This document shows positions 1 through 23,043 of a DNA stretch of 23,043 bases, one piece after another. How positions within the stretch are numbered: position 1 is the stretch's first letter; each line of letters opens with the position of its first letter. The DNA comes from a virus. The position numbers and the translations under genes are program-made. The notes beneath the pieces were generated by a model. The model did not search any database and had not been told where the DNA came from. It was given only the letters and a program-made list of their open reading frames with translations. The stretch lies in the UHGV virus genome UHGV-1317269; one strand, 5' to 3'.

Positions 1-5
1 TAATC

Positions 6-203
6 ATGCTGGCGCAACATGCTCTGCTTATAGCAATTTCAAGCGACTTAAATGCATATGGTGTTGTGTGTGAGTTCGACTGGAATGATGGAAATGGTCA
101 GGAAGGATGGCCTCCAATGGATGGTAGTGAAGGAATAAGAATTACCGATATCGACACATCTGGAATATTTGATTCAGATGATATGACTATCAAAGCCGCC
201 TGA
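6..203 (+). CDS. hypothetical early protein; frame is open to the window start, so the true start may lie upstream
   Basis: ORF in the same orientation as the early operon; acidic C-terminus; followed by a hairpin at 192-213. Confidence 0.3.
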   Translation: MLAQHALLIAISSDLNAYGVVCEFDWNDGNGQEGWPPMDGSEGIRITDIDTSGIFDSDDMTIKAA

Positions 204-278
204 GCGCGGCTTTACCGCATACCAATAACGCTTCACTCGAGGCGTTTTCGTTATGCAATCAAACAGAAGGAGCATCCT

Positions 279-449
279 ATGCAACAGTTCGCTATTGCAG
301 GGGCGGCATCGGTTCGCCCTTTCAACCCGATTTTATCGGTGCAGCATTCACGAAAAAATATTTTAACCGGAGCAGACTTTAAACAACCAAGAATGAAAAG
401 TTTGCTCGAAAAGCTTTGGGATATTTTGAAACAACAAGGCCGTCCATGA
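279..449 (+). CDS. small hypothetical protein (56 aa)
   Basis: ATG at 279 preceded by AAGGAG at 268-273 (5-nt spacer); stop TGA overlaps the next ATG (ATGA), typical phage early-operon coupling. Below the ORF-track size cutoff. Confidence 0.35.
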   Translation: MQQFAIAGAASVRPFNPILSVQHSRKNILTGADFKQPRMKSLLEKLWDILKQQGRP

Positions 450-530
450 GTTTTACGGATAACTGGTCAGACGAAGAATTCATTCGTCAGATGAACAAAA
501 TGCTCAATCAGCACAAAGAACAGGAGAAAG

Positions 531-842
531 ATGATGATTCTGACTCTGAATGATAAGCGTGAAATATCGCAAATAATCGCAAGTTTTACTGATGAAGATT
601 ACGAGCGAATCAACAGTGAAGTTGATCGCCTCTGCAAACGTTGCGACCCAATAAGCGAAATGCTTCGCTCATATAAACCAGATGAACACACTAAGGACGC
701 TATCGACTGGCTGGAAGATGATGACTGTAACTATCAGGAAAAAGCCGCTGAATGGTTCTGGGATGCAATAACCGAAAGAGTTAAGGCTGAATATGCCTTC
801 GCAATATTCAAACGCAGACACATTTTTGGAGAAGCAGCATGA
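531..842 (+). CDS. hypothetical protein (103 aa) immediately upstream of recT
   Basis: AGGAG at 520-524, 6 nt before ATG 531; stop overlaps the recT start (ATGA at 839-842). Confidence 0.5.
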   Translation: MMILTLNDKREISQIIASFTDEDYERINSEVDRLCKRCDPISEMLRSYKPDEHTKDAIDWLEDDDCNYQEKAAEWFWDAITERVKAEYAFAIFKRRHIFGEAA

Positions 843-1741
843 GCAATATCGTTGAATTCGTTAAACAGCAAGAGCAGTTATTCTGCGGAGCATTGACTGA
901 ACAGACGGTGACATGGGCTAAGGAAAGCCAGTTTGCAATTCAGTATTTCCAGAAAAATGATTACCTGGCTAAAACGGCACTGGCAAATCCAACCAGCGCA
1001 CAGAACGCCATCATCAATGTTGCGGCGATCGGCATCACCTTAAACCCGGCCAGCAAACTTGCTTATCTAGTTCCGCGCGACGGCATGGTTTGCCTTGATA
1101 TCAGCTATATGGGATTACTTCACCTTGCACAGTCGACAGGATCAATTAAGTGGGGGCAATGTAAACTGGTGTACTCAAACGACACCTATGAATCAAACGG
1201 CCTTGATTCAGCGCCAACCCACAAATACACCGCATTTGGTGAGCGAGGCTCTATTGTTGGTGGTTATTGCACGGTTAAAACAGCAGATGGTGACTACCTG
1301 ACTGAAGAAATGAGTCTGGCAGAAATTAAAGCTGTGGAAGCAACGAGCAAGGCAAAGAATGGACCGTGGAAGACATTCTGGGAAGAGATGGCACGTAAAA
1401 CAATAGTTAAACGCGCCAGCAAATACTGGCCTAAAGCATCACGTCTTGATAGTGCTATTCACGTATTAAATGAAGAAGAAGGTGTATGGACTGAACCAGT
1501 TATGCCGCACAAATCAGAGGAAGATATACGCGAAGATGAACGGAAACGCCAGCAGGAAATAATGGATAAAGCACAACTTCTTTGTGATGAAATGGCTCAG
1601 GCAGAAAACATGGATGATTTGAAGCGATATTTTGCAGAAGCATATCGCCTGACAGCTGGAATGAAATTGCAGCAGAACGTACAAGCCATTTACGCAGAAT
1701 GCAAAGCGAAACTGGAGGTTGCCAGTGAGCAAACTGTATGA
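839..1741 (+). CDS. recT: RecT-family single-strand annealing recombinase
   Basis: 300 aa; contains NGPWKTFWEEMARKTIVKRASKYWP, which matches the conserved RecT-family block (E. coli RecT GPWVTHWEEMAKKTAIRRLFKYLP as I recall it); GGAG 8 nt upstream. Confidence 0.8.
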   Translation: MSNIVEFVKQQEQLFCGALTEQTVTWAKESQFAIQYFQKNDYLAKTALANPTSAQNAIINVAAIGITLNPASKLAYLVPRDGMVCLDISYMGLLHLAQSTGSIKWGQCKLVYSNDTYESNGLDSAPTHKYTAFGERGSIVGGYCTVKTADGDYLTEEMSLAEIKAVEATSKAKNGPWKTFWEEMARKTIVKRASKYWPKASRLDSAIHVLNEEEGVWTEPVMPHKSEEDIREDERKRQQEIMDKAQLLCDEMAQAENMDDLKRYFAEAYRLTAGMKLQQNVQAIYAECKAKLEVASEQTV

Positions 1742-2207
1742 AATTGCCAATGAATACGCAAAATTGATGGATTCAGATTTAGAGCCAGAGATGATTGCTG
1801 ACACAATAGAAGGCATGGAAGGAGAATTTACCGATAAAATAGAGCAACTTCTCGCCATTATTAAAAATGAATCTGGTTATGCTGAACGCCTCAAGGAAGA
1901 GGCAAAGTCACTAAATGAGCGAGCCGCAGTAATTCAAAATAAGATTGACAGCATTATGGCGTATATAGCGTCATCGCTTGAAATGGTTGGCAAGAAAAAG
2001 ATTCGAGCAGGTATTCACCAGGTAACAATCCGCAAACCGTCAGAAACTGTAGAAATCATCGACTCAAGCGCCATTCCTCCTGAATACGTTGAGTTTGAAA
2101 CGACAATTAAAGCCGACAAACTGGCAATCAAACACCAACTAAAAGCAGGAATAAATATCCCCGGTGCTCAACTCAAAGTTGGGAAACCTTCACTTCTTAT
2201 CAAATAA
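1725..2207 (+). CDS. Siphovirus Gp157-like protein (commonly paired with RecT/Sak recombinases)
   Basis: N-terminal SKLYEIANEYAKLMD and overall size fit the Gp157 family as I recall it; GTG at 1725 sits 6 nt after GGAGG (1714-1718); the TTG at 1719 used by the ORF track is less likely. Confidence 0.55.
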   Translation: MSKLYEIANEYAKLMDSDLEPEMIADTIEGMEGEFTDKIEQLLAIIKNESGYAERLKEEAKSLNERAAVIQNKIDSIMAYIASSLEMVGKKKIRAGIHQVTIRKPSETVEIIDSSAIPPEYVEFETTIKADKLAIKHQLKAGINIPGAQLKVGKPSLLIK

Positions 2208-2218
2208 TTGTATCGCCT

Positions 2219-2533
2219 ATGAAAAAGACTCCATGGGAGAAATGGGAAGTCGATTTCTTGCGCGAAGTGGCGGCGACAATGCCAGTTGAAGTTATCGCTG
2301 AAAAACTGGAAAGGACTGAAAAAGCAGTAATGGCGAAAGCAACAAGGATTGGCGCTGACATTGTTAGCCGACTTCGTGGAAGACGATGGACAAGAGCCGA
2401 AGTATCACTTTTCGGTAAGTTCTCCGCAGAAGAAATAGCAATTGCAACCTGCCGCTCAATTTATTCAGTAAGAGCTATGCGATACAAGCTAAAAAAACTC
2501 GATGAAGAGAGAACAGGCATACGAATAAATTAA
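2219..2533 (+). CDS. hypothetical protein with two tandem Trp-anchored helix-rich repeats (possible Myb/SANT-like DNA-binding protein)
   Basis: 104 aa; two ~40-aa repeats of pattern W-x3-EV-x-(F/L)-...-E(V/I)(I)A-...-R(T/S)-...-V-x-A(K/M)-x-(T/Y)(R/K)(I/L). Confidence 0.4.
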
Positions 2534-2692
2534 CAAAGAGGAATTTACCATGAGAGGACTTGCATACAATCCCGGCATTCTTCCAGCAGAAATGATTATT
2601 CGCCAACGCGTAAAGCCAATGCCATCGAGAGAGGAATTGCTTAAGAGAAATTCTTTTCCATCAGTGAATCAAAACAAATATCTGAATGCGAT

Positions 2693-3298
2693 GTGGCGGA
2701 GTGGGAAGAAATGAAACAAATGTCACTAATTGAGATGGATGGTTTTCTGAAAGGTAAATGCATCCCACGAGATTTAAAGGTTAACGAAACAAATGCTGAA
2801 TATCTGGTGCGTAAATTTGCTGAAGCGGAGGCCAAGATTTCGGCTCTGTCCGAAGACCAGCAGAGAGCGATTGAGTCAATTAAGCAGGCTGATGCAGCTG
2901 TTAAGTTGGCACACGAGAAGTTTTCGGCGCTTGCGGCGGAGAATGCGGCAATGCATGAAACTATTGAAGCCGTTCGGAGTGTTGCGGATAACTCCAGTGG
3001 AATTGCCGGATGGCATTTGAATGGCGATATCGCTACATGGGAAGAGATTCTTCCTGAAATTAACGATATCGAAACTCCAGCTACCGATGCTTTCCTGTCT
3101 GAAGTGCGGGCGCAGGGGGTGGATGCTGCTATAGAAGCTGCAAAAAATCTGGTGGCCCAAGAATATGAGTATAAGGATTTCAAAGCGGCGCAGAGTGATT
3201 GCTGTATGCACCCTGGTTCAGACCTGGTAGGGAAGGTTGAAATGACTGAGTGGTTAGTTGACTTTGCTGCCCAGCTTCGCAAAGGAGGCAACCAGTGA
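2693..3298 (+). CDS. hypothetical ea-region protein (coiled-coil rich); start uncertain (GTG 2693 or ATG 2711)
   Basis: 201-aa ORF, same strand as the early operon; stop overlaps the next gene start. Confidence 0.45.
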
Positions 3299-4338
3299 GC
3301 CAGATTGATTATCAGGCACTGCGTGCTAAGGCAGAAAAAGCAACGTGTGGCGAGTGGTCGCTCGAATATGGAGAGGGCCGATTTGATGGTGATGATGCTC
3401 TAATTCATCGCGAGGCTGCTGGATATATTCCCATTTGCAGAATTGAAGGGGCGCATCCAGAAAGCGGTTTCGATGAAGATTTCCAAATGGAACAGCAGGC
3501 CAATGCTGAATTCATCGCCGCAGCCAATCCCGCTACCGTCTTGGCGCTGCTGGATGAGCTGGAAAGAAACCAGCAATACATCAAACGCCGCGACCAGGAG
3601 AACGAGGATATTGCGCTTACGGTAGGGAAGCTGCGCGTTGAGCTTGAAGCAGCAAAATCAAAACTCAACGAGCAGCGTGAGTATTACGAGGGCGTTATCT
3701 CGGATGGGAGTAAGCGTATTGCTGAACTGGAGAAAAGCGAAGAGCAACTCATCAACGAGCGTGACCATGCTGAGTATGCTTTAGCTGATATGTATTTTGC
3801 AGCAACCGGGAACAGGCCGGAATGGAGTAACTGTTTCAGTTTTTCAGATGCAGTAGATGCCGTAGTTGACAGAATTGCTGATTTAGAAGCTAAACAGCCA
3901 TCGCCAGTAGTACCGGAAGAAAAACCAATGCCGAACCCTCTTAGCATGTATGCGGTTGATGCGGTTGCAGCTATTGCAGAGGTGAGAGGCTGGAACGCCT
4001 GTCGTGCCGCCATGCTTCATGGTGCCAAACCTGTAAGCCAGACTTACAAGTTGAACAAGCTGTCGGGCAACTCTCCGGTAACTCCGGATGGTTGGGTCAT
4101 GGTGCCGAAGAGACTAACAGCCGAGAACGGCGCTAAGGGTGCGCTATCCGGTGAATTTTCAGAAACTACGTTTATCAGCTGCCCGGAATGCTTTGGCGAT
4201 GATGATTGCGATACCTGTGACGGTAGCGGGCGGATTGAAATTAAAGTACCAGTCACATGGACGACCATAAAATCCATCTGGGATAAAGGTATTGCGTATT
4301 TTGCAGCAGAACCGCCGCAGGAGGTTAACCTTGGCTAA
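3295..4338 (+). CDS. Ead/Ea22-like family protein
   Basis: 347 aa; GTG start at 3295 with AAGGAGG at 3282-3288; the block NAEFIAAANPATVLALLDELERNQQ followed by coiled-coil is typical of lambdoid Ea22-like proteins; C-terminal Cys-rich CPECFGDDDCDTCDGSG motif. Confidence 0.55.
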   Translation: MSQIDYQALRAKAEKATCGEWSLEYGEGRFDGDDALIHREAAGYIPICRIEGAHPESGFDEDFQMEQQANAEFIAAANPATVLALLDELERNQQYIKRRDQENEDIALTVGKLRVELEAAKSKLNEQREYYEGVISDGSKRIAELEKSEEQLINERDHAEYALADMYFAATGNRPEWSNCFSFSDAVDAVVDRIADLEAKQPSPVVPEEKPMPNPLSMYAVDAVAAIAEVRGWNACRAAMLHGAKPVSQTYKLNKLSGNSPVTPDGWVMVPKRLTAENGAKGALSGEFSETTFISCPECFGDDDCDTCDGSGRIEIKVPVTWTTIKSIWDKGIAYFAAEPPQEVNLG

Positions 4339-4615
4339 CCTACAACTTGCCGTTAAAGGTGAATACTTCGATGCCATGATTCGCAGAGAGAAAACGGAAG
4401 AGTATCGCCTGTGTAATGACTACTGGAATAAGCGAATTATGTTCCGGGAGTATGATCGCCTGATTATCACAAAGGGATATCCGAAGCGCGACGATTCCAG
4501 CCGTAGAATTGATGTTCCGTATGACGGATATGAAATCAAGACAATCACACATCCGCACTTCGGCGATAAACCGGTAAAGGTGTTCGCGATAAAGGTGAAT
4601 ATCGGCAATGAATAA
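4331..4615 (+). CDS. ASCH/PUA-like (DUF3850-like) domain protein
   Basis: TTG start at 4331, 6 nt after AGGAGG (4319-4324); overlaps the upstream stop by 8 nt; LQLAVKGEYFDAMIRREKTEEYR resembles the ASCH-like N-terminal beta-barrel motif. Confidence 0.45.
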   Translation: MANLQLAVKGEYFDAMIRREKTEEYRLCNDYWNKRIMFREYDRLIITKGYPKRDDSSRRIDVPYDGYEIKTITHPHFGDKPVKVFAIKVNIGNE

Positions 4616-4649
4616 CAATCCTCGAACTCGCGGGGATTTCTTTTATCTG

Positions 4650-4675
4650 AACTCGCTACGGCGAGTTTTGTTTTA
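4650..4675 (+). terminator. putative intrinsic terminator (AACTCGC-tacg-GCGAGTT followed by TTGTTTT)
   Basis: 7-bp perfect stem, 4-nt loop, T-rich tail, directly after the ASCH-like gene. Confidence 0.45.
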
Positions 4676-4687
4676 TGGAGATGATAA

Positions 4688-4855
4688 ATGCACTTCCGAG
4701 TTACAGGTGAATGGAATGGAGAACCATTCAACAGAGTTATCGAAGCAGAGAACATCAATGACTGCTATGACCACTGGATGCTGTGGGTGCAGATAGCACA
4801 TGCAGACGTAACCAATATTCGAATTGAAGAACTGAAAGAACACCAAAACGCCTGA
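4688..4855 (+). CDS. small hypothetical protein (55 aa, MHFRVTGEWNGEPF...)
   Basis: ATG 4688 with GGAG at 4677-4680 (7-nt spacer); ends at TGA 4853-4855 inside a terminator hairpin; below the ORF-track cutoff. Confidence 0.35.
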   Translation: MHFRVTGEWNGEPFNRVIEAENINDCYDHWMLWVQIAHADVTNIRIEELKEHQNA

Positions 4856-4868
4856 TGGCGGTTTTTTT
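4845..4868 (+). terminator. putative intrinsic terminator (AAAACGCC-tgat-GGCGG followed by T7)
   Basis: GC stem followed by a run of seven T at 4862-4868. Confidence 0.45.
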
Positions 4869-4879
4869 GGGGGTAGTAG

Positions 4880-5095
4880 ATGGCTGCAATTCACATTGTA
4901 TCAATAACATGCAATGCAATTCAGATAGTTGCTTGCATTATCTTTGTTTTCTCAATCCTTCGCTCCCGACGATATTCTCCAGCAATTAACCGACATCCTG
5001 CACAAGTTGAAGCCGTCAGGATGGCTATAGAGTTACGAAATGAGATGAATAAGGCATTAATGGAGATGGAGAAACCATTCACTGACAAACATTAA
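4880..5095 (+). CDS. hypothetical small protein with hydrophobic N-terminal segment
   Basis: 71-aa ORF directly after the terminator; N-terminus IVSITCNAIQIVACIIFVFSIL looks like a transmembrane helix. Confidence 0.3.
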   Translation: MAAIHIVSITCNAIQIVACIIFVFSILRSRRYSPAINRHPAQVEAVRMAIELRNEMNKALMEMEKPFTDKH

Positions 5096-5203
5096 GAGTG
5101 GAAATAAAGAAATCACACCGCCTCACACTCGATGAGGCCTGTTCATTTCTCAAGATATCCAGACCTACCGCAATAATACCAATTCAATAAATGGAGATTC
5201 CAA

Positions 5204-5551
5204 GTGGAAGAAGAAATCTTCACTCGTGAAGAAGCTGCGTCGTATCTGAAGGTAGACAAAGGCACTATCACGCAGTGGATACGAAGTGGACGACTTCAGG
5301 CCGCAAAGATAAATCCAGATAAACCTAAAAGCCCATATCGCATTTGCAAGTCAGACTGCATTGCGGCGCTTAAGTCTGTGAGACACAATAGCGCGGTGAA
5401 TGCGGTTGATGTGCAGGAGGTTAAAGCATGTCAATCAAACTACGCGGTGGCACGTGGCACTGCGATTTCGTCGCGCCAGATGGATCAAGAGTTAGACGCT
5501 CTCTTGAAACATCGGACAAAAGGCAAGCGCAAGAACTTCACGATCGTCTGA
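5204..5551 (+). CDS. xis: excisionase (P22 Xis-like, HTH)
   Basis: 115 aa; GTG start 7 nt after GGAG (5193-5196); HTH-like EEAASYLKVDKGTITQWIRSGRL; sits immediately upstream of int and overlaps it by 124 nt in another frame, as in P22. Confidence 0.65.
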   Translation: MEEEIFTREEAASYLKVDKGTITQWIRSGRLQAAKINPDKPKSPYRICKSDCIAALKSVRHNSAVNAVDVQEVKACQSNYAVARGTAISSRQMDQELDALLKHRTKGKRKNFTIV

Positions 5552-6588
5552 AAGCAGAAGCGTGGAGAGTAAAAAATCTCGGGGAATCGCCGAAAAAGCT
5601 ATTCAAGGAAGCCTGCATACGGTGGCTGCGTGAGAAATCGGATAAGAAGTCCATTGATGATGACAAGAGCATTATATCGTTCTGGATGTTGCACTTCAGA
5701 GAAACCATTCTCTCTGACATAACAACAGAAAAAATAATGGAGGCGGTAGACGGGATGGAAAACCGCCGCCATCGCCTGAACTGGGAGATGAGCCGGGACA
5801 GGTGTTTGCGGCTTGGCAAGCCAGTGCCGGAGTATAAACCAAAGCTGGCAAGCAAAGGAACGAAGACGAGGCATCTGGCAATACTTCGCGCCATTCTCAA
5901 TATGGCTGTTGAATGGGGATGGATTGACAGGGCGCCAAAAATATCAACACCACGCGTTAAGAATGGACGCATTAGATGGCTTACAGAAGAAGAATCAAAG
6001 CGCCTGTTTGCAGAAATAGCTCCTCATTTCTTCCCTGTTGTCATGTTTGCAATCACGACAGGCCTTCGCCGCTCCAACGTTACAGACCTTGAGTGGTCAC
6101 AGGTCGATCTGGATAAGAAAATGGCATGGATGCACCCTGATGAAACAAAAGCTGGCAATGCGATCGGAGTTCCTCTTAACGAAACCGCATGCCAGATATT
6201 AAGAAAACAGCAGGGTCTCCATAAGAGATGGGTATTTGTCCACACCAAACCTGCCTACCGAAGCGACGGAACAAAAACAGCAGCGGTAAGGAAGATGAGA
6301 ACCGACAGCAACAAGGCATGGAAGGGAGCGTTAAAGCGGGCAGGCATTAGCAACTTCCGATTCCATGACTTGAGGCATACTTGGGCAAGCTGGCTGGTTC
6401 AGTCCGGTGTCTCTCTTCTTGCACTTAAAGAGATGGGAGGATGGGAAACTCTCGAAATGGTTCAAAGATACGCTCACCTTTCAGCCGGGCATCTCACCGA
6501 GCACGCGAGCAAAATCGATGCGATTATAAGTCGCAATGGCACAAATACGGCACAAGAGGAGAACGTGGTTTACTTAAATGTGAGGTAA
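5428..6588 (+). CDS. int: tyrosine site-specific integrase (phage integrase family)
   Basis: 386 aa; AGGAGG 7 nt upstream; catalytic signature residues visible (TGLRRSNV, HDLRHTWAS, VQRYAHL); transcribed towards the att core that starts 15 nt after its stop. Confidence 0.92.
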   Translation: MSIKLRGGTWHCDFVAPDGSRVRRSLETSDKRQAQELHDRLKAEAWRVKNLGESPKKLFKEACIRWLREKSDKKSIDDDKSIISFWMLHFRETILSDITTEKIMEAVDGMENRRHRLNWEMSRDRCLRLGKPVPEYKPKLASKGTKTRHLAILRAILNMAVEWGWIDRAPKISTPRVKNGRIRWLTEEESKRLFAEIAPHFFPVVMFAITTGLRRSNVTDLEWSQVDLDKKMAWMHPDETKAGNAIGVPLNETACQILRKQQGLHKRWVFVHTKPAYRSDGTKTAAVRKMRTDSNKAWKGALKRAGISNFRFHDLRHTWASWLVQSGVSLLALKEMGGWETLEMVQRYAHLSAGHLTEHASKIDAIISRNGTNTAQEENVVYLNVR

Positions 6589-6602
6589 CTTATTGATTTA
6601 AA

Positions 6603-6648
6603 TGGTGCCGATAATAGGAGTCGAACCTACGACCTTCGCATTACGAAT
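6603..6648 (-). other. attP core: 46 nt identical to the 3' part (anticodon loop through CCA) of a tRNA-Thr(CGU) gene, thrW-type; not a complete tRNA
   Basis: Reverse complement reads ATTCGTAATGCGAAGGTCGTAGGTTCGACTCCTATTATCGGCACCA: anticodon loop with CGT, T-arm GGTTCGACTCC and 3' CCA; the 5' half of the tRNA is absent (homology stops at 6648). Confidence 0.8.
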
Positions 6649-6931
6649 CTGTAGCACCTATCATAACTATCTGTTTTAGCAAGCATTAACCGCATTCACT
6701 AAGCTATAGTTGATGGCACAAACAGAAAGCTGATGCATGATGTTGTCATGTGTATGTCACAAATACGGCACAACGATCTTCAAACATGTAGCCACACATC
6801 AACAGAAGAGCACAACGCCTTGCAATCAAGTGCAAAGCTTTGTGTGCATCAGTTTTGTCTCATAGGTAATGAGGCTTTAACTGCGATGCAGTAATCCATA
6901 CTAAAATTTACTTAAAATTCATAAATACACC

Positions 6932-6965
6932 AGATAAAAACAATCCCGCATTTTTTATGCGGGAT
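6932..6965 (-). terminator. intrinsic terminator downstream of the tailspike gene
   Basis: ATCCCGCA-ttttta-TGCGGGAT hairpin (6943-6965) followed on the minus strand by TTGTTTTTAT. Confidence 0.55.
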
Positions 6966-6983
6966 ATACTGCATTTATTGCAA

Positions 6984-9689
6984 CTACATTGCCATTAATA
7001 TAAACATAGCCAATTCGTCATAACGAATTCCGTAGCGTCCTCCTGCTTTTTTTACAAGAATCATATCTCCTGTTTTATATTGAGAATAAATTTTCTCACC
7101 TGTATCAGGATCTGTGCTCTCTTCAGTTATCACCTCTTCATCCCATACGTCAGGCCATTCATCGTAACACCAAAAAGCATATTGCTCAGGGTTTAAACCA
7201 TGCTTTCTAAGAATATCCCCTACGGTTTGAGCGCCAACGCCAAAATGATACCTGGACGACTCAATTCCTTTGTGATTAATTGAGTCATTAAATTTAAATT
7301 TATAGATGACTGACTTTATTTCAATAGCGGCATCACGCTCTGCATTAAGAATATCATATCTTGTTTTAAGAGTTTCATCTGATGTATTGATTGACCCGGT
7401 TCCTGCATAAATAACAGAGCATCTGTTTGATGGCTGTCCAATAGCTTTAACATTATCATCAACAGGAGCTATTTTATTAGCATCTGCCAACCACCAGTCT
7501 GTTCCATCAGCGTGACCGATTCTTACTCTTATCCCGCTTCTAATATTTAAACTTCCAGTATTACTCTGTAAATTACAATCTCCTGACGTTGGTCCAAGCA
7601 GTACAGTTTTACCAACACCACATACTACTCTGGCATTTCCTTTTTGTGATACGAGTCTTGACTCACCTCCTGACTGCTCAGGAAGAGATTTATGGTCTAT
7701 AAATGCATCGCGGGGGTTAAATACACCGTCTCCAGAATTATATCTTCCTCCTGTATAGTTGTTAAATACAGGACCCCAGTCAACGCCATTGCCTTCAGAG
7801 CACCCGACCATTCTAAGCACTCGAGTATTCCCTGCTGCATATGGTAATGAGCTTGTTGATTGCCGGGAAGCTATCATACGTGCTCCATAACCAATAGCAT
7901 TACCACCATTTATAGTTACATATGCTTGCTGGCTTTCGAAATATGTACTGTAAAAGTTCATATTTCCACAGTCATGTAGATGAATAAGAACATCATCCCA
8001 TCCCTGAATGGTTCCTGCATGTACCTGTACACCGCGAACTGGTTCCCCTGAAACCTCCATACACTCTGATGGCCGGCTGAATGGCTGAGACAGGTATTGC
8101 GATGTGGCAAGCAGATGTGTGTGGTGATACAGGCTGGTAATGTAGCAATCGAAAAATTGCGTTCCCGCCATACCAAAGTTATCTATGTCATTTCGCCGTA
8201 TAGTAGAACCTACTGTTGCCTCAGAAGCGTTAGACACTCCAGTAAATACTAACTTATCACCGGATACGGATAATCCTGAATAAGTGAAATTCCTGCCTCC
8301 AGATCTTAAAACCCCGGACGTTTCGAAGGTGTGGCTTGCTGACCATGGGATTTCGATAGTGCTGGACGTTACCGCTGTAATTCGGAATACATCATGGGCG
8401 CGGATCGAAACACCCTTGAATCCTTGGAATCTACAGTGATAATAGTTTTCATCCTCGCCCTGAGCAGCCAGCGTGCCAGATACAGGAATGTTCGTTTTTA
8501 AAAGTGCCGTCTTGCGCCAGTATCCAACCACCTGCAAATTGCGGTATTCATTGCCAAAAGACGCACGTGACCAAATACCTACATCCCACTCATCGCCAAG
8601 ACCGGTATTTGCAATGTCTTTATAACCATCCAGCCCATTGAAATATGGAACAATACGAAAGTTCTCAAGGCGAACACATCCTGTCTCAGGCATCAATATT
8701 GCGGCAGAGAATGGTTTAAGTGTGGCTCTTGTAGCCCCATTAGCATCACCGTTAGTAAAATCCAATAAATCATATGATGAAGCAGGTGCCGTTGTTGTAT
8801 ACGGGTCTTCGGAAGATGGATTAGAAACCACGCCACCACTAACATCCATATTAGAAACACAATCTACAGTATATTTTTTATTTCCTACCCCGTACATCAG
8901 GAATGTGGTCCCTGTGGTAATATCAGGAGCAAATGTTGCAGTATATCCTGAGACCCATTTGCCCACACCAAGACAAATTATCCCACCACCAGAAACAGGT
9001 GTTAACGTATCCGTTATTACATACGCATTATCAGTACCATAAATAACCTTTCCTGTGTTAAGGGCAGCTTGCCACGCGGCCCAGTCTATTGACTGAGATA
9101 ATGAGTCAACAAAAGGATATAAGGATTTTGCTTCAGAAATTGAAGAAAACCACTCAGATAATGGATGATATTTCCCATCCCCAATTGCTCCAAATTGTTT
9201 TACATTTAAGAAAAGAGCATTGTTTTCATGCTGAGTTATAGTTACAGCCCCGGTAAATGGCTGCCTTACCCCAATTAATGCATCACCTTTTGAATCATCA
9301 TTAATGTATGCTCCTGATTGAGATAACTGCTCTTTGAAGTCTGGGCCAAACTGATCTGGATCGTATTTTAATACATTTGGGAAATAAAACTGCTGAGTGC
9401 CATAAGCATCGTAAACAGCCATAGAATGGCCTTGCACAGTTACGAACTTGGCAATCTGTCCGTTATATACCGGATATCCAGCAGCGTTAATGATGATTGG
9501 TTGCAAAACAGGAACGCGAGAACCGTCTTCGTTCTCTACATAAACCTGAATCTGGTTTTCAGGATTTACCGGGTCAGTGTCAATTTTTCCGATATAAATT
9601 TTGCCATTGGCAACCGCTTTAAAAGAACGAGCCATAGTGAAGAGTTGCGAAGGCATGCTTACCACAACATTGGCTGTAATGTCTGTCAT
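6984..9689 (-). CDS. tailspike protein: P22 gp9-like N-terminal head-binding domain, divergent receptor-binding body, C-terminal intramolecular-chaperone (peptidase S74-like) domain
   Basis: 901 aa; first ~110 aa ([11 protein letters not shown]...[32 protein letters not shown]...VLKYDPDQ) match the remembered P22 tailspike N-terminus; central region rich in G/S/T/N repeats; C-terminal [11 protein letters not shown] fits the S-D-x3-K autocleavage motif of chaperone domains. Confidence 0.88.
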
Positions 9690-9747
9690 TTAATTTGCTC
9701 CAGATACAAGGAATCTCCGCAGCGGGGCTACGGTGAATTTTGGGCAT

Positions 9748-9770
9748 AAAAAAACCCAGCCGAAGCTGGG
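9748..9770 (-). terminator. intrinsic terminator between ant and the tailspike gene
   Basis: Minus strand reads CCCAGC-ttcg-GCTGGG followed by TTTTTTT. Confidence 0.6.
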
Positions 9771-9789
9771 TAGTTGCGTTGGTTATCTG

Positions 9790-10692
9790 TCAGTGGTTAT
9801 GTACTGAAGGAGGTAATTCTTTATTCTTAAGTCTCATCCATGCGGAAAGATTCGTTGGTCCGTCTGGCTCATTGATATCAACATCTCGTGTGTGATTAAT
9901 TAAAACGTCCCTCGCCATTCCGATAACATACGAGAACTCATGACCGTAGTCGTAGCATCTGCCGGAATAGTTCGATTGAATTTGTTTTAATGCCGGATAC
10001 AGTTCGCGGAATAATGCCTGTGAGCGATTGGCATAATCCCATAGCCATACAAGGCTGTTTGCTTCTTTTGCAGAAAGCTCGTTGGTTTTCTTCTCTTGTT
10101 TGCCAATGAACTCACCTTCAAGCACTACCCTGTGGATGTACTCTACGGCTTTCGGTATCTGAGATGCATCAAGCTCTTCAATACTTTCCACATTGAAACG
10201 CTGATGAATCATTGCATAAGCTTCTGGGTACATTAGATGCTTTTTGCTGACCAGCATATTTACAGCATCACGAAGCGGAGTCCTGTCATCAACAGATGTT
10301 TTCTTACGTGCATTTTCTGCCTTTCCCTTCGTCCAGTAGTCATGCAGCACAGTAAAGCATTCTTCCTGGTACTGAATCAGTTTATCACGGATGTCAGCAC
10401 GAACTTTCTCAGGGTTGATGCTGAACAGCCATCCATTTAACTTCTTCAAAGGAAGACAGAGTAGCTTACGAAGCTTACCATCAGCGGCAACCATGTTCAT
10501 ATGAACACAGTTGAATTTGCTAATCTGCTTCATGAGTTTTGTTTGCTGCGTTGACCAGCTCATTCCAAGGTTTTCAACGATTGGCTTCATCGCAACATAT
10601 GCAACTCCGGCAGCCATGGCGGTGATAATTTGCTGACCGTTGAATGGTACGTAAGAGGTGTTCACTGCTTCTAAAATTGCTATACTATTCAT
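9790..10692 (-). CDS. ant: antirepressor Ant (P22 immI)
   Basis: Start set at MNSIAIL (ATG 10692, GGAG upstream), giving 300 aa, the length of P22 Ant; directly downstream of arc as in P22; the upstream in-frame extension used by the ORF track is not adopted. Confidence 0.7.
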
Positions 10693-10693
10693 G

Positions 10694-10760
10694 TTGGTTT
10701 TTCTCCACGGATTTACTGACAAACGAAGCCCTGACTGTTCCCGCAGTTGGGGCTTCAACT
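10694..10760 (+). ncRNA. candidate sar-like antisense RNA region covering the ant ribosome-binding site (by analogy with P22 sar)
   Basis: Plus-strand -10-like TATACT at 10681-10686 inside the start of ant; extended hairpin GAAGCCC...GGGCTTC at 10725-10756 in the arc-ant spacer. Inference only, exact ends unknown. Confidence 0.3.
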
Positions 10761-10922
10761 TTACGCGCCAATGCGCCCTTCCTTCTTAAAGCTTTCCATT
10801 ACTCTCTGATAAATCTCAGAGTTAACAGACCGACCATTCTCTTCCGCCACCTTGCGTACCAAATCCAATACTTCTTTAGGCCACCGCAAATTGAACTGCG
10901 GCATTTTGCTCATTCCTTTCAT
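10761..10922 (-). CDS. arc: Arc repressor (ribbon-helix-helix)
   Basis: 53-aa translation [53 protein letters not shown] is essentially the P22 Arc sequence as I recall it; the ORF track's N-terminal extension is not used. Confidence 0.95.
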
Positions 10923-10936
10923 GTTCACCTCACAAT

Positions 10937-10957
10937 ATAGGTCCACGGTGGACCTAT
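10937..10957. promoter_or_regulatory. Mnt operator (O_mnt), overlapping the Pant promoter
   Basis: Perfect palindrome ATAGGTCCACGGTGGACCTAT, the known P22 mnt operator. Confidence 0.8.
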
Positions 10958-10964
10958 TGAGAAT

Positions 10965-10985
10965 ATAGTAGAGTGCTTCTATCAT
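10965..10985. promoter_or_regulatory. Arc operator (O_arc) in the divergent Pant/Pmnt region
   Basis: ATAGTAGAGTGCTTCTATCAT, matching the P22 arc operator sequence. Confidence 0.8.
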
Positions 10986-11012
10986 GTCAATACACTAACT
11001 TGGAGTGATGGC

Positions 11013-11264
11013 ATGGCTAGAGATGATCCGCACTTTAACTTCCGTATGCCTATGGAAGTAAGGGAGAAATTAAAATTCAGGGCGGAGGCGAATGGGAGAT
11101 CAATGAACTCCGAGTTGTTACAAATCGTCCAAGATGCTCTATCAAAACCATCGCCTGTGACTGGATATCGTGACGATGCAGAACGACTCGCTGATGAGCA
11201 GTCAGATCTTGTTAAGAAGATGGTGTTTGATACGCTGAAGGATTTGTACAAAAAACCCACCTGA
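11013..11264 (+). CDS. mnt: Mnt repressor (maintenance of lysogeny; ribbon-helix-helix)
   Basis: 83-aa translation MARDDPHFNFRMPMEVREKLKFRAEANGRSMNSELLQIVQDALSKPSPVTGY... matches remembered P22 Mnt; divergent from arc. Confidence 0.95.
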   Translation: MARDDPHFNFRMPMEVREKLKFRAEANGRSMNSELLQIVQDALSKPSPVTGYRDDAERLADEQSDLVKKMVFDTLKDLYKKPT

Positions 11265-11278
11265 CGGTGGGTTTTATT
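11250..11278. terminator. bidirectional intrinsic terminator shared by mnt (+) and the converging minus-strand accessory operon
   Basis: AAAAAA-CCCACC-tgac-GGTGGG-TTTTATT; the mnt stop codon lies in the loop. Confidence 0.6.
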
Positions 11279-11699
11279 AGTGCTTGTATAGCTTGAACTC
11301 CCTGTCGAGCCATAAGACATAAAAAGTGGCTCCTATCTTATAACCAACCATAGGTGCCTTAGAGCAAAATCTGAACGCAATGAAATCCACATCTTGAGTA
11401 ACATGCTTAGGAATCGGAGCCTTTATCGCGTTTCTGGCAATTTTTTCCGTCCCAAGCCCGTGTTTATCAGATTTTCGTATCTCATCCCATGACATCTGAC
11501 TTAACCTGAACAGCCTATCTGCAAATGCTGCCTTTTCATGCTTTTGGCAGCAATCCAGGCAATACCCCTTTTGTAGGTATCTAAGAGAAAATACAGGCGG
11601 ACTTTTTTCTACATCATGAGATTCGTGATGGATAGAGAGGCCAACAGTAGCAGAGCTCTCTTTATCCCTCTGTTTTATTCTTCCCTTAACTCTAGACAT
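11277..11699 (-). CDS. hypothetical 140-aa protein, candidate toxin/effector partner of the upstream Panacea-domain protein
   Basis: Starts 5 nt after the stop of the upstream gene; no confident family assignment from reading; contains an R-x4-H element (RKSDKH) and a beta-rich C-terminus (MVGYKIGATFYVLWLD). Confidence 0.5.
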   Translation of the reverse strand: MSRVKGRIKQRDKESSATVGLSIHHESHDVEKSPPVFSLRYLQKGYCLDCCQKHEKAAFADRLFRLSQMSWDEIRKSDKHGLGTEKIARNAIKAPIPKHVTQDVDFIAFRFCSKAPMVGYKIGATFYVLWLDREFKLYKH

Positions 11700-11704
11700 A
11701 CACG

Positions 11705-12148
11705 TCAGTTAATTAACGTTTTGAAAAAACCTTTCATAGAATCAAGTGTGATTTCTTGGCTAACCGCACCCTCAATGTAAGCATCTTTCCATGGCTGCTC
11801 TTCGTGAGTCATATTGCGCAGTTTCCAGGCAGAAAACTGACCATAAACTTTATACACCTCATCCAGCAATTCAATTTCATCTTCACTGAATTTTTTAGCG
11901 TCAAAGTTTTCTGGCGCAGGTAAAGCTCCGTTACCACAGTCCCTATATTTACGATACAATTCAGGAACTACTGGCCCATGCATCCAGGCTTCAATTTTCT
12001 CATTAAATAGCGGCTTACCCAGAAGAACCAGAGAAAACCCTTGGGCATAATACGTCAACTTCTGAATTTTTAGGTTAGAGATAATGTCGCCACTTTCTTC
12101 ATCGCAATGCGCCAAGAAGTAGTCGGCGACATCAAAACAAGTGAGCAT
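11705..12148 (-). CDS. Panacea-domain (DUF4065, PanA/SocA/GepA-like) protein, candidate antitoxin
   Basis: NLKIQKLTYYAQGFSLV...FNEKIEAWMHGPVVPELY resembles the conserved core of DUF4065 as I recall it; start placed at the Met 7 nt after GGAGG (the ORF-track start is 2 codons upstream); AT-rich relative to the late genes. Confidence 0.55.
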   Translation of the reverse strand: MLTCFDVADYFLAHCDEESGDIISNLKIQKLTYYAQGFSLVLLGKPLFNEKIEAWMHGPVVPELYRKYRDCGNGALPAPENFDAKKFSEDEIELLDEVYKVYGQFSAWKLRNMTHEEQPWKDAYIEGAVSQEITLDSMKGFFKTLIN

Positions 12149-12522
12149 AAACATACCTCCATCTTGATAGCCGCAGCTATGTATACAACTGTGTCAAGTT
12201 GCATTTAATACCATAACAAAGCTGTCATCAATCCTTCAGAGGCTAACTTACAACCACTTTCTCGACACGTTTAAATCATTACGTTTCACATTTACTGCAT
12301 TTTCGCCGAAGTTACCTATAAGGTAATGTCACATTTCCTGCAAGTTTCATGCAATGTTGAAAAGTGAGCTATTCACTTTTCTATGACACTAAACACCAAA
12401 AATAGCACTTTTTGCTAAATCATTCGTCCAAGTTGTGGATGGCTTGTCGTTGACACGTTTTCACACACCACTCCACCAATACAGTATCATCTGGTATCCT
12501 GCTCAAAACTAAGGAGGTTGGT

Positions 12523-12729
12523 GTGAAGCGATGGGTTATCGGTCTTGCTGCAGTTACTGTTTTTATTTTCTCGGCTTCGACTGGTTACGGGGTTAGATTC
12601 TCATCATCAAGAATCAACGATAAGATTGAATGCAGATACATAAGTGTTTCCGGCAAATTCTCCAGAAATTACTGGTATTCAGATAATGGAATCATGGGAA
12701 TTAGCAATTGCCCTTTATTTGACAGATAG
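12523..12729 (+). CDS. small membrane-anchored or secreted protein (68 aa)
   Basis: GTG start 5 nt after AAGGAGG (12511-12517); N-terminal hydrophobic segment WVIGLAAVTVFIFSAS. Confidence 0.4.
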   Translation: MKRWVIGLAAVTVFIFSASTGYGVRFSSSRINDKIECRYISVSGKFSRNYWYSDNGIMGISNCPLFDR

Positions 12730-12746
12730 CCATCCGTGGCTCCTAT

Positions 12747-13037
12747 TCATTTTTTACAGGCGATGAGCAGATTCCTTGATATGGTGTTACCTGCAAATGC
12801 CATCTCTGGGTTTGCCGTTGCCAAAAATCCTTTGTCTCCTGCAGATGTCAAGACATCATATCCTTTGCTTCCACACAAATCGCCAGCCTTGGTTAGACAC
12901 ATACCCCATGAACCACCAAGACCTGAGCAATCAATAGTGTATGCCTCTCTGCCATCAGGCGCGTATGTTTTAGAAGATGTTGCACAACCAGACAAAAGAA
13001 TGACATTAAAACAAGCAACTGCAATGATCCGCTTCAT
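12747..13037 (-). CDS. putative lipoprotein (accessory gene downstream of gp16)
   Basis: MKRIIAVACFNVILLSGC is a signal peptide with a lipobox (LLSGC); Cys-rich mature part; preferred over the overlapping opposite-strand ORF 12736-13074. Confidence 0.5.
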   Translation of the reverse strand: MKRIIAVACFNVILLSGCATSSKTYAPDGREAYTIDCSGLGGSWGMCLTKAGDLCGSKGYDVLTSAGDKGFLATANPEMAFAGNTISRNLLIACKK

Positions 13038-13132
13038 ATCAATTTCCATATTTACAAAACCGGAAACATCCTAATGACAAAACAATCAAATGTGAAGCAC
13101 GAGATAAGATCAATCCATCCGTGGACGACTAA

Positions 13133-15259
13133 TTACTCCTGTGTCATTCCGCTTAGCGATGCCACAATCCCAGCCCTCGCTAATTGCTGAAACTCTTCGT
13201 TTCCGACTGTATCACGTATCGCTTTTACGGCAGCTTTATTTGCCATAAATCTGCGTTCAGCCGCCACTAATGCTTCTTTGCTTCCGCCTGCTCTTACTGC
13301 TTTAGTTGCTTCCTGAACTGCTTTCTCTATCGCATACCGACCACTACGTGTGGTGGCAATTTTAGATACAGCGCCTTTTAACCCAGCGCCAACTAAAGCA
13401 CCTGCGGCAGCGCCTGCAATGCCTCCTCCAGCGCCACCAACAATGGCACCTGATGTTGAGTTGGCAATTGCATTTAACACTGTTGATGTGACGTTGGATA
13501 AACCAGCATCCAGATCGCGTAGTACATTGGCAGTTCTCCCTGTTCTTTCAATATACTGCTGAGGTTTCACTGCTGCTCTTGCAAGAGTGCCATATGCATC
13601 AGCAATTCTTCCAAGCTCTGAGGAATATCGGCTAATGGCTTTTACATTTTGTGGAGTGAGTATCTCTGCGATATGGTTAATTCCTGCGGCATCAGCTTTG
13701 CCACCACGTACACCATGCGAGATGGCATCCTGCAACATTGATGATATAGCAGGAACACGCTCTGATTCTGGCAGAGCGCGGATCATAGAATGGAATCCAG
13801 CAGGACCATTGAGACCTTTAGCTGACGATGATTGAAGAGATTTTACTCCATTCGTAATCAGTGCATCTGTTGCCAAATCACGCCCGAAAACAGACTCTGC
13901 ACTCTCTTGTGCTGATAATCTCGCTTTAGACAGATCATTAGCTTTTTGCCAGTCATCAAGAAATCCGCCGTTTTCCGCCATTGTGCGCATATCATCAGTA
14001 ATTGCCCGGCGTATTTCCCCTGCTCTCCTTGCCGCATTTGCCTCTCCGCTACGCTTATATTTTTGCTCCGCATCAGCAAATTTCGCTCTCCATGCTTTCA
14101 TGCCATCAAATGTTACTCCACCTTGATTGTTTGCCTGAACAAACTGTTTCATTTCAGTAGTAAGCGGTATGCCGGCAGATCGCTCTGCCTGAATAACGGC
14201 ATTACCATTTAGCATTCTTGCTTTTTGATTTGGCATTGTTGACCGCACGTCATCCCATGCCGCGCGCTCGGCATCCTTCATCTGATCAAGATTTTGAAGA
14301 ATCCTTTGTTTTATAGCCGCACTTTTTTCTGATGCCGTTCCAGATGCGGCCCCAAATTCATCAAGGTTTCGACTTAACTTTGATGATATTTCGTTAAATG
14401 CTGCCTGATGGGCGTCCTGAACAATTCCTGGTGTTGATGCCAATGCGCCTTCGGCTTGTGCAATTCCACGACTTCCAGATCGCATTCCTGGTGTTAATGC
14501 GTTTATATCAATTCCAGCAGACTCAGCCGCTTTTGCTACATCTTCGGACACATTAGCGGCCTGTCTGGCAATTGACTGACGCCCAGCACCTGACTTTGCC
14601 ATCCTGGAAACATCATTAGCAGAATTCAGTGCTGCACCACCAAGAGCCTGTGAAACCCTTGGCGCAATAACGCGCCCGACACCTGAAAGAACGCCTTGAG
14701 CACCAATATTGATACCACCGTTAATGGCAGTATTTTGTGCAAAATCACCCTCCTGATTTGCAGCATCAGCAAGAGAACCTGCAATCATGTTTCCTGCGGA
14801 ACCGATGTCTCCTGCGAGCTTTGCTGGCGCTCCAGCAGCTTTTGCCGCTGTGCCAATTGGCAGGAGATACCCACCAATTGTTTCACCGGCTTGCGCGTAA
14901 GGGTCTGTCGGTCGATCGACTGGACGATAGACATCATCCAATACTTTTGGCCCACCAAGCCCCTGACTGATTGCATTAATCAGGCTTGCGCCGCCCTGCA
15001 ATACGTCAAATGGTATGTTTACCAGACCACGACCAGCCTGCTCTGCAATTTGCCCTGCACTTTGACCACCTGTGAGCCAATCGCCAGCTTGTTGCATCAA
15101 TGATGGTTCTTCACGTGCTGGTTCATTATTGGCCTGATTAACTGTTTGTTGCTGAACAGCCTGACCAGCAAAATACTCATCAATGGCGGTACCAATATCT
15201 TCCGTGCTCGTACCATCAGGGAAGGTAAATTTCTTACCGTTTGCAGTTACTTTCATCAT
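13133..15259 (-). CDS. ejection (injection) protein, P22 gp16-like
   Basis: 708 aa, in the gp16 position after gp20; Ala/Gly-rich low-complexity stretches; stop/start overlap with the upstream gene. Confidence 0.7.
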
Positions 15260-16668
15260 TCCACCGTAAATTGAATGCCTGATTTTGAGGTATATGATCC
15301 AACCTGATTCCGTGGTTCTCCTGAAGGTGTCGAATCTTGTGCTGGCGCTGCGTCAGTATTCATTGACATATACCGCTTAACGGCACTCCCCAATGATTCA
15401 CCTTTTTTAACATCCAACCCCAATATCTGACCGCCATTACGCGATTGTCCAGGGTTGCCATTCGCGCTCATCCACTCAGCTTTAAACTCATTAAACTGCG
15501 CGTTTCGTCGCTCAAGGTTTGCCATTGCATCAAGCCATCTTGCGACCGTCTCAGGGTTATCCATGTCAGTTGGCGCACCCTGTCGAACAATCTCAACGTC
15601 TTTATCCGTTGCTGGGCCGGGAGGTAGGAATTTAAGAACCTGACTGTTAACAAGGGCATTTTGGCGAATGCGCAAATCACGCAATGTCGTATCGCTTCCG
15701 GTAAGTTTTGCGAACATGTTCTGTGCGTTACCGAACAAACCGGTCGTTGGTTTTTCTGCTCTGAACTGTTGAGCAAGCGCACTCATGGAATTGGCTGAGT
15801 TTGATGATGCTGTGGCATTGTTTACAGCCGTCTCGATGCCTTTTTCCATGTTTACTGACAGCTTAGGTGCTTCGCTAATCAACTGCTGAGCCTTTTCCTG
15901 CGCTTGCTGCATCTTAAACCCGAACTCTTGCTGATCCAGAGCCAAGCGTTGTGCTGCGATATTGTGCCCAGTCATTGCTGACTGATAGGAAAGGTTTTGC
16001 CCTCTCGCCTGAAGTGCTTCACCAGCCTGATTGCTGCGGATTGTCTCTGCCAGCCTGCCTCGGTCAATTTCACGAACAGCCATCTTGTCCTGAACATTGA
16101 AGTAATCAATCGGACCAAGAGCAGCCATCCCAAGGTGATCAACAAACTCACCAAATCCTGAAGGATTCTGCTGATACATTTTCGCCACATCCAGAGGGTC
16201 TACTCCGGCACGAGTAAGCTCAGATGAGTTGTTCTGCAACCATGACATCATGGCTTCTGGAGATGAAGCTGCCAGTCTGGCACTTGCTGCCAGTGTGCCG
16301 ACAGTGGAACGCTGGTCTTCATCGACAAATTTCATGCCGTTTCTTACAGCGTCAAACTGCTCAGGATACTGTGATGCCAGTTTTCGCATTGCATCGCGGT
16401 CACCAGATGTATATGCATCAGCATAAGCCTGCTGAAACTCTTGCTGTCGCTTCTGCTGATCCATCTGCTTATACATATCCATGACAGATGAAATGCCCTG
16501 CAAAGCCTGCAAGCCAACGTTATTACGTCCTGAACGCTCCATCTCGTTATTCTGTCGAATGTATGCAAGCGTGGCGTCTGCATCACTTGCTCTTGGAGCG
16601 TTGGAGTTCATGCCGCCTAACCCGGCAAGAAGCGCGCCTGAATTACCAGCCTGTTGCCATGTAGCCAA
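15256..16668 (-). CDS. ejection protein, P22 gp20-like
   Basis: 470 aa (P22 gp20 is about this size), located between the gp7 and gp16 homologues. Confidence 0.7.
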
Positions 16669-16680
16669 GAGACACCTCCA

Positions 16681-17334
16681 TTAAAAAAGTGAACCAAGAA
16701 GACCGACGCCAGCACCAATTGCTGTACCCCAACCAGGCATGATTGCAGTACCTGCAGCTGCACCTGCTGCCGCTCCACCCAAGGCGCTCTGAAATCCTGA
16801 TGGTTTATTCGCATTAGCCGCAGATGCTGCCGCCTGCTGTTGATACAATTGGCTGACGTTGTTAGCGTAGTTCTGCCCAGCGTTTGCCTGACCTGTAAGA
16901 GCACCAAGGCCGATATTTGCCAGATTGTTGTAGTTGTTCATCTGACCTGACAGCCAGTTTTGACCGAGTGTAGGTGCGATTGCTGCTAACTGGTTTCCTG
17001 TTGCTGTAGAGCCTAATCCACCCGTTGCCTCTGCTGCTGCCAGACTCTGATAGCGCGCCTGCCCTGCAAGGTCTTTATACTGCTGAGAGTTGTAATACTG
17101 GTTAAGCGCCTGACCTTGCCCCTGAAGAGAGGAAAGATTTTGCAACTGTGATACGTACTGCTGAGCGAGTGGCGTGAACGGTGCAAGGTTCTGCATGTTC
17201 GTTTGCCACATTTCACGCTGCAATTCGATGCCCTTTTCAGTTGCGCGTGCCTGGGCTTTTGAACCGCCATCACTGCCACCTTTGCAGTAAACAGTTTTGC
17301 TGAGGTGCTTATTGGCAATCTGGAAAATTAACAT
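16681..17334 (-). CDS. ejection protein, P22 gp7-like
   Basis: 217 aa, Q/A/G/N-rich, position between gp14 and gp20. Confidence 0.65.
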   Translation of the reverse strand: MLIFQIANKHLSKTVYCKGGSDGGSKAQARATEKGIELQREMWQTNMQNLAPFTPLAQQYVSQLQNLSSLQGQGQALNQYYNSQQYKDLAGQARYQSLAAAEATGGLGSTATGNQLAAIAPTLGQNWLSGQMNNYNNLANIGLGALTGQANAGQNYANNVSQLYQQQAAASAANANKPSGFQSALGGAAAGAAAGTAIMPGWGTAIGAGVGLLGSLF

Positions 17335-17791
17335 TCTTTAGCTCCTCGTATTTTGAGCGCGGTAACTGATAAATCGTGATGCCTACAGGCTTTCCATTGC
17401 TGGTATAAGCATCATCGAGGTGACCAACACGGGTAGCGCCAAGCAAACGGATAATTGCCCGTCCGTATTTCGTTGTGTCAGGAACCATGGTGATGCTGTT
17501 AAGGAATGGTGAGTTTTCGAGAAGCCATTTGCAGAATAATCGATGCCCTTGCAGTGCATATTCACCACGGAATCCGGGGTCGTACACCGCATGGCATTCA
17601 ACAACGCTATGCCAGAAGTTACGCACTTCATGAACGCCAGCCAGCACTAATCCTTCGTAGATGCCGAGGTATACCGCATCAGGCTTGATGTAGTATTTAT
17701 CTCCACTGTCTACGATATTTCCCGTGTTTGCCGGGTTGTTGAGGAATTCTGCAAGCTTCACCGGATTATCGATGAGCTTTATTTCCATCAC
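17309..17791 (-). CDS. P22 gp14-like protein
   Basis: 160 aa; position directly after the tail needle gene with an ATGA overlap. Confidence 0.6.
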
Positions 17792-18636
17792 TGCTCCGCA
17801 ATGATTTTGATGGTTGTGGCAGTAAACGCCGCACCATTTGACTGAATGGTTAACGTGCTGCCATTTGTGGCAAGAAAGCCGTCTTTATCCACGCTGAAGA
17901 ACGTAGCTAACAAGATGTTATCGGTTGTTGTCGCCGAGTTGCGACTGCTTACCAGTGTGTCAGGAACAGAGCCGGAAAAGGTTAGCTGCATTGACCTGTT
18001 GGCGGTTCCGCTGGGCCACGTCCCGACGATCGACAGCTTGAAGAACAAGGTTTTGTTCTCGTTGAACACAACCATCTTGTTGTTAACGGTGTCGAAGAAT
18101 GGTGCCAACGTGCCGGATGACGGCGTGAGCGTTTTCAGCAGGCTAACAAGGTTGGTCGGCGCTGTCGGGATGGTTACAGATACGCCAGAGTAAACAACCT
18201 CTGACTTCTTGCGAGTAGTGGCATACTCCAGAGCATCGATGCGCGTTTCATGGTCTGAAACCTGCGATTCCAGCGACTGAACTCTGGTATCAAGCGACGC
18301 AATATCGCTTTCATTCTGAGCGATTCGCGTTTCATGTTCCTGAAGAGTTGATTCTGCCTGGCTGATTCGCTCCTCATGATTAACAAGCGTTGCTTCCGCA
18401 GCAGAAATTCGCTGCTCATGGTCAGAGAGAATCACATCCTGCTCATCGTTCCTGACTTGTGCGTCATAAGCGCCCTGTCCGGCCTCGTTGGCCTTGTTCG
18501 CCACATTACCAACATCAGTACCCTGTGCGATAACGTAAAGCAGATACGACTGCGAGAAGATATTGCGTGGAAGCACTGATGTGTCGAGTCGCGTAGCTTG
18601 GATGATTACCGGCACATTGAGATTCGAATCAGCCAT
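17788..18636 (-). CDS. tail needle protein (P22 gp26-like N-terminus and coiled coil, with an extended C-terminal knob-type domain)
   Basis: [43 protein letters not shown]...[19 protein letters not shown] matches remembered P22 gp26; GGAGG 7 nt before the ATG at 18636; total 282 aa versus about 233 in P22. Confidence 0.85.
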
Positions 18637-19174
18637 TAACATGCCTCCACGATTTACCAGACTGGATATTGTGAATCACCGTCTGACTGACACAGTATTT
18701 TTTAGCAAGCTCTCTTTGATTAACTCCCTTTGATTTCTTTATTTCTATTACTTGCTCATATGAGAGCTTTGAAATTGGATTATTTTCTCCTTTTAAAGCC
18801 GGAAACTTCACCCTGCCTTGAGATGAGCAATGCTTCATATTCTCCTTTTGAGTACACCACTCTAAATTAGAAGCATTATTATTTTTTCGGTTGTTATCTA
18901 TGTGATTTATGAACGGCTTGCCTTCTGGATTGGGGACGAAAGCAAGAGCGACAAGCCTATGCACAAGCCATTTTACTTTAACTCCATCAACACTAAGTGG
19001 CAAATATAGATAACCTTTATTATTCTCGTGTTGTTTTAGCCACCGACCCTTTCTGAGTTGCGTGCTGCCATGCGCAGCCTTAACAACACGTGAGTGAGAA
19101 TATACTCGCCCATCCTCTGTTACGGCATATAAACCTTCATATCCAGGAATATCTTTTGCGTTTTCACTCAACAT
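18629..19174 (-). CDS. free-standing HNH homing endonuclease (NUMOD4-like N-terminus, HNH core, C-terminal HTH)
   Basis: [16 protein letters not shown] (NUMOD4-like), [22 protein letters not shown] (HNH core), C-terminal [19 protein letters not shown]; own AAGGAG RBS 5 nt upstream; conspicuously AT-rich; P22 has no gene between 10 and 26. Confidence 0.8.
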
Positions 19175-19195
19175 ATCTACTCCTTTAGTTTCGAT

Positions 19196-20296
19196 TTATG
19201 TTACACGAATAGAAAGGCCTGATAATGTAACAGGACCTTTTGCAATAACTCTGAATTTAAATCCAATGAGGCGTCTAACTCGACCAACTTTTCGCCATAA
19301 AACGCGATTGTCATATACAAATGGTTTTTGTAATACGACCATTTGCTCACGACCGTAATTAATTCCATCTGTAGTTGCTGATATAAATATTCTATCTATT
19401 CTATCACACACGCCGCCAGATGTTTCTAATTCAAGGTCATTTATTAAAACGTTATCTGCCTTTATTAAAGGAGAATATAAAATATGTTCCTGTTGCTTGT
19501 CGTACTGACTGCTGATATCGAACTGCAATTTCCCGGTCACGGATTCCAGCTTATCGCCGCACGTTATCTGATTGCCTTCGTAAATGAAGTCGATAGCGCG
19601 GTACACATCGTCATACAGGCCTGTTTTCAGTACACACCATTGCGGACCATTGGCGCTTGAAGATGCGTCGTACACGAGAACATGGCGCGGAAGATGGATA
19701 ATCAGCAGCTCATGCGCATCAAATCGCAGAGACTCCATCACACCATCAGCCAGTTCATCAGCAGTGTAGGAGCGGAGAATTTTCTCAATGCTCGCGCTGG
19801 CGATTGGTGATACCTGACCGGAGCCGATGATATACACAGACGGAGCACCTGTTGCCGGATTGCTGATGAACGCATAAGAATCAGAGAATGGCGTTTTGCA
19901 GTAAGTCCCGGCAATGCCTTTCTGCACCATAAGAGATGTCTGTGCGACATACAAAGCAGCACCAACGGTGGTTGCACCCGTCAGGGAGAAATATTCAATC
20001 GTCGATGAACCAAAGCAGACGATGAAATCTCGCCATGTTCCGATGCCGATGATGCCGTCAGGCTGAGACTCTGCGCGATATTGTGCGCTGTAGCGGTCAG
20101 GATGCGATTCGTCTTCAAGGTCAGTGATAAACCATGAATCAGTTCCGTCTTTTGACCACGCATAACGCCCGCGTAAGCGCGTAATGTCACGAACAGAACC
20201 CAACTCATACTGCGTGAATCCGCTGTCTGTAGGCCAGTTTGAGACGGTTTTAACCGTGCCATCATAGCGGTATTCGACCAGTTGACCATTAACGCC
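19196..20296 (-). pseudogene. gp10 (tail accessory/head completion) C-terminal fragment, codons 107-472, truncated at a rearrangement junction
   Basis: Translation from [21 protein letters not shown] onward is colinear with the gp10 N-terminus seen at 22688-23043; upstream of 20296 the reading frame runs into reversed scaffold-gene sequence ([18 protein letters not shown]). Confidence 0.8.
20259..20296. repeat. 38-bp inverted repeat, copy A (gp10 codons 107-119); partner at 23006-23043
   Basis: Reverse complement of 20259-20296 is identical to 23006-23043 (GGCGTTAATGGTCAACTGGTCGAATACCGCTATGATGG); identity stops exactly at 20296/20297. Confidence 0.9.
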
Positions 20297-20297
20297 A

Positions 20298-20627
20298 GCA
20301 GTCGGTGCCGACATCATGCGCCTCTTCCCGGAGAAATCCGCTGCTCTCATGTATCACCTTGGTGCTAATCCTGAAAAAACACGCCAGTTGCTGGCGATGG
20401 AAGGACAATCAGCGCTGATTGAACTCACTCGACTGTCAGAACGTTTAACTCTCAAGCCTCGAGCAAAACCTGTTTCAGAAGCCCCGTTACCTGATGAACC
20501 CATTCAGGGACATGCTGTTGCTGCAAATATCTCTGCGATTGAAAAGCAGATGGAAGCGGCAGCAAACAAAGGGGATGTAGAGACATACCGCAAGCTCAAG
20601 GCGCAACTGAATAAAGGAATTCGATAA
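20298..20627 (+). pseudogene. scaffolding protein (P22 gp8-like) C-terminal fragment, about 109 codons, 5'-truncated at the junction
   Basis: Ends ...[30 protein letters not shown], the remembered coat-binding C-terminus of P22 scaffold; stop overlaps the coat ATG; no N-terminal two thirds upstream. Confidence 0.7.
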
Positions 20628-21922
20628 TGGCATTAAATGAAGGTCAACTGGTCACGTATGCTCTGGATGAAATCATCGAAACCGTCCAGAACCTGACGCC
20701 AATGGCGTCCAAAGTGACAAAATACACCCCTCCGGCAGAATCCATGCAACGTTCAAGCAACACCGTGTGGATGCCTGTTGAGCAGGAAGCGCCAACTCAG
20801 ACTGGCTGGGATTTAACTGGCAACGCTACCGGTATTCTGGAACTGTCCGTGAAATGCAACATGGGCGATCCGGATAACGATTTCTTCGAGCTTCGTGCAG
20901 ATGACCTGCGTGATGAGCGTTCTTACCGTCGCCGCATCCAGGCATCCGCCAAAAAACTGGCGAATAACATTGAGTCAGCAATTGCCAAGCAGGCAACTGA
21001 AATGGGCTCACTTGTTGTTCACGATACCCGCGCAATTGGTCCATCTACTGGCCTGTCTGGCTGGGATTTTGTGTCTGATGCAGAGCGCCTGATGTTCTCC
21101 CGCGAGCTAAACCGCGACATGGGAATCAGTTACTTCCTGAACCCTGACGATTACCGCAAAGCAGGCCGCAACCTGGTAGATGGTGACATCTTCGGGCGCG
21201 TTCCTGAAGAAGCGTATCGCAACGGTACTATTCAGCGTCAGATTGCTGGCTTTGATGAAATTCTTCGCTCACCGAAACTTCCGGCAGTTACCAAGTCAAC
21301 CGCGACTGGTGTAACTGTTTCTGGTGCGCAGAAGTTTAAGCCGCAGGCATACACCCTTGATACCGATGGTAACAAAGAGAACGTCGACAACCGTGTTGCA
21401 ACGGTGACCGTATCCTCCACCACCGGGTTTAAGCGCGGCGACAAAATCAGCTTCACTGGTGTGAAATTCCTGTCTCAGATGGCGAAGAACGTGCTGACTG
21501 ATGATGCTACTTTCTCAATCACCCGTGTGATCGATGGTACTCACATCGAAATCACGCCGAAACCGATTGCACTGGATGACGCGTCACTGACAAAAGAAGA
21601 GAAGGCTTACGCTAACGTAAACACCTCTCTTGCTGATACCACTCCGGTAAACGTTCTGAACGTGGCAACAACCACCGCTAACGTGTTCTGGGCTGATGAC
21701 TCAATCCGCCTGCTGTCTCAGCCGATCCCGGTAACCCATGAACTGTTTGCTGGCATGAAAACGTCTTCCTTCAGCATTCCTGGCATTGGTGTTAACGGCA
21801 TCTTCGCAACGCAGGGTGATATCAACACTCTGTCTGGTAAGTGCCGTATTGCTGTGTGGTATTCAGCATGTGCTGTACGACCAGAGGCAATTGGTGTTGG
21901 TCTGCCTAACCAGACCGCGTGA
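20627..21922 (+). CDS. major capsid (coat) protein, P22 gp5-like
   Basis: 430 aa; [54 protein letters not shown]... is nearly colinear with remembered P22 coat protein. Confidence 0.95.
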
Positions 21923-21929
21923 TAACCAG

Positions 21930-21952
21930 AGGGAGCTTCGGCTCCCTTTTTT
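21930..21952 (+). terminator. intrinsic terminator after the coat gene
   Basis: AGGGAGC-ttcg-GCTCCCT followed by TTTTTT. Confidence 0.65.
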
Positions 21953-21966
21953 ATCTGGAGACAAGC

Positions 21967-22209
21967 ATGACACACATGATCTTTCGTCATGGCGACATGA
22001 AGAAATGGAAAGGCGTTGGCTACGACTTTGAAATCGTGAAAGCCGAAGAGCTTCAGGAATATCTGGATGCTGGCTGGTTTTCACATCCTGATGACCTTTT
22101 GAAGGATGTTGCAGAGCCAGAGCCAGAGCCAGAGCCAGAAGAAAAACAGCGTAAAAAGCCTGGTCGAAAACCTAAGGCGGCAGCAGATGAACCTGACAAC
22201 GAAGGGTGA
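21967..22209 (+). CDS. small hypothetical protein with an (EP)4 repeat and basic tail, between coat and gp4
   Basis: ATG 21967 with GGAG 6 nt upstream; contains the (GAGCCA)4 tandem repeat; overlaps the gp4 start by 23 nt. Confidence 0.35.
22114..22137 (+). repeat. (GAGCCA)x4 perfect tandem hexanucleotide repeat inside a coding region
   Basis: Directly visible; encodes EPEPEPEP in the 21967 frame. Confidence 0.9.
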
Positions 22210-22687
22210 TTTAGTTCTTGCGGCATTACGTAAGCTCGGTGTGGCATCAAATGCCACGTTAACCGATGTAGAACCGCAGTCTATGGAAGACGGCGTCAAC
22301 GACCTTGAAATGATGATGGCTGAATGGCTTGGCGGTGATGTGTCACCAGGTATCAACGTTGGCTACATTTTCGCTGATGCAGATGTCGCTCCAGATCCGG
22401 GAGATGAGCACGGTTTATCAAATAACGCTATCAATGCCGTCATTTTCAACCTTGCCTGCCGCATTGCACCGGATTATGCGCTGGAAGCGTCAGCAAAACT
22501 TATAACCACTGCCAGATACGGGAAAGAGCGACTCGTCAAACTGTCTGCAATGGACAGAGCAAAAGCCGCTAAATGTAAGTCCGGTTATCCAAACCGTATG
22601 CCTGTTGGTAGCGGTAACCAGTTGGCGAAGTGGAACGGTTGGAATTACTTCCACCGAAAGGAACCTTGCGATAACGGGAGCGAATAA
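22187..22687 (+). CDS. tail accessory factor, P22 gp4-like
   Basis: 166 aa from [33 protein letters not shown]..., matching remembered P22 gp4 ([29 protein letters not shown]...HGL...[14 protein letters not shown]); the ORF-track N-terminal extension is not adopted. Confidence 0.8.
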
Positions 22688-23043
22688 ATGCCTATTCAGC
22701 AACTTCCGCTTATGAAAGGTGTCGGCAAAGACTTCCGAAATGCCGACTATATCGACTATCTGCCAGTGAATATGTTGGCTACACCCAAAGAAATCCTCAA
22801 CAGCAGCGGATATCTTCGCTCATTCCCGGGCATTGCCAAACGTTCTGATGTGAACGGCGTATCGCGAGGCGTCGAGTACAACATGGCGCAGAATGCTGTT
22901 TATCGCGTGTGTGGCGGCAAGCTCTACAAAGGCGAAAGCGAAGTCGGTGATGTTGCCGGAAGTGGTCGCGTATCAATGGCGCATGGGCGGACATCACAGG
23001 CGGTAGGCGTTAATGGTCAACTGGTCGAATACCGCTATGATGG
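22688..23043 (+). CDS. gp10-like tail accessory/head completion protein, N-terminal 118 codons (partial, continues beyond window end)
   Basis: ATG at 22688 directly after the gp4 stop; MPIQQLPLMKGVGKDFRNADYIDYLPVNMLATPKEILNSSGYLRSFPGI... matches remembered P22 gp10; not in the ORF track because no stop lies in the window. Confidence 0.85.
   Translation, partial: MPIQQLPLMKGVGKDFRNADYIDYLPVNMLATPKEILNSSGYLRSFPGIAKRSDVNGVSRGVEYNMAQNAVYRVCGGKLYKGESEVGDVAGSGRVSMAHGRTSQAVGVNGQLVEYRYD
23006..23043. repeat. 38-bp inverted repeat, copy B (gp10 codons 107-119), truncated by the window edge
   Basis: Identical to the reverse complement of 20259-20296. Confidence 0.9.

Follow-up and report, generated by a model that had tools for sequence, protein, structure and literature searches.

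The thrW attachment site of a P22-like phage with an SfX/HK542-type integration module

In phage lambda, attP is ~240 bp long and consists of a core between two arms that carry several Int arm sites; next to the core, on the int side, lies an IHF site, int adjoins the P' arm, and Xis serves for excision. The attP of P22 is ~260 bp long, with a 116-aa Xis and IHF sites (PMC4111918). A 46-base att core is common to P22 and to the phages SfI, SfII, SfV and SfX, and their target, thrW, adjoins proA (PMC3636060). In addition, the GenBank records of HK542, HK446, mEp213 and mEp043 annotate attP as 'similar to thrW'. The site described here lies in a stretch of 23,043 nucleotides of the virus genome UHGV-1317269, hereafter the window. 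It is the already described thrW attP of a P22-like E. coli phage in its phage form, and thus not a new kind of site. The interval 6536-6774 is very probably the attP of a P22-like temperate phage with an SfX/HK542-type integration module, seen in the joined phage form.

From xis to the arm (~5110-6860), the window is 96-98% identical at the DNA level to SfX, HK542, HK446, mEp213, mEp043, mEpX2, HK75 and ECP1, and its core, its G(G/T)CACAA sites and its IHF consensus agree with those of this SfX/HK542-type module. There are also differences. Apart from SfX, these phages are lambdoid siphoviruses with a tail fibre gene at the slot next to the arm, whereas the window is from a P22-like podovirus with a 901-aa tailspike there; SfX has gtr genes at this slot and the window has none; and past 6863 the sequences differ. 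P22 resembles the window in its identical 46-nt core and 23-bp annotated core, in the gene order tailspike, attP, int, xis, in an int end no more than 30 bp from the tRNA-derived core, in five same-strand repeats at almost the same positions, in TTGATTTAA adjoining the core and in the length of Xis (116 aa, against 115 aa in the window). It differs in that its Int is just 54% identical, its arm motif is GTCCCA instead of G(G/T)CACAA, its single P-arm site lies at +55 instead of +67, and gtrABC lie between attP and the tailspike; the two arms are unalignable save for the block at 6804-6863. With lambda the window shares the logic of the layout (core, arms, IHF site, int beside P', Xis), but the core of lambda does not derive from a tRNA and has just 15 bp in common with attB, the lambda arm sites lie outside the int coding sequence, and the lambda sequence has no similarity to the window. 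SfV, SfII, SfI and SfIV have the same 46-base core and the thrW target by proA (PMC3636060), and their Int is of the P22 type; they differ in having gtr genes right beside attP and a GTCCCA/GTCTCA arm motif.

The site occupies the gap between two converging genes, int and the tailspike gene, which is exactly 6589-6983 (Table 1). Its core begins 14 nt past the int stop codon, and 335 nt separate the core end from the tailspike stop. The core 46-mer TGGTGCCGATAATAGGAGTCGAACCTACGACCTTCGCATTACGAAT occurs once in the window with 0 mismatches, an occurrence not expected by chance. As the reverse complement of positions 31-76 of tRNA-Thr(CGU), with 46/46 identity to thrW, it runs from the base preceding the anticodon loop (the loop being 6641-6647) to the CCA end. 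Because this stretch is identical to the 3' part of the target tRNA up to CCA, integration restores the gene. The first-pass annotation of this DNA had proposed a tRNA-Thr-derived core of 46 nt, and this holds in full, as the core is also identical to the published 46-base core of SfI, SfII, SfV, SfX and P22 (PMC3636060). A complete tRNA gene was considered and rejected: ARAGORN finds 0 tRNA genes in the whole window, and Rfam gives no tRNA match at E<=1 in 6300-7200, so that only the partial tRNA is present, as had been supposed. The segment at 6619-6641, equivalent to the annotated P22 core, is the probable strand-exchange region, judging from its sequence.

Table 1. Positions of genes and of candidate sites in and around the attachment site of the window
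Feature	Position	Strand	Remarks
xis, excisionase, 115 aa	5204-5551	+	Overlaps int start; Pfam HTH_17 match
int, tyrosine integrase, SfX/HK542 type, 386 aa	5428-6588	+	Pfam Phage_integrase, E=1e-34
Candidate P' arm-type Int pair, GGCACAA at 6538 and 6549, 11-bp spacing	6536-6555	+	Last int codons; 20-nt repeat with 6754-6773
Candidate H' site, perfect IHF consensus AATCAATAAGTTA	6586-6598	-	Overlaps int stop codon; between int stop and core
att core, 3' 46 nt of tRNA-Thr(CGU) thrW	6603-6648	-	Exact match, single copy in the 23-kb window
Equivalent of the 23-bp 'attP core' of P22 RefSeq (AGTCGAACCTACGACCTTCGCAT)	6619-6641		Identical to P22 misc_feature 21300-21322
Candidate P-arm arm-type site ATGGCACAAA	6713-6722	+	67 nt past core; repeat family D3
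Candidate P-arm arm-type pair, GTCACAA at 6756 and GGCACAA at 6767	6754-6773	+	108 and 119 nt past core
Conserved block, ~60 bp: imperfect palindrome GCACAAcGCCTTGCA-N6-TGCAAAGCtTTGTGTGC, then degenerate P22-type site pair (GTCNCA-N5-GTCNCA)	6804-6863		Sequence comparison
Terminator-like hairpin, intrinsic terminator of tailspike gene	6943-6965	-	9-bp stem (5 G-C pairs), then TGTTTTTATC on minus strand
Tailspike gene, P22-type, 901 aa	6984-9689	-	Converges on attP; Pfam Head_binding, E=3e-66, and C-terminal Peptidase_S74 chaperone domain

The genes on either side of the core are those of a phage. A tyrosine integrase gene adjoins the site and reads towards the core, with xis upstream. Int is 99% identical to HK542 Int and 54-55% identical to the Int proteins of P22 and SfV (54% to P22), and the residues R214, K241, H313, R316 and Y348 of its catalytic region are invariant in the alignment. 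In Int residues 1-179, Pfam recognises no arm-binding domain and gives only a weak match to DUF6538 (E=0.013); matches in the PDB cover the catalytic domain alone. The Xis protein is 42% identical to P22 Xis, and its counterpart in the HK542 record is annotated as an excisionase. Left of the core lie int, xis and early-left genes; to its right lie the tailspike gene, ant, arc, mnt, ejection genes and immI genes. The number of promoter consensus matches (1 versus 2.6 expected) is not meaningful. A hidden gene in the arm was also considered and rejected, since the longest ORF is 53 aa and has no support.

The first-pass annotation had described the ~330-bp arm as holding only short repeated motifs, and this is borne out, but the relevant repeats are not the TGTCATGTGTATGTCAC that it quoted. 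That sequence is present at 6745-6761; its first half (6745-6753) varies among 17 related arms, and its second half is part of an invariant ATGTCACAAATACGGCACAAC block. As a protein site TGTCATGTGTATGTCAC was therefore rejected on account of its variable first half, and the ATGTCAC part alone is retained, within an arm-type pair. The repeats that matter are instead five copies of G(G/T)CACAA, starting at 6538, 6549, 6715, 6756 and 6767, the first two inside the coding end of int. In the whole window the motif G[GT]CACAA has 6 copies, of which these five lie within 6538-6773, all on the plus strand. Relative to the core, the attP of the window, SfX and HK542 has an int-side pair at -65/-54, a single site at +67 and a distal pair at +108/+119, with the motif G(G/T)CACA(A); that of P22 and SfV has an int-side pair at -65/-54, a single site at +55 and a distal pair at +109/+120, with the motif GTC(C/T)CA, the P22 GTCCCA sites being assigned from the repeat pattern alone. 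P22 and SfV thus have five same-strand repeats at almost equal distances with another motif, which is what the comparison with P22 attP suggested in the first-pass annotation brings out. Furthermore, 17 distinct arms of this type show no variation at 6711-6729 and at 6754-6774, and the sequence between these two segments varies. Because the geometry is conserved while the motif has changed, the five G(G/T)CACAA repeats are likely to be arm-type Int sites.

Matches to WATCAANNNNTTR number just 2 in the 23-kb window, and the candidate H' site is one of them; the TTGATTT part of this site is kept in P22 and SfV. The functional attP is accordingly predicted from sequence to span ~6536-6774 (239 bp), which agrees with the ~260 bp of P22 (PMC4111918). 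It would reach ~53 bp into int and use ~126 bp of the 335-bp arm.

The target of integration is seen directly in the chromosome of E. coli DLL7555, where a prophage 99.5-99.96% identical to the window is inserted in thrW by proA. Identity is 99.8% for window 1-2945, 99.5% for 3283-6648 and 99.96% for 6598-20296. The two halves of the window junction lie 41 kb apart in DLL7555, at opposite ends of the prophage. On the int side, the order is int, core, the remainder of a complete tRNA-Thr(cgt) and proA; on the tailspike side, it is tailspike, arm, core, an integrase remnant and the vat island. In the DLL7555 locus (L002), copies of the core stand at both prophage junctions, 3634-3679 and 44494-44539, and the int-side copy completes the tRNA-Thr(cgt) at 44494-44569. 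The same element is thus found integrated at the predicted attB, with a core copy at each end. Since the identity between the window and each DLL7555 junction starts and stops exactly at the 46 nt, the window holds the joined (attP) form and thrW is the target, as the first-pass annotation had predicted for a thrW-type tRNA-Thr gene; its claim of phage DNA on both flanks is likewise correct, as the two ends of one prophage both align to the window, where they meet at the core, and the gene annotation agrees. For annotation, this comparison fixes both the integration target (thrW) and the prophage ends of a P22-like phage. The only early-left stretch of the window that does not align to the DLL7555 prophage is 2945-3283 (L002 40685-41174), a small mosaic replacement among ead/Ea22-like genes.

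The form of the junction points to excised or packaged phage as the origin of the DNA. The first-pass annotation had called this an unintegrated arrangement, and the junction form supports this, but the phage-phage context from which it argued is by itself no proof. In the chromosome record of E. coli E10 (NZ_CM143887.1 3864472-3868737), int, the thrW core, a P arm of the same type and a head-binding tailspike gene occur together in one piece, as either tandem prophages or a scaffolding error would give. Accordingly, the window might derive from a chromosome in which prophages lie in tandem at thrW, so that the boundary int-core-P arm-tailspike mimics attP. That thrW collects serial insertions is apparent from the integrase remnant and vat island beyond the DLL7555 prophage, and certain hybrid junctions in IMG/VR look as would be expected for the boundary of two different thrW elements. 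The sides of the window junction, however, match both ends of a single prophage type at 99.5-99.96%, and no complete E. coli genome has the exact junction with this tailspike. A tandem origin is therefore improbable, and even if it were true, the site would still be a functional attP sequence.

An assembly artefact, in which the 46-nt repeat led the assembler across from attL to attR of one integrated prophage, is less probable still. In principle, k-mers of 46 nt or fewer would give an int-core-arm path in a de Bruijn graph even with no attP read, and a fold-back join found in no reference genome occurs in this contig, at 20296/20297. That join, however, has just 4 nt of microhomology and is thus not a repeat collapse of this kind; spontaneous induction normally yields true attP reads; and this attP is common in contigs of phage form (17 in IMG/VR, besides the NRZ14408 phage record). 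Both the tandem and the assembly explanation lose ground because there are many phage-form contigs and because both sides belong to one phage type, and neither alters what the site is. That the window should be an attL or attR boundary with host DNA on one side has practically no probability and is refuted by its phage flanks and by the DLL7555 junctions: the tRNA fragment alone speaks for it, whereas the left flank holds int, xis and early-left genes, the right flank holds the tailspike gene and immI genes, a complete tRNA is absent from the window, and in DLL7555 the real attL and attR of this phage have a different appearance.

The fold-back join deserves a description of its own, since on account of this aberrant join the contig assembly is not beyond doubt. 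At 20296/20297, through the 4-nt microhomology, gene 10 on the minus strand, with ~100 N-terminal codons missing, is fused to the plus-strand scaffold gene at its middle, after which come the coat gene, gene 4 and the beginning of gene 10. This stretch (within 20259-23043) matches the DLL7555 prophage at 100% identity in inverted orientation, and the window closes with 38 nt that are exactly the reverse complement of 20259-20296. Neither complete E. coli genomes nor GTDB representative genomes contain the junction, which has the look of a chimera, from amplification or from long reads, or of defective phage DNA.

Taking 6536-6774 as the attP of a P22-like phage in joined form, a mechanism can be proposed; we infer the bases that Int, IHF and Xis would bind, the exact point of exchange and the physical state of the DNA from sequence comparison. 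Int would act as a two-domain tyrosine recombinase related to P22 Int, with one domain binding the core within the 46-nt stretch identical to thrW and the N-terminal domain binding the five G(G/T)CACAA sites, of which the int-proximal arm has two and the distal arm three. IHF would probably bend the DNA at the candidate H' site. Recombination with the identical 46 nt of chromosomal thrW would then insert the phage, such that next to int an intact tRNA-Thr is restored by the 46 nt that the phage brings in, and the host copy that they displace comes to lie beside the tailspike gene; Xis would reverse the integration. The window itself may represent circular, concatemeric or virion DNA.

Beyond the predicted attP, the arm contains a block (6804-6863) that is common to P22, SfV, HK542 and many other prophages, including one that is not at thrW. 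Among the fetched loci (L001-L115), the block occurs 128 times, and 52 of these occurrences have no thrW core within 320 bp upstream; a prophage near dacD in strain M160133 is one instance without the core nearby. The block starts 76 nt past the core in P22 and SfV and 165 nt past it here, so that it is 89 bp closer in P22. The int-attP mosaic module ends at 6855-6863, where homology to all relatives stops. The stem of the block is 87% paired, with compensatory changes at 2 pairs, and the repeat pair inside the block varies among arms of this type. A sib-like RNA hairpin 3' of int (stem at 6808-6848) was considered for this block and set aside, as pairing is alike on the plus and minus strands (86.9% versus 84.7%). 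Since both strands pair equally and the stem also occurs without a thrW core, it may be either an RNA hairpin or a protein-binding palindrome. The fold z-score of the region is -4.3, a value that includes the tRNA-derived and terminator stems.

In addition to the sites of pure type, hybrid attP sites are found. Eight IMG/VR contigs (L009, L010, L012, L015, L017, L018, L022 and L023) combine, by way of the identical 46-nt core, a P22/SfV-type Int and GTCCCA P' sites with a G(G/T)CACAA P arm, and in these loci the GTCCCA repeats sit in the 3' end of the P22/SfV-type int. The reverse combination of Int/P' and P-arm types is seen in phi458 (L007). Such hybrids are either phages that function with mixed arms or places where tandem thrW elements meet. 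Because eight hybrid contigs mix the types, the difference in arm motif may not mean distinct specificity; if the hybrids are working phages, this would mean that the two Int lineages cross-recognise arm sites and that arms swap as modules at the 46-bp core.

One might go further and regard the SfX/HK542 attP as a re-armed P22-type site with the same core and geometry, in which GTCCCA has given way to G(G/T)CACAA. In such a history, the P-arm pair might be a copy of the P' pair, as 6754-6773 and 6536-6555 are identical at 19 of 20 nt, and the P22-type pair 89 bp further out (6845-6863) might be a decaying relic; the hybrids bear on the exchange of arms. This reading, cross-recognition and the exchange of arms included, is conceivable but doubtful. 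Overall, the arm geometry with its shifted motif, the hybrid sites and the palindromic block are of modest specialist interest and leave the established picture unchanged.

With regard to the slot between attP and the tailspike gene, no gtr genes are present in 6589-6983, where no ORF exceeds 53 aa, so that the absence of gtrABC claimed in the first-pass annotation is confirmed together with its main observation, and its interpretation is supported. The P22-type lysogenic conversion locus, with gtrABC between gene 9 and attP, is thus lacking in the window, and the phage is one without an O-antigen conversion cassette in the usual slot. In P22, gtrC, gtrB and gtrA lie between gene 9 and attP, and in SfV gtrA directly adjoins attP. 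Two IMG/VR contigs (L018 and L008) with the same attP flank have GtrA_DPMS_TM and Glycos_transf_2 genes between the arm and the Head_binding tailspike gene; there is also a third gene in the slot, which in L018 matches Pfam Glucos_trans_II and in L008 matches no Pfam family. In the NRZ14408 phage record the slot is occupied by an O-acetyltransferase gene, and it is empty in both the window and the DLL7555 prophage. Since the slot holds variable cargo, the absence of gtr genes is unremarkable.

The tailspike gene is not confined to this attachment site. An identical 901-aa tailspike ends a prophage by torT/torR/torCA (L028, ENA ERZ28651151 scaffold_3), where the same tailspike travels with a different integration module. 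Finally, two further ORFs of the window should be noted, both on the minus strand. One in the immI region (11705-12154, 149 aa) is annotated in DLL7555 and other assemblies as having a Panacea (SocA-like antitoxin) domain. The other, of 181 aa (18629-19174), lies between the tail needle gene and gene 10; it is annotated in DLL7555 as a NUMOD4-domain protein, which would make it a homing-endonuclease-like insert in the late operon.

Follow-up and report, generated by a model that had tools for sequence, protein, structure and literature searches.

The window analyzed here, a 23,043-nucleotide stretch of the viral genome UHGV-1317269, carries a tailspike gene at positions 6984..9689 on the minus strand (ATG start, 901 amino acids plus stop in the list of open reading frames). 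The gene lies in a P22-like virion module, with window open reading frames matching the P22_CoatProtein, P22_Tail-4, and Phage_stabilise models. In the annotation of Escherichia coli DLL7555, the genes upstream of it encode the portal, scaffold, and coat proteins, gp4, gp10, the needle knob, and the ejection proteins. The protein is identical to RefSeq entry WP_021514129.1 (“phage tailspike protein”) of DLL7555, the gene shows 100% nucleotide identity to NZ_CP186931.1, and phrog_1171 (“tail spike protein”) aligns across amino acids (aa) 1-901; an NCBIfam scan gave no meaningful match. As a modular tailspike from a P22-like prophage of E. coli it is ordinary in kind, and both its designation as a tailspike (RefSeq) and its architecture (CUS-3, K1F) were already known. 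A consensus scan alone places an intrinsic-terminator-like hairpin (6943..6965, minus strand; 9-bp stem followed by a T-run) 19 nucleotides past the stop codon. The AT-richness of the gene relative to the morphogenesis genes, remarked on from the sequence, is true but modest: its GC content is 41.9% (GC3, 32%), and the ejection and tail genes at 13133-20350 have 47-51%. The most AT-rich parts are the linker region aa 114-202 (36.7% GC) and the C-terminal domain (37.7%), with the body proper at 44.2% and the head-binding domain at 41.9%.

The N terminus (aa 1-113; 9351..9689, minus strand) is a P22-type head-binding (tail-docking) domain, matched by PF09008 Head_binding over the complete profile (1-113 of 113; E = 3.4e-66, 221 bits, cut-off 24) and by PDB chains of P22, Sf6, and related tailspikes, including 1lkt, 2vky, and 8eb7. 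Likeness to the P22 tailspike chains (2vky, 2vnl, 2xc1) stops at about aa 117-123, and likeness to Sf6 gp14 extends, more weakly past about aa 117, to aa 175 (E = 6.7e-85). The domain is followed by an Sf6-like linker (aa 114-132; 9294..9350, minus strand) that aligns with Sf6 gp14 residues 114-132. The sequence-only reading had recognized the P22-type N terminus correctly and had set its extent at about 110 residues, which is too short, the conserved module being aa 1-132 (domain plus Sf6-like linker).

The receptor-binding body, a putative capsule depolymerase (aa 133-726; 7512..9293, minus strand), opens with an N-terminal cap (“SKGDALIGV”) and is predicted to continue as a single-chain right-handed parallel beta-helix, the pectin-lyase fold characteristic of polysaccharide depolymerases. 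The prediction comes from an AF2 model with a pLDDT of 88.5, computed as a monomer from an 88-sequence family alignment that was assembled by exhaustive search of representatives. Foldseek searches with this model returned the tailspikes of phi297, LKA1, Sf6, and CBA120, together with solved chaperone domains, and the structural neighbors include the O-antigen tailspikes CBA120 TSP1-4, Sf6, and HK620. Among the domain families that had been suggested for the protein, Peptidase_S74 is found at the C terminus; no Pfam beta-helix model (e.g., PF12708) matches the window protein at E ≤ 0.1, though PF12708 (pectate-lyase-like) is found at the start of the body in 7 of 10 homologues scanned. Several acidic, basic, and histidine residues of the body (D369, R430, D433, H522, E545, R552, and E585) are invariant or nearly so in the 88 family members, which are 23-76% identical. 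A family-profile search of the PDB found no solved structure sharing sequence with the catalytic core, so that any assignment of catalytic residues or of chemistry (hydrolase or lyase) is a guess. The body belongs to an uncharacterized beta-helix family of 1341 clusters at 50% identity, and the literature searched, which covered phages YZ1, KMB14, and LF31P3, the protein accessions, K13/K20 phage depolymerases, and Kdo glycanases, nowhere characterizes this tailspike or a close homologue.

A C-terminal stalk (aa 727-769; 7383..7511, minus strand), alignable to 4uw8, leads from the body to a predicted autoproteolytic scissile bond between Thr769 and Ser770 (codons at 7380..7385, minus strand). 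Its pLDDT is low, as expected when an intertwined trimer is modeled as a monomer, and aa 735-769 align with positions 126-160 of PF12219 End_tail_spike at 22.8 bits, under the cut-off of 25. The remainder (aa 770-901; 6987..7382, minus strand; 15.3 kDa) reads as an S74-type intramolecular chaperone domain with its catalytic residues in place, and its release is predicted to follow the folding of the trimer. The S-D-x3-K motif that had been picked out in a chaperone-type C terminus is indeed there: SDETLK (Ser770, Lys775) is present once and coincides with the start of the Peptidase_S74 model (PF13884), which matches aa 770-832 at a marginal 23.0 bits, 1 bit over the cut-off of 22. When the last 202 residues were searched alone, they matched 7y5s (Klebsiella phage Kp7 fiber; 8.8e-23), 3gw6 (K1F endosialidase chaperone; 2e-14), 4uw8 (T5 pb1; 6.9e-12), and 3gud (GA-1 neck appendage; 3.3e-9), and the family profile matched the same chains at 1e-18 to 1e-40. 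The domain is modeled at pLDDT 89-97, with Foldseek probabilities of 1.0 to 3gw6, 4uw8, and 3gud and target TM scores of 0.39-0.75 overall (3gud, 0.68-0.75). With a chaperone-domain match present, and with the only proteins colinear over the full length being uncharacterized database entries (WP_021514129.1, phrog_1171), the chaperone-tailed tailspike of the sequence-only reading holds up.

The five residues D745 and R756 (in the stalk), T769, S770, and K775 align with T5 pb1 D1239, R1250, T1263, S1264, and K1269, whose roles in autoproteolysis have been described (PMC4690869). Ser770 also aligns with Ser911 of the K1F endosialidase, a position occupied by Ala in 3gw6. Self-cleavage of the window protein would, by this alignment, give products of 83.1 and 15.3 kDa. 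One source calls a cluster mate of the protein “putative endo-N-acetylneuraminidase”; we reject an endosialidase (GH58), as only the stalk and chaperone match endosialidase chains, PF12219 is sub-threshold and confined to aa 735-769, and the body is a beta-helix in place of the six-bladed GH58 beta-propeller.

The suggestion that the gene is a mosaic with a swapped module is borne out by its relatives. DNA homology with other P22-like prophages ends at window positions 9349-9352, which correspond to codon 113, and the tailspike of OZ040490, a sister P22-like prophage, shares only the two flanking modules, being 93.5% identical over gene nucleotides 1-339 and 87.8% identical over nucleotides 2257-2706, with a middle part that is just distantly related. 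The latter stretch (aa 753-901; 6984..7433, minus strand) is a conserved 3' recombination handle common to P22-like tailspikes with a different body, and two-piece nucleotide matches are seen in hits H46-H50 as well. Conversely, gene nucleotides 399-2705 recur at 99.0% identity in the gene for a 991-aa protein of E. coli YDC107, behind an unrelated N terminus and in a different type of prophage; the linker aa 114-132 lies outside this match. The lytic Kayfunavirus YZ1 carries a related version in gp35 (72% amino acid identity over aa 131-901). All proteins retrieved in a homologue search with the body were at least 99% identical and fell into two architectures, of 901 and 991 aa, which draft genomes encode on hundreds of contigs. 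Body and chaperone form an exchangeable cassette, and the gene arose when cassettes were exchanged between conserved handles, the head-binding domain at the 5' end and the chaperone domain at the 3' end.

This plan is in line with that of the CUS-3 endosialidase tailspike from an E. coli K1 prophage, which likewise combines a P22-type head-binding domain, a capsule-degrading middle part, and a chaperone. The N-terminal domain of CUS-3 is common with P22, Sf6, and HK620, and in K1F that catalytic part is joined to the N terminus of a T7 fiber (PMC5380687). The pairing of CUS-3 with lytic K1F is paralleled by that of the window P22-like prophage with Kayfunavirus YZ1. CUS-3 and K1F endoNF release their chaperone domain at a conserved Ser, as predicted for the window protein (3gw6, E = 2e-14); unlike them, the window protein has a single-chain beta-helix in place of the GH58 beta-propeller and a likely substrate in the ribose-Kdo capsules K13/K20/K23 rather than polysialic acid. 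The O-antigen endorhamnosidases Sf6 gp14 and P22 gp9 share the head-binding domain and the beta-helix fold class, and Sf6 gp14 also the linker and first helix cap (aa 1-175), whereas past about aa 175 neither shows sequence similarity, and a cleaved S74 chaperone domain is missing from both. The best-matching chaperone domains are those of the T5 L-shaped tail fiber pb1, with its D/R/T-S/K constellation conserved position by position, and Klebsiella phage Kp7 gp51 (7y5s). In mature T5 pb1, a distal “bullet” domain that is not an enzyme binds the mannose of O antigen (PMC4690869), where the window protein has a beta-helix ahead of the stalk. YZ1 gp35 and the YDC107-type 991-aa “tail fiber domain-containing protein” hold the same body and chaperone cassette on different N-terminal adaptors (T7 gp17-like in YZ1; unrelated and 205 aa long in YDC107, whose prophage has T7 gp14-family core proteins), and both are uncharacterized and annotated just as hypothetical or tail fiber proteins.

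With respect to the hosts, kps region 2 of both DLL7555 and YDC107 contains krkA and an acetyltransferase. WP_001336789 of DLL7555 is KrkA, the sole polymerase of K13/K20/K23, as in K13 strain NCTC9022 (PMC12887879), which overturned a first guess, from kps region 2 content, of a K2 capsule as in CFT073. We observe krkA in 11 of the 15 complete genomes carrying the body, against a background of 65 of 5426 (1.2%; Fisher P = 4e-19, a value that compares prophage carriage with host genotype in genomes that are not phylogenetically independent). A search with the YDC107 krkA allele had the same 60 genomes among the matches listed, and the last five of the 65 krkA-positive genomes include no carrier. 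The body carriers are spread over at least five prophage or integration contexts, as are the krkA-positive ones among them, which in addition comprise two krkA alleles differing by 3%, no fewer than two O types, and two unrelated prophage backbones. Since the carriers differ in O antigen and most nevertheless have krkA, the body is probably a K13/K20/K23 depolymerase. We infer from the krkA association that this ribose-Kdo capsule is the most likely substrate, and the “unknown specificity” first assigned to the swapped module is thereby narrowed, at the level of a probable capsule type.

The four krkA-negative carriers (LS45, XH992, OZ547246, and 23CRST013) are consistent with capsule switching or loss after lysogeny, and could alternatively reflect a broader or different receptor. 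They lend some weight to an explanation that we consider unlikely, in which the body acts on another surface glycan (another group 2/3 capsule, several K types, or colanic acid) and the krkA link stems from shared ancestry of the lysogens. LS45 clearly has another kps region 2, and many of the krkA-positive carriers have identical krkA alleles, so that clonal relatedness inflates the krkA statistic. Shared ancestry sits poorly, however, with the diversity of krkA alleles, O types, backbones, and integration contexts and with a krkA background of just 1.2%. The region 1 proteins of LS45 are, moreover, identical to those of YDC107, indicating that region 2 was exchanged within a related lineage, and OZ547246, rearranged at the expected kps position, has the same prophage site and island as krkA-positive DLL7555. 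In XH992, inspection of the expected site turned up no kps.

An O-antigen-specific tailspike, binding and cutting the LPS O-polysaccharide as those of P22, Sf6, and HK620 do, would suit the P22-like phage backbone, the resemblance of the N-terminal 175 aa to Sf6 gp14, and the structural neighbors named above, but the host data make it very improbable. DLL7555 is O6 and YDC107 is O102, with unrelated O-antigen clusters, and their bodies are nevertheless about 97-99% identical; we reject the O antigen as receptor because of this difference. (A search with the O102 wzy gave 107 genomes tied at 100% and was uninformative.) No gtr/oac conversion module lies beside the gene, its usual place in O-specific P22-like phages, and Kayfunavirus and Vectrevirus phages carry close relatives; the capsule-specific phages K1F, K1E, and K1-5 belong to these genera. 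It is just as hard to credit that the body binds its receptor without enzymatic activity, or that the C-terminal domain is kept as a distal binding domain, since the (near-)invariant acidic, basic, and histidine residues, the presence of all five T5 pb1 autoproteolysis residues, and the dominance of enzymes in this fold class stand against catalytic residues that cannot be assigned by homology and a marginal S74 Pfam score.

We therefore favor, with reasonable though not strong confidence, a self-cleaving trimeric tailspike of a P22-like temperate E. coli podophage whose beta-helix body probably cuts the K13/K20/K23 capsule. Such a protein would both bind and destroy the receptor. Three chains would assemble into a trimer, with aa 770-901, as intramolecular chaperone, nucleating the stalk in which the C termini intertwine. 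After correct folding of this stalk, Lys775 would serve as general base to activate Ser770, with Asp745 and, from a neighboring chain, Arg756 forming the oxyanion hole, and the cut at Thr769|Ser770 would release the 15-kDa fragment and leave a mature spike of 83 kDa. The trimer would dock onto the P22-type tail hub through aa 1-113, and the central beta-helix (aa ~133-726) would bind and cleave surface polysaccharide, giving the virion access to the outer membrane. The substrate would most likely be the group 2 capsule built on the K13/K20/K23 backbone ->3)-beta-D-Ribf-(1->7)-beta-D-Kdop-(2->, and cleavage would probably be hydrolytic, via conserved acidic residues of the helix.

Modular tailspike evolution is textbook, and the biology is in that sense unsurprising; what is new here is the enrichment of krkA among carriers of differing O antigen, which points to K13/K20/K23, and the practical value lies in the likely substrate. 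Coliphage activity degrading K13/K20 was described biochemically in the 1980s-90s, and in the literature searched we found no phage enzyme for the K13/K20/K23 capsule that was cloned or had an assigned sequence. More tentatively, aa 133-769 might be the first sequence-level phage endo-glycanase for these ribose-Kdo capsules. If true, the large beta-helix family to which the body belongs would count as a new family of glycoside hydrolases, founded by an enzyme that cleaves at Kdo or at ribofuranoside and still lacking a solved structure. These capsules occur in extraintestinal pathogenic E. coli, including O6:K13-like urinary isolates, O102 carbapenemase-era lineages, and some O25b:H4. If confirmed, the protein may serve as a capsule-typing reagent and as an anti-virulence or phage-engineering module, with the 5' and 3' handles offering natural splice points for engineering P22-like or T7-like phages with new capsule specificities, and it would anchor, as founding member, the annotation of a very large uncharacterized beta-helix family.

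The tailspike gene is a single long ORF of 901 aa on the minus strand, occupying positions 6984-9689 of the window, with a terminator-like hairpin 3' of its stop codon. A complete P22-type head-binding domain covers aa 1-113 (Pfam, 3.4e-66), and in the comparison with solved structures similarity to the P22 tailspike ends at about aa 117-123, as the sequence-only reading had proposed in calling only the first ~110 residues P22-like; similarity to Sf6 gp14 extends to aa 175 with declining identity. The rest of the protein is different and carries the chaperone tail foreseen in that reading, with the C-terminal 200 aa matching the intramolecular chaperone domains of Klebsiella phage Kp7 gp51, K1F endosialidase, T5 pb1, and GA-1 gp12. 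The Pfam Peptidase_S74 "chaperone of endosialidase" model (23.0 bits versus a cut-off of 22) starts at aa 770, exactly where the S-D-x3-K motif pointed out earlier occurs, once in the protein, as SDETLK (Ser770, Lys775). The gene was also described as AT-rich relative to the morphogenesis genes, and its GC content is indeed 41.9%, versus 47-51% in the adjacent ejection and tail genes. The earlier description of the tailspike is thus right in all particulars; the mosaic is real and was correctly interpreted, the biology is ordinary, and RefSeq already annotates the gene as a tailspike.

In many other P22-like prophages, homology covers the virion genes and runs 339 nt into the tailspike gene before ending at window positions 9349-9352, that is, at codon 113. 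Near yfgI, strain YDC107 harbours a prophage of another type, with core proteins of the T7 gp14 family; it encodes a 991-aa protein whose first 205 aa are unrelated to the tailspike and whose last 769 aa come from DNA 99.0% identical to gene nt 399-2705. OZ040490 encodes a sister P22-like tailspike of 824 aa that is 93.5% identical over nt 1-339 and 87.8% identical over nt 2257-2706; the body between these segments is only a distant family member. These three DNA-level boundaries delimit a variable body (aa ~114/133 to ~752) exchangeable between two conserved handles, in line with the swapped host-range module that had been suspected. The cassette starts with a "KGDALIGV" cap, to which the LKA1 and phi297 tailspikes also show a match at their N-termini. 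Among lytic podophages, Kayfunavirus YZ1 gp35 shows 72% identity over aa 131-901 with a T7-like fibre N-terminus ahead of it, and the Vectrevirus KMB14 and LF31P3 spikes show 41-42% identity.

The CUS-3 prophage endosialidase joins a P22-type N-terminus to a middle part that degrades capsule and a chaperone domain that is cleaved off, and K1F, its lytic counterpart, carries the same cassette behind a T7-type N-terminus (PMC5380687). The tailspike has the same three-part architecture, and the pair formed by the P22-like prophage and YZ1 repeats the CUS-3/K1F pattern, but its catalytic part is a beta-helix of an uncharacterised family, whereas that of CUS-3 and K1F is a GH58 beta-propeller. Because the C-terminal domain alone is common to both, the name "putative endo-N-acetylneuraminidase" given to a cluster mate by one source is an artefact.

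When the alignment to T5 pb1 is interpreted by the published mechanism (PMC4690869), all implicated residues have equivalents in the tailspike: D745 for Asp1239, R756 for Arg1250 (from the neighbouring chain), T769-S770 for the scissile bond Thr1263-Ser1264, and K775 for Lys1269. Cleavage is predicted to yield a mature spike of 83.1 kDa plus a fragment of 15.3 kDa. In pb1, the need for the neighbouring chain's arginine ties cleavage to correct trimer folding (PMC4690869), and this coupling probably holds for the tailspike too.

A monomer model of aa 114-901, built on an 88-sequence alignment of distant relatives, has a mean pLDDT of 88.5, with a long beta-rich body (pLDDT >90) and a confident C-terminal alpha/beta domain; fragment residues ~560-660, ahead of the cleavage site, are poorly modelled, which is to be expected when the chains of a stalk wind around each other in the trimer and only one of them is modelled. 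The body family is large (1,341 clusters at 50% identity with E <= 1e-3), its members having many different N-termini and the S74 domain being present in some and absent in others. PF12708 (pectate-lyase-like) is found at the helix start of several members. With the family profile, solved structures were matched only at the N-terminal cap and in the stalk-chaperone region at the C-terminus, and none in the catalytic core. R430 and E585 are invariant across the family and D369, D433, H522, E545, and R552 nearly so, making these seven residues candidates for substrate binding or catalysis. Some distant homologues (P0137 and P0150) have Tat-like N-terminal signal peptides without phage adaptor domains, which indicates that the family also includes secreted bacterial enzymes; the S74 domain is still present in some of them (P0137).

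The window derives from an E. coli prophage, with positions 6598-20296 matching the chromosome of strain DLL7555 at 99.96-100% identity. There, the tailspike gene (annotated as "phage tailspike protein," WP_021514129.1) closes a P22-like virion module of portal, scaffold, coat, gp4, gp10, needle knob, and ejection proteins, followed by an Arc/Mnt/antirepressor immI region; the window's own ORFs contain the families of this module. The P22-type antirepressor (P22_AR_N and P22_AR_C; 9790-10758, minus strand) is intact in the window; in the DLL7555 prophage, identical in other respects, its annotation shows a frameshift. Within the immI region, between the ejection and Arc/antirepressor genes, lies a Panacea/SocA antitoxin-domain gene (PF13274; 11705-12154, minus strand) that is also annotated in DLL7555 and 23CRST013 and may encode one partner of a toxin-antitoxin or defence pair carried by the prophage. 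Positions 1-6597 have no counterpart beside the tailspike in DLL7555; this left part holds RecT (839-1741), Gp157 (1719-2207), Ead/Ea22 (3295-4338), and an intact tyrosine integrase (5428-6588, plus strand) convergent with the tailspike. Tailspike, attP, and int follow the vegetative P22 order, with no gtr or oac conversion genes between tailspike and int in the window, and strain CH10508 shows a comparable tailspike/convergent intS/tRNA-Arg layout at argW. The right end is a fold-back with its junction at 20293-20296: positions 6598-20296 align with the DLL7555 prophage locus (L001) in one orientation (17093 down to 3395) and positions 20293-23043 in the opposite one (682-3432, 100% identity), the two matches overlapping by 38 bp in prophage coordinates. 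The fold-back leaves the gp10-like gene (19196-20350, minus strand) without its first ~100 profile positions and facing coat (20627-21922) and gp4 (22106-22687) on the plus strand. Such an arrangement departs from the normal P22-like gene order and suggests an assembly chimera or an inversion.

Across 5,426 complete E. coli genomes, the full-length gene was found in 8 and the body behind another N-terminus in 7. Surface-polysaccharide loci were located in one carrier of each architecture, DLL7555 and YDC107. Their O-antigen clusters differ (O6 in DLL7555, O102 in YDC107), which makes the O antigen an unlikely shared receptor. In each genome the kps locus is of group 2, and its serotype-specific region 2 contains just two genes, one for a 1,114-aa "HAD family hydrolase" and one for an acetyltransferase; the two 1,114-aa proteins are 97% identical. 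The DLL7555 protein, WP_001336789, is the accession named KrkA in a 2026 JBC paper, the single polymerase making the ->3)-beta-D-Ribf-(1->7)-beta-D-Kdop-(2-> backbone of K13, K20, and K23 (PMC12887879). The gene, krkA, is present in 65 of the 5,426 genomes, K13 reference strain NCTC9022 being among the matches, and inspection of all 65 for carrier status placed it in 11 of the 15 carriers (Fisher's exact test, p = 4e-19, with genomes that are not independent). These 11 are diverse, with two krkA alleles, two prophage backbones, and at least five integration contexts (thrW/vat-yagU, argW-yfdC, ybhB-bioA, beside another integrase, and near yfgI). Given this co-occurrence in varied backgrounds, the best explanation of the body, and one we consider rather likely, is a K13/K20/K23 capsule depolymerase. 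Phage-borne glycanases cleaving the beta-ketosidic Kdo linkages of these capsules were reportedly described biochemically by Altmann et al. in 1986 and by Nimmich and co-workers in the 1990s. Our literature search, whose reach excluded the older biochemical papers, found no paper assigning a gene to this activity.

The four krkA-negative carriers are LS45, XH992, OZ547246, and 23CRST013. LS45 (kps at L015 14460-24631) has kps region 1 proteins identical to those of YDC107 (kps at L013 13733-18137), with the same accessions, but a wholly different region 2, with glf, two GT2 genes, and a sugar dehydrogenase gene in place of krkA and the acetyltransferase gene, which points to an apparent capsule switch through region 2 replacement. 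The prophage with the putative K13-type depolymerase is retained in LS45 despite this difference. XH992 has the pheV island in common with LS45, and kps was not found at the expected place. OZ547246 (E. coli AHB29) has both the prophage site and the island of DLL7555, but its island abuts cadC where kps should come next (L020 ~31600-32100), which suggests that a large rearrangement or deletion removed or relocated kps in this strain, itself closely related to a K13 strain. In OZ547246, an integrase fragment connects the pheV-island segment, which borders kpsF in DLL7555, to cadC from a remote part of the chromosome.

New here are precise boundaries for the cassette, a complete set of autoproteolysis residues, evidence against the O antigen as receptor, and a specific substrate prediction that can be tested, namely the K13/K20/K23 capsule. 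If true, the latter would make this tailspike the first sequence-defined depolymerase for ribose-Kdo capsules, and the interest of the finding would rise.

Follow-up and report, generated by a model that had tools for sequence, protein, structure and literature searches.

Sequence and structure comparisons indicate that the open reading frame of 181 codons between the gp10 and tail needle genes of the window (the whole stretch of viral DNA that was analysed, 23,043 nucleotides) encodes a homing endonuclease of the I-HmuI type and, as a free-standing gene, probably spreads by intronless homing. We assign this reading a probability of roughly 0.7, with cleavage and present-day homing predicted from sequence. 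The inserted unit is a cassette of 845 nucleotides that includes a heterologous 3′ end of gp10, rather than a clean insertion of the reading frame. A preliminary description of this DNA had proposed that a mobile HNH gene invaded the late operon; our analysis supported this reading with two amendments, which concern the extent of the inserted unit and the age of the lineage (old and multi-allelic rather than a recent one-off arrival). The frame itself was recovered on the minus strand with exactly the ends and length claimed before (Table 1). Upstream of it, the reading frame 19196..20350 on the minus strand belongs to the Pfam family Phage_stabilise (P22 gp10 family, E 4e-218). Downstream lies the needle gene, which is listed as 17788..18642, with the ATG at 18636 as the likely start codon (MADSN..., the start used in RefSeq); from this codon onward its sequence is common to phages with an empty site. 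Homologues of P22 gp14, gp7, gp20 and gp16 are found beyond the needle gene.

Table 1. Features of the HNH locus and domains of the encoded protein (nucleotide positions are those of the window)
Feature	Position	Strand	Extent	GC	GC3	Basis or remark
Tail needle gene (P22 gp26 homologue, Sf6-type knob)	17788..18636	-		0.507		Pfam Phage_tail_NK, E 1e-117
Whole cassette (gp10 3′ block, leader and HNH gene)	18639..19483	-	845 nt			Comparison of occupied and empty loci
Free-standing HNH endonuclease gene, I-HmuI-like	18629..19174	-	181 aa	0.396	0.35	ORF list, Pfam, PHROG, PDB match
GGAGG ribosome binding site of the needle gene	18644..18648	-				Inside HNH codons Trp176-Arg177
Spacer from gp10 stop to HNH start, with HNH ribosome binding site	19175..19195	-	21 nt			ATCGAAACTAAAGGAGTAGAT
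AT-rich heterologous gp10 3′ end	19196..19483	-	last 95 codons and stop	0.34 (19196-19483, stop included)	0.18 (19199-19483)	
gp10 conserved core (head-completion/DNA stabilisation protein), upstream flank	19484..20296	-		0.507	0.53	88-95% identity to relatives
NUMOD4 β-sheet domain	~residues 7-60					N-terminal
HNH_3 catalytic domain	~residues 70-115					
Three-helix HTH-like domain	residues 139-172					C-terminal

Among Pfam families, NUMOD4 (E 2.4e-11; 44.1 bits, cut-off 23.4) and HNH_3 (E 1.7e-10; 40.8 bits, cut-off 24.8) both passed the gathering threshold in the 181-residue protein, in agreement with the NUMOD4-like and HNH motifs noticed earlier; HTH_3 stayed below threshold (17.3 bits, cut-off 23). 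The protein also matches PHROG 59 ('HNH endonuclease', E 3e-58), a search of NCBIfam gave no family match, and in RefSeq the gene already carries the label 'NUMOD4 domain-containing protein'. The only significant relative by sequence in the PDB is I-HmuI (1U3E, E 2.3e-12 over residues 7-152), a homing endonuclease of Bacillus phage SPO1 that nicks DNA through its HNH domain. The catalytic positions align to the DHKD...NL.W...N motif of I-HmuI, and residues H91, N103, N112 and H115 are invariant across an alignment of 65 homologues. The proposal that the protein is a nuclease thus withstood the profile searches, which found the motifs present. An AlphaFold2 model built from the same alignment (mean pLDDT 89.7) consists of an N-terminal β-sheet, a strand-strand-helix HNH core and three C-terminal helices; the strands of the NUMOD4 region (residues 6-70) have pLDDT values of 81-96 per block of ten residues. 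When the model was compared with the PDB by Foldseek, 1U3E was once more the sole significant hit (E 7.9e-9, an alignment of 182 columns covering the full length), and there were weak hits to HTH domains of the XRE/SinR type. In PADLOC the only significant matches were two 'HEase' (homing endonuclease) models (E 8e-27 and 4e-4), and no defence system other than 'homing endonuclease' was matched by the protein. Family membership and domain architecture make an I-HmuI-type homing endonuclease the best reading of the protein; nuclease activity, by nicking or by double-strand cleavage, is predicted on the same grounds.

A P22-like prophage of Escherichia coli DLL7555 has almost the same sequence as the window, which is in phage permutation. 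Nucleotides 1-6648 correspond to the integrase end of this prophage and nucleotides 6598-20296 to the part from the tailspike gene to gp10, while from 20293 to its end the window is the reverse complement of the DLL7555 sequence from the scaffold gene back to the 5′ end of gp10. The strand switch takes place in a 4-nt overlap (20293-20296) which cuts both gp10, at its N-terminus, and the scaffold gene; the window ends with 38 nucleotides that repeat 20259-20296 as the reverse complement. This junction was found in no complete E. coli genome and in none of the contigs fetched for the exact HNH protein. Either a chimeric assembly or a genuine fold-back rearrangement may account for it, and the endonuclease locus is unaffected in both cases.

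In the order of the minus strand, the TAA stop codon of gp10 is followed by the spacer and the ATG of the HNH gene. The gene has its own ribosome binding site, as claimed previously: AAGGAG at 19185-19180, located within the spacer 5 nt upstream of the ATG. At the 3′ end the gene reads ...TGG AGG CAT GTT AAT GGC TGA, in which the start of the needle gene (ATG GCT GAT) is embedded, so that the TGA stop codon overlaps the needle start (ATGGCTGA). The stop/start overlap with gp26 had been seen before; it amounts to 8 nt from the likely ATG at 18636, not 14 nt. The same description held that the ribosome binding site of gp26 had been preserved, which is incorrect: empty sites use AAGGA inside the 3′ end of gp10, whereas here a new GGAGG is provided by codons of the HNH gene. 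The gene with its ribosome binding site lies between complete genes, outside any intron or intein. Rfam models of group I and group II introns stayed below the gathering score throughout the window, and across its whole length the only Rfam match was the sar RNA, with no intron or other RNA at the HNH locus. A scan of positions 17600-20400 for promoters and terminators gave counts not above those of shuffled sequence, and hence no sign of an independent transcription unit.

The HNH gene had been described as more AT-rich than the flanking late genes. This is true in comparison with the gp10 core and gp26 (Table 1), but the anomaly is not confined to the reading frame and runs into gp10, the low-GC tract continuing through its last 285 nt (19199-19483). 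In every occupied locus the last 300 nt of gp10 have a GC content of 0.32-0.39, against 0.42-0.53 (mostly 0.46-0.53) in empty loci. When 14 occupied and 61 empty loci from IMG/VR were compared, the nucleotide sites that distinguish gp10 of the two groups numbered 91, every one of them in the last 285 nt and none in the preceding 813 nt. The C-terminal gp10 variants of occupied and endonuclease-free loci share ~67% amino acid identity and ~60% nucleotide identity. The insertion boundaries in the gp10-gp26 region, for which a comparison with HNH-less relatives had been suggested, could be placed in this way: towards the needle gene, homology to empty-site phages resumes at 18638, 2 nt upstream of the needle ATG, and within gp10 it resumes near 19484. 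All alleles (see below) have the same left boundary of the cassette, which points to one ancestral block and not to repeated independent co-conversion tracts.

The site is empty in most relatives. The position was correctly said to be gene-free in P22, where gene 10 stops at 8206 and gene 26 begins at 8210, and it is also empty in Sf6 and Kapi1, in which the gp10 and needle genes overlap by one base. Among ~130 phage records that match the region, the gene was seen at the gp10/gp26 junction in a single one, that of Escherichia phage HZ41 (99.8% nucleotide identity); HZ41 is a plaque-isolated phage, which indicates that the cassette is compatible with viability. A search of 5,426 complete E. 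coli genomes identified 911 with a conserved P22-like gp10 core, and 52 of these possess the AT-rich gp10 3′ end, an occupancy of 5.7%. Every one of the 52 matches continues into the 5′ end of the HNH gene, and the AT-rich block was never found without the HNH gene, either in these genomes or among the IMG/VR loci, of which 16 were occupied and 62 empty in our sample. This co-inheritance of the flank is consistent with co-conversion and does not prove it. IS1 disrupts two copies of the HNH gene, and in M160133, which belongs to the 52, the element lies a few codons into the gene. One empty-site recombinant (L042) carries the first 9 of the 91 diagnostic sites. Universal carriage at this place with matching composition, as would befit an ancestral gene, is thus not what we found: the gene is confined to a minority of the E. 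coli genomes and a single phage record, and its composition is unlike that of its flanks.

Empty junctions read ...CAGATAAGGATTGAGTAATGGCT..., with the stop codon of gp10 overlapping the start codon of the needle gene (TAATG). In 55 distinct empty sequences the junction has the form CAGATAAGGAT-N-GAGTAATGG, in which an invariant run of 11 nt, one of the three longest, is directly followed by an invariant run of 9 nt. The resulting 21-mer, CAGATAAGGATNGAGTAATGG, occurs in all the empty junctions retrieved but those of P22 and two variants (L083 and L106). It does not occur in the window, even when 3 mismatches are allowed, nor in any of the loci occupied by the HNH alleles A, B and D or by the unrelated type X gene discussed below. 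This near-invariant empty junction, which the cassette destroys, represents a candidate target; the cleavage site is predicted in or near CAGATAAGGATTGAGTAATGG of empty-site DNA. Conservation of the 21-mer in itself needs no nuclease, because the same bases form the ribosome binding site of gp26 and the stop/start overlap.

Three NUMOD4-HNH alleles were found at the gp10/gp26 junction, with 43-56% amino acid identity to one another. Allele A is the gene of the window (181 amino acids), allele B (177 amino acids) is the commoner one in E. coli, and allele D occurs in locus L020. The leader, roughly 30 codons at the start and the six final codons (WRHVNG) are common to all of them, and each is linked to the same C-terminal variant of gp10 (at least 92% amino acid identity among the alleles over the last 110 residues). 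Homologues with 61-75% identity are located at the same junction in other genera, including a prophage of Providencia rettgeri in which the GC content of the whole locus is 0.44 and the cassette is barely anomalous. A different gene of 164 amino acids, which we call type X, encodes HNH_3 and a weak AP2 domain and is also situated exactly at the gp10/gp26 junction; it was found in three loci (L063, L087 and L121) and in 16 complete E. coli genomes, and its carriers have the gp10 end of the empty type. Type C is a paralogue of the window gene, represented by the gene of phage UPF_BP1 (54% amino acid identity to allele A), and was detected in 18 complete E. coli genomes, always at the gp4/gp10 junction. 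It shares the predicted N-terminal DNA-binding module with allele A, and the spacer/leader hardly differs between type C and the alleles A, B and D. Insertion of type C has left a duplicated fragment of gp10 codons 1-32 and supplied its own variant 5′ end of gp10. Each clade is faithful to its site, A, B and D to gp10|gp26 and C to gp4|gp10, while the two sites flanking gp10 assort independently: loci with neither gene, with C alone, with A or B alone, and with the combinations A+C, B+C and X+C were all observed. The endonuclease lineage is old and multi-allelic, rather than the product of a recent one-off invasion.

Within the A lineage, dN/dS ratios of 0.06-0.11 at dS values of 0.15-0.51 indicate that the HNH gene is under purifying selection. 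In the index of the assembly collection, 3,062 blocks contain the exact 181-residue protein, and the order gp10-HNH-needle is found in all ten places listed for it. These ten loci differ in the types of scaffold, coat, gp4 and ejection proteins and have two types of needle (282 and 233 amino acids). The cassette is 98.4-100% identical among them, compared to 92.5-97% for the gp10 core and 81-85% for the 5′ end of the needle gene; the loci had been picked by their identical HNH protein, so that the HNH part of this island of identity is biased, but not the gp10 block. Judging from these comparisons, the cassette is a near-identical island in otherwise divergent backgrounds.

If the gene is active as proposed, it would be transcribed as part of the late operon and translated in the course of lytic growth. 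The protein would bind a long asymmetric site by means of its N-terminal NUMOD4 sheet and the C-terminal HTH domain, and its HNH centre would nick or cut the DNA of a P22-like relative, phage or prophage, in which the gene is missing. Repair of the break from the endonuclease-carrying genome would copy the 845-nt cassette into the recipient, the resistant 3′ end of gp10 being carried along with the HNH gene, and the outcome would be intronless homing with localized marker exclusion. With its own ribosome binding site, and with the new ribosome binding site and stop/start overlap for the needle gene, the cassette would keep the operon working. The occupancy found in E. coli is low for an efficient drive and counts against homing, as do the two copies disrupted by IS1 and the boundary shared by all alleles. 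Moreover, ordinary homologous recombination between mosaic lambdoid phages would also transmit the heterologous block as a unit.

The latter consideration leads to the main rival explanation, that the cassette is a passive mosaic module which stems from a P22-like lineage of lower GC content and is moved only by homologous recombination in the gp10 core and the needle gene. It would no longer home and would be kept for some other benefit, or because a clean deletion would damage expression of gp10 and gp26. Such an origin is suggested by the composition of the Providencia locus, and the fixed left boundary, the low occupancy and the high mosaicism of P22-like phages, in which gp4, the gp10 N-terminus and the needle types assort freely, are all in line with it. 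Passive transmission does not readily explain why the protein itself is maintained by purifying selection with its catalytic residues invariant, nor why diversity within the cassette is much below that of the flanks. It is also hard to see, without targeting by a nuclease, how two unrelated HNH families and three deep alleles came to converge on one junction, in addition to a paralogue at the other end of gp10. We consider passive transmission rather unlikely.

A nuclease that serves competition or exclusion, benefiting its phage or lysogen by disabling superinfecting relatives rather than by copying itself, is considerably less probable still. Marker exclusion by I-HmuI-like enzymes is documented (PMC2988022, PMC12724721), and the gene belongs to a temperate phage that often meets related prophages. 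Against this, the gene lies inside the late operon and promoter- or terminator-like signals nearby do not exceed chance, so that a repressed prophage is unlikely to express it, and the PADLOC match is limited to 'homing endonuclease'. The proposal moreover overlaps with homing rather than replacing it; a role in prophage defence is unlikely in view of distribution, location and domain type. A morphogenetic or packaging HNH protein similar to HK97 gp74 or that of GVE2, needed for terminase function or virion completion, would fit the location among structural genes, and some other phages do have HNH proteins that act in packaging (PMC12724721), but such genes are universal in their lineage and located beside terminase and portal genes, whereas the window gene does not adjoin the terminase gene, is absent from 94% of gp10 carriers and from the viable phages P22, Sf6 and Kapi1, and encodes the NUMOD4/HNH_3 architecture of I-HmuI with a putative HTH domain; distribution and location exclude this role.

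Returning to the homing endonuclease, the enzyme, if active, would move the gp10 C-terminus, part of an essential virion gene, between divergent P22-like phages and prophages. It would thereby be one concrete driver of mosaicism in the P22-like group and a possible source of marker exclusion in mixed infections. More tentatively, and with some doubt on our side, the whole gp4-gp10-gp26 cluster of P22-like temperate phages may be seen as a battleground of competing homing endonucleases in which both HNH families target the same near-invariant 21-nt junction, paralogue C targets the 5′ end of gp10, and the AT-rich, recoded gp10 ends that accompany the endonucleases act as immunity determinants. 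If so, P22 and Sf6 would offer a genetically tractable system in which to study how endonucleases replace one another, how their specificity switches when modules are exchanged, and how drive operates between a prophage and an infecting phage. The genetics of P22, Sf6 and HK620 are excellent and natural genomes with an occupied site (HZ41, the DLL7555 prophage) and an empty site (Sf6, Kapi1) exist, which makes homing between temperate phages directly testable. A new nicking enzyme of the I-HmuI type with a defined target of ~20 nt would also have some modest use as a tool. In other respects the gene is an ordinary phage homing endonuclease gene that has already been annotated automatically. 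Within the literature collection that was searched, no published account of an endonuclease at the P22-like gp10/gp26 junction turned up. The search returned an unrelated HNH fusion in the early region of epsilon34 and general reviews.

Compared to I-HmuI, the window protein is of the same size class (181 versus 174 amino acids) and has the same three-part organisation of NUMOD4 sheet, HNH domain and C-terminal helical part, the last of these a putative HTH domain in the AlphaFold2 model. The sequence identity is ~27%, and I-HmuI is encoded in a group I intron of a DNA polymerase gene, whereas the window gene is free-standing between structural genes. Among phage records the closest paralogue is SPUPF_00057 of Salmonella phage UPF_BP1, the type C gene mentioned above, which differs little from the window gene in the leader and the first 47 codons (86% nucleotide identity). 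It is likewise located in the P22-like head-completion cluster, but at the gp4/gp10 junction, and has a C-terminal extension of 15-20 amino acids. In T-even phages, free-standing endonucleases (seg, mob) drive co-conversion and marker exclusion (PMC2988022, PMC2790892). Similar to the window gene, these are positioned between two conserved genes, occur sporadically among relatives and have co-inherited flanks, for which the linked gp10 3′ block is the counterpart here. The T-even endonucleases belong to lytic T4-like phages and have the Mob architecture, unlike the NUMOD4-HNH-HTH protein of a temperate P22-like podovirus. Finally, lactococcal Skunavirus genomes harbor I-HmuI-like free-standing HNH genes in the morphogenesis and other modules, variable in presence and number; these cluster phylogenetically by insertion site, and marker exclusion has been reported (PMC12724721). 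The hosts belong to another phylum, the phages to another family, and marker exclusion is experimental there, in contrast to the genomic comparisons given here, but the same correspondence of clade and site is found in the HNH genes of P22-like phages.

Besides the window HNH gene, other endonuclease genes occur in this region of the late operon in some of the P22-like phages compared here. Type C, found in 18 complete E. coli genomes, encodes a 194-aa paralogue of the window HNH protein and is located at the gp4/gp10 junction. A duplicated fragment upstream of it corresponds to the original gp10 codons 1-32, and the 3' end of type C overlaps the start of gp10, which is of a variant form here (89-92% amino acid identity; 96-100% in most loci that lack type C). 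The leader and first 47 codons of type C are nearly the same as those of the window HNH gene, which suggests that a 5' module was exchanged between endonucleases of different sites.

Another gene, carried by 16 complete E. coli genomes, encodes a different endonuclease of 164 amino acids; in other P22-like phages it is inserted precisely at the gp10/gp26 junction that holds the window HNH gene. The protein possesses an HNH_3 domain (E 4e-16) and a weak AP2 domain, and its C-terminus reads QRIE*, as in gp10. An imperfect 13-nt direct repeat is present on both sides of this HNH-AP2 gene (AGGCTGGAGTAAT ... AGGATTGAGTAAT).

In two genomes, those of locus L011 and of E. coli M160133, the HNH gene is interrupted by IS1 a few codons in; these are inactivated copies. 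In the empty-site locus L042, at 3814-3837, the first 9 of the 91 diagnostic sites that separate occupied from empty loci in the last 285 nt of gp10 carry the alleles linked to the endonuclease, which indicates a crossover inside the gp10 block. Two other empty junctions, L083 (4084-4110) and L106, have a variant sequence (...CAAATTCGTCTGGAGTAAAATATGG...) and lack the conserved 21-mer, the candidate endonuclease target; they may be resistant empty alleles.

Coordinates of features in the window, in the compared loci (L) and in E. coli M160133 (H)
Feature	Location	Strand	Basis or remark
HNH-AP2 gene	L063 4104-4598; L087 4104-4598; L121 about 4950-5445
Type C NUMOD4-HNH gene	L009, L015, L062, L081 about 2010-2735; L103-L129 about 2860-3582; UPF_BP1 (L002) 3075-3659
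IS1 in HNH gene	L011 4099-4907; E. coli M160133 (H128, H214)
Strand-switch junction	window 20293-20296		4-nt overlap
int	window 5428-6588	+
Tailspike gene	window 6984-9689	-
Panacea domain-containing protein	window about 11705-12154	-	correspondence with L005 13306-13755, RefSeq annotation
140-aa ORF adjoining Panacea gene	window 11277-11699	-
sar antisense RNA of P22 immI region	window 10693-10760	+	Rfam RF00262, 92.3 bits

The minus-strand order of the late operon holds in the window as far as 20296. Positions 20293-23043 are the reverse complement of a stretch that leads from the scaffold gene, by way of coat and gp4, back to the 5' end of gp10. The final 38 nt (23006-23043) repeat 20259-20296 in reverse-complement form. 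The strand switch cuts off the gp10 N-terminus and also truncates the scaffold gene, of which profile positions 203-301 alone are left. Neither the 5,426 complete E. coli genomes nor the contigs that encode the same HNH protein as the window contain this junction; it arose through chimeric assembly or else through a fold-back rearrangement.

In window 1-6648 and 6598-9689, the phage integrase end is joined directly to the tailspike gene. In the E. coli DLL7555 prophage these ends lie about 40 kb apart; the join in the window corresponds to the phage (attP) permutation and differs from that prophage order. RefSeq places a Panacea domain-containing protein in the immI-proximal region of the DLL7555 prophage, which is nearly identical to the window; Panacea domains are typical of PanA antitoxins. 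The sar RNA has arc and antirepressor-like genes as its neighbours, which confirms that the window contains an immI module of the P22 type.

Follow-up and report, generated by a model that had tools for sequence, protein, structure and literature searches.

Head-to-head join between gp10 and the scaffold gene in a P22-like phage contig, most likely a chimeric-molecule artifact over a colinear genome

The stretch of DNA analyzed here (the window; 23,043 nt of the virus genome UHGV-1317269) contains a P22-like (Lederbergvirus) module comprising genes 8, 5, 4, 10, 26, 14, 7, 20, 16, and 9, each with its Pfam family. The larger part of the window (nt. 1–20296; block X) is natural P22-like sequence, with the late genes on the minus strand and the integrase and early-left genes on the plus strand. 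Its minus-strand series runs from gp10 (codons 107–472) through an HNH gene, gp26 (an Sf6-type knob), gp14, gp7, gp20, gp16, a moron region, and ant to the tailspike, beyond which lie attP and, in plus-strand orientation, int and the early-left genes. The gp10 portion (packaged-DNA stabilization/head closure; nt. 19196–20296, minus strand, codons 107–472 and the stop codon) matches positions 105–468 of the 469 in the PF11134 Phage_stabilise profile (nt. 19199–20296, E = 1.4e-217), and nt. 20296 falls on gp10 codon 107 in phase 0, using the gp10 of the Escherichia coli strain DLL7555 prophage as reference.

Beyond this point the sequence switches to the plus strand (block Y). It begins with the third base of codon 194 of the scaffold gene, followed by codons 195–303 and the stop codon (nt. 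20297–20627); this fragment, which was compared with the IME10 scaffold protein, matches positions 197–301 of the 303 in PF09306 Phage-scaffold (nt. 20298–20624). The coat gene (gp5; nt. 20627–21922) is intact and matches the P22 coat family PF11651 (nt. 20627–21919). In the variable slot between the coat gene and gp4 lies an 80-a.a ORF (nt. 21967–22209), and it is followed by an intact gp4 (tail accessory/head-tail adaptor; nt. 22187–22687, PF11650). The block closes with codons 1–118 and two further nucleotides of gp10 (nt. 22688–23043), which run off the end of the window, match PF11134 positions 1–115 (nt. 22688–23041), and are 100% identical to the DLL7555 gp10. The two halves of the layout given by the first-pass annotation, namely gp10 codons 107–472 followed by the P22 order on the minus strand, and the C-terminal third of the scaffold gene followed by coat, gp4, and the start of gp10 on the plus strand, are thus borne out by the Pfam matches and, for the latter, also by the translations. 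The colinear, single-strand order 8-5-4-10-26 is broken in the window at nt. 20296/20297. The nearest phage records (HZ41, Louie, and IME10) show 96–97.5% identity over this block.

Between gp10 and gp26 lies an HNH/NUMOD4 homing-endonuclease-like gene (nt. 18629–19174, minus strand, Pfam), which was missing from the gene list of the first-pass annotation. It is present in the DLL7555 prophage, in three further loci (L003, L012, and L033), and in the Salmonella phage UPF_BP1, and absent from IME10, HK620, and locus L001; given this distribution, it behaves as a mobile insertion in the gp10/gp26 slot. The tailspike (901 a.a; nt. 6984–9689, minus strand) has a P22 head-binding N-terminus, and its C-terminus is an endosialidase-type intramolecular chaperone (Peptidase_S74, with a weak End_tail_spike match). 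The moron region between gp16 and mnt/arc (nt. 11277–12154 on the minus strand and about nt. 12500–13100) holds a Panacea (SocA) protein, a 140-a.a ORF to which no family was assigned, and a YobH-like small protein, and occupies the slot where P22 carries sieA. The exact tailspike protein was found in 305 blocks of the searched collection and the Ea22-like protein in 148. The window holds nothing new in kind, its genes being those of a standard Lederbergvirus and identical to those of common E. coli prophages.

At the join, antisense gp10 codon 107 abuts the last base of codon 194 of the sense scaffold gene, so that opposite strands are joined at two points that the natural genome separates by 2709 nt. 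No Ns occur at the join. A base-by-base comparison showed that the four nucleotides CGCC at nt. 20293–20296 are common to antisense gp10 and sense scaffold, and both BLAST segments against DLL7555 take them in. The true crossover therefore lies anywhere inside nt. 20293–20296, and microhomology of at least 4 nt is expected at 1.6% of random joins (p = 0.016). Antisense gp10 and sense scaffold also show patchy similarity across nt. 20297–20322, ending in a shared CATGCGCC, and BLAST matches to HK620-type and E. coli gp10 genes accordingly run 26 nt beyond the junction, to nt. 20322. We considered and rejected a longer homology across the junction, as the alignment consists of patchy similarity, apparently due to chance, ending in CATGCGCC; this similarity could nevertheless have stabilized mispriming.

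Self-comparison of the window showed that nt. 20259–20296 (gp10 codons 107–119, minus strand) and nt. 23006–23043 (plus strand) are exact reverse complements over 38 of 38 nucleotides, where about 7e-15 inverted pairs of this length are expected by chance in 23 kb. The inverted identity ends at nt. 20296/20297 on one side, and its outer end is the end of the window itself (nt. 23043), the distal copy being natural gp10 that simply continues. The length of 38 nt is thus set by where the window stops and is a lower bound, not the size of an element. The first-pass annotation had read these 38 bp as present twice in inverted orientation, with identity ending exactly at a codon boundary. The exact match and its end at nt. 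20296/20297 stand; the duplication does not, for the contig re-enters its own reverse complement and there is no discrete duplicated element to explain. The codon boundary likewise carries no significance, as the breakpoint is ambiguous over the four nucleotides of CGCC, which belong to both parents. Since 38 equals k−1 for k = 39, the graph walk may have stopped on reaching k-mers already used; if the window is instead an excerpt of a longer fold-back contig, the figure of 38 is arbitrary.

The same prophage is present in colinear form in the closed E. coli DLL7555 chromosome (NZ_CP186931.1, nt. 4560127–4581000 being the colinear reference). By BLAST, nt. 6598–20296 of the window align to nt. 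20001–33699 of the DLL7555 locus (L037) on the plus strand with 99.964% identity, and nt. 20293–23043 align in reverse to nt. 36412–33662 of the same locus with 100.000% identity over 2751 nt. The two segments overlap by 38 nt (nt. 33662–33699 of L037), and the 38-mer occurs in DLL7555 as one copy only, within an intact gp10. Given this lone copy and the opposite-strand matches, nt. 20296/20297 is the only novel adjacency in the window. In the sequence up to nt. 23043 no second novel junction was seen, the distal end (nt. 23006–23043) being uninterrupted natural gp10. The remainder of the window is equally ordinary, with nt. 1–6648 being 100% identical to two integrated prophages (L042 and L043).

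A colinear version, rebuilt by placing block Y ahead of the reverse-complemented block X with the overlap removed from the latter, matches the E. coli chromosome OZ038639.1 (L033) at 100% over 4413 nt and the Logan contig SRR21847831_197 (L012) at 99.9% over 10.3 kb. The exact coat protein is found in 8660 blocks of the collection, colinear at every place listed, and the exact 80-a.a protein in 1295, with the order 8-5-x-4-10 throughout the loci listed. The order 8-5-x-4-10-26 was seen in the 20 loci listed around identical coat and 80-a.a proteins as well as in IME10, HK620, and DLL7555. Compared with the late operons of the latter three, the window has all the same genes and sequences but carries block Y opposite to block X. 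The conclusion of the first-pass annotation that the late operon is not colinear is therefore true of the contig, while the natural phage is colinear, at 99.96–100% identity in a closed chromosome. The comparison with close P22-like genomes that it had proposed showed the colinear order in every relative examined. As to the inversion, fold-back duplication, or chimeric join that it had offered as explanations, the join is truly present in the sequence, and a simple reciprocal inversion is unsupported given the uninterrupted gp10 at the distal end. On the sequence comparisons, the natural phage is an ordinary, colinear P22-like temperate phage integrating at thrW.

Searches for the junction elsewhere returned little. 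The 300 nt surrounding it had no covering match among 50,697 phage records, nor in any of 5,426 complete E. coli genomes, and a junction-spanning 40-mer had zero matches in IMG/VR, JGI metagenome contigs, and GTDB genome contigs. The phage as such is frequent, and each occurrence seen is an integrated, colinear prophage at thrW. In the Logan contig SRR21847831_197 the scaffold gene is interrupted 16–19 nt from the window junction (equivalent to about nt. 20313–20316). Positions 1–30 of this contig come from the terminus of a Mu-like transposable prophage, and the same terminus adjoins many other E. coli genes (malZ, rfaH, yfiB, and clbG). A recombination hotspot in the scaffold gene, as the break in this contig might suggest, was therefore rejected in favor of an unrelated Mu-like insertion; the contig also came from an exact-protein query biased toward such breaks. 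Separately, we noted a prophage (L036, nt. 3222–5243 of the locus, GCA_964041805.1) with 100% identity to the window over 3177 nt in which gp10 is cut to 262 a.a and is followed by a resolvase/invertase gene and tail-fiber genes (Collar and Caudo_TAP). Here a relative has genuinely been rearranged, at a breakpoint other than that of the window.

The junction does occur in one other assembly. The Logan contig SRR2041989_55 (29,726 nt) carries it identically, base for base; over the compared region (nt. 9196–20774 of the window) it shows one difference in 11,579 nt, and it runs 478 nt past the junction. By protein-position index, a 103-a.a truncated scaffold ORF and a 372-a.a junction-spanning ORF both led to exactly one junction contig, this one. 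A literature search for the run SRR2041989 found no mention of it. Logan contigs are built from de Bruijn graphs with k = 31, in which an overlap of 4 nt is too short to link two sequences, so the junction must be in the reads and must have been seen at least twice, and its presence in a second, k = 31 assembly argues against a scaffolding or concatenation error. SRR2041989_55 moreover crosses the junction unbranched, from which it follows that the natural links (gp10 codons 106–107 and scaffold codons 194–195) were absent or pruned there. This hints that in SRR2041989 the junction was locally as abundant as the natural sequence or more so, and not a small minority.

The single difference lies at nt. 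14158, where a T is private to the window (gp16 codon 368 ACT, Thr), against a G in SRR2041989_55, L012, and DLL7555. The T changes the protein, and the exact gp16 of the window has no match on record; the window sequence itself was likewise absent from the collections searched. The T may be an error of sequencing or consensus calling, or it may mark a different library; in the latter case the junction may occur in two libraries, which would favor a real molecule in the source DNA. The ends of the two assemblies also differ (position 1 of the window, and a Logan end at nt. 20774 of the window), each being traversed by the other assembly. We found no repeats at these two ends, and the pattern fits patchy coverage.

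The form of the sampled DNA can be read from the attachment site. The attP core (51 nt, the 3′ part of the tRNA thrW; nt. 6598–6648) lies between the tailspike and int (nt. 5428–6588, plus strand), a tyrosine integrase and the only recombinase found. Identity to prophage flanks ends at nt. 6648 on the int side and begins at nt. 6598 on the tailspike side, and the same core is annotated as attP/thrW in HK542 and mEp213. The window thus has the excised, or virion, attP configuration, whereas the database relatives seen are all integrated, between proA and the vat island. The 51-nt core exceeds k−1 at both k = 31 and k = 39, and in DNA from a lysogen it would form a two-in/two-out repeat at which the contig breaks; the window is unbroken through the core, indicating that DNA in phage form (from virions, a lysate, a virome, or a culture under heavy induction) dominated the sample. 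We infer that the sample was of this kind, in which amplification is common.

Taken together, we consider it somewhat probable that the join stems from a chimeric molecule produced by in vitro template switching of the type seen in multiple displacement amplification (MDA), which was then followed by the assembler; amplification is assumed here. A strand being copied as gp10 antisense would have stopped at codon 107, and its 3′ end (…CGCC) would have annealed to its 4-nt complement in the scaffold gene, 2.7 kb further along and on the other strand. Synthesis would then have resumed in the sense direction, giving a strand-switch, or inverted, chimera of the phi29-MDA kind or by related template switching. 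The assembler may thus have left block X via the chimeric link, walked through the scaffold C-terminus, coat, gp4, and the 5′ end of gp10, and ended 38 nt into the reverse-complement repeat of block X. In its graph structure this resembles the loop formed by the chloroplast inverted repeat and small single-copy region (IR/SSC): block Y is linked at each of its ends to one and the same end of block X, can be walked validly in either orientation, and leads the path back into X reversed, where it stops. Unlike the chloroplast case, one attachment here is a non-natural intragenic junction and not a long inverted repeat.

The anatomy of the join is that of known MDA chimeras. Among chimeras formed by phi29 MDA, 85% are inverted (Lasken & Stockwell 2007, PMC1855051), with most join points less than 10 kb apart; 93.5% of these inverted chimeras show at least 2 nt of complementarity, ranging up to 21 nt, and the proposed mechanism is that a displaced 3′ end primes on a nearby displaced 5′ strand (PMC1855051). 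The window join is likewise inverted, spans 2709 nt (below 10 kb), has 4 nt of complementarity (within the range of 2–21), and is a single junction with no reciprocal partner. The join agrees with the published pattern in every feature that sequence can show; what differs is that the window junction seems locally dominant in one assembly. By analogy, the chimera would be of in vitro origin. Two features of the locus favor this origin. Packaging in P22 is unidirectional, from pac in terS toward the 3′ end of terS (PMC8575938), and with both arms pointing away from the junction a pac-initiated headful series would not package a fold-back formed in vivo. The break also destroys the scaffold gene and gp10, such that neither an inversion nor a fold-back could dominate a virion population. 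Individual MDA chimeras are usually rare unless the input is very low. The apparent local dominance in SRR2041989 would therefore call for very low input, copies of one chimeric fragment duplicated by PCR, or a jackpot in amplification.

A genuine strand switch in vivo, whether fold-back or inversion, would have to have reached high frequency in the phage-form population, perhaps triggered by a break near the HNH gene, and might persist in genomes that are defective, dependent on a helper, or replicated without being packaged; on the whole we regard this as rather unlikely. One form of it would be a fold-back (inverted duplication), itself an unlikely reading, in which a nascent strand or broken end switched strands at CGCC during phage replication, setting natural concatemer arms head to head around a 2.7-kb asymmetric loop, and the product was abundant in the extracted DNA. 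Such a molecule would share the anatomy of the preferred reading (one junction, a natural distal end, inverted orientation, and 4-nt microhomology), much as known in vivo template-switch fold-backs combine a head-to-head joint and short microhomology with natural arms and a kb-scale asymmetric spacer. It would also suit the Logan assembly, where the junction appears to dominate the natural links, and, through the private T, a possible occurrence in two libraries. One may speculate that in mixed infections the HNH gene, which lies 1.1 kb from the breakpoint in gp10, might be a source of double-strand breaks. Yet each such event is a one-off giving a non-viable genome, and with packaging of both arms directed away from the junction no entry into virions is expected, whereas the window shows phage-form attP. 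In contrast to known fold-backs, the window molecule would be unpackageable, lacks scaffold and gp10 function, shows no sign of being replicated or inherited, and was never seen in the E. coli genomes, phage records, or three contig collections searched. Distinctly improbable is a true 2.7-kb inversion, from the scaffold C-terminus to the gp10 N-terminus, fixed in a defective phage or prophage, with a 38-nt duplication and the reciprocal junction beyond the window. The unbranched k = 31 path would be better explained by a clonal inversion from which the two natural links are missing, and the block is indeed bounded by inverted 38-mers. However, the distal end is natural gp10 for all 38 nt with no second breakpoint seen, the duplication would have to be real and of a length that happens to match the window end, and a phage with neither functional scaffold nor gp10 could not dominate phage-form DNA unless a helper were present; the inversion, too, is absent from the phage records and complete E. 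coli genomes.

At the other extreme, the join could have been made purely in assembly or post-processing, with no molecule behind it, through k−1-overlapping contigs pasted the wrong way or a scaffolder mis-join. The 38-nt end overlap does resemble the k−1 overlap of adjacent graph contigs, and the join contains no Ns; but the same junction, with 478 nt past it, is found in an independent assembly made at k = 31, and the 4-nt microhomology (p of about 0.016) points to annealing rather than arbitrary pasting, leaving this explanation very improbable. A programmed invertible segment, with a Gin/Hin/Cin-like invertase acting on the 38-mers, is suggested by geometry only, namely inverted repeats around a 2.7-kb segment. 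It is effectively refuted, as the natural genome holds one copy of the 38-mer and the inversion would cut two essential genes; among the ORFs scanned by Pfam there was no resolvase or invertase domain, the sole recombinase being the tyrosine integrase at attP. Two further candidates were rejected: a mate-pair circularization junction, as these join the same strand and not opposite strands, and a telomere-phage hairpin, as the junction is non-palindromic and the phage is of the P22-like pac type.

The join is thus best filed, as the most likely case, as a chimeric-molecule artifact carried into the assembly, over an otherwise normal, colinear P22-like genome. Its value lies in quality control: no split scaffold gene or gp10, inversion of the head module, or inverted repeat of 38 bp should be annotated on the contig, and the ORFs that cross the join (384 a.a, nt. 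19196–20350, or 372 a.a, nt. 19196–20314) are not real proteins. The combination of a near-identical closed genome, a count of novel adjacencies, a check for self-re-entry, and the junction in an independent assembly makes a test that can be reused. Were the fold-back true in vivo, the junction would equal the natural gp10 links in number and block X would have twice the depth of block Y. It would then be one more microhomology-mediated fold-back in a replicating phage, a modest finding.
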